Made by a program: the position numbers and the translations under genes
NCBI GenBank assembly: GCA_965223015.1
Contig: CBDCVL010000010.1
Span: forward strand, 216,086-280,085
Direction of reading: 5' to 3'
DNA length: 64,000 nucleotides
DNA from: Vicinamibacterales bacterium
Lineage (GTDB): Bacteria; Acidobacteriota; Vicinamibacteria; Vicinamibacterales; UBA8438
Notes under the pieces: generated by a model
Told to the model about the DNA's origin: nothing
What the model saw: only the letters and a program-made list of their open reading frames with translations
Database searches by the model: none
In this document: positions 1-64,000 of the stretch, one piece after another
How positions within the stretch are numbered: position 1 is the first letter of the stretch
Layout of the letters: the number at the start of each line of letters is the position of its first letter

Positions 1-158
1 CCGTCGCAGATCGGAAGGTCCCACTCGCGCAGGTCCACAAGCTCGGGTTCCGCCCCTAGCGACCGCACAGACGCCACAGCGGCCAAGGCAAGCCGATGCG
101 AGCGACTTGATGGGTTGAGTGAGCAGCTGGCGACGGCGACGGTCGGTGGCGCAGGCAT
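1..158 (-). CDS. NAD(P)H-dependent FMN reductase-like flavoprotein, 5' part only (continues past left edge)
   Basis: Manual minus-strand translation from ATG at 158..156 gives MPAPPTVAVASCSLNPSSRSHRLALAAVASVRSLGAEPELVDLREWDLPICDG. This resembles the N-terminus of FMN_red-type reductases. It is absent from the ORF track because no stop lies in the window. Confidence 0.4.
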   Translation of the reverse strand, partial: MPAPPTVAVASCSLNPSSRSHRLALAAVASVRSLGAEPELVDLREWDLPICD

Positions 159-217
159 GAAGCGACGAGTATACGACTCATTCGCTGCCACTGACGATGG
201 GCTGATAGTATCGGGTC

Positions 218-1096
218 GTGGAGGCTCGACTCTCCGTCCTGATCGCTATCGCGACGTTGTCGACTGCAACCGCATCTACAGCTCTCCAGGCTCCATCCAC
301 GGGAAGCGGTTCGCCTGCGACGGTCGGGGAGGCCGCCGGATTTCCGGCAGCCTCAGAAATCATCAGTCGGGCGGTCGATCGAGCACGTTCGCAGGATGAA
401 GCGGGCGCTGAGCTCCTCTATGAGTCGATCGTGTCGACCACGATTGATTCGCTCAACGGTGATGGCGACATCGTCGAGACGCAAACGACTCGGCACCGCC
501 GCTACCCGCTCGAAGGATCACTCTTCGAGGAATTGATCGCCCGAAACGGAGAGCCCTTGAGTGATGCGGATCTCCGTCGGGAAGCAGAGCGACAGGGGGA
601 GTTTAGGCGCGACGCACGGGAAGCAGAAGCCAGCGGCGAACGGCTAAAGACCAACGACGAACGGCAGATTCGGTTCAACGAAAACCTGATGGGCAGATTC
701 GTAGCCAGCGTCCTAGGCGAGGAGATCATCGCAGGTGAACGCTGCTGGGTAATCGCGTTCCAGCCAAGAGAAGGAAAGCTGCCTGGAGAGAACCGCCTGG
801 ACAAGGCTCTCAACCAATCTGCCGGCCGTGCGTACGTGACACAAACCGACTACGGGGTCATTCGGATCGACTTCGAGCTCTTGCGGCCTGTCCGTTATTT
901 GTGGGGATTGATCGCGTCACTCAGGCAGGCGTCGGGTCGCCTCGAGTTCGAACGTGTTGAAGACTCCGCCTGGCTGCCGCGGGCGTTCGACCTTCGGACC
1001 GACGTGCGGGTCCTCTTCCGAACCACCAGACAACACATCGTCCGCGAATGGCTGCAGCGCGACCGGGTCGGAGCCCTCACCGACACCGGTCTGTAG
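218..1096 (+). CDS. hypothetical secreted protein
   Basis: 292-aa ORF with a GTG start and a signal-like N-terminus (LSVLIAIATLSTATASTALQA). No family recognised. Confidence 0.55.
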   Translation: MEARLSVLIAIATLSTATASTALQAPSTGSGSPATVGEAAGFPAASEIISRAVDRARSQDEAGAELLYESIVSTTIDSLNGDGDIVETQTTRHRRYPLEGSLFEELIARNGEPLSDADLRREAERQGEFRRDAREAEASGERLKTNDERQIRFNENLMGRFVASVLGEEIIAGERCWVIAFQPREGKLPGENRLDKALNQSAGRAYVTQTDYGVIRIDFELLRPVRYLWGLIASLRQASGRLEFERVEDSAWLPRAFDLRTDVRVLFRTTRQHIVREWLQRDRVGALTDTGL

Positions 1097-1105
1097 TCGA
1101 GCGGA

Positions 1106-1303
1106 TCAGCCAGTCGAGCAGCTCATATCCTCACCGCAGCACATCGGTGACTTGACCTTGCCGTGGCCGTCCGGACACCTCGCGATATCGACCTTACTTC
1201 CATCGTCCTTGGCTAGCGTATCGTGGACCAGTTCCTTCCCGCAGTGCCCGCAGGTCATTGTTCCTACGCTCATACCGCATTTCTCACACGTATAGATCGC
1301 CAT
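1106..1303 (-). CDS. small cysteine-rich zinc-ribbon protein (65 aa)
   Basis: The internal ATG at 1303 is preceded by GGAGAGGAA. The product MAIYTCEKCG..CGHCG..CPDGHG..MCCGEDMSC has paired CxxC motifs. The longer 188-aa ORF upstream looks like a non-coding extension. Confidence 0.6.
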   Translation of the reverse strand: MAIYTCEKCGMSVGTMTCGHCGKELVHDTLAKDDGSKVDIARCPDGHGKVKSPMCCGEDMSCSTG

Positions 1304-1334
1304 CGGTTCCTCTCCGTTCATAGTCACAACCATT

Positions 1335-2384
1335 CTAGTCTTCAGCGCCAGGTTCGCGCTGCGAGCTGTGAAGATAACACCGAACGCGATGGCCCGGAGC
1401 AACTTCGACAAGGGCGGGCACGTCGGCCCGGCATGTCGGCGTAACATCCTCACAGCGCGAGGCGAACGAGCATCCGGGAGGGATGTCGAGTAGCCGGGGC
1501 ACCGCTCCAGGGACCGTCGGCAGGCGTCCGCGGCGACGCCCAAGCACCGGCACTGACTCGAGCAAGCGTCTCGTATACGGATGGAGCGGACGGGCGAGAA
1601 GTGTCTGGACCGGTGCCTGCTCGACGATACGTCCGAGATACATGACAGCCACCTCATCGCAGGCTTCCTCAACCAACCCGAGGTCGTGGGTGATATAGAG
1701 GACGGCCATGTCGGAGACCGACTGCAGATGACCGATCAGTTTCACCACCTGCCGTTGCAGCTCAGGATCGAGCGCGGTTGTCGGCTCATCTGCAATCAGC
1801 ACGCGTGGCTCCCCGCAAAGCGCCAAAGCAATGGCTACGCGCTGGCTCATGCCGCCCGAGAGCTGGTATGCGTACTCGCGAAGCCGCCGCCGTGGCTCTG
1901 AGAGGCCCACGCGCTCAAGGAGCTCCGCGGATACGCGATCGGCTTCGCGTCGACCAAGGGGACGGTGCAGCCTGATAGCCTCGCGCAACTGCGCGCCAAT
2001 GGTTCGAACTGGTGAGAGACTCCCCGCGGCGTCCTGGAAGACCATTGCGATCTGCCCACCGCGGACTCGGCGTATCCCCGTACCATGTGGGTCGAGTGAA
2101 GCAACGTCGACCAGCGCGTCGCGATCCTCATCGCCGTGAAGCGCGATCCGGAGCGCGCGCATCCGGCCGGGAGCCGGTATCAGCTGAAGGATGGCCTGAG
2201 CCGTCAAAGTCTTGCCGCACCCGCTTTCCCCGATCAGGCCAAGGGTTCGCCCAGAATACAGCGTGAAGCTGACGTTCTCGACGGCTCGGAGCGGGCCATC
2301 GGCGGCGCCGCTCCGGGTGTCGCGGGGAAACCACACGTGGAGGCCGCTCACGTCGAGTACCGGTGTCAGCTCGTGGTGTCGCAT
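1335..2384 (-). CDS. ABC transporter ATP-binding protein, oligopeptide/dipeptide (OppD/DppD) type
   Basis: Walker A GESGCGKT, ABC signature LSGGMSQRV, Walker B LLIADEPTTALD, and the OppD-type C-terminal extension. Confidence 0.9.
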   Translation of the reverse strand: MRHHELTPVLDVSGLHVWFPRDTRSGAADGPLRAVENVSFTLYSGRTLGLIGESGCGKTLTAQAILQLIPAPGRMRALRIALHGDEDRDALVDVASLDPHGTGIRRVRGGQIAMVFQDAAGSLSPVRTIGAQLREAIRLHRPLGRREADRVSAELLERVGLSEPRRRLREYAYQLSGGMSQRVAIALALCGEPRVLIADEPTTALDPELQRQVVKLIGHLQSVSDMAVLYITHDLGLVEEACDEVAVMYLGRIVEQAPVQTLLARPLHPYTRRLLESVPVLGRRRGRLPTVPGAVPRLLDIPPGCSFASRCEDVTPTCRADVPALVEVAPGHRVRCYLHSSQREPGAED

Positions 2385-2715
2385 GCTCGCTGTTCAATAT
2401 CCCGGCGCACGCGCTCCAGGAGCTCGAAGAGACCCTCGACGGTGCGTTTCACCTCGCTCCACCGACCGAAACGGTCAGCTCCTCATCGTCCGGGCGACAT
2501 GACGATGAGATTCTGGTGTGGTTTCTGCCGTATCGCAAGGTACCGGTGGAAAGGGAACACGCTGGAGCGGGGCGCCCGGAAGGCGGCGGACGTCAAAGGG
2601 GGCCGATTGAATCCCTGAAGCGTGTGGATTACGCCCGGCGAGGATGAAAGACCTTCCGTTGACCCACAACGGGCGGGCGCCCGACGACCCATGATATCGA
2701 CACGGGGAGTTGGAC

Positions 2716-2762
2716 AAAAAAAAGGGCTGCCCGCACGAGCGTTGACTCATGCGGAACAGCCC
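2716..2762 (-). terminator. rho-independent terminator downstream of flp
   Basis: On the minus strand, GGGCTGTTCCGCA..TGCGGGCAGCCC forms a stem followed directly by T8. It lies 25 nt after the flp stop. Confidence 0.6.
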
Positions 2763-2787
2763 ACGTTGGGTCCCAAGAAGGGATCAA

Positions 2788-2967
2788 CTACGGAGCAGTA
2801 ATGGCAAGAACCTGCGCCTCGACGTCGCCATACACCGCGTCCACACCGGTCCCGACGTTTGTGATCGCCGTGACGGCCACGAGCGAGATAAAACCCGCCA
2901 GCAACGCGTACTCGATCAGGTCCTGCCCGCTCTCATCGTTTACGAAACTCTTGAAAAGATCTTTCAC
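2788..2967 (-). CDS. flp: Flp family type IVb pilin (59 aa)
   Basis: Manual translation: VKDLFKSFVNDESGQDLIEYALLAGFISLVAVTAITNVGTGVDAVYGDVEAQVLAITAP. It has the Flp G/xxxxEY processing motif and a hydrophobic stretch. AGGAGG sits 7 nt upstream of the GTG. At under 60 aa it is missing from the ORF track. Confidence 0.8.
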   Translation of the reverse strand: MKDLFKSFVNDESGQDLIEYALLAGFISLVAVTAITNVGTGVDAVYGDVEAQVLAITAP

Positions 2968-3027
2968 CTGACTACCTCCTGGTTAGTTGAAGCCGGCCCA
3001 CCCAGCCTCGTTCTGGAGCCTCATATG

Positions 3028-3043
3028 AGCATTTCCCATGCCA
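3028..3043 (-). promoter_or_regulatory. candidate sigma-54 (-24/-12) promoter for flp
   Basis: The minus strand reads TGGCATGGGAAATGCT, against the consensus TGGCACG-N4-TTGCW. GG and GC have the correct spacing, about 60 nt upstream of the flp GTG. Confidence 0.4.
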
Positions 3044-3330
3044 AGAGCGGCCAATTCAACAGGACGCGGGGATATCGACCCGAACGGTCGAATCTTGTCG
3101 AAGGATTACCGGGGAAGTCTGGGGTAGACCAGAGAACCATTGGGCCCAATACAGATAACCCGGCCGAACCAGACGATTGATGCCGGGTCACGTACTCTCA
3201 CCCGGGCACTAGGCCCGTTCGAGTCATTCAGATCTGTAACCAAAAGCCGCAGATCGTATCGAGGGATGGCAGCAACGAGCGATCGCGCGCATCGGCGCAT
3301 CGATTGAGGAGCCAGTTGGGGTGCACTATC

Positions 3331-5283
3331 ATGATGCCTGTGCTGCAGCTGTCACGCCCGAACCACCCTGCCGCCCTCGTCGTTGCAGCTCTTGTGGCGT
3401 CCACCGCCTTGGGAATAGCCGCGGTGATCAGCCGCCCAGCAGTTACTGTGGAACACGACATTGACAACCGTCCAGCGCAGATTCTGGAGGACGGTTTCGT
3501 TTCGTCGGCCGCCTGCCGGTCCTGTCACCCTTCTCAGTACGAGACCTGGTACGGCTCGTTCCATCGCACCATGACACAGGTAGCCACGCAGGACACGGTC
3601 CGGGCGGATTTCGAGAGTGTCGACGTCGTTGACGTCCACGGGCGCCCGATGCGCCTCGAACGAAGAGGCGACGAGTTCTGGGCTGAATTCGATGACCCTG
3701 GCGTCACTCCAGGAAGCTTGCCTGCCCCGAGGATTCAGCGCCGCGTCGTCATGATCACCGGCTCACATCACCAGCAGATCTACTGGTATGCAACGGGGCA
3801 TGACCGCGGTCTCAACGTGCTTCCCGGAGTATTCCTACTCGACGACAGGCGGTGGGTACCCAGAAGCGCCGTCGTCATGCACCCGCCTGACCAACGCGTG
3901 GCCACCCTGAATGGCCACTGGAACGCGATCTGTATCGCGTGCCACACAACGCTGCCGAAGACGGCGTTCGATACACCGTTTGGATCGCAACCGTTCGAGG
4001 AGCAGTCGATCGATACGACGTCAGCAGAGTTCGGAATTGCGTGCGAAGCATGCCATGGCCCGGGCGATGTACACGTGCGTGCCAACAAGGGTCCGATTCG
4101 ACGCTATCGGCAGCATCTGAGCGGCGACCCCGATCTGACGATCGTAGAGCCGTCGCGGCTAGCTCCCGAACGGTCGGCCCAAGTCTGTGGACAGTGCCAT
4201 AGCGTCTGGGAGTTCTTCGATGCGGCTAGCGAGCGGGCGGCGAATGCTCAAGGCCTCCCTTATCGCCCGGGTGACGATCTTGAGGAGACTCGCTTCATCG
4301 CTCAGCCGATGCACAAGGGCGATGACCCGGTTTTCAGCCGTTTTCTACAACAGGACCCAGACTTCGTAAGGGGCTCATTCTGGGACGACGGCATGATCCG
4401 AGTATCGGGACGCGAGTACAACGGTCTGCTCGATTCGCCCTGTTTTCGGAACGCGTCTGACCCCGAGCACACCTTGACCTGCTCTTCGTGCCACACGATG
4501 CACAAGACACCCGATGACCCACGGTCCATCAGTACTTGGGCCAGCACACATCAGGTCTCGAGCGACATGAATGGCAACACCGCCTGCCTGCAATGCCATG
4601 CGTCTCTCGAAGCCGACGTGACCACTCACACGAAACACGCAGCCAACTCGACCGGAAGTCGTTGCTACAACTGCCACATGCCATACACGTCGTACGGGTT
4701 GTTAAAGGCGGTGCGTAGCCACACCGTGAGCAGTCCGTCGGTCACCGAGACAACCGAAGTCGGGCGCCCGAACGCCTGCAACCTCTGCCATCTCGACCAG
4801 ACACTCGACTGGACTGGCCAAGCGCTGAGCGAATGGTACGGAACGGCTCGGCCAGCGCTGAGCGCAGAGGAATCGAGTGTGGCTGCCTCGCTGTTGTGGA
4901 TGCTCCAGGGCGATGCTGGGTCCCGGGCGCTCACGGCCTGGAGCCTCGGGTGGAAGCCAGCGCAAGAGGCCTCAGGCACTAGCTGGATGGTGCCTCACCT
5001 GACCGAGCTCCTCAATGACCCGTATGACGCCGTGCGCTACATTTCGTACCGGTCTCTGCGCAGCCTGCCCGGCTATGAAACGTATGCCTACGACTATCTC
5101 GCCACACGGGAGGACCGAATCAACCAGATCCTCCCGGTGCTGCAAGCGTGGGAGGCGAGCCCCCTGGCACGGCGGCGTCTCGACCCCGAGCTACTTGTCA
5201 ACGCCGACGGCACTCTGAGGACCGACGTGATGCGGCAGCTCTTTGACCGCCGCGACAATCGGCGACTCTTTCTGAGAGAGTGA
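3331..5283 (+). CDS. membrane-anchored octaheme c-type cytochrome with C-terminal HEAT-like repeats
   Basis: Eight CxxCH motifs (CRSCH, CIACH, CEACH, CGQCH, CSSCH, CLQCH, CYNCH, CNLCH), an N-terminal TM/signal anchor, and a C-terminal HEAT-like segment (LLNDPYDAVRYISYRSL). The start is placed at the second Met cluster; the ORF opens at 3304. Confidence 0.85.
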   Translation: MMPVLQLSRPNHPAALVVAALVASTALGIAAVISRPAVTVEHDIDNRPAQILEDGFVSSAACRSCHPSQYETWYGSFHRTMTQVATQDTVRADFESVDVVDVHGRPMRLERRGDEFWAEFDDPGVTPGSLPAPRIQRRVVMITGSHHQQIYWYATGHDRGLNVLPGVFLLDDRRWVPRSAVVMHPPDQRVATLNGHWNAICIACHTTLPKTAFDTPFGSQPFEEQSIDTTSAEFGIACEACHGPGDVHVRANKGPIRRYRQHLSGDPDLTIVEPSRLAPERSAQVCGQCHSVWEFFDAASERAANAQGLPYRPGDDLEETRFIAQPMHKGDDPVFSRFLQQDPDFVRGSFWDDGMIRVSGREYNGLLDSPCFRNASDPEHTLTCSSCHTMHKTPDDPRSISTWASTHQVSSDMNGNTACLQCHASLEADVTTHTKHAANSTGSRCYNCHMPYTSYGLLKAVRSHTVSSPSVTETTEVGRPNACNLCHLDQTLDWTGQALSEWYGTARPALSAEESSVAASLLWMLQGDAGSRALTAWSLGWKPAQEASGTSWMVPHLTELLNDPYDAVRYISYRSLRSLPGYETYAYDYLATREDRINQILPVLQAWEASPLARRRLDPELLVNADGTLRTDVMRQLFDRRDNRRLFLRE

Positions 5284-5768
5284 CCCGCACCGTGAACGAC
5301 CCTCTCGCATACGCCCGGAAGCACGTGCGGTTTGGATGGTGGTCGCTTCTCGCCTTCCTGACACTTGGCTTTGCGCTTGAGGTGCTCCATGGCTTCAAGG
5401 CCCAGATGTACCTCGACGTGTCCAACGAAACGCGACGCCTGATGTGGACGCTGGCACACGCACACGGATCATTGATCAGTCTGATCCACGTCGTGTTCGG
5501 GGTCTGTCTTCGCACAATTCCCGAGCTGGAGACGAACAATCTACGCCACACGTCGCTGAGCCTCGTTGCTGCCAGCGTTCTGCTACCCGCCGGCTTCTTC
5601 CTGGGTGGCGTGACGTTTTACAGCGGAGATCCCGGCATCGGGATCGTGCTAGTACCGATCGGCGCGGCGCTACTGGGAGTTGCGGTGTACCTTATCGCGG
5701 GCTCAGCGGCAGGAATGAACCGGAGTCAGAAGTCCGGGCGGGCCACCGAAGCCAAGCGGCGCAACTAG
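5280..5768 (+). CDS. integral membrane protein (about 4 TM), translationally coupled to the cytochrome gene
   Basis: The GTG start overlaps the upstream TGA (GTGA). Several hydrophobic segments are present. No family recognised. Confidence 0.6.
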   Translation: MTRTVNDPLAYARKHVRFGWWSLLAFLTLGFALEVLHGFKAQMYLDVSNETRRLMWTLAHAHGSLISLIHVVFGVCLRTIPELETNNLRHTSLSLVAASVLLPAGFFLGGVTFYSGDPGIGIVLVPIGAALLGVAVYLIAGSAAGMNRSQKSGRATEAKRRN

Positions 5769-5897
5769 CGCAAGCCGGAGCGATTCGCCACAGAAGACTC
5801 ACGCGTTTTCCACATCCGTGTCGCGAGGGCGCGCACGGCGCGCCCCGCCGGAGCGGCGCGGGGCAGTGCCCCGCGCGCGAGCGACGGCGAGGGGCTT

Positions 5898-5911
5898 GGG
5901 GCTCGAGCCCC
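5898..5911. terminator. GC-rich palindrome between convergent genes (possible bidirectional terminator region)
   Basis: GGGGCTCGAGCCCC is a perfect palindrome. More GC hairpins lie at about 5830-5880 (GGGGCAGTGCCCC). No U-tract is present. Confidence 0.3.
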
Positions 5912-5924
5912 ATCTAGAGATGCC

Positions 5925-6950
5925 CTAGTCAGTCACGGTAATCGTTACGTCTCCCGGCGTCTTAAGCATCGAGTCACTCGCCCACGCACGCAGCGTGTAC
6001 GTGCCGGATTCGCTGAACCTGACAACCGTCTCAAACGTCGCCGAGGTCAACCCATCGCCGTCGACACTGGTCGATTCACGCGCTGCATTCTGAGTACTCC
6101 CGAGTCTGGCGGACGGCGCGCCTTCGTCTCCTCCTTCAGACAGCGCGCGCTGATAGCCCGACGGCTCGAACTCAGCGGCGGCAGGTCCTCGGTACACCAC
6201 CCACAACAACGCCAGGCCGTTTCGCGGCGGCTGTGGCCGTCGATACGACTGCACGTTGTCCGGAATAGCCGGTAGGTTGTCGGGCCGCTTCAGAGCGGGG
6301 AGAGGCTCTCGTCGCGGCCGGACGGGCCGCACCGGCGGTAGCTCGTCATCCACGAGCGCGCCTGAGAGCGTCACGGATTGTCCCACGGTCACGGTGGTGT
6401 GCGACGCGGAGACGGTCACGGCCGGGGACTGATTGCTGTTCAGGGTCTCCAGCGAGTGACCGCTCCCCATCCCTTGGTTCGATGTGATCGTGTGGACGTC
6501 GATCTCCCACTCGGGCTGCAACCAGCCATATGCCTTCTGCTCGCTGCCATGGTGCACAACGGTCCACACCAGCGCATCGTCGAACGAAGTCCCCATCGTC
6601 GCCGGAGCCCGGACTTCGAACTTGAAATGCTGGGTCCTGGGGTAGAAATACGCCGGCTGCCCTCGGTCTTGGTCCCCAGGCGAGAAGTAGTTGAGCCGAC
6701 CGACTGGCACATGCGGCTGCTCTCGATAGTTCCGGTTCAAGTATCCAAAGTGGAGCATGTAGCTGCCGTCGTCTTTCTGCGTCCAGCCCTCGTAGATCGG
6801 CTGGATGTCCTGACCCGAATCAAACCGCTGCTGAGGTTGAGCCACAATCGGGACATCCCGCGAGTCAACCTGTGCGACCACCTGACCCGAGCCTACGAGG
6901 ACCCCTGCCACGACTGATCCGATCGCGAGTCTATGCGTGAGAACGCTCAT
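5925..6950 (-). CDS. secreted protein, paralog of 34747..35592 (partner of the PHM-like oxidoreductase)
   Basis: Start set at MSVLTHRLAIGSVVAGVLVGS (signal peptide). The segment YEGWTQKDDGSYMLHFGYLNRNY aligns with FEGWYDNPDGSFTLLVGYFNQN of the paralog. The C-terminus looks Ig/PKD-like. Confidence 0.7.
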   Translation of the reverse strand: MSVLTHRLAIGSVVAGVLVGSGQVVAQVDSRDVPIVAQPQQRFDSGQDIQPIYEGWTQKDDGSYMLHFGYLNRNYREQPHVPVGRLNYFSPGDQDRGQPAYFYPRTQHFKFEVRAPATMGTSFDDALVWTVVHHGSEQKAYGWLQPEWEIDVHTITSNQGMGSGHSLETLNSNQSPAVTVSASHTTVTVGQSVTLSGALVDDELPPVRPVRPRREPLPALKRPDNLPAIPDNVQSYRRPQPPRNGLALLWVVYRGPAAAEFEPSGYQRALSEGGDEGAPSARLGSTQNAARESTSVDGDGLTSATFETVVRFSESGTYTLRAWASDSMLKTPGDVTITVTD

Positions 6951-7119
6951 CGTTGCCTTCCTGTCCCGTGGTTCATCAAGACGCCGGTTCTGGCTTGCCC
7001 AAACATCGCCGCCCGTTCCGAACGGGCGCGGTTGACGAAGGAATGCGCCCACAAAATCGAAAGGCCCCCTGCAGAATTGACCTGTAGAGGGCCTGACGTA
7101 GGTCGAGACACAACGCCGC

Positions 7120-7677
7120 CTAGTCGTTCGTCGAGCTTCTTGCCCTTCGTGCCTCGAGCTCGGCCTGATACTCCTCCTGACTGAGGTCAAACCAGCTGAT
7201 CCAACCGAACGCCATCTCGTCGATCGTACGATTCCCACCGCCGGCCCAGTTACTTGGATCGACGTTGCCACGGTGCCCACCGGTGTTGTCGTGATAGCTA
7301 ATCACGTGAAGCTTCGTGCCTGCCGGGTAGATCGGCTGAGCACCGTCCTCGTAGTTGTAGACGATATGCCAGTTGAAGTCGAAGTTCGCGCAGCTCACCA
7401 TCTCGGTTGTCGAGTCCGGATAGATCAACTCGAGACACTGCCGTTTGCCGAGGAAATGCATGTGTGGTTGAAACCCGGTTAGCCGACCGGGCAGATACAT
7501 CGTTGCGTATCCGTCGTGCCGAGTGATCTGCCCGGCTGGGATATCGAGCTCACCCGCCTGCCCGAGCTGTCTCGAGTACAGGATGTGCTCTGGCGTGGTC
7601 CCGACCGGGTAGAACTCGAAACCAAGGTCGGTTTGCTCCGTCACTTCAGTCCCCTCGTGAGCCGCGAGTTCGAGCAA
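7120..7677 (-). pseudogene. 5'-truncated cytochrome-c/PHM-like copper monooxygenase (C-terminal CuM half only)
   Basis: It aligns by eye with the C-terminal ~185 aa of 33310..34665 (FYP.., QPHMHFLG vs QPHMHLRG, FDFNWH vs FNFNWH, TIDEM vs TVDEM). The N-terminal CxxCH and HH copper-site region is missing. Confidence 0.7.
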
Positions 7678-8340
7678 GAAAGCACCGCGACGCTGATGGT
7701 CGTCGCAGATACGTCACTCTCGACGCGGTGCGGTGCGAACGGGACCTCCCTTGCGAAGGTGATTGCCCGAGCCGTGACGACGCTTGGTCTGGCGGCGGCG
7801 TTCTTTCAGGACCAGGCGGGTCTCGTGACACTTGACGGTACTGCCCGACGGCTGGCCGTGAGACCTCGAGTGGGAAGAAACCAGGTCATACATTGTCTGG
7901 AGACGTACCAGGCAGCGGTCTATCGGCGCCTTGAAAGACATCCTCACTCCGAGAGCGACCTGATCGGAATGCTACGCCGACCGTCATTCGTGCCGGTCGT
8001 CTCGAACTTTCTATTCGACACCGCGCCCGCTCTGTTCGACGAACTCGGCCAGCTCGCGGAAACTCACGACGTGTTGGTCGTGATGGTCGACGCCGCATTT
8101 GCGTACGACTTCCCGGCTATGTCCTCCGGCTGGATTGAGACGTACGACGTCGAGACGGGACATCGGCGCACGGTGTCGGCCCGTGAGCTCGAGGGACTGG
8201 GCCGGGAAGTCCGCGAGTGGCAAGACCGTACCGCGCTGGCCGCCCGTCAGATGGGGCTCGAAGTTGTACGGATCGAACCAGGTCGCGAGCACCGGACACT
8301 CTCAGACTGCCTCGCCGAACGGCGGTTGCGCAAGCGATGA
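7657..8340 (+). pseudogene. 5'-truncated DUF58 (vWA-like, MoxR-operon) protein
   Basis: Homology starts at VSREFEQESTATLMVVADTSLS (DUF58 pattern v.eFeeE...lllDaS). The upstream DUF58 motif region and any MoxR ATPase gene are absent. The ORF-track N-terminus (7516..7656) is antisense to the PHM-like fragment. Confidence 0.65.
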
Positions 8341-8697
8341 AGTCACCCCTCGGCGCTGCGGGGATTGCCCTCCTACTCATAGTGGTCCCTGGTCTTGCGC
8401 TCCGTGCGGTGCAACCTCCAGAGACCGATCAGGTCGAGGTCGATGCCCTGCAGTGTTGGCGTGACCTCCACTCTGGCGCGGTTCAGGTCGGTAAATCATT
8501 CACGATGACGGTGACCTGCAGCGTCGTCGAAAGCGACACGGCCATCACCGTTCTCGATGAAACGTCACTGGCACCAGAGACGATTGACCTGGCTCCCTTC
8601 GATGTCATCGAAGGCCAACGGTTCGCCGATCTGCACGACGGACTGTGGAGATCGTTCCAATATCGGTACACAGTGCGGGTTCTCGACAGGGATTTAA

Positions 8698-10211
8698 CCT
8701 TAATGCGTCATTTTTCTGAGCGAGCAATGACGCTTTGGGATTGAAAAAGGCCTTCCAGTGTGGTTGAAAGGTGGTGCAACCCAACGCCTTCTTCCACACA
8801 TGAAAGGCCACTGACCGTGAGACGAAGAAAATCCGATTTGCATGCCCGTGTCAATAGGAATCTGCCGCTGGAGTTCGATGACGTTCGCCTCACGTCGTAC
8901 GCCGGGCTGGAACTCTTGGAGCGCTACCTGCGCACCCGTCGCTTCAATCAGCTGGTGCGCGAGGCGTTTGCCGACCTGCCGCGCTGGGGCGACTTCGGGG
9001 TGGTGGTGATGGTGCGGGTGTTCGTCGGGTTGGTGATCGTTGGCGGCCGGCGCCTGCGGCATCTGGCCTACGTCGCCGACGACCCGATCTTCCAGCGGTT
9101 CGGCAACGTGCGCGTCGTGCCCACCGCGCGGACGTTGAGTCGGTGGCTGCGGCACTTCACGATGCGGACGGTCACCCGCTTCCAAGCCCTCAACGCGGCC
9201 GTCGTGCGCCAGCTGCTGCCCACGCTGGGGCTGCGCACCTGGACGGTCGATGTGGACGGCGTCGTCGTGTCGACGGGGTTGCAGGTCGAACGGGCGGCGC
9301 GGGGCTACAACCCGCACCAGCGGAAGGTGCCCAGCTACTACCCGATCATGGCGCACCTGGCCGAAACGACCCACATCCTGCGGGTCAAGAATCGGTCGGG
9401 CAACGTCCACGATGGGAAGGCGGGCCTGCCGTTCTTGCGGGCCCTGTGGCCGCAGCTGGTCGGGCTACGCACGGGCGGGGCCCGGCTGCGGTTTCGCATG
9501 GATGGGGCGTTTTTCCGCCAGGATGTGCTGCGGTGGTTGCAGGGCCGCGGCGTGGGCTATGCCATCAAAGTCCCGTTCTATCGCTGGCTGGATCTGCAGC
9601 GCTACATCCGGGACAGTCCCACCTGGGTGCCGGTGGCGCCCGGCGTGACCGGCTTCGCCGTGCCGGGCGCGGAGACGCCCTGGCACATCCCCGTGACCGT
9701 GACCATCTATCGGAAGAAGGTCCACCACCGGGCCACCAAGAACTATCAGCTCGACCTGTTTGATCCTAACGATGGGCACTACGAATACTCGGCGGTCACG
9801 AGTAACCTCGCGCTGACGGTCCGCAACTTGTGGTACTTCGCCTGTGGGCGGGGCAACCACGAGAAGACCATCGCGCAGCTCAAGACCGGGCTGGCCTTCC
9901 ACAGCGTCCCGACCCAGACCTACGCCGCCAACAGTGCGTGGCAGCAGCTCGTGGTGCTCGCCCACAACCTGTTGACGAACTTCCAACTCGAGACGGGCGC
10001 CCCGCCGCGGCGCCGCACCCGGAAGCACACCGTCGTGCCCCTGCTGCAGAGCGTGCAGACGCTCCGCTTCGAACTGTTTCATCGGGCCGCCCTGCTGGTC
10101 CGCCCCGGTGGCAAGACGCGGTTGCGGATGACCGACAATCTCCCGACGCGTCAGACGTTCACCCGCATTGCCAACGCCCTCGCGAGCGGCTGAGTTTTTG
10201 ACGCATTAGGG
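8698..10211 (+). mobile_element. IS1380-family insertion sequence (1514 bp)
   Basis: The terminal inverted repeats CCTTAATGCGTCA (8698..8710) and TGACGCATTAGGG (10199..10211) match at 12 of 13 positions. They are flanked by a 4-bp direct duplication TTAA (8694..8697 and 10212..10215). The element has a single DDE transposase ORF. Confidence 0.85.
8760..10193 (+). CDS. IS1380-family DDE transposase
   Basis: 477-aa ORF filling the IS. The N-terminal region ..LEFDDVRLTSYAGLELLERYL.. is typical of IS1380/IS4-like transposases. The true start may be the internal GTG near 8817. Confidence 0.8.
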   Translation: MVERWCNPTPSSTHERPLTVRRRKSDLHARVNRNLPLEFDDVRLTSYAGLELLERYLRTRRFNQLVREAFADLPRWGDFGVVVMVRVFVGLVIVGGRRLRHLAYVADDPIFQRFGNVRVVPTARTLSRWLRHFTMRTVTRFQALNAAVVRQLLPTLGLRTWTVDVDGVVVSTGLQVERAARGYNPHQRKVPSYYPIMAHLAETTHILRVKNRSGNVHDGKAGLPFLRALWPQLVGLRTGGARLRFRMDGAFFRQDVLRWLQGRGVGYAIKVPFYRWLDLQRYIRDSPTWVPVAPGVTGFAVPGAETPWHIPVTVTIYRKKVHHRATKNYQLDLFDPNDGHYEYSAVTSNLALTVRNLWYFACGRGNHEKTIAQLKTGLAFHSVPTQTYAANSAWQQLVVLAHNLLTNFQLETGAPPRRRTRKHTVVPLLQSVQTLRFELFHRAALLVRPGGKTRLRMTDNLPTRQTFTRIANALASG

Positions 10212-11056
10212 TTAATTGGCCAGGATGTCAACATCCCGGCCCTCGAGCTTTCGTACTACATCGAACGCACGCTCGGCGGCGGAACCGCGCTTCCCGGACG
10301 CGAGCATCGATACGTCCTTCCCCCCGAACCAATTAGGGTCCTCTCGTTGGTTCCGCAAGACGCCAGTGACATACAAGGGATCCCGTCGCCGTCGTTTGGC
10401 GATGCTGACCGTCGGCAACTGCGCTCAACCCTGGCTCTGTTCGCCGCCGCGGCACTAGGCGTGGCTGCGTTGGGATTTCTGGTCGCGGCCGCGGCGGGGG
10501 TGGGGCGCGAATGGCGACGGTCAGCTCCGGCGACACGGTTGGCTGTTCCCGACTCGGTCGTTGCTGCGCGAGCGCTGACTGAGCTGACAACCGTCCAGCG
10601 CTCGAGCCAGGACGAAGGATGGAACGACGATCTCGTGAGCCGAGCACTGACCGCCTTTCGGCTGGCGGGCGCGGTCGCGTTGTCCACAACGGTCGCCGAA
10701 GAAGTGATTGGCGGTCCCGGGCGAGCCGATCGCGACGGTCAGCTCAGCGTCAGGCGTGGCTCCTGGCGCCCGACGATGACGACGCTCTCTTCGTCGGTGA
10801 CATCGAGTGCGATCGCCGACGAGATCACGCGGCGACGCGCGCACCGTCCAGATGATTCCTCGCCGGACGCGCTCGGCGTTCTCCAAAACGCACTTCGTCT
10901 GTTCACGATCGCGCGCTACAGCCAGGTTGGAAGAATCCCAACCGACGAGCTGACCGGCGAGCTCGACAGAGGCATCGGTGCCGTGCAGCAACTCCGCCTC
11001 CGTACGCGGCGTCCGGTCCGCCTCGTCACAACATTGTTCGCGACCGCCCGTGACTG

Positions 11057-12163
11057 GTGGGACAACCGATGGGCACGCTAACGAGCCTCGCGTCTCTTGT
11101 CAGCGAGACGCTCGGGAGCTTGACCGTTTCGCAAGGAGCGTGGACGTACGTACGCCGCCTGGAGGCGGTCCAGGTCGGGATGCTGCTGCTCGTCCTGATC
11201 GTCGCGACGCTGGTGACGCGATACGTCCGCAGCCGCCGTCCGGGTCGCACGAATACAGCCGTGCCGGCCCTTCCGCCCCGACACTGGAAGTCTGGGCCAT
11301 CCCTCTCCCCGTTTCGTCACGCCGCGTTTGTGCTGTTCCTTGTAGGACTCCCCTTCTTCTTCCTGGCGTTGGCTGCCCCGGAGAGCGCGTTGGTCCAAGA
11401 GGAACGATCGTTCTCCGGTCACCGCATCACGATTCTGATCGATGCGTCGCTGAGCATGGATACGGCCTTCTCGACAGAGCGCCTGAGGGCAGGCAACACA
11501 TTTCTCGCCAACGTGGCAGCGGCCGAGTATTTCGTGCGGCGGCGCATGGAAGGCAAGTATCACGACCTCGTCTCGCTGATTCAGTTCGGTAGCCAGGCCT
11601 ACATCGTCACGCCCTTCACGAACGACTACGAGAACGTGCTGCTCAGCTTGGGGCTTATCGGAACACCTGAAGAATACGACCGCTTTCCTGACCACGGAAC
11701 CTTGATCATGGGGGCCATCACCCGAGGGGTCCAGCTGTTCCGAACGTTCGATTTCCTTCGCCGGGCAGGCAATCTCATCGTCATCTTCAGCGATGGGCAG
11801 GATACTCACGCGAGATACGAGGGCACATCGCTCGACGAGATCCTGCAAGAGGCGTCAGACAATGGCATCCCGGTCTACTTCATTCGTACAAGTTATGACC
11901 GGGAGCTGGGCGACATCCTGCCAGACATGACGTGGAAGATGGCAATCGAGCGAACGGGCGGCAAGTTCTTCCCGGCCGCCAACGAAGGAGCGATCCTCGA
12001 TGCCATTGAGGAGATCGACCGCCTATCGGTAGGGCGAATCGAGACGACTCGGTACATGACGCGACAGCCGCAATTCTCGGCGTTTGGGTTCGCCGCGATG
12101 AGCGTATGGTCGCTCGCGGTCGTCCTGGCGCTCGCAACGAAGCACTTCAGGCAATTCCCCTGA
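11057..12163 (+). CDS. vWA domain membrane protein (BatA-like)
   Basis: N-terminal TMs followed by the MIDAS-type motif ILIDASLSM. The start is GTG 11057 or ATG 11069 and overlaps the upstream gene end. Confidence 0.8.
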   Translation: MGQPMGTLTSLASLVSETLGSLTVSQGAWTYVRRLEAVQVGMLLLVLIVATLVTRYVRSRRPGRTNTAVPALPPRHWKSGPSLSPFRHAAFVLFLVGLPFFFLALAAPESALVQEERSFSGHRITILIDASLSMDTAFSTERLRAGNTFLANVAAAEYFVRRRMEGKYHDLVSLIQFGSQAYIVTPFTNDYENVLLSLGLIGTPEEYDRFPDHGTLIMGAITRGVQLFRTFDFLRRAGNLIVIFSDGQDTHARYEGTSLDEILQEASDNGIPVYFIRTSYDRELGDILPDMTWKMAIERTGGKFFPAANEGAILDAIEEIDRLSVGRIETTRYMTRQPQFSAFGFAAMSVWSLAVVLALATKHFRQFP

Positions 12164-12215
12164 GTCTGCCGATGTCGGCGTCCAGAGCAGAGCGGGAGAA
12201 AACGGAGGCACGACG

Positions 12216-12914
12216 ATGACGACAATCGCACGACGCGTCCTCAGCGCTATCGGGCTGGCGTTGGTCGCCGGCGGCGTTCTGGCGTTTGGCCTGCTACAAA
12301 GTCAGCTCGCCGAGGTCGAACGTGACCTGGTCATGCTCAACTTTGGCCGGGCGGCGGATGGACTCAGGGACGTGCGCGACCAGCTACGCTATGTCGATCG
12401 CATCTCGTGGCTGCTGCCTGGCACGAAGGAGGACGTCGAGACCCATCAAGCGATAGTCCGCTACTGGCGCGGTGACTACTCCTCACTCATCGCCGAATAC
12501 CCAGATGTCGGACAGCCCGGTCTCCGGGACAACGTTCTGCTGCAGCTCGCCCTCGCGAACGCCTACCTTCGATCCGGCGTGGCGGCGGGGGACGGGAGCC
12601 GCGAGGTCTTGCTCGGAGAGCTCGACCGTGCCATCGCGGCCTATCGTCAGGTACTGCAGAACACCGGCGGCAACGGCGACGCGGCGTTCAACTACGAGTA
12701 CGTCGCGCGACTGCGGGACACGATCGCCGCGGGTGGCACCGGCCCAGTACGCCAACCGAGCGGTCCGTTCGGAAGACAAGGCAATACCGACGACATGGAC
12801 ATGGAAGACGTCGGCGACATCAAGGTCTACGTTCCGAGCGACAGGCTGCTTGACCGGGAAACCAGCGAGGACCCGACACTTGGCTCCGATGCACCGATTC
12901 GCCGCCGCGGGTGA
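12216..12914 (+). CDS. membrane-anchored helical/TPR-like protein (BatC-like position)
   Basis: One N-terminal TM and a helical repeat-like body, lying between two vWA genes. Confidence 0.55.
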   Translation: MTTIARRVLSAIGLALVAGGVLAFGLLQSQLAEVERDLVMLNFGRAADGLRDVRDQLRYVDRISWLLPGTKEDVETHQAIVRYWRGDYSSLIAEYPDVGQPGLRDNVLLQLALANAYLRSGVAAGDGSREVLLGELDRAIAAYRQVLQNTGGNGDAAFNYEYVARLRDTIAAGGTGPVRQPSGPFGRQGNTDDMDMEDVGDIKVYVPSDRLLDRETSEDPTLGSDAPIRRRG

Positions 12915-12926
12915 GCGTCTCCACTG

Positions 12927-14009
12927 ATGCCGATGATGCCGAGCTCCGTCCGATTCCTCGAGCCGTCGTTTCTTTGGGCGCTCGTGATTCCAGGCGTACT
13001 GGTGCTCATCTGGACCTGGCAGTTCTGGAAACGGCGAGTCGACGTCCGACGCCTACTCCGGAACCGCACGCTACCGGAGCGTGAACGGTACCCCCTGGCA
13101 GGTGAGCTTGCATTCTGGCTGTGTCTAATCCTCGCCTTGGCGTGTCTCGCTGGGGCACTCGCGAGACCACAGCTCCGGGTCAACGTCGTCCAGCGCGCCG
13201 GACTCGACTTCGTCATATTGCAGGATGGCTCGACCTCCATGCGAGTCACCGACGTCGCGCCGAGCCGATGGGAACGTTCGACAGCCTGGCTACGAACGTT
13301 CGCAGAGACGCTGAGCTGGACCAATGAGCGCGTCGCTCTCGCCCTGTTCGCTTACCGACCCGCACCCCAGGTCCGACTCACACGCGACCCGAATGCGTTC
13401 TTCTTCTTTCTCGATCGCCTGCGGGAGCAACCGCCGTTCGGGCTCGAAGACGACACGAGCTGGGATACAAACATCGCCGATGGCGTTCGTTGGGGCATCA
13501 AGATGGTAGACCTCGACGAAGAGCTGTACGGACGGCGACCGAGCACCCGAGCCTTCCTTATCCTCTCAGATGGTCAGGACTGGAGCGGCGAGGTCGAAGA
13601 CGCGCTGGCGCTCGCGCGAGACCGCGGAGTCCGCGTCTACGTTGTTGGTGTCGGTACCGACATCGGCGGTCTGATTCCCGACCTCCCGCCAGAGCCCTTC
13701 CAACAGACCCCGCCGCCGATCTTCTCGTCTCTCGACCGTCAATCACTCCGCACGATCGCTGAGGCAGGAGGAGGCGAGTATTACGAGCTCGGAACGGAGC
13801 AGGACGATGTCATCGCCCTCAAGGTCCTGTCAGACGTCCAGCGGCGTGCTCAGACGTTTCACCGTCAGGAGATCTTTACCGAGCTGTATTGGCCGCTGCT
13901 AGCAGCCGCAGCCGGCGCCGTCTGTCTGGGAACACTGACGGTCAGGGAACGGACACGGCTCTGGTTGCTACTGGCTGTGGCTGCGGCAGCCGTCGTTTTC
14001 CTACTGTAG
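12927..14009 (+). CDS. vWA domain membrane protein (BatB-like)
   Basis: N-terminal TMs, the motif FVILQDGSTSM, and a C-terminal TM. Confidence 0.8.
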   Translation: MPMMPSSVRFLEPSFLWALVIPGVLVLIWTWQFWKRRVDVRRLLRNRTLPERERYPLAGELAFWLCLILALACLAGALARPQLRVNVVQRAGLDFVILQDGSTSMRVTDVAPSRWERSTAWLRTFAETLSWTNERVALALFAYRPAPQVRLTRDPNAFFFFLDRLREQPPFGLEDDTSWDTNIADGVRWGIKMVDLDEELYGRRPSTRAFLILSDGQDWSGEVEDALALARDRGVRVYVVGVGTDIGGLIPDLPPEPFQQTPPPIFSSLDRQSLRTIAEAGGGEYYELGTEQDDVIALKVLSDVQRRAQTFHRQEIFTELYWPLLAAAAGAVCLGTLTVRERTRLWLLLAVAAAAVVFLL

Positions 14010-14207
14010 GAGTTCCTCTTGTAGGACGGAATGTTTCTCGGAGGAGGCGGAACCGTTGGATTCACCCCGCCCCCATTTGATTGGGGCAGACTCGTCGTGA
14101 CGCTGGTTCTGGTATCCCCAATCGAGTAGGATGGCGTCCCGCCACGTGCGGCCCAGAGAGCACAGACTCTCGCGCCCCACGCGGACGCATCCAAGGAAGT
14201 CTCGGCT

Positions 14208-15235
<1,028 letters not shown>

Positions 15236-15279
15236 TGCAGCCGGCGAGCTCTGGCGGAACCTGCTGGCGCGTGTCGCAC

Positions 15280-16225
15280 ATGCTGGCGTGCGTCCTGCTC
15301 GCCAGCGGTTGCGGGATACCTCAACGGGATACCTCAAGCGGAGCGCGGATCCGAGGCGCTGCTAGCCAGCAGCCAATCCGAGAGCGGCCAGACCCGAGTC
15401 GTACTGCTTGGCACCGGAACCCCCGGCGCCGAGCCTGATCGGTCCGGCCCGGCGACAGCTATCGTCGTCGGTGAGCGCGCGTACCTGATCGACGCGGGCC
15501 CTGGCATCGTTCGCCAAGCCTCTGCCGCCGCGCGCGCACAAGGCATCACGCAGCTTGTAGTTCCGAACCTCGATATCGCATTCCTGACCCACCTGCACTC
15601 GGATCACACTGCTGGCTATCCCGATCTGATTCTTACGCCATGGGTCCTTGGCCGACGTCAGCCTCTTCAGGTCTATGGTCCCCCGGGGCTGCAAGCAATG
15701 ACCGAGTCCTTACTGGCAGCGTATCAAGAAGACATCCGAGTGCGAACGTCGGGCCCGGAACAGTTGCCACCTGAGGGTGGGAGGGTCGATGTTCACGAGA
15801 TCACGGAAGGTCCAATCTTCGACGATGGGACCATGGTGGTTGAGGCGTTCAGGGTGCCACACGGAATCTGGGAGCATGCGTTCGGATTCAAGTTCACGTC
15901 GCCCGACCGTGTGGTCGTCGTCTCGGGTGATACTGGTCCGTTCGACGGGCTCGTAGATATTGCCAGAGATGCCGACGTGTTACTTCACGAGGCCTACATG
16001 GCAGCCGAGCTGAGCCGTCTGCCGCGCCAGAATCAGCGCTACCATGGAACGTTCCACACGTCAGCAACAAAGGTCGGACAGATCGCTGCAGAGGCTCAGG
16101 TAGGGATGGTCATCCTCTATCACCAGCTTCACTTCACGGGCGGCAGCCCCGAACAAATGGTGGAAGAGGTCCGGGCGCAATACGACGGCCCGGTCGTCTA
16201 CGGCCGCGATCTGGATGTGTACTGA
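15280..16225 (+). pseudogene. MBL-fold metallo-hydrolase lipoprotein gene, frameshifted by a 13-bp tandem duplication
   Basis: The signal/lipobox MLACVLLASGC is in frame 1. The body (VVLLGTGTP..THLHSDH..) is in frame 2 and continues into ORF 15698..16225. Deleting one repeat copy restores a 310-aa ORF. Confidence 0.75.
15312..15337 (+). repeat. perfect 13-bp tandem duplication CGGGATACCTCAA x2
   Basis: Read directly from the sequence: 15312..15324 equals 15325..15337. Confidence 0.95.
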
Positions 16226-16443
16226 TGAACTGATGACGGCAACCAACGTATCAACACAACCAACAGTCGAAGGTCTGACCGGCGATTCTGTCGAACCACT
16301 ACAACGTCGTTCACGGTGTCGCCCATGTCCTGGCGCGCGGCACTACCCACTGCCGCGACGACGTATTCGATTTCACCACCGAGCGGACCCACGGTCTCTA
16401 CTCGGACTTCTCCTGGAAAGGGGAATCAACCGGAGTATGATGT

Positions 16444-16653
16444 GTGATGGGTTTCTGCGAACATTGTGAGGGTCAGCGATTCGACCGCGCTCAGGTGCTA
16501 CGTCTACTCCGCGACACGCGTCTCCAACTGAGAGATCAGACCAGACTGAAGACGGCCGAAGACGTGCTGACCACGGCGATCAATGCCGTTCGCTCCCTCG
16601 AGATTCCACACCTCGAGTCGTTGGAGGACATTTCGGACGAGGTCATTCACTAG
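16444..16653 (+). CDS. small hypothetical protein (69 aa)
   Basis: ORF only. It has a CxxC near the N-terminus and no good RBS. Confidence 0.25.
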   Translation: MMGFCEHCEGQRFDRAQVLRLLRDTRLQLRDQTRLKTAEDVLTTAINAVRSLEIPHLESLEDISDEVIH

Positions 16654-17243
16654 CGCTGGTCTTCTGAGGTGTCGAGAGGCTCGCCGCGCGCGTTCCGCAG
16701 CGGGCGGTATCCACTGACGCGGTCGCGTGCCTGGTGCGCACGTGCGTAGAAACCGGCCGTCGTCAGCTGAATCGTCACGTAGTCCTCTCCCTGGTTCTCC
16801 CAGTACCACCCGTGAACACCAGTAAAAGGCGCGGTGTATGCGCCGTGTGCTCGGTCGCTTACCTGTGCATCATAGCTCTCGGCATAGCCGGGCGGCGAGC
16901 CGTCAGGAGCACTGTGGAAGTTGTAACTCACGACTCCTGAGGCCTCCCAGGAGAAGAGCATGCTCGCACCTTCCTCGAGCTCGTATGTCGATTCAACCCA
17001 CTCAGTTGGAGCCAATCGAAGTTCGAACACATCTGTCCTGTACTCACCGCTTTCAACGTCGATAGGCTGAACCCGCGACAGCGCGAGCAACCCGAACGCC
17101 CGGCCCGTCCCGAGTGGATCGAGCCCGTACTCTGCCGGTAGTATGGCTCCCACCACCACCAAAATCGCCACGGCGAATGCCGCCGCGGTCGCCCAGGCGA
17201 TCTTCTTCGGAGAGGGGGTCGTATTCGTCTGCGATTCCGCCAT
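16650..17243 (-). CDS. membrane-anchored periplasmic protein of unknown function
   Basis: One N-terminal TM (IAWATAAAFAVAILVVVGAIL) and a beta-rich body. It lies immediately downstream of the HupE/UreJ gene. Confidence 0.65.
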   Translation of the reverse strand: MAESQTNTTPSPKKIAWATAAAFAVAILVVVGAILPAEYGLDPLGTGRAFGLLALSRVQPIDVESGEYRTDVFELRLAPTEWVESTYELEEGASMLFSWEASGVVSYNFHSAPDGSPPGYAESYDAQVSDRAHGAYTAPFTGVHGWYWENQGEDYVTIQLTTAGFYARAHQARDRVSGYRPLRNARGEPLDTSEDQR

Positions 17244-17258
17244 GTGTGGTCGCCTCGC

Positions 17259-17933
17259 TCAGGAATAGAACACGTAACCCAGCATCTGATTACCTGCCAG
17301 GACGAATCCCGCAGTCATGAGCGCCACATTCGTGGCAAACGCGTATCGGTGGAAGCTGCTGTGGCCGCGCCAATAGCCGAACGCAATCAACACCATCGTC
17401 AAGGCGAGAACCTGTCCGACCTCCACTCCAACATTGAAGCTCAGCATGTTCGACAGCAGACCTGTGTCCGACAGGGTAAACTCCTGCACTTTCGTCGCCA
17501 GACCGAAACCGTGGAATAAACCGAACACCAGAACCGCGGCTTTCGGATTGGGTTGAGCCCCAAACATTCGTTCGAATCCGCCGATATTGTCAAACGCCTT
17601 GTACGCCACAGAAAGGCCGATGATCGCGTCGACGACGTAGGCGTTGGCACCGACCCCGCCGAGCACTCCGACGAGTAGGGTGACGCTGTGACCCAGCGTG
17701 AACAGACTCACGTAGAGCACAACGTCCCGCAGTTTGTAGAGAAAGAAGATGACGCCGACCAGGAAAAGCAGATGGTCGTACCCGGTCACCATGTGCTTGG
17801 CCCCGAGATAGATAAAGGGGAAGATTGCGACTCCATCCACCGCCTGCACAAAGGCAGCGTTCTGGTCGTCCATCGGATGGGCACCAACGATCGCGGTGGC
17901 CGGCCAGAGCAGCGGGATGAGCACGGCGAGCAT
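17259..17933 (-). CDS. HupE/UreJ family metal (Ni/Co-type) transporter-like membrane protein
   Basis: The motif GAKHMVTGYDHLLFLVGVIFF plus a later GHS and FHGFG. The start ATG at 17933 is preceded by CCAGGAGGG. Confidence 0.8.
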   Translation of the reverse strand: MLAVLIPLLWPATAIVGAHPMDDQNAAFVQAVDGVAIFPFIYLGAKHMVTGYDHLLFLVGVIFFLYKLRDVVLYVSLFTLGHSVTLLVGVLGGVGANAYVVDAIIGLSVAYKAFDNIGGFERMFGAQPNPKAAVLVFGLFHGFGLATKVQEFTLSDTGLLSNMLSFNVGVEVGQVLALTMVLIAFGYWRGHSSFHRYAFATNVALMTAGFVLAGNQMLGYVFYS

Positions 17934-18110
17934 GACAGGAAGGCCCTCCTGGAATACCCGCCTGGGGCGTCCAACCGCTCGACCTACGAACACGGGAACC
18001 TCAGGATGAACGCTCACAGCACGAGCACGGTGTCCCAATCCTTTCGCTCTCATTCAGTCCCCTGTCAGTCCATCAAGTCGCGCGTCCGGAAGGCCAGACA
18101 GACGTAGCGG

Positions 18111-19403
18111 CTACTGCGTCACGGACCGGAAATAGGCTGGAAGGTCGGCCTTCGTCTCTCGAAGGATCTCGACGATCGCCCGACGGTCGACGAGCGACAG
18201 GCGGGTGTACGGCTCCCCCGTCTCCACTCCGGAGAGCACCTCCCACATTCGCTGGTACACGGCGCCCTTCGCAAGATTGGGCAGCATGTCGAAGGCCTCC
18301 GAATAGATCATGTAGCTGCACCGATGGCGGAAGAGCCGGTCCCCTAGATCGAGATACCTCAGCGACCGCCCCTGGGAGTCTCGAGGTCCTATGGATGCAA
18401 ACTGCCCGGCGAAGCCGGATGATCCCGAGACCGGGAACGCAAGTTGCGCTTCATCGACAAACAGCATGTAGTCGACAACTTCAGCGGCCGACTCGCGTAT
18501 CAACTCGTCAAAGGCTGTGTCGTCCGCGGCCGGCCGAAACAGGACAGTTCGCGCTTCCCACCCGATCCGGGTGATCAGATTCGCCATGTGCGCCTGATGA
18601 TTGAGCACCATGAGTGCGACGACGTCACTATGCGACGACAGGTATCCCTCCACATCGATAACCTCCTCGAGGGATCCGAGTGTAGGCGGTCGAGTCCCGG
18701 GTGGCGACGGCTCTTCGACGTCGGTCACCTCGACGTTTCCCATATGGAAGACGGGCCCAGCAGTTCCAGTCACGTACCAGCCCCCCCAGCGCTCCCCCAG
18801 TGGGCTACGGTGGTCGGTCACAAACCCGGTCGCGTAGGCGTTCGGGTCCGGCGACAGCGGGGCGGTACTGAGCACTTGAAAGCCAGGAACCCCAAGCGTT
18901 TCCCACGACAGATGACATAAGAGACATCCATCATTTCGTCTAAACTGTGGAAGCTCTGTTGGCTCTTGTTGAAGCACATAGAAGACGGCGCCCTGTTGCC
19001 GGTCGTGCGTCGCCACCTCGATCACCTCGCCACCCCGGACCCACGCCGCGGCGGTATTGTCGCTGAAGTAGATCGCGCGAGGATTCGTCGATGTGATCGT
19101 TGGCGCCTGGAAGCTCGTCTGCGAAAAGACAGCCACCTGGGACTCGATGGGAATCTCAAGGGCGCGCAGCGCCGACCTCAAGTATCCCGATTGGCCTTCG
19201 AACTCGAGGTGAACCCTACCGTCTCTGATCTGGCCATTCAGTTCGGCGACCGGATTGTGCACTGGCCCCGATGAATAGGCAATCGCCGGGTGGTCGCGTG
19301 ACTCGCGGAACGCGCCGCCACGCTGCCCGACGACCATCGCCGCACCGAACACAACAACGACGAACACGCTTGTAGCAACGCGGGGCAACGGGCGCATACA
19401 CAA
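18111..19403 (-). CDS. secreted protein with a single CxxCH motif, unknown family
   Basis: Signal-like N-terminus and one CLLCH motif. It is in an operon-like arrangement with the HupE gene. Confidence 0.65.
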   Translation of the reverse strand: MCMRPLPRVATSVFVVVVFGAAMVVGQRGGAFRESRDHPAIAYSSGPVHNPVAELNGQIRDGRVHLEFEGQSGYLRSALRALEIPIESQVAVFSQTSFQAPTITSTNPRAIYFSDNTAAAWVRGGEVIEVATHDRQQGAVFYVLQQEPTELPQFRRNDGCLLCHLSWETLGVPGFQVLSTAPLSPDPNAYATGFVTDHRSPLGERWGGWYVTGTAGPVFHMGNVEVTDVEEPSPPGTRPPTLGSLEEVIDVEGYLSSHSDVVALMVLNHQAHMANLITRIGWEARTVLFRPAADDTAFDELIRESAAEVVDYMLFVDEAQLAFPVSGSSGFAGQFASIGPRDSQGRSLRYLDLGDRLFRHRCSYMIYSEAFDMLPNLAKGAVYQRMWEVLSGVETGEPYTRLSLVDRRAIVEILRETKADLPAYFRSVTQ

Positions 19404-19665
19404 ACTTTACCATGCAGACCTTCATGCGCTTGAGGGTCGCAGCGCACCGCCGGGACCTCATTTCTGGACCGCGCTGGAAACCGCACGACGAGCTCGGACC
19501 CTTCCCACTTTCGAGAATCTTCGAGAAGCCGGATTCCGGAGATTCGGTGACGCGCCCGACCCTCGTAGACAACTGGCTACGCCCGTGGTCCCCTCTCCAT
19601 GAGAAGATTTACGCTGGAGTTGGTTCGAACCTGGCGACCGTGCGTGTGGAACCTGGAAACGAAGG

Positions 19666-20523
19666 ATGGGCCCAAGGGTGAGCAGCAAGCGACCGTCAAG
19701 ACGTGACTTCGACACCCAGACAGTCGGTCCGACCGATACGATTCGAGTTCGTGGGCGATACGGAACGGTCCAGGGATCCCCACACGACGGCTCGGTTCTG
19801 GCTAGATACGCTGAGACCGGCGTCTGGGCCGAACGAACAAATGCACTGATCCAAGGCTTCTTTGATCTCGACGGCGGCACGTATGTCGATGTCGGCGGCA
19901 ATATCGGCCTGACGACCATTTCGGCCGCTCAGAATCCGAAGGTGCAGTGCTTCGTTTTCGAACCCGAGCGAGAGAATTTTCTTCATCTGAGCGAAAACAT
20001 CCGAGCGAACTGCGCGCACGAGAACGTGGTGGCGCAGCAGGTTGCCGTTTTCAATAGGCGCACGCGACTGGCGTTGGAGCTTTCACCTGACAACGTGGGC
20101 GACCACAGGCTCCGACTGGCGAATCGCATTGGGGTGCTCGGCGAGGATGAGTGGAGCACACTTGACGTGCAAGCGGCGCCACTGGATGAGCTTGTCGCCA
20201 GCGTCTCCGAGCCTCTCACCGTCAAGATCGACACTCAAGGTGCTGAACCGTTCGTCATCTCTGGCGGCCAAGGAACACTGGCCCGGGCCGGTCTCGTGAT
20301 CATCGAGTTTGCGCCGTACTGGATGGCACGCATGGGCAGCGATCCCAAAATCGTATTCGACCTCGTGAGAGACTTCTCGAAGGTTTCTCTCGCCCACGGT
20401 GAGAACGATGAAGCTGAGCCGCCGCTCTCCGGCGACCAGGCCGCAGTCAAGCTACAGCGCCTGGACGCTGAATATCGGAAGACGCCGGCCGGCGCCTACT
20501 GGGACATCATCGCCCGCCGATGA
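19666..20523 (+). CDS. FkbM-family methyltransferase
   Basis: YVDVGGNIGLTT followed by FVFEPERENFLHLSENI, the typical FkbM pattern. Confidence 0.8.
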   Translation: MGPRVSSKRPSRRDFDTQTVGPTDTIRVRGRYGTVQGSPHDGSVLARYAETGVWAERTNALIQGFFDLDGGTYVDVGGNIGLTTISAAQNPKVQCFVFEPERENFLHLSENIRANCAHENVVAQQVAVFNRRTRLALELSPDNVGDHRLRLANRIGVLGEDEWSTLDVQAAPLDELVASVSEPLTVKIDTQGAEPFVISGGQGTLARAGLVIIEFAPYWMARMGSDPKIVFDLVRDFSKVSLAHGENDEAEPPLSGDQAAVKLQRLDAEYRKTPAGAYWDIIARR

Positions 20524-20575
20524 TGCGCGTAGCCTGTAAGGCCCGAGCGTCAGCCCGCCAAACCTCAGAGTAGCG

Positions 20576-21604
20576 TCAAGCGGCGGCTGCCTCCACCGAC
20601 GGTGTGACCACACCGCCCGATGACGGCCGATGGGACGGCGGGTGCGAAAGGACCGCTTTGACCGGCAGCGTGTCGAGGATCTCGAGCTGCGCCAGTTCAT
20701 TGGCGAACGACGAGCACAGGATAACGTCGGTCTGCTGAGGCGCCCAGTCCGGGGAACGCACGGTCACACCGCGGTAATGCTTTCCCTGCTGGGTCACTGC
20801 CGTGTCGAGGTATGCCACGATATTCACACGGGCTAGCTCTGGTACGATCTGGAAGAGCGCGTCGGTGTGTCCCCCCACGCCGAAGATTGCGACCCTAAGC
20901 GAACGCCGTCTCCAGTGTTCGATCAGCGGGATCAGCCGTTCCCGGTAGACCGCTGGATCATCCTCGACTTCCCCAACCCCGAGACCGAGGTCTTCGTACT
21001 GCACAGGGAACCGATTGGCGTTGAATGGTTGAAGCCACCACCCATCCTCGAACGGCGAGAACGTCGGGTTACTCGTACGTTCGAAGAACGCGGTCTTGCC
21101 CACGGCCTCGAGGAAAGTGAACATGGGATCTTCCCTCAAGAAGTCGAACAGCTGTCGGATCGTCGGGATATGGATATCGTCAACGACCAGGAGTCCGCCG
21201 GTGTCTAGATGCGGATAGAGCTTCCAGTACTCCATATTGGGAAACGGAAAGCCGTGCGGCCCGTCTATCAACACGAGCTGGAGAGGCTCGGTGAAGCTGT
21301 GGTTCATGAGCGTTCTCTGTGCGGGGCCCTCGACGAACTCGACTGTGTCCTTTCTCAGAAGGAAGCTATCGCGAGGGCGGGACAGACTCTCCCCATCGTC
21401 GACGGCGAACACCAGGTGGTGGTCGCTCAAGTGGGACAGCAGCAGCGTGGTCTTTCCGGCACCGGTTTCCACCGACCTGCGTACCCGCCGTTCAGCTGCG
21501 TGTCTGGCAAGTGCCTCGAGGTTCTGCATTTCGAGACAGCCAGCACCGTGCCAGTCCGGGGGCAACGAGCCGAGCGCCGCGAGTAAGTCGTCAAGTGCTT
21601 GCAT
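20576..21604 (-). CDS. class I SAM-dependent methyltransferase with a C-terminal Rossmann-like domain
   Basis: VETGAGKTT..LVLIDGPH..LLVVDDI (Methyltransf_24-like). The C-terminal segment VAIFGVGGHTDALF.. resembles a segment of the adjacent glycosyltransferase. Confidence 0.7.
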   Translation of the reverse strand: MQALDDLLAALGSLPPDWHGAGCLEMQNLEALARHAAERRVRRSVETGAGKTTLLLSHLSDHHLVFAVDDGESLSRPRDSFLLRKDTVEFVEGPAQRTLMNHSFTEPLQLVLIDGPHGFPFPNMEYWKLYPHLDTGGLLVVDDIHIPTIRQLFDFLREDPMFTFLEAVGKTAFFERTSNPTFSPFEDGWWLQPFNANRFPVQYEDLGLGVGEVEDDPAVYRERLIPLIEHWRRRSLRVAIFGVGGHTDALFQIVPELARVNIVAYLDTAVTQQGKHYRGVTVRSPDWAPQQTDVILCSSFANELAQLEILDTLPVKAVLSHPPSHRPSSGGVVTPSVEAAAA

Positions 21605-24600
21605 GGGTCACCTCTTCGTCATCAAGAAGGGCCTGAGAATCGAGCCCTAGGGAGCCTGTCGCGGAAACCTGATGCCCCACCTCAGGCACCCGTTCGCCGA
21701 TCGCCTCCCATACTGCACCTTGAGTAGATGCGTCTACCAATCCGTTGACTGCCGGAACTGCTGTCACGTCGAGCAGGTGTCCGAGGACGTCGTCCGGCGC
21801 GAAACACGCCACGCCTGCCATCAGTTGTCCGTGAGCTGGGTCAGGCTGGCCTTCGTGACCATCGTCGAAATACCGTCGAAGCTGCCGGATCAGATCGACT
21901 GCGTCCCCGGGTGCAAACATCCGGCTTTCAACCGACCGCGCCTCGAGCCAGCGCGCGACCATGCTCCCGGCGGGGACTAGGGTCTGTGTGCCGGCGGCAG
22001 TCGCATGCACGCACACGGCTTCAACCCAGCCCTCGTCCTCGGTGTCGTTCAGCACAACGACAACATCGGCATTCGAGAGAACCGCGTACGTTGCCGAGGC
22101 TGGCTGGTCGTCGATCAGGTCGACATCAAGAAACGACGCAAGCCCATACCGCCACTGCTCGTCGGAAGCCAACCGAGCGTCGCGATAATGTGTACGCCAC
22201 GACAGCGCCGTCCTTGGAAGGGCCCCGTCATGTGCCTCGTTGGCGAGCGCTTCGAGCAGGGGCCGGACCTGGGACGCCCCACCGTGCGAGAAGCAGACAA
22301 CCCGTCGAATCGCTCCGACCTTTACGCGCCCGCCTTTCGAGTCGACAGCTGGCACGGGATAACCGACGGTGTGAACCGTCCGGTTAGTCCACGTTTCGAT
22401 TTCAGCCGCCACGTGGGGATCGGACGCAAGGAAAGTCACGCGATTACCGGCGGCAGCCGCGAGCACATCTTCAGCGAACCTCCAGGTCGTGCGGCGGTTG
22501 CCGTAGAAGGAGCTAGGATCAGACCATGACGCAGCGTCCGCGAATCCGTAGAGAGCGATGGCCGGACGCTCGCTGAGTCCCTTCTCCCTAAGCCCTTTCG
22601 CGATGCCGAGGCACTCGCTCGGAGAAGGCGTCACGAGCACCAGGACGTCATCGTCACGGAACGTCATCGTCGCCAGGGCCCGGGAGGTCGTCGTGACCGC
22701 GAGACTCTCCACGCGCGCAGATGCGCGCCGCCCGACCTGCGCGTCGCTACAGACGACGCGCCTGTCAATCTCAAGAATGGGAGCGACGCTCGCCGTTTCC
22801 GGCAGGTCGTTGAGTGCCGGCATTGAGCTCGCCACGCTCCGGTGGCTGACAATCACCGTGTCAAGAGAACGGCGGTTCGACGCTGCGCCAAGTTCGGCGA
22901 GTGCGTTGAGGCGCCACCAGCGATCGACCCTCGCCTGGGAATCCCAGAACGTGACCGTTCGTCGGTTGCTGACCCGCCCCGCAAACGGAGCCAGCCCCAA
23001 TCGCATCCTCACGGGGGAGCTCAAGCGGTCGACGACAGCGCGACTGACGAGTCGCGAGTCATAGAGTCCAAGCACACTTCCTCCGCCATCGCGGAAGGCG
23101 GCCAGATCCGTCCACATCTCGTCTTCAAACGTCTCGGAGGACAGGACGACCAGGTCCCGTGGCTTCGGCGAAAAAGCCGAGGCCGGGATCACTGGAAGTC
23201 CAGAAGGATCGCTGCCAGCGGACCGGGTGCGTCCATCGATGATCAAGGCAACCGACACGTCGGTACCATGCAATGCGGCGACAAGCGCGCGAGTGTGCCC
23301 ACCGTTTCCCCACAGAACCACCCGCTCCGGCGCCACCTGTTCGCATGTGGCCTGGATTCGGCTGATCACCTCCGGACGGATGCCGTGACCGGCTGGAGTC
23401 TGAGTAGAGGCTCCCAACAACCTGACAATCGAAGCGACCGGCCCATAGCACCCCTCGCGGGAGAAACACGCCGTGGCTTCAGCAAGGGCAGCGGAAGCAC
23501 GTGACTCCCGCAGAGAGCGAGTGCCCAGGAGTTGAACCAACGCCTCGGCAAACGCCTCTGGATCGTCGTGGACCTCAAGGGAACGACCAGACGTCAGACC
23601 GGAACCGTGCACGCCAGCGCGAGTCGTCACGATCGCCTTACCTCGACTCGCCGCCTCGACGACCTTGATCTTCAATCCAGAACCGTACAAGTAGGGAGCC
23701 ACGAACACGCCACAGCGCTCGACTTCGTCGCTCAAGCTTGGCTGAAACCCGAGGACCTCGACGCCCGCGACTCCGAGCATAGATTCAGGCAACGCGCGTC
23801 CGATGAGCCCGGCAATGCGCAATCGCGCCGATGGTCGAACCCGCCTCACAGCCGCCCAAACGCGCTCGAGTAGCCAGGACAGTGCCTGCACGTTCGGGAG
23901 ATTGTCACTGCCGGCGTACAACGCGACATCATCAGCACCAAGCGACGCGGCGTTGGCAGTTGGAACGGCATGGCGGACAGTCAACACGTGTTGATGAGGA
24001 AGCGTGACGTGACTGATCCGGATCTCGTCTTCCGGAGTAATGGCCAGCAACACGTCGAATTGGCGCCAGAGAAACTCCTCCGTCGCTGTCGGCAGTGCGA
24101 AGCTCGTCGCTTCTCCGGTCGCGCGGCTACACGCCTCGGCGTGCTGGTGCAGGATGTCTTGTACGTCGCACACACGGAGCACGTCTCGGGTCAGCCCCGC
24201 GAACGCCGGAGCAGTCCACGCGTACGTCGCCACCACGGCCTGATAGGGCTCCGCCTCGAGCAGACTCCGGACGAGCATCGTCAACGCCGAGGATGGGCGT
24301 TGGTACAGCGCCGGGAGGTCATGACCGCTGTAGAACGCATTGAGTCTCTGGGTGCAGAGCTCGTCATCGCTCGACGGCATGTCGGCCTCGACCCTGTACA
24401 CTCGCCGGAACAGTGAGTATTGAGCCTCGACCGGAGCGACCCTAGGGTTTCCCTGGTAGGCCAAGTCCACCTCGAACCCACTCGCCGCGAGGTACTTTGC
24501 GATCGCCAGAATGCGTTGAATGTTGCCGTGCCCGACGTGATCGAGACACAGGGGGTACACGATGAGGACCTGCCCGATCCGGGAAGGTGAAGCGTCCGAT

Positions 24601-24701
24601 GCGGTGGCCACCAGAGGTTCCAGTGTCATGTCCTCAAGAGTCGGCTCCACACAGCCGGATGTCGGGCAGCCGGCCGGAGCGTCCGATTCTCCGACTGCCA
24701 C
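21591..24701 (-). CDS. large multidomain glycosyltransferase (GT-B/GT4-like N-terminal module)
   Basis: The GT4-type C-lobe motif FVAPYLYGSGLKIKVVEAASRGKAIVTT, followed by VVLWGNGGHTRALV (Rossmann-like) and a further GT-B-like region. It overlaps the downstream gene by 14 nt. Confidence 0.75.
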   Translation of the reverse strand: MAVGESDAPAGCPTSGCVEPTLEDMTLEPLVATASDASPSRIGQVLIVYPLCLDHVGHGNIQRILAIAKYLAASGFEVDLAYQGNPRVAPVEAQYSLFRRVYRVEADMPSSDDELCTQRLNAFYSGHDLPALYQRPSSALTMLVRSLLEAEPYQAVVATYAWTAPAFAGLTRDVLRVCDVQDILHQHAEACSRATGEATSFALPTATEEFLWRQFDVLLAITPEDEIRISHVTLPHQHVLTVRHAVPTANAASLGADDVALYAGSDNLPNVQALSWLLERVWAAVRRVRPSARLRIAGLIGRALPESMLGVAGVEVLGFQPSLSDEVERCGVFVAPYLYGSGLKIKVVEAASRGKAIVTTRAGVHGSGLTSGRSLEVHDDPEAFAEALVQLLGTRSLRESRASAALAEATACFSREGCYGPVASIVRLLGASTQTPAGHGIRPEVISRIQATCEQVAPERVVLWGNGGHTRALVAALHGTDVSVALIIDGRTRSAGSDPSGLPVIPASAFSPKPRDLVVLSSETFEDEMWTDLAAFRDGGGSVLGLYDSRLVSRAVVDRLSSPVRMRLGLAPFAGRVSNRRTVTFWDSQARVDRWWRLNALAELGAASNRRSLDTVIVSHRSVASSMPALNDLPETASVAPILEIDRRVVCSDAQVGRRASARVESLAVTTTSRALATMTFRDDDVLVLVTPSPSECLGIAKGLREKGLSERPAIALYGFADAASWSDPSSFYGNRRTTWRFAEDVLAAAAGNRVTFLASDPHVAAEIETWTNRTVHTVGYPVPAVDSKGGRVKVGAIRRVVCFSHGGASQVRPLLEALANEAHDGALPRTALSWRTHYRDARLASDEQWRYGLASFLDVDLIDDQPASATYAVLSNADVVVVLNDTEDEGWVEAVCVHATAAGTQTLVPAGSMVARWLEARSVESRMFAPGDAVDLIRQLRRYFDDGHEGQPDPAHGQLMAGVACFAPDDVLGHLLDVTAVPAVNGLVDASTQGAVWEAIGERVPEVGHQVSATGSLGLDSQALLDDEEVTHAST

Positions 24702-24813
24702 GCATCGAGAACGGAACTCGATCCAGCCCGATCACCCGCCAACACGGCGAAGTAGTTGGGTTTAGCAAGCGACATGCCAGCACTCTCGAATCGTATGGAG
24801 TCCCTCTTCATCT

Positions 24814-27800
24814 TCAAGGGAGCGCGGAAACACGGTCCATGAACTGGCGAAACAAAAGAACCGTGCCGTCGCCGGCGGTGACCAACAGAGAACTTCCGGC
24901 CCAGGCGACGCCAAAAGGCGCGTAGCATGCGAGATTCAGCGGACGCGCCCCGACGCGCTCGATCCGAACCAGGTCTGAGAAAGGGTAGGTTCGCACGGCC
25001 CACTCCCCCCGTCTGGCCACGGACCCGCACTGCCCCTCACGGCCGGTCGCAGTACGGCGCATGGTGTGCCCGGAGGTGTCGCATCGGAACTCGTGAGTCA
25101 GGCGTCGTCGGGTGACACGGCCGCTCCTGTCCCTAACGACCGGCGCGACCACCAAGTCGGAGTCGTCAAGACGAAGGCATCCGGATGGTGTATCGACGAG
25201 AAGCCGGCCGGACCTACCGGGCAACCAATCCCACAGACCTCCAGCAAGGGCACACCAAATGGGCGACCCATCGGCCCTGAGCACCACTTGAGCAGGTTCG
25301 AAGGGCACCCTCTCGACGATGGGGTCACCTTCGGCCTGGCTACGGAGAAGAATGGCTTTATCGACGCGGTTCCACGCGAGAGCTCCTCCCTCACTTCCCC
25401 ACCCCACTTCGCCGGTGATGGCGACCGGCCAGTTCGAACCAGACTCGCTACGTCCATCCGAGCCGATCAGCACGCTGGTGCTGACCAAGTGCGGGGCAAA
25501 GATCGCGCGTTCTCCATCCAGTGTTGCCAGGGACCATCCAAGCGGGAGGTCGGTAAGGATCTCGGGCTCGACAAACGCAATGCTTGAGGCGAGAAACGCG
25601 ATCCGCGGGTCGGGTGCTGCTTGGCCCTTTGATACGACGCGAAGCTCGGGCCACGCCACAGATGTTGACTCGGTAGAGTCTCTAGGCGCGTCGTTCGAAA
25701 TCGCGAGCGCGCCTGTGAACGCCCGCATCAGAGCATCGACCCGAAGAGGCAGCGTCATGTGGCCCGACGGGCCTGGGAACTCGAGGCGAAAGGGCGCGTC
25801 CGGCTCCACAGTCAGTGCAGGGTCCAGTACGCCCCTCGCGACCGCCCGGACGAAACGCTCACACTCCGCAGCTGAGCCCGTGCTGGTGGCTCTGGCACGA
25901 AGAAGAGCGTGCCGATGAGCCCCCAAGGTGAGGCATGCGGCCTGCTCGTTGTCAATTGGCCGAAGCTGCTGCTCGTCCTCTTCGTCGAGAACCGGAAGAA
26001 CGGGACCCGACCAGTAGTCGAGGTGACCATGTGGGAAGCCGGTGGCACCCCCATGTAACGCCGACTCGACCTCGATGAGGAGTTCCTCGAGTGGGGCGAT
26101 CAGCGCCGCTGCCGATTCCGTCCAACGAAATCGGTATGAAAGAGGCAGTGCGTGGGCGTTGTCGTCGCACACCTCGGCCTCGCCGAGGCCCGTCGTCAGC
26201 CGTCGGATGGCCAGCAGAGAGTCGATCAACTCCACGGCTTCATCAGCGGCATCGCGACGCACGCAACGACCTCGAGCTTCCTTCGGCCTGTCACAACCGT
26301 CGAGCACCGAACGCTCTCCGGTCAAAACCGATCGCATCAACGCGACTCGGTCGGCCTCATGGAATCGAGGCGGGTGGCTTGCCGGCGCTGGCGAGGCAGG
26401 GTCGGCCGGTGCGGACGCTCCGTTGACAAGACCGTCGCGAGCAGCGACGGCAGCCGCATGAATCTCGGCAGCGGTCAGCATGTGTGAGCCAAAGTCCAGC
26501 CAGTCTGAGATCGGACTCGTTGCACTGTCGTCCGTCTCTCCAGGGGGCTCTCGAACGATGTCTCCAAGGCCTTGACCCACCGAATCGACGATCGATGGAT
26601 CCGGCCGCCGGCGACAAGATTCGCGGATCGTCGCGCGTAGAGCGAGGTCTCCTTCTCCCTTCACGTCGAGCCCAGCCTCCAGGTCGACCTGGTCCACACC
26701 CGGGCCAAACAGAATGCCGCCGCCGGTCGCATTCACTACGCGCCGTGAGGTTTCGCTGGCACGTGCGAGCAACCAATCACGAACCTCGACGAGATGCGGC
26801 GCCGTGAGGACGTCCTCCCCGTGTACGCTTGGCACCTCCAGCAGTTGTCGGCTTTCCAGCGTGTGTCGCCAGACAGTATGGAGGTTGACCCCTCGAGCTG
26901 TATGACTTGCCCACTCCTGTTCAAACGTCGTGCCCCGACAGTACGGCCGCTCATCGGTAAAGGCGAGGTCAGCACCAACAAGGATCACGGGGTCACAACC
27001 GAACCCGAGCGCCAGGTCGTATGCGGCGGTCAACACCGAGCCCCACACGTTGACGAGTGGCCGGTCCAGCCCCAGACGCTGCAGCCAGGGCCACGGATGG
27101 TGAGGACCAACCTTGAAAGTCGCCGTGCGCGACGACAACGGCTGAAGGGCCGCGGGATCGACACTGCCCTCAGCGAGTACCCATGTCTCTCGCCGCGAAG
27201 GCACACGAACTAGGTGTTGTCCGTTGGCTGCCGTGGGGTCGAGCGCCACCACCACGTGTGGATCCACGCCCGCAGTCGCAAGCGGCCGCCAGGCTGTGTC
27301 GGTCGCCACAATGAGCGGACGGTCGCTGAGCGCCCTGAGGGCAGGCAGATTACGGTCCAGCGACGGACCCGCAGCCACAACCACTGCAGGCACTCCATCG
27401 AATTTTCCCCTAAGACGGTCGGGACTGGCGCCATGCACGATGCAAGGGAGATTTCGCAGCGTGTTCAACAAGTAACGCCCAGCGTTATCGCGCCGCGCTC
27501 GAGCATTCATCTGCGCCGCCCGAACGGCCCGTTGCACTAGGCTCACTGCGTGGGCCATCGGCTCAGGCAGAGCTCGCGCCAGGACGGGGTGAGTGATGAC
27601 CGCGGGGGCCTGATCCTCGCCGGCTGTGGGCATGCCGAAGGCCCGCCAGAGCTCTTCAGCCCCTGGGTAGTCTGGGCCTATAACGAGGTCAACCTTGTCG
27701 GAGCGGTACAGCTCGGGCGTACGCGAGCGCGCGCCGTCCGCCAGCTGGGCCACTGGTTCCACGACGATGATTCGGGCGGCAGGCCAACGCCTGCGGGCAG

Positions 27801-28146
27801 CTTCAGTGACAAACCCCAGGCCGGCGCCAACGAGAACGACCACCGGCGGCGCCGGATCATCGACGACCCCGAGTTGCAGTTGCGCCTCGGCAAGCGGGTC
27901 GCGGGTACTGTGGAGCGACACACGGTTGCCTTCGGGCATTTGGATCCACGCCGCCCACCCTGCGGTGTGCGAGCTAGGATGCACGTCGACGATGAGCGGT
28001 TCGACGATCGCTGTTCCCTCATGTGCGTGGCTCGGATCGCTCGTTGCAGGATTCACTCTCGACGCATGCTTGAGCAAGCGACGTGCCCAAGCGCGCGCGC
28101 CGAACCTACGAGGTGTAGGCCAATTTCCTGAGCTCGAGCGACGCAA
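24814..28146 (-). CDS. giant Maf/DUF115 (MptE-like) putative glycosyltransferase with ~700-aa uncharacterised C-terminal extension
   Basis: DUF115 core VVVAAGPSLDRNLPALRALSDRPLIVATDTAWRPLATAGVDPHVVVALDP. The start codon is uncertain. Confidence 0.7.
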   Translation of the reverse strand: MRRSSSGNWPTPRRFGARAWARRLLKHASRVNPATSDPSHAHEGTAIVEPLIVDVHPSSHTAGWAAWIQMPEGNRVSLHSTRDPLAEAQLQLGVVDDPAPPVVVLVGAGLGFVTEAARRRWPAARIIVVEPVAQLADGARSRTPELYRSDKVDLVIGPDYPGAEELWRAFGMPTAGEDQAPAVITHPVLARALPEPMAHAVSLVQRAVRAAQMNARARRDNAGRYLLNTLRNLPCIVHGASPDRLRGKFDGVPAVVVAAGPSLDRNLPALRALSDRPLIVATDTAWRPLATAGVDPHVVVALDPTAANGQHLVRVPSRRETWVLAEGSVDPAALQPLSSRTATFKVGPHHPWPWLQRLGLDRPLVNVWGSVLTAAYDLALGFGCDPVILVGADLAFTDERPYCRGTTFEQEWASHTARGVNLHTVWRHTLESRQLLEVPSVHGEDVLTAPHLVEVRDWLLARASETSRRVVNATGGGILFGPGVDQVDLEAGLDVKGEGDLALRATIRESCRRRPDPSIVDSVGQGLGDIVREPPGETDDSATSPISDWLDFGSHMLTAAEIHAAAVAARDGLVNGASAPADPASPAPASHPPRFHEADRVALMRSVLTGERSVLDGCDRPKEARGRCVRRDAADEAVELIDSLLAIRRLTTGLGEAEVCDDNAHALPLSYRFRWTESAAALIAPLEELLIEVESALHGGATGFPHGHLDYWSGPVLPVLDEEDEQQLRPIDNEQAACLTLGAHRHALLRARATSTGSAAECERFVRAVARGVLDPALTVEPDAPFRLEFPGPSGHMTLPLRVDALMRAFTGALAISNDAPRDSTESTSVAWPELRVVSKGQAAPDPRIAFLASSIAFVEPEILTDLPLGWSLATLDGERAIFAPHLVSTSVLIGSDGRSESGSNWPVAITGEVGWGSEGGALAWNRVDKAILLRSQAEGDPIVERVPFEPAQVVLRADGSPIWCALAGGLWDWLPGRSGRLLVDTPSGCLRLDDSDLVVAPVVRDRSGRVTRRRLTHEFRCDTSGHTMRRTATGREGQCGSVARRGEWAVRTYPFSDLVRIERVGARPLNLACYAPFGVAWAGSSLLVTAGDGTVLLFRQFMDRVSALP

Positions 28147-28362
28147 CAGAGCGGACCCGACCGGTAATCCGACACCGAGGTCAGGTATTCGACCGTCTTG
28201 CGGGCATGTCCGTCATGAAGATTCCAACACCCGGACCGTTCTTCCCACTCCCGATGCGCGGGAATACCTCAGCCGATACGGTTACAATGCGGCGAGCGGC
28301 AGCTGGCTCGGCTCGTGGAAACTAACTCTGCTCGACGGTCAACGGAGAGGCCCTAAGCATCG

Positions 28363-29154
28363 ATGTCTGAATGGGCAACCAAACCTCGCTGCGTCTACTA
28401 TGGCCACCATAAGTGCGCCACGACGTGGATCAATCGCATTCTTCGAAACGCATCTCAGGAACTAGGCTATCGCTTCCACGTCGAGTGGGGAAACCTGCCG
28501 GAACACCGCTTCCAGCAAATGCTTGACCGCGAGCGACCGGACGTGCTCTCTCTCACCAACGCGCGTGCCGAGTACGCCCTTTGGCTCGGGGGACGGGTCC
28601 CCGGCTTCCATGTCGTGCGTGACCCCAGGGACGTATGTGTCTCCGGCTACTGGTCCCACCGCAACAGCCACCCTGTCGTCGATGGATTCACGCATCTTGA
28701 TCGTCTCCGCCCAACCCTAAACTCGCTACCACTCGAGGACGGGCTACTAGCAGAGATGGATTTCCTCAACCCACACGTGTACGAACTGATGAGTGCGTGG
28801 GACTACACGCGGCCAAACGTCTTGGAGCTAAGAATGGAGGATCTGACCGCAAAGCCGCGGGAAGGCTGGCTCGCCATTCTCGGCTTCCTTGGATTGACGG
28901 ACAGACCCGGCGGGCCGACTGGCGAAACCCAGATCACTCCAAACCGACTGCGCGAGATTGTCGACGACAGCGCTTTCGTTCGCCTGACAGGCGGCCGTGA
29001 GCAAGGAAAGGAAGACCGCAACAGCCACTATCGCAAAGGCGTCCCCGGCGACTGGCGCAACGTCTTCACCCAGCGCCACGTTGAACGATTTCGGCAAGAG
29101 CACAACGAGTTGCTACTCAAGCTCGGCTACGAAGAGACCCCCGATTGGCAATAA
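28363..29154 (+). CDS. sulfotransferase family protein
   Basis: A 5'-PSB-like loop YYGHHKCATTW and the 3'-PB motif RKGVPGDWRNVFT. The RBS is GGAGAGG. Confidence 0.85.
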   Translation: MSEWATKPRCVYYGHHKCATTWINRILRNASQELGYRFHVEWGNLPEHRFQQMLDRERPDVLSLTNARAEYALWLGGRVPGFHVVRDPRDVCVSGYWSHRNSHPVVDGFTHLDRLRPTLNSLPLEDGLLAEMDFLNPHVYELMSAWDYTRPNVLELRMEDLTAKPREGWLAILGFLGLTDRPGGPTGETQITPNRLREIVDDSAFVRLTGGREQGKEDRNSHYRKGVPGDWRNVFTQRHVERFRQEHNELLLKLGYEETPDWQ

Positions 29155-29269
29155 GCAGTCAGGAAGCCGACCGGCACACTACAGTACGACCCTGGTTCTG
29201 GCCCCGCCGAGCTGACAGCTCAGCGTCCACGTTGGAAGGATTCGCCGGCGTGCTCAATGAGGACTATCC

Positions 29270-30586
29270 ATGCAAACTGTGATTCGAGCCGTGCTCCCGG
29301 CACTGGTGGCCGTCGCGACGCTCGTGCCAGGGCCCGTCGCCATCGTGGCGCAAGAAGCGAGCGGAACGACCGAGTGGCACGCGTGGGGCGGTCCGAACGG
29401 GAACTTCGTCGTCGACGCGCCACCTCTGGCCGAGACCTGGCCGGTCACTGGGCCGCCCCAGCGGTGGAGCCGACCGCTCGGTGCCGGTCATTCGGCCATT
29501 CTCGTCGATGACGGCCGACTGTACACGATGTATCGCGTGGCCCATGGGGCGGGCGGCAGCGGGCCATTCGAACCGTCCGAAACGGTTATCGCGATGGATG
29601 CCGAGACAGGTAGTACCTTGTGGGAGTACACCTACCCGTCGAAGGTCCAGGATTTCGGTCAGGGCGCTGGCCCGCATTCGACACCGCTTCTCGTCGATGG
29701 GCGCCTGTTCACTCTCGGTACGAACAAGGAGCTGCACGTCTTCGACCCTTCGACCGGGGCCATCCTCTGGTCACGCAACCTCATCGAGGACTTCAACGCA
29801 CCCCCACTGCTCATTCGTTCCATGGTCAAGCCTGGGTACGGCGTCAGTCCAATTGCCTACCGGGACACGATCATCATCCAGGTCGGGGGCCCGGGTCAGG
29901 CCGTCATGGCGCTACGTCAGGACGTCGGGAGTGTTGTGTGGAAGAGCGGAAGTTTTCTCGTATCGCACTCACCCGCTGGGTTTATCGATGTCGACGGGCA
30001 ACGTCAGCTCATCGTCTTTGCTGGCCAGGCCGTACATGGGTTGAACCCCGACACGGGTGAGATCCTCTGGGCTCATCCGCACGACGCGGGCAATGACTTC
30101 AACTTCCAAATCCCGCTGTGGGGCGACAACGTCTTGTTCCTGTCGTCCGGATACATCGGTGGAAGTCGCGCGCTGCGGCTCACGCGAGACAGAGGGATTA
30201 CCAATGTCGAAGAGCTGTGGTACAACCCCCGACTGCGGTTTACGTTCCTGAACCCCCTCAGGCTGGGAGACTTCGTCTATGGCACGAGTGGACAGAGCGC
30301 GAGCGCGGTCTTGACCGCCACCCACGTTTCGACAGGCGAGACGGCGTGGCAAGCACGTGGCTTTAGCCGCGCCAACATGCTTTACGCCGATGGCAAGGCG
30401 CTGGTCCTCCAGGAGGATGGAACCCTGAGCATTGTGACGCTCACCCCCAGCGGGACGACAACGCTCGCCGAAGCACAGCTCTTCAATACGACGGCGTGGA
30501 CCGCGCCGACCCTCGTGGGAACGGCACTGTATGCGCGAGACCGCGAGAAAATCGTGGCGCTCGACCTTGCGCCCGGCGAGAACTAG
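29270..30586 (+). CDS. PQQ-like beta-propeller repeat protein (BamB-like fold), secreted
   Basis: Signal peptide and repeated ..DG.lY....g.l.A.D..TG...W motifs. Confidence 0.8.
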   Translation: MQTVIRAVLPALVAVATLVPGPVAIVAQEASGTTEWHAWGGPNGNFVVDAPPLAETWPVTGPPQRWSRPLGAGHSAILVDDGRLYTMYRVAHGAGGSGPFEPSETVIAMDAETGSTLWEYTYPSKVQDFGQGAGPHSTPLLVDGRLFTLGTNKELHVFDPSTGAILWSRNLIEDFNAPPLLIRSMVKPGYGVSPIAYRDTIIIQVGGPGQAVMALRQDVGSVVWKSGSFLVSHSPAGFIDVDGQRQLIVFAGQAVHGLNPDTGEILWAHPHDAGNDFNFQIPLWGDNVLFLSSGYIGGSRALRLTRDRGITNVEELWYNPRLRFTFLNPLRLGDFVYGTSGQSASAVLTATHVSTGETAWQARGFSRANMLYADGKALVLQEDGTLSIVTLTPSGTTTLAEAQLFNTTAWTAPTLVGTALYARDREKIVALDLAPGEN

Positions 30587-30595
30587 TCGCCTGAG

Positions 30596-31138
30596 CTAGC
30601 GACGCTGTGCGTCGAACTCGGGAAACTCCTTGCACGGCATTGCCCAGCTCTCGCACGGACCGAGGGGCCGACCCTTTTCATAGACCAGCCGATTGACCGA
30701 CTGCCCCCCGGCCGTCGTCGTCGTCACCCGGAAGGTCAGGACTCCTCCATCGGCACTGAGCGACATCACTTCGTGCATCTGCATCTCGCCCTGCCGGCCC
30801 TCCACCACTAGACGAGCCCCTTCCCAACGCGATTCTGCGATCATCGTCGTATCGCGGCCTACGGGGATCGAGCGCTCGCGACCGGGAGTGTAGCTCCACG
30901 CCTTGAGGCCGTTCGTCTCCGGCCCGATCACGATCGTTCCGTTTGCCGCGTGCGTAATGAAGAGACGTTCGATGTGCGCGCCACCCCGACCTCCGCCAAA
31001 CGCGGGTGGGGTGAAATCACTCGCAGCCCGGTCGAGCGTCCAGACACCAGCAAAATCAGGTCCCTGTGCATGGGCCGGCAGGCCTATACACGCCAAGAAC
31101 AACACGCCTCCGACGCACGCAATTCGTTTGTCGACCAT
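30596..31138 (-). CDS. secreted hypothetical protein downstream of the PQQ-ADH gene
   Basis: Signal peptide (ACVGGVLFLACIGLPAHA). No family recognised. Confidence 0.55.
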   Translation of the reverse strand: MVDKRIACVGGVLFLACIGLPAHAQGPDFAGVWTLDRAASDFTPPAFGGGRGGAHIERLFITHAANGTIVIGPETNGLKAWSYTPGRERSIPVGRDTTMIAESRWEGARLVVEGRQGEMQMHEVMSLSADGGVLTFRVTTTTAGGQSVNRLVYEKGRPLGPCESWAMPCKEFPEFDAQRR

Positions 31139-31215
31139 CGACCTTGAGTATAGTCAGTGACCCGAGCGCCTCAGATCAGCAGACTCCGCACGGCGGACCG
31201 CTCGAGGAGTCGGCA

Positions 31216-33021
31216 CTACCCCCCCACGGCAAAGACCCAGATAACGCCGCCCTGGGGCACCTGCACACTTGTGCCCCGCTCTACGTTGATCACACCCTGC
31301 ATCGACTGCGCGTCGACACCGTAGCCCGATTGCACCGCGATGTACTGCACACCGTCCACCGCATACGAAGACGGTACACCGGTCACGCCGGAGTTCGTAC
31401 GCTGTTCCCAGAGCACATCTCCGATCGCCGCATCGAACGCACGAAAGTATCGGTCGCTGGTGCCGCCCATAAAGACGAGGCCGCCCGCGGTAGCAAGGAC
31501 CGGACCCCAATTGTGAGAGGCAAACTCTCGGGTCCATACCTGCTCACCGGCGTCGAGATCCCAGGCCTGCAGCTCTCCCAGGTGGTCAGCCCCATCCCGC
31601 AGAAAAGTCCGAACTGAGGCGCCGGTGAAACTCCGACCGGGTTCGTACTCGATCGGAAAACCCTCAATGGTCGAACAGAAGTTCTCGTTGGCCGGGATAT
31701 ACAGATACCGGGTCTGTGGGCTGTATGCGGCGGGCGGCCAATCCTTCCCACCCCACAGAGACGGACAGAACGTCGCGCGCTTGCCGAGGCCTGGCTTCCG
31801 GGATGGGTCGTATGCCGGTCGGCCAGTGTCGGAATCGATGCTGGAGAAGACGTCCTGGTGAACGTATGGAACGGCATCGACAAACGTGATTGCGTCGGCT
31901 GCGCGTTCGAGCAGCCACAGATAGCCGTTTCGAGCAGGGTGCACAAGACCGTTGATGACCCGACCGTCGCGATTGACGTCGATCAGTAGCGGCGCTGACA
32001 CTTCGTCCCAGTCCCACGAGCCGTTCCAGTGATATTGGTGATAGCCCTTGATCTCGCCGGTGTCGGCGTCGAGAGCAACAACGGAATTCGTGTAGAGATT
32101 GTCGCCCGGTCGGGCGTCTCCGATCCACGGTCCTGGATTACCCGTGCCCCAATACGTCATGTTTAGTTGGGGATCGAACGACCCGGTGATCCAGACCGGT
32201 GCGCCCCCGGTGCGCCAGGTCTCACCGGGCCATGTGTCGTTCCCGGGCTCGCCAGGCCCCGGCACGGTATAGGTTCTCCAGAGCTCGTCTCCGGTTTGCG
32301 GATCAAGTGCCACGACGAATCCACGAATGCCGCGTTCGCCACCAGAGACTCCGGCAAGAACCTTTCCATTAGCAACCAGCGGCGCCATCGTCATGTAGTA
32401 ACCGCTACGGTAGTCCTCGACGGGTTGCTCCCACCGGGCCACGCCCGTCATGGCATCGAGCGCGACGACGTGCGCGTCCTGCGTGGTCAGAAAGACCTGA
32501 TCGCCGTACAGGCCGACGCCCCGGTTTGTCCGGTGCCCTCTACGGACATCCTCGGGAAGCTGACGCACATAGCGCCACAAAAGGTCGCCCGTTCGTGCAT
32601 CGAGCGCAAGCATCTGCGACTCGGGCGTGGTCACGAACATGACTCCGCTGTGTACCTGCGGCGGTGCCTGGTGCCCCGAGGTCACACCGGTCGAGAACAG
32701 CCACACGGGTTCGAGGTCGGCCACGTTGTCGGTCGTGATCTGACCGAGCGGGCTGTAACCCCAACTGTCATAGGTGCGTCGATACATCAGCCAATCATCA
32801 GGAGATGGGTCTTTCAATTCATCGTCTGTGACCGGCGTGTATTCAGACGGTTCCGCGGTGGAAAATCCCAGCAGTGTCTGGCCTGCCGGCTCCTCGGATT
32901 GCACGTCAGACTCTCGTGGGGCCGTACACGAGAGCAGCACGACGGGCAGCATCAGGAAGATGGGGACCGAGCGCCACGATCTCTGCATAGAAGCCTCGTC
33001 CGGACGGATACGATCAGACAT
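31216..33021 (-). CDS. PQQ-dependent dehydrogenase, methanol/ethanol family
   Basis: Eight-blade propeller motifs, GGERGIRGF (metal Glu), GTGNPGPW, and WDWDE (catalytic Asp plus Asp at +2). The N-terminus is lipoprotein-like. Confidence 0.9.
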   Translation of the reverse strand: MSDRIRPDEASMQRSWRSVPIFLMLPVVLLSCTAPRESDVQSEEPAGQTLLGFSTAEPSEYTPVTDDELKDPSPDDWLMYRRTYDSWGYSPLGQITTDNVADLEPVWLFSTGVTSGHQAPPQVHSGVMFVTTPESQMLALDARTGDLLWRYVRQLPEDVRRGHRTNRGVGLYGDQVFLTTQDAHVVALDAMTGVARWEQPVEDYRSGYYMTMAPLVANGKVLAGVSGGERGIRGFVVALDPQTGDELWRTYTVPGPGEPGNDTWPGETWRTGGAPVWITGSFDPQLNMTYWGTGNPGPWIGDARPGDNLYTNSVVALDADTGEIKGYHQYHWNGSWDWDEVSAPLLIDVNRDGRVINGLVHPARNGYLWLLERAADAITFVDAVPYVHQDVFSSIDSDTGRPAYDPSRKPGLGKRATFCPSLWGGKDWPPAAYSPQTRYLYIPANENFCSTIEGFPIEYEPGRSFTGASVRTFLRDGADHLGELQAWDLDAGEQVWTREFASHNWGPVLATAGGLVFMGGTSDRYFRAFDAAIGDVLWEQRTNSGVTGVPSSYAVDGVQYIAVQSGYGVDAQSMQGVINVERGTSVQVPQGGVIWVFAVGG

Positions 33022-33309
33022 CCTGAGCGAAGCCAGTGCCTCCGTCCCGACTCCGCTGGACTAGATGCGGATGCCATTCTCTCATGCTCTCATGCGTCGC
33101 GGGTGTCGCCTTCTCGATGCCCAAAAAATGGGTGTCTTTCGTCCGATCGGCGCTCATTCCCTGGAGAGCCGACCGCGGTGGAACTGACGAGACAGCGCGG
33201 GTGCGATCCACAGACGGCGGTTTTGATGGTGCTCGTGGGGCAAGGGCTGGTAAAGTTACGGTATAGGGATCGTATCGTCCAGGGGCGGTAGCCGGGTTTG
33301 GACTGAGGG

Positions 33310-34665
33310 GTGAATGGCATGAGGCACCTAAAACGAATCGTAGGCCCAACGCTCGTTGCCATGATGGCAGTGACACCGTGGTCGGCCCACGCTGCGGCTG
33401 CGGATTCGCCGACGTATGCGAAGGACATCGCGCCGATCTTCCGGGAGAAGTGCGAGGCGTGTCACCGACCCGGCTACATCGCACCGATGTCACTCCAGAC
33501 CTACGAGGAAGTTCGGCCATGGGCTCGGTCGATCAAGAATCGGGTGGAGGCGCGTCAGATGCCGCCGTGGCACATCGACAGCGCCGTCGGCATCCAGGAC
33601 TTCGAGAACGACCGATCACTGACCGCCGACCAGATCGACATGGTCGCTCGCTGGGTCGACAGCGGCGCGGCGCGGGGCAACCCGGCCGACATGCCTCCTC
33701 CAGCGGTGTTTGCGGACGACGATGTCTGGAACTTCGTGGATCTGTTTGATGGCCCGCCTGACCTCGTCATCCAGTCGACACCCCATACGATGCCGGCGCT
33801 GGCGCAGGACCGTTGGTGGAAACCGGAGGTCCCGACTGGGCTCACGGAAGACCGTTGGATCCGCGCGATCGAGATTCGACCGTCCACTGTTGACGGTCGT
33901 CGGATCACCCACCATGCCCTCGCCATTCTTCAGCAGGAAGAGGACGAAGACGCCTTGGGCGCCGCAGCCGACATCGGCCCGGGTCTCTTGATGGAGTGGG
34001 CCGTTGGCAAGCAAGGCGAGATCATGCGGGAGAACAGCGGCAAGCTGCTCAAGGCGGGCTCGTCGATCGTGTGGGACATCCACTACAGCGCAGTGGGCGA
34101 GGAGATCACCGACACGGTGGAGCTCGGACTCTACTTCTACCCGAAGGAGGCGCCGCCCAAGTATCGGCAAGTACTCTCCGCCTGGAGCGCCATCGAGGGT
34201 GGAAACGACAATCTGTCGATTCCGCCAAACACGATTGTGGCAACCGAGCGTTTCCACGTGTTGAAGAACAACGGTCGTGTGGAGAACTTCCAGCCGCACA
34301 TGCACCTGCGGGGTGTGGGAATGCAGATGACCGCGGTCCTTCCGGACGGGACCACCCGGGTGTTGAGCCGCGTAAGCGATTTCAATTTTAATTGGCACAA
34401 CAACTACGTCTACTCGGACGTGGAGGCTCCGCTGCTGCCCAAAGGCACCGTGATACAGGTCAAGTCTTGGTACGACAACACGTCGGCAAACCGCTCTAAT
34501 CCAGACTCGAATCAGTGGGTCGGATACGGAGACCGGACCGTTGATGAGATGGGTCACGCGTGGGTCAACGTCACCTACATGGATGATTCGGATTTCGAGG
34601 CCGCGGTAGCGGAGCGCGACCGGATTCTTGACAGCAGGACGACCGATGTTAGCGACGGACAGTAG
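33310..34665 (+). CDS. periplasmic mono-heme cytochrome c fused to a PHM/DBH-like type II copper monooxygenase fold
   Basis: KCEACH in the typical YAKDIAPIF..C..CH context, THHAL (CuH-like HH), QPHMHLRG (CuM HxH), FNFNWH, and DEM (Met ligand region). Confidence 0.8.
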   Translation: MNGMRHLKRIVGPTLVAMMAVTPWSAHAAAADSPTYAKDIAPIFREKCEACHRPGYIAPMSLQTYEEVRPWARSIKNRVEARQMPPWHIDSAVGIQDFENDRSLTADQIDMVARWVDSGAARGNPADMPPPAVFADDDVWNFVDLFDGPPDLVIQSTPHTMPALAQDRWWKPEVPTGLTEDRWIRAIEIRPSTVDGRRITHHALAILQQEEDEDALGAAADIGPGLLMEWAVGKQGEIMRENSGKLLKAGSSIVWDIHYSAVGEEITDTVELGLYFYPKEAPPKYRQVLSAWSAIEGGNDNLSIPPNTIVATERFHVLKNNGRVENFQPHMHLRGVGMQMTAVLPDGTTRVLSRVSDFNFNWHNNYVYSDVEAPLLPKGTVIQVKSWYDNTSANRSNPDSNQWVGYGDRTVDEMGHAWVNVTYMDDSDFEAAVAERDRILDSRTTDVSDGQ

Positions 34666-34746
34666 CTCGGTCGCACAGCCAACCTGATATTGGGAGCCGC
34701 TCCTGGTGAACGGGAGCGGCTCCCGTCACGTACGAGGAGGAATCGT

Positions 34747-35592
34747 ATGCGAGTGAGTCGCTCAACCGCTCTGGTTGTCGTCCTTCTTTCGATGCTGAGT
34801 AGTGCCCTCGCGGTATCGCGCGCGACCGCTCAAGTACCCAGGACTCTCAAGGATTCTGGTGATCCGGTCTTTCCGGTGTTTGAGGGCTGGTACGACAACC
34901 CGGACGGCAGCTTCACTCTTCTCGTTGGCTACTTCAACCAGAATCTCAAGCAGACAGTTGAGATACCTATCGGAGAGGACAACTATCTCTCTCCCGGTGT
35001 GCCGGACCGGGGTCAGCCGACTATTTTTGAGCCTGGGCGAGGATGGGGCATTTTCACGATCCAAGTACCGGCCGATTTCGGCGACGGCACGGTGGACTGG
35101 ACGCTCACCGCCAACAGCCAAACCGTCACGATTCCGATGCATCTCAGGGCGGAATGGTACGTCGAGCCACACCAGGATGCTGCGAACGGCAATGAGCCAC
35201 CCATAGTCCGGTTCGCCCCGGACGGTGCGGCGCACCAAGGGCCACCGATCGGCATTGCGCAGACGTTGAGTGCATCCGTTGGGACACCGCTGGAATTGAG
35301 CGTCTGGACGAGTGACAAGAAGCCAACCCTCAACGTCCGCCAGAACCCGCGGTTTACGAGGCCAGCGTTGATTCTCTTGTGGAATGTCTTGCGCGGACCG
35401 GGGGACGTGGAGTTCTCCGCGGGGGTGCAGGAATTCGAGGACTCATCCGATCAAAACCCCAAGACAACTGGCACCTTTGGTGAGCCGGGAGAGTACCTCC
35501 TGCGCGTCGAAGCACTCGATGAAAGCGGCGAGGGCGGCGGCGGCTTCCAGTGCTGCTGGACCTCGGCACATGTCCGTGTGAATGTGCTGTGA
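34747..35592 (+). CDS. secreted partner protein (paralog of 5925..6950)
   Basis: ATG preceded by GAGGAGG, a signal peptide, and the shared motif with 5925..6950. Confidence 0.75.
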   Translation: MRVSRSTALVVVLLSMLSSALAVSRATAQVPRTLKDSGDPVFPVFEGWYDNPDGSFTLLVGYFNQNLKQTVEIPIGEDNYLSPGVPDRGQPTIFEPGRGWGIFTIQVPADFGDGTVDWTLTANSQTVTIPMHLRAEWYVEPHQDAANGNEPPIVRFAPDGAAHQGPPIGIAQTLSASVGTPLELSVWTSDKKPTLNVRQNPRFTRPALILLWNVLRGPGDVEFSAGVQEFEDSSDQNPKTTGTFGEPGEYLLRVEALDESGEGGGGFQCCWTSAHVRVNVL

Positions 35593-35641
35593 GCGTCTCA
35601 AGAGGCGCACCCACCTTCAGCGACCAGGACTAAAGCGCTTT

Positions 35642-36157
35642 TCATGACCGTGTGGCGGCCGAGTACCCGCAGTGCCGAAAATAGTTGCGGCATTCGTCAG
35701 GGCTGAAGTGCGCCAAGCACTCGCCGAGGAACGGCCAGAGCGTCTCGGTGCTGCGACAGCGAGCGGTGCGAACGAGGGCTTTGAGCTTCGCGAAGCAGAG
35801 CTCGATGGGATTGAGGTCCGGGCTGTAGGGTGGCAAGTACCAGAGGGTGGCCCCGGCGGCCTGGATGGCGCGTTGGATGCCGGCGACCTTGTGGGCCCCG
35901 AGATTGTCGGCAATGACGATGTCGCCGGGCTGCAGGGTCGGCACCAGGATCTGTTCGATGTAGGCGCGGAAGCTCTCGCCATCGATCGCGCCGTCGAAGA
36001 CCCCCGGTGCGGTCAGCCCCGTGACCCGCAACGCGGCGAGAAACGTGCTGGTCTGCCAGCGCCCGCCGGGGGCGTGGTCGTGGACGCGCGCGCCACGCGG
36101 TGCCCGGCCGTACCGCCGAAGCAGATTGTTCGTGATGCCGGTTTCGTCCAGAAACAC
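35642..36157 (-). CDS. IS630 transposase orfB (DDE catalytic part)
   Basis: ..VFLDETG.. and ..YSPDLNPIE.. (DDE/D motifs). The frame is open upstream back to the A-run. Confidence 0.8.
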   Translation of the reverse strand: MFLDETGITNNLLRRYGRAPRGARVHDHAPGGRWQTSTFLAALRVTGLTAPGVFDGAIDGESFRAYIEQILVPTLQPGDIVIADNLGAHKVAGIQRAIQAAGATLWYLPPYSPDLNPIELCFAKLKALVRTARCRSTETLWPFLGECLAHFSPDECRNYFRHCGYSAATRS

Positions 36158-36218
36158 GAGGTGGGCGACGTCCCAGGTCGGCGCCGCCGCGTGCCACGCG
36201 ACCCGCGCGGCCGCGACG

Positions 36219-36581
36219 TCAGGCCGATCGTGTTCGGACGGGCGGACCGTTTTTTTTAACGGTCAGGCCAAGGGCCCGTACGGCGCGCCAGACCGTCGGC
36301 ACACTCGCGGGCGTGGCGAGGGCGTCCTTCAGCTCAGCCAGCGTGCGATCCGGGTGCGCCGCAATCAGATCGGCCAAGGTGTGCAGGTGCGGCTCGAGCA
36401 TGCAGCGCCGTCCCTGTCGCTGGACGCGAGGCGCCACCTCGCCCGTGTCGCGCCGTCGCTGTTTCAGTAGCCGCACCCACGACCCGCTCACGCGGTACTT
36501 CGCCGCCACATCGGCCGCCTTCATCCCGGCATCGCTGTCGAGTAGCACCCGCTCTCGCAGATCCATCGAATAGGCACGCAT
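36219..36581 (-). CDS. IS630 transposase orfA (HTH part)
   Basis: [12 protein letters not shown].. is the helix-turn-helix N-terminus typical of IS630/Tc1-like transposases. It ends just after the A8 run (T run 36250..36257 on the plus strand). Confidence 0.8.
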   Translation of the reverse strand: MRAYSMDLRERVLLDSDAGMKAADVAAKYRVSGSWVRLLKQRRRDTGEVAPRVQRQGRRCMLEPHLHTLADLIAAHPDRTLAELKDALATPASVPTVWRAVRALGLTVKKNGPPVRTRSA

Positions 36582-36714
36582 CGGTCCTCCTGCATCGGTA
36601 TGCGCAGAAGTACCACGACCGCCCCAGGTAGTACAAGGCCTATTTGAAAAGCGCTTTAGCAGGACCAGAAGGACGTCCGGGCTACGAAGCGCAGCTCACG
36701 ACGGGCGCGGCGTA

Positions 36715-37986
36715 TTAAAGGTTCCCGAGGCTGAGCAGGAGCGGCTGCTCCAGGCGATCCGCCACCCACCTGAGGAAGCGGACGGCGTCGGCGCCATCAA
36801 TGAGCCGATGGTCGTACGACAACGAGAGCGGCAACATCATACGCGGCTCAAAGGTCTGGTTGACGAACACGGGGGCGTACGCCGCCCTAGAAAGGCCGAG
36901 GACCGCGACTTCGGGATGGTTCACGATCGGCGTAAACGCGGTACCACCGAGCCCGCCGAGATTCGTGACTGTGAAGGTTCCGCCTTGGAGGTCTTCGACC
37001 GAGACACGCTTGGTGCGCGCTTTCTCCGCCATGGCAGAGATGTCGTTCGAGATCTCGAGCAGACTCTTCCGATCGGCATCGGTAATGACGGGCACGAGCA
37101 GCCCGCGGTCCGTGTCGACTGCAATACCGATACTGACGTACTGCTTGTAGACAATCTCCTGACGCGCAAGGTCTAGCGACGCGTTGAACTGCGGAAACTT
37201 CTTCAGTGCCATCGAGAGCACCTGCACGGCGAAGGCGGTCACGGTAAGAGGGACGCCTGGCGACTCCTTCTTGAGCTTCTTCCGCACCACCTCGAACTGC
37301 GTGATGTCGGCCCGGTCATGCTGTGTCACGTGGGGTACGGCTCGCCAGGACGCGCTCACCTTTCTCGCAGTCGCACGACGAACCCCGCGCAGCGGTGCCC
37401 GTTCGACCTTCCCCCATCTAGAAAAGTCAGGCGCGGCCGGCTCAATCGGTGTGGTGTCGCCGCTTCCGCCGGCACGTTCGAGCACCTGTCTGGCGTAGGC
37501 CTTGACGTCGTCTGTCAGGACGCGCCCCTTTCCACCACTGCCCGTCACGTCGGCAATATCAACACCCAATTCGTGGGCGATACGGCGCGCCGAGGGTGCC
37601 GCGAGGACAGTCCGATTTGCTGGACTCCCGGATACAGGTGCCGGCGGATCGCCAGGGGTGGGACCGGAGTCCGGTGTCGCCACACTTGGGGCAGGTTTCG
37701 GAGAACTTTCCGCCTGGGAGACCGGCTGCTCGGTCGCAGTCTCACCGTCCGTTTCGCCGATGGTCACGATGAGTTGGCCTACGGTGACGGTGTCTCCGGT
37801 GCTGACAGAAACGCTCTCAACGGTTCCGGCAGCCGGCGACGGCACTTCAATCGTGGCTTTGTCCGTCTCGAGCTCGATCAAGGGCTGGTCGGCGTCCACA
37901 GTGTCGCCGGGTGCCACCAACACCTGAACGACTTCTCCACTCTCGATGTTCTCACCAAGCGCCGGCAGCATGAATTGTACGGCCAC
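36715..37986 (-). CDS. aceF: dihydrolipoamide acetyltransferase (E2) of pyruvate dehydrogenase complex
   Basis: Lipoyl domain (ETDKATIEV), E3-binding domain (PSARRIAHELGVD), and the catalytic DHRLIDGA. The GTG start at 37986 lies 22 nt after the aceE stop. Confidence 0.9.
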   Translation of the reverse strand: MAVQFMLPALGENIESGEVVQVLVAPGDTVDADQPLIELETDKATIEVPSPAAGTVESVSVSTGDTVTVGQLIVTIGETDGETATEQPVSQAESSPKPAPSVATPDSGPTPGDPPAPVSGSPANRTVLAAPSARRIAHELGVDIADVTGSGGKGRVLTDDVKAYARQVLERAGGSGDTTPIEPAAPDFSRWGKVERAPLRGVRRATARKVSASWRAVPHVTQHDRADITQFEVVRKKLKKESPGVPLTVTAFAVQVLSMALKKFPQFNASLDLARQEIVYKQYVSIGIAVDTDRGLLVPVITDADRKSLLEISNDISAMAEKARTKRVSVEDLQGGTFTVTNLGGLGGTAFTPIVNHPEVAVLGLSRAAYAPVFVNQTFEPRMMLPLSLSYDHRLIDGADAVRFLRWVADRLEQPLLLSLGNL

Positions 37987-38008
37987 GTCAGTCCTCGTCC
38001 TCGGATCG

Positions 38009-40681
38009 TCAGGCCAGCATTGGAGCGGCCTTGTCCGGGTCAATGTCCAGGTCGGCGATCGCCTGAGCGACCAACTCCGGGGCAACCGAACCGTCCCTTG
38101 CCAACGCTCGGAGCGCGGCCAGTGCGATGAACCTCGCGTCCACCTCAAAGAAGTCCCGCAGCGCGGCTCGAGTGTCGCTGCGACCGAACCCATCGGTCCC
38201 CAGTGCGACAAGCGGCGTGTCGAGCCATTGACTCAGCGAATCTGGAATTGCCTTGAGGTAGTCGCTCGCCGCGACGACAACACCCGGCTCGTTACCCAAG
38301 CATTGCGTCACGATCGGCCGACGTGCCGGTTCCAGCGGATGCAACATGTTCCAGCGATCGCAGGAATGGCCATTGCGGTAGAGCTGAGCCCAGCTGGTGA
38401 CACTCCAAACGTCCGCGGCCACATCGTAGCGCTCGAGCAACTCCTGGGCCTTGAGCGCCTCGAGCAGGATTGCCCCACTGGCCAGCAGTTGTGCTCGATG
38501 TGCCGCTCCCTGGGCGTCGGCTGTCTTGAAACGGTAGAGGCCGCGTAGAATGCCGTCGCGCGAGCCTTCAGGCATGGCGGGCATGGCATACGGTTCATTC
38601 ATGACGGTGAGGTAGTAGAAGATGCTCTCCTGCTCGACGTACATCCGCCGGATACCGTCCTCAATGATCACGGCCAGCTCGTAAGCGAAGGCCGGGTCAT
38701 ACGCCAGCAGATTAGGGACCGGATACGAGAGCAGATGGCTCTGCCCGTCCTGGTGCTGCAAACCCTCACCGGCGAGCGTGGTGCGACCAGCTGTGCCCCC
38801 CACCAGAAAGCCTCGACAGCGCGAGTCGGCCGCGGCCCAGATCAAATCGCCGACCCGCTGGAATCCAAACATCGAGTAGAAGATGAAGAATGGGATCGTA
38901 TTGACGCCGCGAGTCGCGTAGGCCGTGCCGGCCGCTATGAACGACGACAGCGAACCGGCCTCCGTGATCCCTTCCTCGAGGATCTGTCCGTCCTCAGCCT
39001 CGTTGTAGTACAGCAGCGTGCCGCGGTCGACCGGCTCGTAGTGCTGTCCCGCATGGGCATAGATGCCAACTTGCCGAAACAGCGCCTCCATCCCGAACGT
39101 CCGTGCTTCGTCAGGGACGATCGGCACGATGAGATCTCCGATCTCCTTGTCGCGGAGGAGTCGGCCGAACAGCTTCACGAACGCCATGGTCGTCGAGACT
39201 TCTCGCCCTTCCGTTCCCACGTGAAACTCGTGGAACGCTTCCGGCGGCACGCCAGACAGCGGAGCTGAACGAATGGCTCGCTGAGGCACGGAGCCGCCGA
39301 GAGCCGCCCGCCGCTCCTTCACGTACTCCGCTTCTGCGCTGGTTTCGGGCGGGCGGTAGAACGGCACATCGTGGAGCTGTTCGTCCGACAAGGGGATCCC
39401 GAACCGCGTCCGGAATCCCTGGAGCTCGTCTTCGTTCAGTTTCTTCTGCTGGTGCGTGATGTTTCGTCCCTCACCGCTCTCCCCAAGGCCATAGCCCTTG
39501 ATCGTGCGGGCCAGAATGACCGTCGGCGACCCTTTGTGGTCGGACGCCGCCTTGAACGCTGCATAGACTTTGGCCGGATCATGCCCACCGAGGGTCAGCT
39601 TCTTGAGCGCATCATCGGTCAGGTGACTCACCCTGTCGAGGAGCTTCGGATGTGCACCCCAAAAATGCTCCCGCACGTAGGCACCGGACTCCACCGCATA
39701 CTTCTGGTATTGCCCGTCAACTGTCTCGCCCATTCTCCTGACGAGCAGACCGTCATCGTCCTGTGCGAGCAACGGGTCCCAGTCTCGTCCCCATATCACC
39801 TTGATCGCATTCCACCCTGCCCCACGAAACGCCGCCTCTAGCTCTTGGATGATGTGTCCATTCCCGCGAACGGGCCCATCCAAACGCTGGAGGTTGCAGT
39901 TGACGACAAAGATGAGATTGTCGAGCTGCTCTCGCGATGCGAGGGTAATGGCGCCCAGGGACTCGGGCTCGTCGGTCTCGCCATCTCCAAGGAACACCCA
40001 CACCTTCGAATCTGACGGAGGCTTCAGGCCTCGGTCCTCAAGGTATCGCTGGAATCTCGCCTGGTAGATCCCCATGATCGGGCCCAGGCCCATCGACACC
40101 GTTGGAAACTCCCAGAACTCTGGCATCAGCCAGGGGTGCGGATAGGAGGACAACCCGCCACCGTCTGACAGCTCGCGGCGAAAATTCTCGAGATGTTCTG
40201 CCGTTAAACGACCTTCGGTGAATGCGCGCGCGTAGACTCCGGGCGCCGCATGCCCCTGGAAGTACACCAGGTCACCGTCGTGAGTGTCGGTCGTGGCACG
40301 GAAGAAGTGGTTGAACCCAACCTCGTACAACGTCGCTGCCGACGCGTAGGTTGAAATGTGGCCTCCGATTCCCGGCTCTCGCTGGTTGGCCCGGACGACC
40401 ATAGCCATCGCGTTCCACCGGACCAAGCTCTTGATCCGACGCTCGACCTCGCGGTCTCCGGGATACGCAGGTTCCTCCCCTGTCGAGATGGTGTTGACAT
40501 AGGGTGTTTTGGCCGTGAATGGGAGTTGTACCCCTTTGCTCGTTGCCCGGCGGGTGAGCTCTTGTAGCAGGTGTCCGGTTGCCGCGAGCCCGTGCTGATC
40601 GATTACGGCGTCGAGTGAATCGACCCACTCGTCGACCTCCATCGAGCCGATCTCGCTGGGATTACTTGCCCGATCGTTCAT
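38009..40681 (-). CDS. aceE: pyruvate dehydrogenase E1 component, homodimeric type
   Basis: 890 aa with typical AceE sequence throughout, including the ThDP motif region GDGETDEPES. Confidence 0.95.
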   Translation of the reverse strand: MNDRASNPSEIGSMEVDEWVDSLDAVIDQHGLAATGHLLQELTRRATSKGVQLPFTAKTPYVNTISTGEEPAYPGDREVERRIKSLVRWNAMAMVVRANQREPGIGGHISTYASAATLYEVGFNHFFRATTDTHDGDLVYFQGHAAPGVYARAFTEGRLTAEHLENFRRELSDGGGLSSYPHPWLMPEFWEFPTVSMGLGPIMGIYQARFQRYLEDRGLKPPSDSKVWVFLGDGETDEPESLGAITLASREQLDNLIFVVNCNLQRLDGPVRGNGHIIQELEAAFRGAGWNAIKVIWGRDWDPLLAQDDDGLLVRRMGETVDGQYQKYAVESGAYVREHFWGAHPKLLDRVSHLTDDALKKLTLGGHDPAKVYAAFKAASDHKGSPTVILARTIKGYGLGESGEGRNITHQQKKLNEDELQGFRTRFGIPLSDEQLHDVPFYRPPETSAEAEYVKERRAALGGSVPQRAIRSAPLSGVPPEAFHEFHVGTEGREVSTTMAFVKLFGRLLRDKEIGDLIVPIVPDEARTFGMEALFRQVGIYAHAGQHYEPVDRGTLLYYNEAEDGQILEEGITEAGSLSSFIAAGTAYATRGVNTIPFFIFYSMFGFQRVGDLIWAAADSRCRGFLVGGTAGRTTLAGEGLQHQDGQSHLLSYPVPNLLAYDPAFAYELAVIIEDGIRRMYVEQESIFYYLTVMNEPYAMPAMPEGSRDGILRGLYRFKTADAQGAAHRAQLLASGAILLEALKAQELLERYDVAADVWSVTSWAQLYRNGHSCDRWNMLHPLEPARRPIVTQCLGNEPGVVVAASDYLKAIPDSLSQWLDTPLVALGTDGFGRSDTRAALRDFFEVDARFIALAALRALARDGSVAPELVAQAIADLDIDPDKAAPMLA

Positions 40682-40869
40682 TGTCGTATCACTCGATTTC
40701 TCGAAGCCAGACCCATACAGAGACTACACCACACGGGCCACTTCACTGGGCCGCAACCGAGCGCCACGTACGCGGATCCTCTCTTTCTCTCTGGGATAGA
40801 GGAGTTGCGCGAACAGAGAAACGACATCCCAGTTTACAGGGTGCTCCCTATTGAGAGATTCTATGGACC

Positions 40870-41721
40870 ATGCAGCTGACGACGATCCTTCACCCGACTG
40901 ACTTCTCGGAGAGTGCGTCGCATGCGCTCCGGCTCGCCGTCCATCTCGCGACCGCAAATGACGCGGTGCTCCACATCTTCCACGCGACAACGTTGCACGG
41001 CGAGCATTTGGATGCGGCCACAGGAGAGTTGGAGACATACGCTGAGACGGCTCGTGGCCTGATGAACCAGGACCGGCCGGGCGCAGCAGAGGCGCTCAAG
41101 GTGTTCCATGGCCGTTCCGTGCTCCCGTTCGACGGCATCATGGAATCAGTGAGAGACCTTGGACCAGATCTGGTCGTCCTCGGCACTCACGGGCACAGCC
41201 GGTTCAGCCGCCTGTTGATGGGGAGCACCGCGGAAAAGGTGCTCCGCCATTCGCCGTGCAGTGTCCTCACCGTCCGGGCGGGCGTACCCATTCCCGAGGA
41301 CGGTCGCTTTCGCAAGATCATCGTCCCAGTTGACTTCTCGGAATGGGCGGGTCGAGGACTCGACGGTGCGCGTCTCGTTCGAGCAGACGACCAGTCGACT
41401 CTTTACCTTGTCCATGTGGTCGAACCGGCCCCACCGATGTACCTGGCCGGAAACGTTTCCAGCTACTTCGAACTCGACCCGGATCTCAAGGGCCGGATCG
41501 AGACGAATCTGCGTACATGGTCTGGGGACATTCCGGGCTCGCAGATCATCATTACGGAAGGCAGTCCGGCACTCGAGGTGACCCGGCTATCCAAGGAGCT
41601 TGAGGTCGATCTTATTGTCGTAAGCACGAAGGGGCTGACTGGCGCCGAACACCTACTCGTCGGCAGCGTGACAGAGAGGATCTGTCGATTCGCCAACGTC
41701 CCGGTGCTTGCCGTCAGGTAG
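40870..41721 (+). CDS. universal stress protein, tandem Usp domains
   Basis: Two Usp repeats (ILHPTDFSE.. and IIVPVDFSE..; G..GHS.. and ..STKGLTG). Confidence 0.85.
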   Translation: MQLTTILHPTDFSESASHALRLAVHLATANDAVLHIFHATTLHGEHLDAATGELETYAETARGLMNQDRPGAAEALKVFHGRSVLPFDGIMESVRDLGPDLVVLGTHGHSRFSRLLMGSTAEKVLRHSPCSVLTVRAGVPIPEDGRFRKIIVPVDFSEWAGRGLDGARLVRADDQSTLYLVHVVEPAPPMYLAGNVSSYFELDPDLKGRIETNLRTWSGDIPGSQIIITEGSPALEVTRLSKELEVDLIVVSTKGLTGAEHLLVGSVTERICRFANVPVLAVR

Positions 41722-41836
41722 GGAGACACACGAGGGCGGCCCGGATGGCGATACGCCCTCCCCCCCGGCCGGGGGAGAGGACCCAACCAAAGGGAGAGGG
41801 CGATCCCTGCTCGGAGTGGCGAGCAGCCCTTGCAGG

Positions 41837-41989
41837 GTCGGGGCGGTCGTCGAGCCCGGCCGCTATGCGCTTGTCGGGTGCACGGTCGCTCCTGGATTCG
41901 AGTTCGAGGACTTCGAGATGCCGGACCGAGATGAGCTCTGGGGCCGTTTCCCAGAGCACCGCGCGATCATCGAGCGCCTCACCCGGTAG
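41837..41989 (+). pseudogene. C-terminal remnant of a DUF985/cupin_5 protein
   Basis: GRYALVGCTVAPGFEFEDFEMPDRDEL..FPEH matches the C-terminal ~45 aa of DUF985 cupins. No upstream cupin sequence is present. Confidence 0.4.
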
Positions 41990-42070
41990 CCGGCGTCCTG
42001 GATGCATCGGAGGGGTCACTCGAGCGCGGCTCCCGGTTGGGCACGGCACGACGGCCGACCACGCGAACCA

Positions 42071-42769
42071 CTAGGGTTGAGTCGGGATGAAGTTGTCCGG
42101 GCGGATCGACCGAGCACGAGCCTCCATCGCCGCGGCCTCACTCTCTCGTCCGGTCTGCCCAAGAAGGTCAGCGTATGCTTCGAGCAGCTCCGCAACCGTC
42201 GCGTCGCTGAGACCAAAAGCCCGTTCACGAATAGTCAAGGCCCGTTGATACAGCGGTTCGGCGGCGGGATACTCCAGCTCGAGGTGGTGCACCCTGGCCA
42301 GACCCGCAAGTACGGTCGCGACGTCGGGGTGGTCAGGCCCCAGGTTCGCCTCTGAGATCTCCAGCGCCCGCCAGTAGAATGGTGCGGCGGCAGCGTACGA
42401 GCCGTGTTCGACATAGAAGCCTGCGAGATTCTCCAGCCCAACGGCGACCCGCTGGTCCTCTGCACCCAGGATCTCGACTCGCCGCTCCAGCGCCTCACGA
42501 TAGAGCGTCTCGGCGTCGGCCTGTCGACCCTGTGCGCGATACACATCGGCAAGATTGTCGAGCGTCGTGGCACGTCGGATGTCGCCTGGATCAAAGGTGG
42601 AAGCCAGACGAGACGCAAGGAGAAGTAACTCCTCAGCCTCATCGTACCGACTACCCTGCTGTGCTTCGAATCCGGCCTCCATGTACTCTTCCCAGCTAGG
42701 CGAGCCGCATCCGAGGCAGGTCAGGAGACAGCAGGAAAGGATGACTCGAAAAGGAGACGTCGTCGCCAT
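42071..42769 (-). CDS. TPR-repeat lipoprotein
   Basis: Lipobox LTCLGC and multiple TPR_10/12-like repeats (..A..L.NLA.vY..qGry.eAe.ly..AL). Confidence 0.8.
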   Translation of the reverse strand: MATTSPFRVILSCCLLTCLGCGSPSWEEYMEAGFEAQQGSRYDEAEELLLLASRLASTFDPGDIRRATTLDNLADVYRAQGRQADAETLYREALERRVEILGAEDQRVAVGLENLAGFYVEHGSYAAAAPFYWRALEISEANLGPDHPDVATVLAGLARVHHLELEYPAAEPLYQRALTIRERAFGLSDATVAELLEAYADLLGQTGRESEAAAMEARARSIRPDNFIPTQP

Positions 42770-42924
42770 GACTGCGCGTACCAGCGCACACCCGACGCGA
42801 CCCGCCGAGCGCCGTTGGCGGTCGGCTCGGCCTCGTGCGCAGACTCTACTCTAGTCGTTTCACCGTCCTTCTGAAAACAGACGGGAGAAACCTGGCACGC
42901 AAGGCCCGACCGGGATATCGCATG

Positions 42925-43425
42925 CTACGGGTTGCTGTCAGCCTCGAGAATCTTAACCAGATTCCGTCGCTGCTCGGCCAGCGCGACAATCGCGGGAAGA
43001 TCAGACGTCCCCTCTGCCGTTATGACGTCGGGGTCGGGATCGGTTCTCGACGAATCGGTCACGAACTCGGCCATACGACGATCGAGGATCGCCGCCAGTG
43101 GCTCACCGGCCCACTTCTCGAACTCCAGTGTCGGATCGTGGGCGCACATTTCGTAGAGGTCCAGTGGATCATCGTCGATGTCGTGGCCGTGGAGGTGAAC
43201 GAATCTGCGGTGAATGTCGAGAAGCAGTGCATGTCGAAACGTTGTCCTGAGGGTCTCGCCACGAGCCCGGACGTAGGCCAGCAGGCGCTCCCGGACTGCT
43301 TCGAACGCGGCGGCGCGATGCGCCGGCATCTCAGGTGGCTCGGGTGACCAGTCGTCCAGATACCGGCAGACGTGCTGCGTCCAGCACCGCTCGTCTGCGA
43401 TGACGTTGCTCCATTCTATCGACAC
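42925..43425 (-). CDS. hypothetical protein
   Basis: 166-aa ORF of coding-like composition. No family recognised. Confidence 0.45.
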   Translation of the reverse strand: MSIEWSNVIADERCWTQHVCRYLDDWSPEPPEMPAHRAAAFEAVRERLLAYVRARGETLRTTFRHALLLDIHRRFVHLHGHDIDDDPLDLYEMCAHDPTLEFEKWAGEPLAAILDRRMAEFVTDSSRTDPDPDVITAEGTSDLPAIVALAEQRRNLVKILEADSNP

Positions 43426-43558
43426 GGTTCGCCGTACCCCTGAGCGGCTGCCAACGATCTGGGTCTATCGCAAGTGTCCTGCCAGCGCACCCGGCCATCC
43501 GAAAGACCCATTTCTCCCCGTGTTCTCGGTCTCTGCGCCCTAGTAGGCGACCAAGATC

Positions 43559-43596
43559 CGGCCAGATCGTTGGCCACCTGGCCAACTGATTGGCCA
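43559..43596. promoter_or_regulatory. array of four (T/C)GGCCA hexamers, spacing 12-8-12 bp, in a divergent promoter region
   Basis: Hexamers at 43559, 43571, 43579 and 43591, read directly from the sequence. Confidence 0.3.
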
Positions 43597-43746
43597 GCTG
43601 GACACACGTCTCCTGACTCGGCACATCCGCGTTTACTGGGTGCCGAGACGGAGGAACACAGGCACACCGGGGCCCAACTCAGCAAGAGAGCAAGGCACGT
43701 TCCAGGTGCCTGAGCATAGAATCAGAGGCAGGTACACGGAGGACAC

Positions 43747-44670
43747 ATGAGAGCACGCCTGAAAGGACAACGACCGCTGCTCGCAGCAGTCTTGATCTTG
43801 ATCCTGATCACATTCCCTCAGCAGACTTCGTTCACGCAACAGCAGCCGCTCTTCCGCGCGGGTACCGAGCTCGTGGATCTCTATGTGACGGTCACCGACG
43901 ACAATGGGCGACTCGTTCCCGACTTGGCCCGCGAGGCATTCGCCATCTTCGACGACGGACAACCGCAGGAAATCGTGCTGTTTGAGAACGACGTGCGACC
44001 AATCACGGTCGTCGTGATGCTCGACACGAGCATCAGCACGACGAACGTCATGCACCTGATCCTAGGAGGGGCGGAACAGTTTCTCATCAGGATGTTGCCC
44101 GAGGACCGAGCGCGGATAGGAGCCTTCAACGACAAGATCGAGGTCCTGCCTGAAGAGTTTGTTGGCGACCGCGATCTTCTGATCGCCGGGCTCGAGACCC
44201 TTGACTTTGGCAACGAAACACGGCTGTTCGATTCGATTGCGGCAAGCCTGGACGCTCTGCAGGGAGTCGACAACCGAAAAGTCGTTCTTGTCCTGACAGA
44301 CGGCCAGGACAGCGCCAGCAACACCGGCTGGCGAGACGTTCTCGAACGCGCAATAGCCGAAGAGGTCATGGTTTATTCGATCGGCTTGGAAGTCGAGTAT
44401 TTCGACGGCGTGAGAGTTCGACGAACGAGCCCAGACCGCAGCCTACGGCGACTGGCGGAGGAGACAGGTGGGGGTTACTTTGAGCTTCAGGAAACGGACG
44501 AGCTGGGATCGACGTTCACACGCGTCTCCCAAGAGCTACACAGTCAATACGTCTTGGGATTCGAACCATCCAAGCGCGATGGGCAATCTCACAGCCTCGA
44601 AATCCGCGTCGGGGAGAAAGGCATGACGGCCCGGGCTCGACGGAGTTACGTAGCACAATCAAGCGACTAG
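43747..44670 (+). CDS. VWFA-related domain protein (TIGR03436-like)
   Basis: FRAGTELVDLYVTVTDDNGRLVPDL..F.IFDDGQPQEI followed by the vWA motif VMLDTSIS. Confidence 0.85.
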   Translation: MRARLKGQRPLLAAVLILILITFPQQTSFTQQQPLFRAGTELVDLYVTVTDDNGRLVPDLAREAFAIFDDGQPQEIVLFENDVRPITVVVMLDTSISTTNVMHLILGGAEQFLIRMLPEDRARIGAFNDKIEVLPEEFVGDRDLLIAGLETLDFGNETRLFDSIAASLDALQGVDNRKVVLVLTDGQDSASNTGWRDVLERAIAEEVMVYSIGLEVEYFDGVRVRRTSPDRSLRRLAEETGGGYFELQETDELGSTFTRVSQELHSQYVLGFEPSKRDGQSHSLEIRVGEKGMTARARRSYVAQSSD

Positions 44671-44968
44671 GATTGCAGCGACAAACAGAAGATCGAAACG
44701 GTGGGACCCACCGTTTCCAACCCAATGGTGACCTGGCATCGCAAAAAAGTACGTACGAAGGCGCCACTGCGAGGCTGACAGCCACTAACCGAAGTACTGA
44801 GCCCGTTGCTGTCCGCTCGATGATCACCGACCACAGCAGCAGGATGGGCAGGAACGAGAGTCCAGACACCAGCCCTTGGACGACGCACAGGGTCACCACG
44901 ACCCAGCCGATTCGCCACGCCGCTACAACCGGCCGATGGGTCGTGCGCGACCGTGGTGTCATGACGGC

Positions 44969-45739
44969 ATGAGCGTGACTAGTTCTGATGCGAAGGGCTA
45001 CGACCCGCGTCTCTCGATCCAAGGCACCGGCGAGGCACTCGTACTCGTATCGGGTCTGGATGGCACCGGCGAGCTATTCTATCGTCAGGTCCCGCTGCTG
45101 GCACGCTCCTATCGCGTTGCAACCTATGCCCTCCGGGACAGCGCGACGAGCATGGATGAGCTCGTTGGGGATCTCGCGGCCATCGTCGACGCGACAGCCC
45201 CAGACGGTCGCCAAGCCACCATCGTAGGGGAATCATTTGGAGGAGCTCTGTCGCTGAGCTTCGCACTCGCCTATCCCTCTCGGGTCCGCGCGCTCGTCAT
45301 CCTGAATTCGTTCCCCTACTTCACGCCACATCTCAGGCTCCTCGCCGCCATCTACGGCCTCCGCGCAATGCCATGGGGCGCCATGCAACTGGCACGTCGC
45401 CTCACGGCGTTTCGCTTGCACTCACGGCATACACACCGCCGGGAGGTTGAGCGGTTCTTCGAGCTCACGGCAAAGGCGACCCGCGCAGGATACATCGGGC
45501 GCTTGACGATACTGCGGCGCTATGACGTACGGGAGGGGCTGCGGGCAATTCGGTCTCCCACGTTGTTTCTCGCATCTCAAGATGACCACTTGGTCCCCTC
45601 GGTGGCACAGGCTCGCTACATGACAGAGAAGGTCACGATCGCCCAGATGAAAATACTTGAAGGACACGGTCACATCTGTCTCATCGCGCCGGATATCGAC
45701 CTCGAACAGATCGTCACAGCGTGGCGCTCAGAGCTGTGA
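44969..45739 (+). CDS. alpha/beta hydrolase
   Basis: Nucleophile elbow GESFGG and a C-terminal GHGH.. His region. Confidence 0.85.
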   Translation: MSVTSSDAKGYDPRLSIQGTGEALVLVSGLDGTGELFYRQVPLLARSYRVATYALRDSATSMDELVGDLAAIVDATAPDGRQATIVGESFGGALSLSFALAYPSRVRALVILNSFPYFTPHLRLLAAIYGLRAMPWGAMQLARRLTAFRLHSRHTHRREVERFFELTAKATRAGYIGRLTILRRYDVREGLRAIRSPTLFLASQDDHLVPSVAQARYMTEKVTIAQMKILEGHGHICLIAPDIDLEQIVTAWRSEL

Positions 45740-45843
45740 CCCGAGTAGCGAATCAAGCTGTGCAGGGAATCTCGGTTGTATGAGAGGTATAATTCGTCCA
45801 CGTGATTACTCGTCTTCAGCCACTACCTCCGAGGAGAGCTAGC

Positions 45844-46533
45844 GTGACCGATTCGCACCAGACCCTGACAGCCCTTGACGCACTCATTCAATCACGCTCG
45901 ATTCTTCAGCACCCGTTCTACGTTGCATGGCAGAAAGGTGAGCTCACTCGTGGACAACTTGCGACGTACGCGAGAGTTTATTGGCCACACGTAGCAGCGT
46001 TTCCTTCGTATCTTGAAGCCGCCGCTCACCTTACGGATGATCCGGTCATCCGAACCGTCCTTGAGGAGAACCTGAACGACGAGCGTACGAATCCGAAGCC
46101 GCATCCGGAACTATGGCTCGATTTCACAGAAACCCTTGGACAGCCTCGTGAAGCTATCGGCAATTCAACGCCCCACGAGTCGGCTGAACGGATCGTAGAG
46201 ACCTTCACACGGCTCACGCGCAGCAGCACGGCCGCTGGCGTGGCAGCCCTCTACGCCTATGAAGTCCAACAGCCTGAGGTAGCAAATCAGAAGCGCCACG
46301 GCTTACGCGAGTTCTACGGGATCGACAGCGAGAAGGCACTAGCCTACTTCGACGTCCACGCCGAAGCCGATGTGACACATAGCCAGGGCGAGCGCACCGT
46401 GCTGCAGCGATGTCTAGAAACAGGCAACACTTCGGCGGAGCAGGTTCTCGACGCAGCGACTGATGCACTGGACGCCTATTGGGCGCTTCTAGATGGCGTG
46501 TGCGAAGAGGCGGGTCTCGCAGTCAGCTCATAG
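45844..46533 (+). CDS. heme-oxygenase-like di-iron enzyme, CADD/PqqC/TenA superfamily
   Basis: HPFYVAWQKGELT.., E..L.DE....HPELW, and EADVTH. The GTG at 45844 is preceded by GAGGAGAG. A TATAAT lies at 45788..45793. Confidence 0.7.
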   Translation: MTDSHQTLTALDALIQSRSILQHPFYVAWQKGELTRGQLATYARVYWPHVAAFPSYLEAAAHLTDDPVIRTVLEENLNDERTNPKPHPELWLDFTETLGQPREAIGNSTPHESAERIVETFTRLTRSSTAAGVAALYAYEVQQPEVANQKRHGLREFYGIDSEKALAYFDVHAEADVTHSQGERTVLQRCLETGNTSAEQVLDAATDALDAYWALLDGVCEEAGLAVSS

Positions 46534-46560
46534 AGCTCGCACCGTTCGTCCGGTGTCGAG

Positions 46561-46881
46561 CTACCGATCCTCGACAACCACCGCCGTTCCGAACGCCAGC
46601 AACTCGGACGCCCCGCTCATCACCATCGAGGTTTGAAATCGAACGGTGACGATCGCGTTCGCCCCAAGACCGCGGGCCTCTTCGACCATGCGGTCGAGGG
46701 CCTGCTCCCGCGATTCCGCCATCAGCTTCGTATACTCCGAAATTTCGCCGCCCACGATTCCGCGCAAGAGTGCCACGACATCTTTCCCGAGGTGACGAGC
46801 ACGGATTGTGTTGCCGCGAACAAGCCCCAGCGTACGAGCGATACGTTTATCCGTGACCACGTCAGACGTCACGACAATCAT
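46561..46881 (-). CDS. YbjQ/UPF0145 family protein
   Basis: Full-length match to the family pattern (GLVRGN..R..G.D..A....I.GGE...Y..l...R..A..rm...A...GANAiv..r). Confidence 0.9.
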   Translation of the reverse strand: MIVVTSDVVTDKRIARTLGLVRGNTIRARHLGKDVVALLRGIVGGEISEYTKLMAESREQALDRMVEEARGLGANAIVTVRFQTSMVMSGASELLAFGTAVVVEDR

Positions 46882-47321
46882 TTCTCAACCTCCCTGTATT
46901 TGTCCGTCCTCATGGCCTTCAGCCGATCCATGGCAACCCCCAACAATAGGAGACCGAAACCCGACCAGGCACCGAAAACGAGAAGCTTTGCCACGAGGGG
47001 ATCATCCGACCTGACGAGCTCCCACGCGGCATAGCCGATGAGACCAACGAACCACACCACGACAATCGTCCAACCGATCCCCATCGAGAGACCACTCGCA
47101 CGGCTTCTGGCCCGCTCGGACCATTGATCGTCTGACGGCATGCGGAACTCTGTATTCATGGTGACCTCACGTCGCCGGACCATTCCGGCCAGGGCCGAGC
47201 GGCAGATCCCGCATGCCTCTACATGGATGCGCACGCGTTGCTCGTCGGCTTGAGTCAACATCCCGTCGAGATAGCCAGTGAGCAACGACTCGTCAAAGCT
47301 GCGACCGCAATCTTCAGCCAT
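46878..47321 (-). CDS. anti-sigma factor (zf-HC2) with TM segments
   Basis: HVEACGIC (HxxxCxxC). It overlaps the upstream ECF sigma gene by 8 nt. Confidence 0.7.
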   Translation of the reverse strand: MAEDCGRSFDESLLTGYLDGMLTQADEQRVRIHVEACGICRSALAGMVRRREVTMNTEFRMPSDDQWSERARSRASGLSMGIGWTIVVVWFVGLIGYAAWELVRSDDPLVAKLLVFGAWSGFGLLLLGVAMDRLKAMRTDKYREVEK

Positions 47322-47913
47322 TGTCCGTGCCTTCCTTCACGAGTCGTCCCAGCGCCGCGCGCGCCGCGTGCAGCCTCGACATCACCGTACCGACCGGAAT
47401 CTTGAGAACCTCGGCGATGTCCGAATAGGCCAGGTCGTGGAAGTCTCGAAGGACAAGAATCTCGCGATGATTCGGCGACATCGCCCCGATGGCCTCCCAC
47501 ACCTGCCGCTCACGCTCTCGTCGGCTGGCCTGTTGCTCGGGATCGAGCGCAGGGTGGGCGAGCTGACCGGACAGATCTGACCGACATTCAAGTGACTCGC
47601 TTGGACGAGTCGCCCGTCGACGCCACAGGTCGCGGGCTCGATTTCTGACAATTGTGAAGAGCCAGGGTCGAACGGCATGCTCAGGCCGAAAGCGTCCTAG
47701 ATGCTCGAAGAAACGGAGCATCGCGTCCTGTGTAATGTCCAGGGCATCATCCTGGTTCCCCACGATCTGCAGCGCCAGAAGATAGGCGGGCCGGCGGAAT
47801 CGCGTGGCCAGCTCCTCGCGGGCCAGCCGATGACCGGCTCTGGCCTGAATCACCAGGCGTCTCTCGTCGGCGGTGTCGAGCGGAAGGGCCTGTGGGCTGG
47901 AATCGAATGCCAT
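47314..47913 (-). CDS. ECF (sigma-70 family) RNA polymerase sigma factor
   Basis: Region 2 (DALDITQDAMLRFF) and region 4 (LAYSDIAEVLKIPVGTVMSRLHAAR). The start is placed at MAFDSSP. Confidence 0.9.
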   Translation of the reverse strand: MAFDSSPQALPLDTADERRLVIQARAGHRLAREELATRFRRPAYLLALQIVGNQDDALDITQDAMLRFFEHLGRFRPEHAVRPWLFTIVRNRARDLWRRRATRPSESLECRSDLSGQLAHPALDPEQQASRRERERQVWEAIGAMSPNHREILVLRDFHDLAYSDIAEVLKIPVGTVMSRLHAARAALGRLVKEGTDNG

Positions 47914-48105
47914 GTCGATGTCCACACACTGATCTACGCGCGTTGGGGTGATTCTATTCGGCGGAACGCAGGCAGGCTGGTCTGGTCGTTCCGCCCGAAC
48001 AGACCTTTTGGGGCGATATGCGTCAATATATAGAGGCAACCCTAGTATGGGGAGACTTTCAGGGCGTTTCGTCCGCTACACAGTGTTCGAGCATGCGAGG
48101 CACTA

Positions 48106-49287
48106 ATGAGAAGTGAAGCCCGTGCCCTAGGGAACGTGAACAATCCGGGCGTCAAGGTTGCCTGCACCGGGCGCGTCTGGCGCACACGTCGACGCGCGTG
48201 CCTGCGGGCCGGCATCATCCTGGTGATCGGGATGTCGAGCTCGTCGTGCGATGTCATTCCCGCGACGCAGAGTCCCGTGCGTGCCGCCCAGACGCGGGAG
48301 CCAAGCCCGAGGGGCGACCTGACCACCGCCGAACAGGCCACCATCCGACTCTTCGAAGAGGTAGGTCCGTCGGTCGTGTACATCACGACGCTGGCCCAGC
48401 GTCGCAATATATACACCGGCCTCACGAGCGAGGTCCCGAGCGGCACCGGTTCAGGATTCATCTGGGACGAAGCGGGTCATATCGTGACCAATCTGCACGT
48501 CCTGGAAGGCGCCGATGCGGCGCAGATCGTTTTGCACGACCAAACCTCTTACCGTGCCGAGTTGGTCGGAGTCTCGAGTACGCATGACCTTGCCGTCCTG
48601 CGCATCGACGCCGACGACACGGCCCTCCGGCCAGTTGATGTTGGCCAGAGTTCCGATCTCAGGGTTGGACAGAGCATTTTCGCAATCGGTAACCCGTTTG
48701 GGTTGAGTGCCACACTGACCATGGGCATCGTGTCGGCCCTGGGGCGGGAGCTCCCGTCGGCGGGAGGCGGTCGAATAGAGAACGTCATCCAGACAGACGC
48801 TGACATCAATCCAGGTAATTCCGGGGGACCACTACTCGACAGCGCAGGGCGTCTGATCGGCGTCAACACAGCCATCTACAGCCCTTCTGGCGCGTCGGCC
48901 GGCATCGGGCTTGCGGTACCGGTGGACACTGTGCGTCGGGTCGTTCCTCAGATCATCGAGAACGGCGTGTACGAGCCGCCGAAGCTCGGCATTAGTGCAC
49001 GAGAAGACCTCAACAACCTCGTGCGGAGACGTCTGGGAATCAGGGGTGTCGTGATTAGCACTGTTGCGCCTGGATCCGGTGCTGACGGGGCAGGACTCCG
49101 AGGAACAGTCAGAGCGGCGAACGGGAGTCTCGTGCTTGGGGACATCGTGCAGGCGATCGACGGCGAGCCGGTCGACAACCTGGGAGAGCTCGAGACTCTG
49201 CTCGACCGCTACAGGCCGGGCGATGAAGTCTCTGTGACAGTCGAGCGGGAAGGCGATACGAGAGAGGTGCAGATTCAGGTCTTCTGA
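48106..49287 (+). CDS. S1C (HtrA/DegP-type) serine protease with PDZ domain
   Basis: Catalytic triad context (TNLHV, DLAVL, GNSGGPL) and a C-terminal PDZ domain. Confidence 0.9.
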   Translation: MRSEARALGNVNNPGVKVACTGRVWRTRRRACLRAGIILVIGMSSSSCDVIPATQSPVRAAQTREPSPRGDLTTAEQATIRLFEEVGPSVVYITTLAQRRNIYTGLTSEVPSGTGSGFIWDEAGHIVTNLHVLEGADAAQIVLHDQTSYRAELVGVSSTHDLAVLRIDADDTALRPVDVGQSSDLRVGQSIFAIGNPFGLSATLTMGIVSALGRELPSAGGGRIENVIQTDADINPGNSGGPLLDSAGRLIGVNTAIYSPSGASAGIGLAVPVDTVRRVVPQIIENGVYEPPKLGISAREDLNNLVRRRLGIRGVVISTVAPGSGADGAGLRGTVRAANGSLVLGDIVQAIDGEPVDNLGELETLLDRYRPGDEVSVTVEREGDTREVQIQVF

Positions 49288-49347
49288 GACACGAGTCTCG
49301 TCTGCGCCATCGTGCCGGAGCATCTTCTCTTGAAGGGGGACGGAACA

Positions 49348-49893
49348 ATGCAGGAACAGCCATGGTCAGTTCGGGTCACACTCGTCGGGGGACACGCGTT
49401 GATCGCCGTCGCGCTCCTGTGTGCTGGCACATCCGGAGCCCTCGCGCAGGAGGAAGCTCCGGCTGGGGTCGTCAACTATACCCGGGTTGACGCGACAGTC
49501 GCGTGCGGCGGCGCGACACCGCCTGAGGCAATGGTAGATTTCAAGCGGCTCGGTTTCGTTTCGGTGATCAATTTCCGGACGGCCCAGGAAGAGGGGGCCA
49601 ATATCGAGGCCAGCCAGGCCGCGGCAACCGAGGCCGGATTGAAGTACTTTCACTTGCCGTTCCGGGCACCGAATCCAGAGGTGGCCGAACGGTTCCTCGA
49701 GGTGATTGCCGACACGACCAATCAACCGGCGTACATCCACTGCGGCTCAGCGAACCGCGTCGGCGCCATGTGGTTCATCAAGCGCGTCAAGGGGGACGGC
49801 TGGGACACCTCGCGGGCCATGGAAGAGGCAGAATCGATCGGCCTGCGAAGCGAGGTCCTGAAGGAGTTCGCGCGCGGCTACGTCGCGCAGTAG
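49348..49893 (+). CDS. secreted dual-specificity/PTP-like phosphatase fold protein (CX5R)
   Basis: HCGSANRVG P-loop and a signal peptide. The ATG is preceded by AAGGGGGA. Confidence 0.65.
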   Translation: MQEQPWSVRVTLVGGHALIAVALLCAGTSGALAQEEAPAGVVNYTRVDATVACGGATPPEAMVDFKRLGFVSVINFRTAQEEGANIEASQAAATEAGLKYFHLPFRAPNPEVAERFLEVIADTTNQPAYIHCGSANRVGAMWFIKRVKGDGWDTSRAMEEAESIGLRSEVLKEFARGYVAQ

Positions 49894-49911
49894 CGCCGTC
49901 GGGACGCCCAG

Positions 49912-50946
49912 TCAGGCTGTTGTGGAGGCTCTCTTCCGGGCAGCGACCGCAGATTTCTTGCCGGCCGTGGCTGATGAACGTTTCGAAACTGCCCGGGCCG
50001 TCTTTGTTGACGCCGTTGAAACCGCCTTCGAAGGCTTCTTGGAGGCGGTCCCGGTACGCGGCTTCTTGACGACGGTCCTCGTGCGCGCTTCCGACGTGGT
50101 TGTCTTCTTCGTTGTTTTCTTCGTCTTCGCCGACCGGGTCGTCGGTCTCTTGAGCGGTGTCGCGGGAAGCGGCGCATCGTCGCCCCGTGGCTGCAAGGCT
50201 GCAGTGGTGCAATCGGATGCGATCGTGGCAGCCTGATCGCCTCTCAGGATCGGACGTCGAGACGCCTCCTCTCGGAGTCGAGCAATCTCGAGCTCGGTCG
50301 CCCGCCGCCTGGCCGCCTCGACCTGCACCTGGTGGCCCGCTGCCGCCAGCTGCTCTTCCATCCGAGCCAGCTTCTGCTCGGTCTCTGCTCTGATTCGACC
50401 TATCTCCAGCTCGGCCGCATTCTTGAGAGCGACCGCCGTCTGAGCCTTGTCGGTTGCGGCAGCTAGCCGATGGTTCATCTGCGCCAGACTCTTCTTTGTC
50501 TCGTCCTGAACACGCGCTAGTTGTTCCCGTACGCGAGCCATCTCTATCTCCGACGATCGCCGAGCCTCAGACTCCGAGCCGCGCCCGGCGTCAACCGGTG
50601 CCAGAAGCACACCCGTATCCTGTCGATACTGCTCGGCTGGGTGCTCGTGGCTACGCTCGGAAGCAGGCACGGGGATGGTCGTCGCCATCGACGGGACATG
50701 ACTCTCCGAAGATCCACTCCCATCTGTTCCCTCGGGGGGTCCGACGCCACGCTCGACGGTAGCCCCTGAGACTGGTGCCTCGGCCCGTTCTAGGGCTACC
50801 TTCGAATTGAACGTATCGGCCTGGAGTAGCCGACGCAGCCGGGCAGTCGCGTCGGCCGACTCGCTGCCCTTGGGCGGCTCGTCCTCCCCGCCACGCTCAA
50901 GGCCATCAGGGTTCCGTGAGAAGAATGTGAAGCTTAGGATTGACAC
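49912..50946 (-). CDS. coiled-coil protein A with histone-H1-like Lys/Thr/Ala-rich C-terminal tail
   Basis: GTG start. The N-terminus MSILSFTFFSRNPDG is paralogous to that of 54910..57852. The centre is heptad-rich (ELEIGRIRAETEQKLARMEEQLAAA). The tail reads SAKTKKTTKKTTT..KKPRTGTASKKPSK... Confidence 0.75.
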   Translation of the reverse strand: MSILSFTFFSRNPDGLERGGEDEPPKGSESADATARLRRLLQADTFNSKVALERAEAPVSGATVERGVGPPEGTDGSGSSESHVPSMATTIPVPASERSHEHPAEQYRQDTGVLLAPVDAGRGSESEARRSSEIEMARVREQLARVQDETKKSLAQMNHRLAAATDKAQTAVALKNAAELEIGRIRAETEQKLARMEEQLAAAGHQVQVEAARRRATELEIARLREEASRRPILRGDQAATIASDCTTAALQPRGDDAPLPATPLKRPTTRSAKTKKTTKKTTTSEARTRTVVKKPRTGTASKKPSKAVSTASTKTARAVSKRSSATAGKKSAVAARKRASTTA

Positions 50947-50979
50947 GGTTCTATACGGTCTCTCGTCACCGCTAGACGT

Positions 50980-50995
50980 AGCAGTCTCGATGCCA
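50980..50995 (-). promoter_or_regulatory. candidate sigma-54 promoter for coiled-coil protein A
   Basis: The minus strand reads TGGCATCGAGACTGCT (GG-N10-GC), about 35 nt upstream of the GTG. Confidence 0.4.
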
Positions 50996-51110
50996 GAACC
51001 GTGATCATCGCAACATACTGATTTTAATAATGCTGCATGAATATGCAGCGCACGATTCTGGCGAGCGTCCTACAGATCTGAAAGTCGCTGCGGGGCGGGG
51101 CGGCTACCCA

Positions 51111-51890
51111 TCAGCTGAGAAAGGACTCGAAGTTCAACGCTGTAACACGAAGAGTCACGACCTGCCCTTCGACCCCAAGCGGCCTTGCGGGCTGACCGTT
51201 GATCAGAATGGAAACAGCTGCCGCATTTCCAATTTTCAGAACGGCCTCCTGTTGCACCTGAAGCCGGACCGTGCGTCCAGCGGGCAGGAGGCGCTCGAGG
51301 GGCTCCGCTCCGTCGACGCTGGTGCTCAGCCAACAGTCGTCTCGAGTTGTCAAAACCAGAACTAGGTTGGAAGCACCGGCAACGCCCGTGCCCTGCGCCT
51401 CTGGCCCGGGATCGGTCTGCGCGACGGGAACGGGCGATCGGTCAGTTGGGGGTGGGCCCGACGGAGGGGCGAGTTCGGAAGGCTCTGGTTGAAGCGGCGT
51501 TTCGGTCACCTGCGGGACGGGCTGGGCTACCTCCGTGACTTCTGCGACCTCTGATATCTGGGGCACCGATTCTGAAGGCCTCAGGAGCACGGCCAGCACG
51601 ACACCGCACAACAGCCCGAACCCAAACGAGCCGTAGAGAAGGGAGTTCGACCGGCCGGCGCCGAGCGAGCTCGCACCAGCCGTGCGCCCGGTGGTCTCGC
51701 CCTCACCTCCCGAAAGGAGGCGTTCGGCATCACGTTTGGCCGCCGCGCTCACCTCCAGCAGACCGTTGGCAACGGCTTGGCGCAACGCGGTCAGCCGAGC
51801 GATCTCTTGCTGAGCCGCCTGAATCCGTTCGCTGCCCTCGCGGGTCTCTTCCGGCTTAGGCGAATCCATGGATGTCCCTGTCCGAGTCAC
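51111..51890 (-). CDS. RodZ C-terminal domain (DUF4115) membrane protein lacking the RodZ HTH
   Basis: Short N-terminal coiled coil, one TM (LLYGSFGFGLLCGVVLAVLL), a Pro-rich linker, and a C-terminal segment LVLTTRDDCWLSTSVDG..LKIGNAAAVSILINGQ typical of DUF4115. Confidence 0.7.
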   Translation of the reverse strand: MTRTGTSMDSPKPEETREGSERIQAAQQEIARLTALRQAVANGLLEVSAAAKRDAERLLSGGEGETTGRTAGASSLGAGRSNSLLYGSFGFGLLCGVVLAVLLRPSESVPQISEVAEVTEVAQPVPQVTETPLQPEPSELAPPSGPPPTDRSPVPVAQTDPGPEAQGTGVAGASNLVLVLTTRDDCWLSTSVDGAEPLERLLPAGRTVRLQVQQEAVLKIGNAAAVSILINGQPARPLGVEGQVVTLRVTALNFESFLS

Positions 51891-52010
51891 ACACCTTCGT
51901 GGCGGTCGAGCCGGATACGAGAGAACCTTACTAGAGCGTTTTCCGAAAAGCTCTAGTACTCGATAGGCGGTTCATGGTACTCCTACGTGCAACGTCCTGT
52001 AGGAGGATCA

Positions 52011-52448
52011 ATGCGCGCCTATTCGATGGATCTTCGCGAACGAGTGCTCCACGATAGCGACGCGGGCATGCAGGCGGCCGCGGTCGCGAGCAAATACCGC
52101 GTCAGTGCCTCCTGGGTCCGGCGGCTCAAACAACGGCGGCGGGAAACCGGCGAAGTCGCCCCGCGCCAGCAGCGTTACGGGCGGCATCCGGTGCTCGCGT
52201 CCCAGCTGCACACGCTCGCGGCCTTGATCCGCGAGCAACCGGACCGCACCCTCGCCGACCTACAGGTCGCCCTGGGTACGTCCGCCAGTCTGGCGACGAT
52301 GTGGCGGGCCGTGAAACAGCTGGGCTGTACCGTAAAAAAAAACGGTGCGCGCGTCCGAACACGATCGCCCCGACGTCGCGGCCGCCCGCGCGCAGTGGGC
52401 AACGACTGCCCCGACGCTCGACCCGACTCGCCTCGTCTTTCTGGATGA
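52011..52448 (+). CDS. IS630 transposase orfA
   Basis: [12 protein letters not shown].., preceded by AGGAGG. Confidence 0.8.
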
Positions 52449-52950
52449 AAGCGGGGTCGCCACCAATCTCCTGCGGCGCTATGGGCGCAGCCTTCGCGGC
52501 CAGCGGGTCGCCGATCACGCGCCCCAGGGTCGGTGGGAGAGCAGTACCTTCATCGCCGCGCTGCGGGTGACGGGGCTCACCGCGCCGGGGGTCCTCGATG
52601 GCCCGATGGACGGGGCCAGCTTCCTCGCCTACGTCGAACAGATCCTCGTCCCGACGTTGCAGCCCGGTGACATGGTGATTGCCGACAACCTCGCCGCGCA
52701 CAAAGTCGACGGCGTGCGCCACGCTATTGAAGCGGCCGGCGCGACGCTGCGCTTCCTGCCGCCCTACAGTCCCGACTTCAACCCCATCGAGCTGAGCTTC
52801 GCCAAACTCAAAGCTATCGTCCGCCAAGCCCGCTGCCGCTCGCTCGACACGCTCTGGCCGCTCCTCGGTGCGTGTCTGTCGCGCTTCACCCCCACCGAAT
52901 GCCGCAACTACGTCCATCATTGCGGCTACACGGCCGCCAAAGCGTCATGA
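52345..52950 (+). CDS. IS630 transposase orfB (DDE part)
   Basis: LVFLDESG and YSPDFNPIE. The frame opens at the A-run. Confidence 0.8.
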
Positions 52951-52998
52951 AAAACGCTCTAGTCTGCCTATCGGTCTCACCCCTCTACGCCAGTAGCG

Positions 52999-54522
52999 TC
53001 AACGGGGCAGTTGTAGCACGACACGGCATCCACGGGGCTGTTTCGGGTGGATGGTCGCCGAGCCGCCGTGCAGCTCCATCACACGCCGCGCCGCTGCCAG
53101 GGCGACGGCGGCGGAGTACCCCCCGGGCCTTCCATGGAAACTCTCGTCAAAGAAACGCGTCATCAGTGTCGAGGAAACGGGCACATTGTCCTGGGAGAGC
53201 TCCACGACGGCAGTTGAATCGCGCACCGCCACGTCGCACCGGAGAACTGCCGGAGCTGTTTGACCAACCAGGGCCAGAATCGCCTGGAGCGTCCCCCCGT
53301 ACGCCATCACAAGGAGACGATCGTCCCCGCTCAGAACGATGGAAGCTTCTGTCAGGTTTGCCAATAATCGTGTGCTGGCCAACCGGCGCTCCGGCCGTGT
53401 CGCAGTGAACACCCGGTCGAGAAGCGAGCCAAGATTCTGACTGCCCCTATTCAGCACCGGTCGTCCACTGAGAACACGCAAACCTTCAACGAGCCAGAGC
53501 GCCCGCTGCAACTCTACCTTGGTGACTTCGCTGACCGTTCGATGGTAGGGCCGCCCGATGCCGTCCGCAGAGAGCCCCCAACACGACATCGCAGCTCCCA
53601 GGCTTCCGGTCAGCTCGCCGAGTGTTGGATCCAACACCGTCGCCAGATCTGGGACACGATGAGAGCCAGCTGTCACCGGGCTCTCCTGATCCATACCGCC
53701 ACGGTCCAACCACGCCAGCATGTGCGCCTCCTCGTCATCGACGTCACAGACCCTGCACGGAAGTAACGCGATCTCGGCCGCCTTGGCTGCTGCGAACCAC
53801 GCGGCTCCGACGAGAAGCTCGTAGCCGGATTCTTGGCGCCGAACGAGGAGCGGCTGCAGCAAACCGTGCCTTCGCACCACTGGTGCAAGGGACTCAGACA
53901 ACGCCGAATCAACGGACGGCAGGGCGTGGTCGGCGTGGATGTCGTCAATGGGCAACATGTCGAGCGGGATGACCTGCGCTGATCCAGCTGGGGTCGAATC
54001 CGAGTCGCTCGACGGAGCGGATGTTTCGGCAGCCCGACGATAAACCGCAGAAAGCATGTCCGGCCGGCCGGGGCGCTCGAAGGAGCGAAGCGCAGCGGCG
54101 AAATCTGACACCGACCCGTAGACAGGGGAATCGGGACCAGTACCAGAAACGAGCGCCCAGACATGCTCGGGAGCATCGGTGGGAAGAAGGGCGCGAAAGA
54201 TGTCGACGAGCGTCGCGACTGGGTCCGAAGGCCGGTTTGGCTGCCGGAGGAACCTCACGGTGCCGTCCGGAGTCAGCTCGAGATCGTGATAGGTCGGGAG
54301 CACACTCTTCCCCGACCGTTCGAGGACGTCGGCAACCTCGAGCACGATCGCGACCGCCTCCTGCCACTCGAAGGAGACCTGTCGCTGCACCAACGACGCC
54401 ACCGTAAGCGGGCCCGACGACGAAGAGGCCTCTCCTGACATCACCACGCAAGACTCGGAAGTTGGTCTACCTGACTCCAGGGCAGGCACAGGCCCGGATG
54501 GCTTCATCGCGGGCTGCCCCAT
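52999..54522 (-). CDS. three-domain fusion: kinase-C-lobe-like N-terminus, ParB/Srx-like domain, histidine-kinase-like (GHKL) ATPase C-terminus
   Basis: N-terminal FEWQEAVAIVLEVADVLERSG..YHDLELTPDGTVRFL resembles a kinase catalytic-loop region without the HRD/DFG residues. The middle VIPLDML..GLLQPLLVRRQESGYELLVGAAWFAAAK is ParB-N-like, with GAAW replacing GERR. The C-terminal ..GGYSAAVALAAARRVMELHGGSATIHPKQPRGCRVVLQLP is HATPase_c-like. Confidence 0.7.
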   Translation of the reverse strand: MGQPAMKPSGPVPALESGRPTSESCVVMSGEASSSSGPLTVASLVQRQVSFEWQEAVAIVLEVADVLERSGKSVLPTYHDLELTPDGTVRFLRQPNRPSDPVATLVDIFRALLPTDAPEHVWALVSGTGPDSPVYGSVSDFAAALRSFERPGRPDMLSAVYRRAAETSAPSSDSDSTPAGSAQVIPLDMLPIDDIHADHALPSVDSALSESLAPVVRRHGLLQPLLVRRQESGYELLVGAAWFAAAKAAEIALLPCRVCDVDDEEAHMLAWLDRGGMDQESPVTAGSHRVPDLATVLDPTLGELTGSLGAAMSCWGLSADGIGRPYHRTVSEVTKVELQRALWLVEGLRVLSGRPVLNRGSQNLGSLLDRVFTATRPERRLASTRLLANLTEASIVLSGDDRLLVMAYGGTLQAILALVGQTAPAVLRCDVAVRDSTAVVELSQDNVPVSSTLMTRFFDESFHGRPGGYSAAVALAAARRVMELHGGSATIHPKQPRGCRVVLQLPR

Positions 54523-54866
54523 ACGTACACGAGACGCATTGCGTCAGAAAGCATGTACCGTACCGCATAGTGTCCCTATGTTTAGGCTGTAAGCGTGCCT
54601 GTCGCACCGCTTGTCACCTTATACCCGTCGCGGAGTTCTTGCTGGAACAGGACTTTTGATCTATACGTGTCAGTACTCCAAGGTCGTGCAGCCGACCCCC
54701 GAAGCTGAAACCCGACACGCACTGAGAAGGGAGCCCGATTTCGATACTGCAGACCAGCTACCAGATTCGTCAGAAAGTGACGCGAGATTCGGTGCTCAAC
54801 GCGGTTCTTGCTGCAGTTTCTCGTGCCGATCGGCGACAGCCGATGAGAGCACTCGGATCGCGCTCT

Positions 54867-54883
54867 TGGCACAGCACCTGCAT
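54867..54883 (+). promoter_or_regulatory. candidate sigma-54 promoter for coiled-coil protein B
   Basis: TGGCACAGCACCTGCAT against the consensus TGGCACG-N4-TTGCW. It is followed by the GGGAGG RBS and GTG 54910. Confidence 0.5.
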
Positions 54884-54909
54884 TTGACGCTGCCTGGGAG
54901 GCAACTGAA

Positions 54910-57852
54910 GTGCCACTATTGAACCTCGGCTTCTTCCAGCGCAACTCGCGAGGGCCGGCAGAGACCAGCTCGGAGGAGCCAGGTCCAGATGGACTTTCTG
55001 CGGAATCCGAAGACCTCGAGGGCGGTGACGGCACCGACGAGGAGGACGCTGAATCACCCAACGGCGACACGCCAGTGGCTCTCCGCCGCCTCGCGAGTAT
55101 GCTTGACTCCGGCACCAGCGTGGGGCCCGCCGTCGCCCGCCTCACGAGTATGCTCGACTCCGGCACCAGCGTGGGGACCGCCGTCGCCGAACCCGAGGGA
55201 CCAGAACCGGAATCTGTTTCAGAACACAGTGCCGAGCCGGATACAGACCCGGGTACGGAGGCGGTTGCCTCGTCACCTGGCTCGACGGTACTCACTACCG
55301 AGGGGACAGACAGTCAATCCAGCGTTTTCGCTCCACCCCAGCCACAACAGCCCACGGTGTTTCTTCCGGCAGAAGCCGGCAAGGGCGAGGATGTGGGCAG
55401 CGTCAACTTGGAGCTCGAGCAGCTCCGCGCCGAGGCCGAGGCAGCGAAGACAGCGTTCTCTACGCTGCAGCAGGAGCTAAACGACAGAGTTGCGGAGGCC
55501 CGGCGAGCCGAGGACGAAGCCCGGGCCACCATCGCACAACTGCAGCGGGAACGAGACGACCGCGTCGCCGACGCGCGACGCGAGACCGAAACGGACCATG
55601 CGGCCCAGGTGCAGGAACTAGAGGCGCGTGCCACTGAACAACGCGAGACCGCCGTCGCCGAAGCCCACACCGACGCCGAGGCCGCCCTGAAACACGCCCT
55701 CGCCGAGAGCGCCCAGCAGCACGATGCCGCCCTGGCCCAGCTCCGAGCCGAGGCCGCCGAGGCCAATGAAGCCCAAGCCACCATCGCACAACTGCAGCAG
55801 GAGCTAGCCGAGCGGGTAGCTGACGCACGGCGCGAGACTGAGACGGACCATGCGGCCCTGGTGCAGGAACTGGAGGCCCGTGCCGCCGAACAACGCGAGA
55901 CCGCCGTCGCCGAAGCCCGCACCGACGCCGAGGCCGACCTGAAACGCGCCCTCGCCGAGAGCGCCCAGCAGCACGATGCCGCCCTGGCCCAGCTCCGAGC
56001 CGAGGCCGCCGAGGCCAATGAAGCCCAGACCACCATCGCACAACTACAGCAGGAGCTAACCGAGCGGGTGGCTGACGCACGGCGCGAGAATGAGACGGAC
56101 CATGCGGCCCAGGTGCAGGAACTGGAGGCGCGTGCCACTGAACAACGCGAGACCGCCGTCGCCGAAGCCCACACCGACGCCGAGGCCGACCTGAAACACG
56201 CCCTCGCCGAGAGCGCCCAGCAGCATGATGCCGCCCTGGCCCAGCTCCGAGCCGAGGCCGCCGAGGCCAATGAAGCCCAAGCCACCATCGCGCAAGTGCA
56301 GCAGGAGCTAACCGAGCGGGTGGCTGACGCACGGCGCGAGACCGAGACGGACCATGCGGCCCAGGTGCAGGAGCTGGAGGCGCGTGCCGCTGAAGAACGT
56401 GAGACCGCCGTCGCCGAGGCCCGCACCGACGCCGAGGCCGCCCTGAAACGCGCCCTCGCCGAGAGCGCCCAGCAGCATGATGCCGCCCTGGCCCAGCTCC
56501 GAGCCGAGGCCGCCGAGGCCAATGAAGCCCAAGCCACCATCGCGCAAGTGCAGCAGGAGCTAACCGAGCGGGTGGCTGACGCACGGCGCGAGACCGAGAC
56601 GGACCATGCGGCCCAGGTGCAGGAGCTGGAGGCGCGTGCCGCTGAAGAACGTGAGACCGCCGTCGCCGAGGCCCGCACCGACGCCGAGGCCGCCCTGAAA
56701 CGCGCCCTCGCCGAGAGCGCCCAGCAGCACGACAACGCCCTGGCTACCGTCCGGACCGAGCTCGATGAGGCCCGGACCACCGTGGCGCAGCTGCAACAGA
56801 ACCTAACCAAGCGGGTAGCTGAGGCGCTGCAGGAGGCCGACGATGACCATGCGGCCCAGATCCAGGAAGTAGAGACCCGAGCCGCCAGACGGCTCGAGAC
56901 CGCGATGGCCGAAGCTGATGCTGCCCACACCGCGCGCGTCGAAGAAACGAAGTCACGTGCCGATGAGCAGCGCGAAGAAGCCGTCAGCCAGGCGAGAGCG
57001 GCAGCCCACGCCGAGCTGGACCGTGCCCTGTCTGAAAACGCGAGGCAGCACGACGACGTACTCGCGCACACGCAGGGGGAGACGGAAAAGGTCCGACAGG
57101 AAGCGATTCGGGCACACGCAGAGGCAGACGATGCCCGACAGGAGCTTGCGGCCGTGCAATCCAGCTCCGACAAAGCTCAGGCGCAGCTCAGCGAGTTGCA
57201 GACCACGTTCTCGGACCAAGTCGACCTGATGAAGCGTGAAGCCCACGCGGCCTATGTCACCCAGTTGGCAGAGATGGAGGCGCGTCTAAGCGCGACCCGC
57301 GAAGCGCAGGCCGCAGCGGAGGCGACCTTCGGCCGGAAGCACGCGGAGCTTGCCGAACGACACAAAGCAGCCCTGATGAAGGTTCAGGCCGACACAGAGC
57401 GGGCCGAAGACGAGCTGACGGCGTTACGGAACGTCGTCGCGGACAGGATAGAGCAGGCCAAGCAAGAGGGTGCTCGGGAACAGGCGACACAGCTCTTGGA
57501 AGTGGAAGCAGGGGCGGAAGCACGTCTGCGGCACCTGCAGGAAAAACACGCCGAGCGTATCAATCAATTGACACGTCAGGCCGACACCCAGCACACATCT
57601 GAGCTCGAACAAGCGCGGGCTCAGGCCGAAGCGACCCTTGCCCGAGAACAGGCAAGACTCGCGCAGCGCCACGGTGAAGAGCTTGCCCAGGTTCGCGAAG
57701 ATGTGGAGCGTGCCGCGCAGTCCGTTCGCGACGCCCGGACGCAGCACGCGACCGAGCTCGCCGAACTGGAACGACGCACAGAGGCACGGCTCTCGGAGGC
57801 CGTAGCCAAAGCAAGAGCCGCGGCGGAGGAAAGGCTAAAGAGCAGACCCTAG
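54910..57852 (+). CDS. 980-aa coiled-coil protein B with acidic N-terminal region and 84-aa tandem repeats
   Basis: GTG start with a GGGAGG RBS. The N-terminus MPLLNLGFFQRNSRG is followed by an acidic low-complexity region and then about 800 aa of Ala/Glu/Arg/Gln-rich heptad-like sequence. Confidence 0.85.
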   Translation: MPLLNLGFFQRNSRGPAETSSEEPGPDGLSAESEDLEGGDGTDEEDAESPNGDTPVALRRLASMLDSGTSVGPAVARLTSMLDSGTSVGTAVAEPEGPEPESVSEHSAEPDTDPGTEAVASSPGSTVLTTEGTDSQSSVFAPPQPQQPTVFLPAEAGKGEDVGSVNLELEQLRAEAEAAKTAFSTLQQELNDRVAEARRAEDEARATIAQLQRERDDRVADARRETETDHAAQVQELEARATEQRETAVAEAHTDAEAALKHALAESAQQHDAALAQLRAEAAEANEAQATIAQLQQELAERVADARRETETDHAALVQELEARAAEQRETAVAEARTDAEADLKRALAESAQQHDAALAQLRAEAAEANEAQTTIAQLQQELTERVADARRENETDHAAQVQELEARATEQRETAVAEAHTDAEADLKHALAESAQQHDAALAQLRAEAAEANEAQATIAQVQQELTERVADARRETETDHAAQVQELEARAAEERETAVAEARTDAEAALKRALAESAQQHDAALAQLRAEAAEANEAQATIAQVQQELTERVADARRETETDHAAQVQELEARAAEERETAVAEARTDAEAALKRALAESAQQHDNALATVRTELDEARTTVAQLQQNLTKRVAEALQEADDDHAAQIQEVETRAARRLETAMAEADAAHTARVEETKSRADEQREEAVSQARAAAHAELDRALSENARQHDDVLAHTQGETEKVRQEAIRAHAEADDARQELAAVQSSSDKAQAQLSELQTTFSDQVDLMKREAHAAYVTQLAEMEARLSATREAQAAAEATFGRKHAELAERHKAALMKVQADTERAEDELTALRNVVADRIEQAKQEGAREQATQLLEVEAGAEARLRHLQEKHAERINQLTRQADTQHTSELEQARAQAEATLAREQARLAQRHGEELAQVREDVERAAQSVRDARTQHATELAELERRTEARLSEAVAKARAAAEERLKSRP
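55087..55188 (+). repeat. 51-bp in-frame tandem duplication (RLASMLDSGTSVGPAVA / RLTSMLDSGTSVGTAVA)
   Basis: Read directly from the sequence. Confidence 0.9.
55525..56784 (+). repeat. five tandem in-frame 252-bp (84-aa) repeats inside coiled-coil protein B
   Basis: Unit starts at 55525, 55777, 56029, 56281 and 56533. Units 4 and 5 are identical over roughly their first 195 nt. A degenerate sixth unit follows. Confidence 0.95.
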
Positions 57853-57872
57853 CCGACAGCGACGAGCGTCAG

Positions 57873-58307
57873 ATGGCCGAAATCAGGCGCATCACTGCCG
57901 AAGCCAGACAAGTTCTTGCCGCCCAGCAGGAGGCCACTCGCAAGGAAGGCGCCCGTTCCCGTGACGCGGCGGTGCGAGCCGCCCGAGAATCTGCGGAACA
58001 TGCGGCAACCCGCCGTCTCGAGGCCGAGATGGCTCGTATGCGCGCCGAAACGGAGCGGACCGTAACGCAGGAACTCGACTCGGCTCGCGCCAAGGCTGAG
58101 CAACGGCGAAAACGCGCGATCGAGAAGGCGCATGCCGTGGCCGAATTGGAGGCGTCTCAAGCACTCGAGGATGCTCTGGCACGCGCGGCCTCCGAACGGG
58201 AGCTCCGCGCCGAGATCACAGGTCTGAAGTCTGAGGTGAAGTCGGCCAGTCGAACTGAAGACAAGACCGGTGGCGTTCGGCCCATGCGTGACGTCGACGG
58301 CCTCTAG
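57873..58307 (+). CDS. coiled-coil protein C (144 aa), possibly the displaced C-terminus of protein B
   Basis: Same composition and style as protein B. Its reading frame is open upstream to about 57830, overlapping the end of protein B. Confidence 0.55.
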   Translation: MAEIRRITAEARQVLAAQQEATRKEGARSRDAAVRAARESAEHAATRRLEAEMARMRAETERTVTQELDSARAKAEQRRKRAIEKAHAVAELEASQALEDALARAASERELRAEITGLKSEVKSASRTEDKTGGVRPMRDVDGL

Positions 58308-58321
58308 ACACCCGAAGGACC

Positions 58322-60127
58322 CTACCTGTCGTACGACGGTACGAAACTGATCGGAAGCTTCTCTGTAAGACTGGCTGTGAAGATGTCGGTCCGAGCCACA
58401 CCCTCGACATCGCGGGCGATCGGCACGCCCAGGTAGTAGAGGAGGGTGGGGGCCACGTCGACGACGGAACCGCGGGAGCGTCGTCCGGGTTCGACCTGTG
58501 CTCCGTAGGCGAGCAGGAATCCATCGGGGGCATTCTCATGTGTCCCGGTCGTATCTGGATCACCGACGGCCAGCGCCAATAGACGTTTGGTCACGCTGAC
58601 CGGCTCCATACCGAACCCAGAAACCACGACGAAGAGATCGTCCGGTCCCAGGATCTCCAACACCTCTCCGACCTCAACATCCACTTCTCGGTAGTAGGTC
58701 TCAAGGCTAGAGACGTCCCCTTGGCTATCGCCAAGGCCCATGAACGGGAGCGGCGTCTGTGGCGGAAGAAAACTGTGTCCAGCAAGGTCGAGTCCCCGAT
58801 ACCTGACTGCGAACAGACGGACCTCCGTAAACTGATCCCGAAGCTCGTTGGCAATCCGTCCGTACAGGCGATCGCGCCAGATCGGCGCCACTTCAGCCGG
58901 CGGGGCCAGGGTACCGTCCAGATCAGATTCGGCGCCGTGAGCGGCGCCCCGACTCCCCACGGCCCGCATCGCCGTTGCACCAACGATGGCGACGTCCTCT
59001 GGGTAGGCTGCCTCAGCCGCACGCGGGTCCAAACGCGGGTCAGCCATGAGATGAAACTGGTCACTCACCAGAAATCCGTGAACCGGTTGCACCGGATGAG
59101 TGAGTGGCCATCCGACGATGCCGACCGGTACGCCCTGCCCACTGAGAACACTCCACAGCGGCCGTGACCTAAGCGTTGCCGATGAGGCGGGCTCCTCATC
59201 TAGGAACCCTAGGTAGACGAGGGCCTGCGCGAAACAGTGATCCGGTAGGATCTCCAGACGACCGAGATCTGTGCCGAACGCATACGTTGACGTAGAGATC
59301 ACTCCATGTTGCGGTGGATACTTTCCTGTTGCGACGGTCGCCCACACCGGTTCAGGCTGGGTGGGGCGCAGCGTGGCCAGGTGCATCGCGGCACCAGAAT
59401 CCATCATCCGACCGAAGTTGGGAAGGCGCCCCTCGGCCGTCGCGAGCGACAGGTAGTCGAGAGACGCGCCATCGAGAAGCAGCATCAGAACGCGCGAGCG
59501 ACCGGTGGAAGGCAGACTCCAGCTACCGACCTCCAGAGGGTAGGCTCCCAGCCGACGCGGCACCGCCTCCCCACGTGCGACAATCGGTAGCGAAACGGAC
59601 GCGACGACCGCCAACCCGAACAGCGACGCCCCGACGACGCTCCCGCGCCGGCCGAACGAGTAATGAACCACGGCGATCGCTAGCAGCGCCAAGGCGCACA
59701 ACCCCATCACGACGGTCCCCACACCGAGCCGCCGAGCCGCCTCCTCGGCCAGCGCCGTGCGAAGCCCCCTCTGATTGAGCCACATGAGAAGCGCCGCTCC
59801 ACTCGCTGCAGCCGCGCTCAACCACGAGAGCAGCCGGAGGCTCAGCCAACCCGGCGACAGTACCTCGGACGACATCACTTGCCGAAGGACGATGAGTGTG
59901 TAGAAGATCGCCGCTGCATGGACTCCGTAGAAACCGATGACGACGACGAGCAGAGGCCACACGACTCCGAGCTCGAGAGGCAAGTGAGGATTGAGTTGAA
60001 GAAACAGGATCGCGACGTACACGGCAGCCAACGCTCCGGCCAGCACGGCGTTCGTGAGCATTCGAAAATATCGCATGGGACCACCCGCAGCTGCACTGCT
60101 CAGCGCCCATGATGCCAGAAAACCCAT
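58322..60127 (-). CDS. polytopic membrane protein with periplasmic alkaline-phosphatase-superfamily (type I phosphodiesterase/NPP-like) domain
   Basis: About 5-6 N-terminal TMs, then LMLLLDGASLDY..LPNF..TLRPTQPEPVWATVATGK (metal/nucleophile Thr region). Confidence 0.75.
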   Translation of the reverse strand: MGFLASWALSSAAAGGPMRYFRMLTNAVLAGALAAVYVAILFLQLNPHLPLELGVVWPLLVVVIGFYGVHAAAIFYTLIVLRQVMSSEVLSPGWLSLRLLSWLSAAAASGAALLMWLNQRGLRTALAEEAARRLGVGTVVMGLCALALLAIAVVHYSFGRRGSVVGASLFGLAVVASVSLPIVARGEAVPRRLGAYPLEVGSWSLPSTGRSRVLMLLLDGASLDYLSLATAEGRLPNFGRMMDSGAAMHLATLRPTQPEPVWATVATGKYPPQHGVISTSTYAFGTDLGRLEILPDHCFAQALVYLGFLDEEPASSATLRSRPLWSVLSGQGVPVGIVGWPLTHPVQPVHGFLVSDQFHLMADPRLDPRAAEAAYPEDVAIVGATAMRAVGSRGAAHGAESDLDGTLAPPAEVAPIWRDRLYGRIANELRDQFTEVRLFAVRYRGLDLAGHSFLPPQTPLPFMGLGDSQGDVSSLETYYREVDVEVGEVLEILGPDDLFVVVSGFGMEPVSVTKRLLALAVGDPDTTGTHENAPDGFLLAYGAQVEPGRRSRGSVVDVAPTLLYYLGVPIARDVEGVARTDIFTASLTEKLPISFVPSYDR

Positions 60128-60144
60128 CGGGTATACTCCCCGGG

Positions 60145-60966
60145 ATGCTGATTGATATCGACGCGGTGGTATTGTCGAACGATCGGCTCTCTCCGGATTA
60201 CAACGTCGTCGCGGTCGCGGCCCCTGAAATCGCTCGCCAGAGTCGGCCGGGACAATTCGTGATGGTCAAGCGGGGTCTGGGGGCGGAACCCCTCCTCCGC
60301 CGCCCATTCTCAATCTTCGAAGTGCTTCGCACTGATGACGGACAGGTCAAAGGACTGTCGCTCCTGAACAAGATGGTCGGCGCAGTGACTCGAATGCTCT
60401 TTGCCCTGCAGATTGGGGAGCATCTGGACTGCCTGGGGCCCCTCGGACGACCGTTCTCCGTGGTCTCTCCACCTGACCACGCGTGGTTGGTCGCCGGAGG
60501 TGTCGGCCTGGCGCCATTCCTGACCCTCGCAGAGGCGCTCAAGGCGCGCGGAACCGAAACCACGCTGTTCTACGGCGGGCGATCCGTCGCCGACCTCTAC
60601 TATCTGGAGCGGTTCGACCAGCTCGGCGTTCGCCTCATTCTCACGACAGAGGACGGCAGTCTCGGTGAGCGGGGCGTCATCACGCTTCCGCTCGAAAGCG
60701 AGCTCGCGGCGGCACCGGTTGGCCAACCTGTCACTCTCTACGCGTGTGGCCCCACCGGAATGATGCGTGCGACGGCGGCGCTGGCAGACGCGCATCATCG
60801 CTCCGTGCAGGTTTCACTCGAGCAGATCATGGGATGCGGACTGGGGGGATGCTACAGCTGCGTCGTGCCCGTTCGAGGGGACAACGAGTCGACCCACCTG
60901 GTCCGGTCGTGCCTTGACGGGCCGGTGTTTGGTGGCGACCAGATTGCCTGGAACGAGCTCATCTGA
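60145..60966 (+). CDS. pyrK: dihydroorotate dehydrogenase B electron-transfer subunit
   Basis: PGQFVMV..RRPFSI (FAD binding), CGPTGMM, and the 2Fe-2S cluster motif CGLGGCYSC. Confidence 0.85.
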   Translation: MLIDIDAVVLSNDRLSPDYNVVAVAAPEIARQSRPGQFVMVKRGLGAEPLLRRPFSIFEVLRTDDGQVKGLSLLNKMVGAVTRMLFALQIGEHLDCLGPLGRPFSVVSPPDHAWLVAGGVGLAPFLTLAEALKARGTETTLFYGGRSVADLYYLERFDQLGVRLILTTEDGSLGERGVITLPLESELAAAPVGQPVTLYACGPTGMMRATAALADAHHRSVQVSLEQIMGCGLGGCYSCVVPVRGDNESTHLVRSCLDGPVFGGDQIAWNELI

Positions 60967-60978
60967 GCGCAACGGCTC

Positions 60979-61935
60979 ATGTCGGTAGACCTCACCGTTC
61001 AGTTCGGTCCGCTTCCACTCAAGAATCCGCTGATTGCGGCCAGTGGGTGCTTTGGCTACGGTCTCGAGTACGCGGACGCCGTCGATCTATCGACGCTCGG
61101 TGGCGTCGCCGTGAAAGGTCTATTCCTCGAGGCGCGCGCGGGTCATTCCCCTCAGCGGATAGTCGAAACACCGAGCGGCATGCTCAACGCGATCGGGCTG
61201 CAGGGCATCGGGGTGCGAAAGTTCGTCGATGACAAACTCCCAGCGCTGCGAGAGCGAGGAGCAACGGTCATCGTGAACATCTGCGGTACAACCATCGATG
61301 AGTACGCGGAGCTCGCCAGGATTCTGTCTGACGCGGACGGCGTCGCAGCACTCGAACTCAACATCTCTTGCCCGAACATCAAGGAAGGCGGCATCAGCTT
61401 TGGGTGCGACATTTCAGGTACCCACGCCGTGGTCTCGGCCGTGCGAAAGGCGACCGACCTTCCGATCGTCCCTAAGCTCACGCCCAACGTCACCGACGTG
61501 GCCTCATTCGCACGCGCCTCCGAAGAGGCCGGAGCCGATGGCGTGTCTTTGGTCAATACCTTCCTGGCGATGGCGATCGATGTGGACACCCGCCGACCGA
61601 AGTTGTCGAACGTCGTAGGTGGACTAAGTGGTCCGGCGATCCGACCGATCGCCGTCCGGATGGTTCACCAGTGTCGGCAGGCGGTGCGGATTCCTATCAT
61701 GGGCATGGGTGGGATCATGACCGCCGACGATGTGGTCGAGTTCATGATCGCGGGTGCCGACGCGGTTCAGATTGGCACCGCCAATTTCGTCGACCCGTTC
61801 ATTTGGCCAAAACTATTGGCCGGGTTGACATCCTATCTCGAACGCCACCATCACGAGTCGGTCCGCGAGATCGTCGGCTCGATCGATCTGTCCGAGCCCG
61901 ATGCGAGACCTGAGATGCCATGGATCAGCTCCTAG
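60979..61935 (+). CDS. pyrD: dihydroorotate dehydrogenase (class 1B) catalytic subunit
   Basis: [19 protein letters not shown], and GGI....D..EF..AGA. Confidence 0.92.
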
Positions 61936-62615
61936 TCGCGCTCGACGTCGATTCCTCTGCTCGAGCACAGGAACTGAGCGATCAGCTTCGTGGTGTAGCC
62001 GGTGGATTCAAGATCGGTAGTCGACTCTTTACGGCCGAGGGGCCGTCGCTTGTTCGCCAGCTTGTCGACGAGGGAGACCGGGTCTTTTTAGACCTGAAGT
62101 ACCACGACATTCCAAGCACTGTCGCAAGTGCGGTGCGTGCAGCCGCGGACATGGGTGTCTGGATGCTGACAGTCCATGCGTCTGGCGGACAGGACATGAT
62201 GGCGGCGGCGAAGGACGCGGCGCACGGGACGGGCAGCGATCCGATAATCGTCGCCGTCACCGTGCTCACCAGCATCGACGATAGCGCGCTCGCCGACCTC
62301 GGTGTGGCGGGTCCGGTGCCGCGGCAGGTCGAGGCGCTCGCCGCGCTGGCCCGGAAGTCCGGAATCGATGGGGTCGTCGCGTCTCCACTCGAAATCGGCT
62401 TGATCAGGGCCAGCTGCGGGAAGGACTTCACGATCGTCACGCCGGGCATCCGGAACCCCGGCACCGATCCGTTGAACGACCAATCGCGAACAATGGACGC
62501 CGCGAGCGCCGTGAGAGCCGGTGCCAGCTACCTGGTCGTGGGTCGACCGATCATCGCCGCACCGGACCCGCGGGCCGCGGCGGTTCAGCTTGCGAGGCAG
62601 GTCCAAGCCGGATGA
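61920..62615 (+). CDS. pyrF: orotidine 5'-phosphate decarboxylase
   Basis: LVALDV.., [10 protein letters not shown], and VVGRPI. Confidence 0.92.
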
Positions 62616-62851
62616 CGCAACTCACACTTCTGACCAGGAATGGTTGCCACCTGTGTGAATCCATGAAGACTACCGTTGCCCACGTTCGGCGGGCACATCC
62701 GATCGCCTTGACGGAGATCGATATCGGGACCCGACCCGATCTTGAGGAACAATTCGGGACGCAGATTCCCGTACTGCTAAAGGGAAACCAGGTAGTCGCC
62801 CGGCACCGAGTCTCGACCTCGCAACTGATTGCGGCGCTGGGGCAGGAATAA
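62612..62851 (+). CDS. glutaredoxin-like protein (DUF836/thioredoxin fold)
   Basis: CHLC active-site-like motif near the N-terminus. 79 aa, overlapping the pyrF stop. Confidence 0.7.
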
Positions 62852-62856
62852 GAAAA

Positions 62857-62887
62857 GCGGGCGACGAACTCTCCGCCCGTCGCCCGC
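62857..62887 (+). terminator. hairpin after the pyr operon (10-bp perfect stem, 11-nt loop)
   Basis: GCGGGCGACG..CGTCGCCCGC. No U-tract is present. Confidence 0.35.
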
Positions 62888-62957
62888 TAGCAGCCCGTGG
62901 TGAAAGTCCTTCGTCATAGGGATCGACACGATTGACCGCTCGTACTACACTTCGGGC

Positions 62958-64000
62958 ATGGCGATGGGCAAACGACGGCGCCGGGCGCGCCAATCGACGA
63001 TGTGGGTGGCCACCGCAGATTTGCCGAAGAGCGCAGGGCACCCGTTTTACGAGCGCCTGAATCGCACGCTCGACGAGGCGGGCTTCGATGCCTTCGTCGA
63101 AGCGCAGTGCGCGGCGTTCTACGCCGACGGGGTCGGCCGGCCGAGTCTGGCGCCGGGCCGCTATTTCCGGCTGCTGCTGCTCGGCTACTTCGAAGGCCTG
63201 GACTCGGAACGGGCGATCGCGTGGCGCGCCGCCGACTCGCTGAGCATCCGCGAGTTTCTGGACTTCGCGCTGCACGAGGCCCCGCCCGACCACTCGACGC
63301 TGTCGCGCACCCGGCGCCTGATCGACCTCGAGACGCACCAGGCCGTGTTCACGTGGGTGTTGCAGCGTCTGGCCGACGCCCACCTCGTCCAGGGGTACAC
63401 GATCGGGATCGATGCGACGACGCTGGAAGCCAACGCGGCGATGCGAAGCATCGTGCGCCGGGACACGGGCGAGGGGTACGACGCGTGGCTGACCCGACTG
63501 GCCGAGGCCTCCGGCATCGCGACGCCGACGCGCGCCGAGCTGGCCCGCTTCGACCGGACACGCAAGAAGAAGGGGTCGAACGACGACTGGACGAACCCGC
63601 ACGATCCCGACGCGAAGATCACGAAGATGAAGGACGGGCGGACGCATCTGGCCCATACTGCCGAGCACGCGGTCGACCTGGAGACGGGGGCCATTGTGGG
63701 CGTGACGGTGCAGGACGAGGGCGACACGACGACGATGGTCGAAACCCTCATCACCGCGGCGGAACAGGTCGAAGCGGTCGGCGCCGCCGGGATTGTCGAG
63801 TTCGTGGGCGACAAGGGGTATCACAGCAACGAGACGATGGTCGGGTGTGCCGCGATCGGGGTGCGGAGTTACGTGTCGGAGCCGGATCGCGGGCGGCGCA
63901 CGTGGAAGGGCAAGGCGGGGGCGCGCGCGGCGGTGTATGCCAATCGGCGGCGGATTCGGGGCGCGCCGCGGGCGACGGCTGCTGCGACAGCGCGGCGAGC
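62958..64000 (+). mobile_element. IS5/IS1182-superfamily transposase gene (DUF772 N-terminus plus DDE), partial, continues past right edge
   Basis: Manual translation: MAMGKRRRRARQSTMWVATADLPKSAGHPFYERLN..GRPSLAPGRYFRLLLLGYFEGLDSERAIAWR..PDHSTLSRTRRLI..GIDATTLEANAAMRSIVRRDTGE..KMKDGRTHLAHTAEHAVDLETGAIV... It is not in the ORF track because it has no stop. The IS ends were not identified. Confidence 0.85.

Follow-up and report, generated by a model that had tools for sequence, protein, structure and literature searches.

A strain-variable array of 252-nt repeats in the gene for a predicted coiled-coil rod protein of a Vicinamibacterales bacterium

A long open reading frame in the genome of a Vicinamibacterales bacterium, an uncultured acidobacterium of the soil type, contains five near-identical 252-nt segments in tandem. 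Such a sequence raises the question of whether the array is a genuine product of repeat expansion that alters the length of a protein rod between strains, and of what kind of rod this would be. We have analyzed the locus within a window of 64,000 nt, i.e. the whole stretch of DNA under study; its features are collected in Table 1.

Table 1. Coordinates of the features discussed, numbered from the first nucleotide of the window.
Feature	Coordinates	Strand	Basis
RodZ_C-domain single-TM protein, downstream of ParB/kinase-like gene	51111..51890	-	Pfam RodZ_C 3e-15
IS630-family insertion between two neighbour genes	51935..52958	+	HTH_Tnp_IS630, DDE_3; terminal inverted repeats CTAGAGCGTTTT.../...AAAACGCTCTAG
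Divergent neighbour: N-domain, ParB/Srx-like domain and histidine-kinase DHp-CA fold	52999..54522	-	Pfam, PDB, AF2, Foldseek
Shine-Dalgarno-like GGGAGG, 8 nt 5' of GTG start	54896..54901	+	Read from sequence
Rod protein ORF, 980 aa, truncated allele	54910..57852	+	ORF list and translation
N-terminal head, ~165 aa, acidic, S/E/G/P-rich, predicted disordered	54910..55404	+	AF2, composition
51-nt x 2 tandem duplication, encoding RL(A/T)SMLDSGTSVG(P/T)AVA	55086..55187	+	TRF period 51, 2.0 copies, 94%; repeat search
Alpha-helical rod, residues 166-980, A/E/R/Q/L-rich, no TM segment	55405..57849	+	AF2, composition, hydropathy
Five-unit array, 252 nt (84 aa) each	55525..56784	+	Register of first-pass annotation; TRF coordinates 55516-56744
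Youngest duplication, 279 nt exact at offset 252 (56199-56477 = 56451-56729)	56199..56729	+	Longest exact match at offset 252
Degenerate repeat units and conserved C-terminal rod segment including block LAEMEARLSATREAQAAAEATF	56785..57838	+	Unit-HMM; alignment to P0011, P0012, P0014, P0016, P0028
2-nt AG insertion, AAAGAGCAG vs AAAGCAG, frameshift making stop at 57850-57852	57839..57840	+	Alignment to L004
144-aa ORF, detached C-terminal tail of ancestral ~1131-aa protein	57873..58307	+	Alignment; conserved tail motif

The array is far beyond chance. Tandem Repeats Finder (TRF) identified one array, with a period of 252 nt and 4.9 copies (94% matches, no indels, score 2101), and a repeat search placed five copies at exact 252-nt spacing. 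Read from 55525 + 252i, each unit keeps the frame of the rod ORF and translates to 84 aa, so that both searches and the reading frame agree with the five in-frame repeats described in the first-pass annotation. Units 1 to 4 have 229-239 of their 252 nt in common in pairwise comparison. Unit 5 shares 206-227 nt with the others, lower because its last quarter diverges; the first 197 nt of units 4 and 5 are identical, in keeping with the ~195 nt originally noted. Weaker copies (68-75% identity) lie on both flanks. A profile built from the five units also matches the rest of the helix, at residues 623-670 (E 1.7e-15) and 671-729 (E 1.3e-12), and more weakly at 760-833 (E 5.6e-6) and 930-1000 (E 8e-7). 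The degenerate flanking copies proposed earlier are thus present, and the five best-preserved units represent its most recent layer of expansion.

The gene is coded on the + strand, as judged from the conserved N- and C-termini of orthologues and from dN/dS (0.16-0.43 between units 1-4 in pairs, with dS 0.10-0.24, and 0.34 relative to the related locus L010). The start is supported by conserved N-termini in the window (VPLLNLGFFQRNS), L005 (MSLISLAFFKRGS) and L010 (VSLLNLSFLQRNS), and the gene calls of P0010 and P0037 begin at the same point. A scan for promoters and terminators near the gene found no signal stronger than expected from shuffled sequence, and no Rfam match was found over the whole window. 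Very probably the ancestral product was a protein of ~1131 aa with a short conserved N-terminal peptide, an acidic disordered head of ~165 aa and an uninterrupted alpha-helix of ~966 aa. In the AF2 model the head (residues 1-165; net charge -25) has a pLDDT of 31-42 and lacks secondary structure. Two short head motifs are conserved in L005, L010, P0014 and P0028, and the 51-nt motif that is duplicated in the window is present as a single copy in L010. Beyond the head the model, of moderate confidence (mean pLDDT 62, pTM 0.27), has helices at 166-366, 398-565, 590-730, 741-853 and 859-977, and the breaks between them are out of step with the 84-aa repeat. We considered a spectrin-like bundle for each 84-aa unit; we rejected it because of the aperiodic breaks and the different modeling of identical units. 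The rod protein matched no family in Pfam, NCBIfam (cut-off for both E <= 0.01), PADLOC, PHROGs or the PDB sequences, and a Foldseek search of the PDB with the AF2 rod model gave 0 matches.

Homologues of the rod protein were found by phmmer, with E values from 1.6e-42 to 4e-9. Among 1.84 billion representatives there were 31 matches. A single-protein scan of genome and metagenome contigs confirmed no relatives, and a tighter alignment profile run against species-representative genomes matched one Vicinamibacterales MAG only. In Vicinamibacterales-like contigs the orthologues are between 449 and about 1140 aa long, which supports the first-pass suggestion that the array sets the length of the rod. 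The short ones (P0028, 449 aa; L013, 496 aa; P0016, 513 aa) are free of the array. L010 has alternating units of 231 and 243 nt that are 93-100% alike internally and 76-81% like the units of the window, while L005 carries 2.2 copies of a 261-263-nt repeat (i.e. ~87-aa units). Related species have therefore expanded different unit variants at the same position in the gene. The independently homogenised arrays of these two relatives and the degenerate units along the helix support the view that the whole rod was built by repeat expansion. The whole helix consists of diverged copies of a unit of ~80-90 aa; a consensus from 240 units in 37 proteins has the signature RRE..AHAAQV..LEA....QQHD.AL..VRA.LE, in which the QQHD histidine is kept in 86% of units. 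We are confident that the array is a genuine in-frame expansion in a lineage-specific gene of a Vicinamibacterales-like acidobacterium. Unequal homologous recombination or replication slippage between the 252-bp repeats would account for the gain and loss of units. Each unit would lengthen the helix by ~12.5 nm (84 x ~0.15 nm), making the array a length module.

Two near-identical sister strains (L004 and L012) were found in public long contigs, and all three sampled alleles are damaged, by a frameshift in the window and L012 and by an IS inside the array in L004 and L012. L004 reads through the frameshift site of the window as ...EERLKQTLADSDERQMAEIRR..., and P0012, P0016, P0028, L013 and L014 are also continuous across it. 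L012 has the same AG insertion (0 gaps over 56309-62890) and again a separate 144-aa gene. P0028, L013 and L014 have kept the motif ELEASQALEDALARAASERELRAEI...DVDGL of the tail that the 144-aa ORF of the window encodes. An IS630 element of 866 bp lies within unit 4 of L012. L004 has an IS-like insertion of ~1.19 kb at the start of unit 1, together with a 1-nt insertion at a unit junction. We note that the first-pass annotation had missed both the 2-nt frameshift that shortens the ORF and the IS interruption of the sister alleles. Since every allele seen has a frameshift or an IS insertion, the rod gene seems to be under relaxed constraint in the sampled species, and variation of the array among damaged alleles may be neutral drift in a dispensable gene.

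The strongest alternative to length tuning follows from this damage. The gene could be decaying in this species, the array being a relic in a pseudogene whose change in copy number, like the frameshifts and IS insertions, is neutral and no tuning of rod length. The detachment of the conserved 144-aa tail in two strains and the insertions in L004 and in unit 4 of L012 are in line with decay, as is a dN of 0.117, against 0.014-0.028 for pyrF and pyrD, i.e. faster change than in the neighbors. On the other hand dN/dS is below 1 between units and relative to L010 (0.34), intact orthologues exist elsewhere (P0028, P0016 and L013), and the window allele retains the 980-aa ORF and, in phase, a 144-aa ORF that has an ATG of its own. 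On balance we think decay unlikely, though deserving of serious attention. Decay in this species is compatible with expansion of a rod as the explanation for the family as a whole.

It had been suggested that 84 residues might equal 12 heptads in register. This does not hold. The hydrophobic power spectrum has a value of 112.7 at 84/23 = 3.65 residues, compared with 26.4 at 84/24 = 3.5, and the 24 turns per 84 residues of a heptad pattern (period 3.5) are not those of the rod. The spectrum of the whole rod has its maximum at 3.65, those of its non-repeat part and of its C-terminal part at 3.7, and a value near 3.45 is confined to residues ~713-838. Unit length also varies among relatives (84, 77/81 and ~87 aa). 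The hydrophobic periodicity is well above that of shuffled sequences (power 157, vs a shuffle 99th percentile of 71), and the seam is weakly hydrophobic; its 140 positions include 48 Ala, 17 Val and 10 Leu, with V, L and I together accounting for 32. Hendecads have a period of 11/3, and alanine is abundant in the cores of the hendecad dimers FilP and Scy (PMC9858780). With its peak at 3.65 and its alanine-rich seam, the rod agrees with the period of about 3.67 and the small core residues expected of this class. Because the seam is weak and alanine-rich with a 3.65-residue period, the helix probably forms a nearly straight hendecad-type coiled coil, a dimer or higher, and not a canonical heptad supercoil. 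Points against this structure are the weak seam, the net charge of the rod (-74), the moderate confidence of the AF2 model and the units of 77, 81, 84 and ~87 aa across relatives, with which no fixed register is kept.

Amphipathic helices of the 11-mer type likewise have a typical period of 3.65-3.7, and the rod could instead associate with membrane or lipid in the manner of apolipoprotein, LEA or PspA helices, forming no coiled-coil filament. The protein does contain a hydrophobic N-terminal peptide (LLNLGFFQR), which counts in favor of such a helix, and P0001-P0007, which are more distant homologues, carry a TM anchor at the C-terminus. However, the non-polar face is mainly alanine and the rod carries a net charge of -74. 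Furthermore TRF detected no 11-mer or 22-mer sequence repeat, and there was no Pfam match to the apolipoprotein, LEA or PspA families. We consider a lipid-associated helix improbable. Slightly less probable again is a monomeric single alpha-helix, held by E/R salt bridges and acting as a spacer that sets the distance from the N-terminal motifs to the C-terminal tail. The very long isolated helices of the AF2 model are consistent with this, and so is the composition (E+D 21%, R+K 13%, few large hydrophobic residues, no G or P in the units). Yet the rod is 26% Ala, 16% E, 10% R and 10% Q with K rare, and this alanine content and the hydrophobic periodicity (157 vs 71) are atypical of single alpha-helix domains. 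A hendecad-type coiled coil is our preferred structure.

The copy number of the array differs between relatives, as had been predicted; there are five units in the window and in L012, and four in L004, in each case taken from assemblies and not from reads. The related contigs bear names in the style of long-read assemblies. The flanks of L004 and the window are 99-99.9% identical, and units 1-3 have 0 mismatches in 735 nt, yet L004 is without exactly one 252-nt unit of the twin pair 4/5 (within the stretch 56199-56729). This accords with the very recent duplication proposed from the near-identity of these units. The fifth copy might be an artefact of assembly, a mis-joined or expanded repeat, given that 279 nt of exact identity in neighboring units is the type of repeat that assemblers mishandle and that one related assembly has four units. 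But L012, an independent assembly from another sample, reproduces all five units, collinear with the window over the whole array with no gaps besides the one inserted IS. In addition units 1-3 are mutually distinguishable (dS 0.10-0.24), and the last unit of L004 has three substitutions relative to the window, as expected for a separate allele. An artefact is very improbable.

The neighboring genes offer some indication of function. The divergently transcribed neighbor matches ParB_N in Pfam (5e-10), HATPase_c (3e-4, below cutoff) and ParB/Spo0J in the PDB (1e-8); its AF2 model (pLDDT 80.7) matches HK853/DivL in Foldseek with E ~1e-10 and a target-normalised TM-score of ~0.7. An orthologue of it adjoins the rod gene in L004, L012, L010, L005, L006, L011, L013 and L014. 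The RodZ_C gene occupies the same position in L004, L012, L006, L011, L013 and L014, with 38% identity to the L006 protein. The three-gene neighborhood is conserved in nine loci, the distant orthologue P0016 (L008) being an exception that is without the ParB/kinase-like context. The IS630 insertion between the two neighbors is strain-specific, since it is absent from L004 and L012, and lies outside the conserved module. PADLOC gave no match for five proteins (the gene or neighbors), and PHROGs gave only generic ParB-like matches, for the neighbor. A defense-system reading of the ParB-like and phosphodiesterase neighbors was discarded, as there is no PADLOC match and the phosphodiesterase is not conserved by distant orthologues.

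No signal peptide, TM segment or sorting motif was found in the rod protein from sequence and hydropathy, the highest 19-residue hydropathy being 0.75. Because of this, and of the conserved ParB/Srx-histidine-kinase-fold and RodZ_C neighbors, we tentatively suggest that the rod could act in the cytoplasm as a scaffold or spacer within a module for the envelope or for cell organisation. The functional tie between the rod and its neighbors is drawn from synteny. The whole explanation, comprising expansion, structure, coiled coil and scaffold role, is in our estimation somewhat favored. More speculatively, the rod, the ParB/Srx-histidine-kinase-fold protein (probably a pseudokinase) and the RodZ_C protein might constitute an undescribed cytoskeletal or polarity module of Vicinamibacteria, an envelope-tethered hendecad-type filament whose length is tuned per species or strain by ~84-aa units. 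Through the conserved seam histidine of QQHD, assembly of such a filament might depend on pH or metal. A secreted or surface fibril with antigenically variable repeats, suggested by the resemblance of repeat-number variation in an A/E/Q-rich helical protein to streptococcal M proteins, is hardly credible for a protein that has no signal peptide, TM segment or sorting motif, from an organism that is diderm-like (because OmpA and CsgG/LpoB are encoded nearby) and with no PHROGs, PADLOC or Pfam match.

Streptococcal M proteins and the polar hubs HubP/FimV have in-frame repeats that vary in number by recombination, and acidic repeat regions. The window rod resembles them in its strain-variable, acidic, in-frame repeats, but they are exported or membrane-anchored whereas it has no export or anchor signal. 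Like the cytoplasmic proteins Scy/FilP of Streptomyces, which are intermediate-filament-like and hendecad-rich coiled coils, it is a presumably cytoplasmic, very long rod made by internal expansion (Scy has >1000 residues). A non-heptad periodicity of ~3.65 and an alanine-rich core are also common to them (PMC9858780 for Scy/FilP). A histidine-kinase-like pseudokinase, PsmA, is a partner in the Scy/FilP cellular system (PMC12963549). No sequence homology of the window rod to Scy/FilP was detected. It lacks their DivIVA-like N-terminal motif (no Pfam or NCBIfam match), having a disordered acidic N-terminus instead, it comes from Acidobacteriota and not Actinomycetota, and its 84-aa unit has a signature of its own (QQHD, AHAAQV).

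With bacterial IF-like proteins (Ccrp, crescentin) the protein shares a long helical rod flanked by head and tail (here a disordered segment at 1-165, helix from 166 and a short non-helical end, ...TEDKTGGVRPMRDVDGL), no enzymatic domain and, through the RodZ_C neighbor, a cell-shape context. Its periodicity in contrast is not heptad-based, and the Ccrp class is defined by a behavior, spontaneous filament assembly independent of nucleotides or other cofactors. The metagenomic, tail-anchored proteins P0001-P0009 are true homologues (E down to 1.6e-42), with a common unit signature and a periodicity of 3.64-3.69. P0001-P0007 have a C-terminal TM helix (19-residue hydropathy 1.7-2.06), while the window rod has no anchor (maximum 0.75). 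Synteny with these distant TM-anchored homologues was looked for and rejected; the neighborhoods are unrelated and contain no ParB/kinase-like partner.

The locus is a well-documented, if rather ordinary, example of repeat duplication lengthening a protein rod. It provides a natural series in which one rod protein has 0, ~2, 4 or 5 recently duplicated units, with unit lengths of 77, 81, 84 and ~87 aa, which is useful for work on the evolution of rod length and on the tolerance of non-heptad coiled coils to insertions. In addition, the gene is a marker of a conserved three-gene neighborhood in Vicinamibacteria, a large and little-studied group of soil bacteria for which we know of no work on cell organisation. 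For annotation there are two lessons: the current ORF is a truncated allele, and the long ORFs that run antisense to the array are artefacts.

The tandem array in the rod gene is real and coding, is polymorphic in copy number between strains and has repeatedly undergone renewed expansion in relatives. Its effect is to lengthen a rod that is helical throughout, with an alanine seam and a non-heptad periodicity. The first-pass annotation had described five near-identical in-frame 252-bp repeats. Tandem Repeats Finder and an independent seed-and-extend search agree on this, the latter finding an exact 252-nt spacing across the five copies. Taken at 55525 + 252i, the units keep to the reading frame of the rod ORF, and translation gives the 84-aa units as they had been quoted. 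Pairwise identity among units 1-4 is 229-239 of 252 nt. Units 4 and 5, said to be identical up to their last quarter, do match over the first 197 nt, the last quarter of unit 5 being the divergent part; the longest exact match at an offset of 252 is 279 nt (56199-56477 = 56451-56729). Weaker copies (68-75%) lie on both flanks as claimed, and a profile made from the five units matches degenerate units along the remaining rod (E values of 1.7e-15 to 8e-7), so that the whole rod is an old repeat structure. The five well-preserved copies are its youngest layer. Two antisense ORFs over the array, 55314-57173 (-, 619 aa) and 55460-56584 (-, 374 aa), are artefacts of a repeat with high GC content and few stop codons, without homologue support.

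Features of the rod locus and its alleles (window coordinates unless a sister-strain contig, L004 or L012, is named)
Feature	Position	Strand	Details
IS630-family element	51935-52958		between RodZ_C and ParB/kinase-like genes; absent from L004 and L012
Partner gene	52999-54522	-	conserved N-domain, ParB/Srx-like domain, histidine-kinase DHp-CA fold
Rod ORF	54910-57852	+	GTG start, 980 aa
Second in-frame tandem duplication	55086-55187		51 nt x 2; doubles motif ALRRL(A/T)SMLDSGTSVG
Tandem array	55516-56744		period 252, 4.9 copies, 94% matches, no indels, score 2101 (Tandem Repeats Finder)
Unit 1 seam His25	55597-55599
Unit 1 seam His66	55720-55722
AG insertion (2 nt)	57839-57840		AAAGAGCAG in window vs AAAGCAG in L004
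L012 insertion	L012 9403-10268 = window 56310/56311		866-bp IS630 derivative, TA duplication
L004 insert	L004 10623-~11816 = window ~55531-55545		degenerate integrase remnants, weak rve_3
Window allele			5 units; 2-nt frameshift
L012 allele			5 units; 2-nt frameshift; IS630 element in unit 4
L004 allele			4 units; ~1.19-kb IS-like insert at start of unit 1; 1-nt insertion at unit junction

An exhaustive HMMER search found P0010, a 253-aa fragment 99% identical to residues 1-209 of the rod protein, and led to the sister-strain contig L004 (ENA ERZ25069191, 1.34 Mb), the flanks of which are 99-99.9% identical to the window. The contig of a third strain, L012 (ENA ERZ28763718, 336 kb), was reached through P0037, a cluster-mate of P0010. 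L012 is collinear with the window and gapless over 52959-56311 and 56309-62890, either side of its IS630-family insertion, and therefore has the same five units. Units 1-3 of L004 are identical to those of the window (0 mismatches in 735 nt), and L004 has exactly one 252-nt unit fewer (i.e. one of the twins), with one extra base at the junction and three positions in its last unit unlike the window. The predicted copy-number variation between strains is thus found, and the newest duplication is polymorphic. This argues against the fifth copy being an assembly artefact.

More distant relatives have arrays of their own. The contig L010 is syntenic (protein identity ~79% for the rod and 84% for the partner) and has ~5.2 units, alternately of 231/232 and 243 nt (i.e. 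77 and 81 aa), in a higher-order repeat of 475 nt (2.6 copies, 98%). These units are 93-100% alike among themselves and 76-81% identical to those of the window, a pattern that would fit either concerted evolution or separate recent expansions. The sole match among 185,579 species-representative genomes is L005, a Vicinamibacterales MAG (Acidobacteriota), whose ~1140-aa orthologue carries a separate array, 2.2 copies of 261-263 nt. Complete short orthologues of 449 aa (P0028), 496 aa (L013) and 513 aa (P0016) are free of arrays. Given these differing arrays and array-free forms, the rod varies ~2.5-fold in length by gain and loss of units, which could occur through unequal recombination or slippage between the 252-bp repeats. 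The distant metagenomic homologues P0001-P0009 have the repeat unit in common with the rod but differ in their C-terminal TM anchor and unrelated contexts.

The rod product has no match to Pfam, NCBIfam, PADLOC or PHROGs models or to PDB sequences, and its repeats are an undescribed family. The unit consensus from 240 units of 37 proteins is A.LEQDLA....RREA..AHAAQV..LEA.A....EAAVR.........RALAETAQQHDAALAAVRA.LE, and the QQHD histidine, one of the best-conserved residues in the family, is retained in 86% of 163 aligned units. The first 165 residues form an acidic stretch, rich in S, E, G and P, that is predicted to be disordered. Beyond it AlphaFold2 models nothing but long helices up to the C-terminus (mean pLDDT 62, pTM 0.27), and since the few breaks in them are out of step with the 84-residue period, the units have no globular fold of their own; Foldseek found no match for the model. 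The helical part is composed of Ala (26%), Glu (16%), Arg (10%), Gln (10%) and Leu (8%), is nearly devoid of Gly and Pro, and has a net charge of -74. A search of the rod for a membrane-spanning hydrophobic segment found none.

It had been suggested to check whether 84 residues make 12 heptads, and they do not. In the hydropathy spectrum of the array the power is only 26.4 at 84/24 = 3.5 residues, and the peak, of 112.7, lies at 84/23 = 3.65. The whole rod also peaks at 3.65 (power 157; 99th percentile of shuffles 71), the C-terminal rod outside the array at 3.7, and seven of nine homologues at 3.64-3.74. Sliding windows give 3.6-3.74 almost throughout, with ~3.45 in residues ~713-838 only. 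Alanine predominates in the hydrophobic seam (48 of 140 positions), upon which lie the two histidines of every unit (TDHAAQV and QQHDAAL). A period of 11/3 and an alanine-rich core are features of hendecad coiled coils, FilP and Scy among them (PMC9858780). The rod would then be a nearly unsupercoiled coiled coil of the hendecad type, its pairing being predicted, and each unit would add ~12.5 nm of helix.

The 980-aa ORF in the window is a truncated allele. The AG insertion is common to the window and L012, and missing from L004 and all orthologues; P0012, P0016, P0028, L013 and L014 are uninterrupted at the site. L004 reads on (...EERLKQTLADSDERQMAEIRR...) to a stop at the equivalent of window 58307, so the 144-aa ORF at 57873-58307 is a conserved tail that has become detached from an ancestral protein of ~1131 aa. 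Since L012 has the same frameshift, a consensus error is unlikely. The earlier interpretation was largely right, apart from the heptad idea and this overlooked truncation. Damage in every one of the three alleles suggests that the rod gene is under relaxed constraint in this species. The damage could also reflect a strong target preference of IS elements (i.e. a hot spot), or tolerance of truncations. Active IS elements abound in the species. The two IS630-family elements of the window (51935-52958 and 35634-36655, HTH_Tnp_IS630 and DDE_3) are 73% identical to each other, and the transposase frame of the former is broken at an A8 run (~52337-52344). L004 has an IS21-type element (4398-6863, Mu-transposase_C_2 and IstB) at the equivalent of window ~50741 that the window lacks, and L014 a transposase fragment (5529-6269) between the rod gene and its partner. 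Between units 1-4 dN/dS is 0.16-0.43, and for the C-terminal block compared with L010 it is 0.34 (0.18 for pyrD and pyrF); selection acts on the + frame of the rod gene.

Conservation extends to the N-terminal region. The peptide LLNLGFFQRNS (54913-54945, residues 2-12) corresponds to LISLAFFKRGS in L005 and LLNLSFLQRNS in L010, and may resemble the membrane-targeting peptide at the N-terminus of MinE. The core (A/V)LRRLxSML of the second duplication is kept in orthologues (LAVRRLKSML in L005, LALRRLKDML in P0014, ALDRLRGML in P0028), and the doubled motif is a candidate short linear interaction motif.

The rod gene is divergent from its partner (480-507 aa), beyond which lies the gene of a RodZ_C single-TM protein. 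The rod-partner pairing is kept in nine loci (window, L004, L012, L010, L005, L006, L011, L013 and L014), seven of which, including the window, have the RodZ_C gene next; none was found in L005, and the L010 contig stops inside the partner gene. The pairing is absent from L008, a 4.4-kb contig with the distant orthologue P0016. The partner family is small, lineage-restricted and unnamed (31 clusters). Its ParB/Srx-like domain is detected by Pfam (5e-10) and PDB ParB/Spo0J (1e-8), with the arginine-rich GERR motif replaced, by eye, by GAAWFAAA; partners of the L006 lineage (P0060-P0067, ~410 aa) lack the whole ParB segment. The C-terminal half has the DHp-CA fold (AlphaFold2 pLDDT 80.7; Foldseek matches to HK853, DivL and ZraS with E ~1e-10 and target-normalised TM-scores of ~0.7). 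Its ATP-lid glycines and G-boxes look degenerate by eye, and the partner may be a pseudokinase adaptor.

The rod might be a cytoplasmic scaffold or spacer acting with the ParB/kinase-fold and RodZ_C proteins. This is the weakest step, based on synteny and on analogy with Caulobacter DivL and the Myxococcus bactofilin-PadC system. A further analogy is that of the Streptomyces Scy/FilP rods with the pseudokinase PsmA (PMC12963549). Those hendecad-rich, IF-like rods are closest in way of working, but the rod protein has no DivIVA-like motif or detectable homology to them and comes from another phylum, and so lies outside that family. Variation of repeat number in helical rods is familiar, and this case is unsurprising in kind. 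We note that for a coiled coil of non-canonical type the locus provides a natural series of lengths that is well documented, and that it is a starting point towards a possible scaffold module in acidobacteria, the function of which is a proposal. Elsewhere in the window, 21591-28146 (-) and 3304-5283 (+) encode a 1036-aa glycosyltransferase group 1 domain protein, a 1110-aa MptE-like domain protein and a 659-aa multihaem cytochrome c, unrelated to the rod gene.
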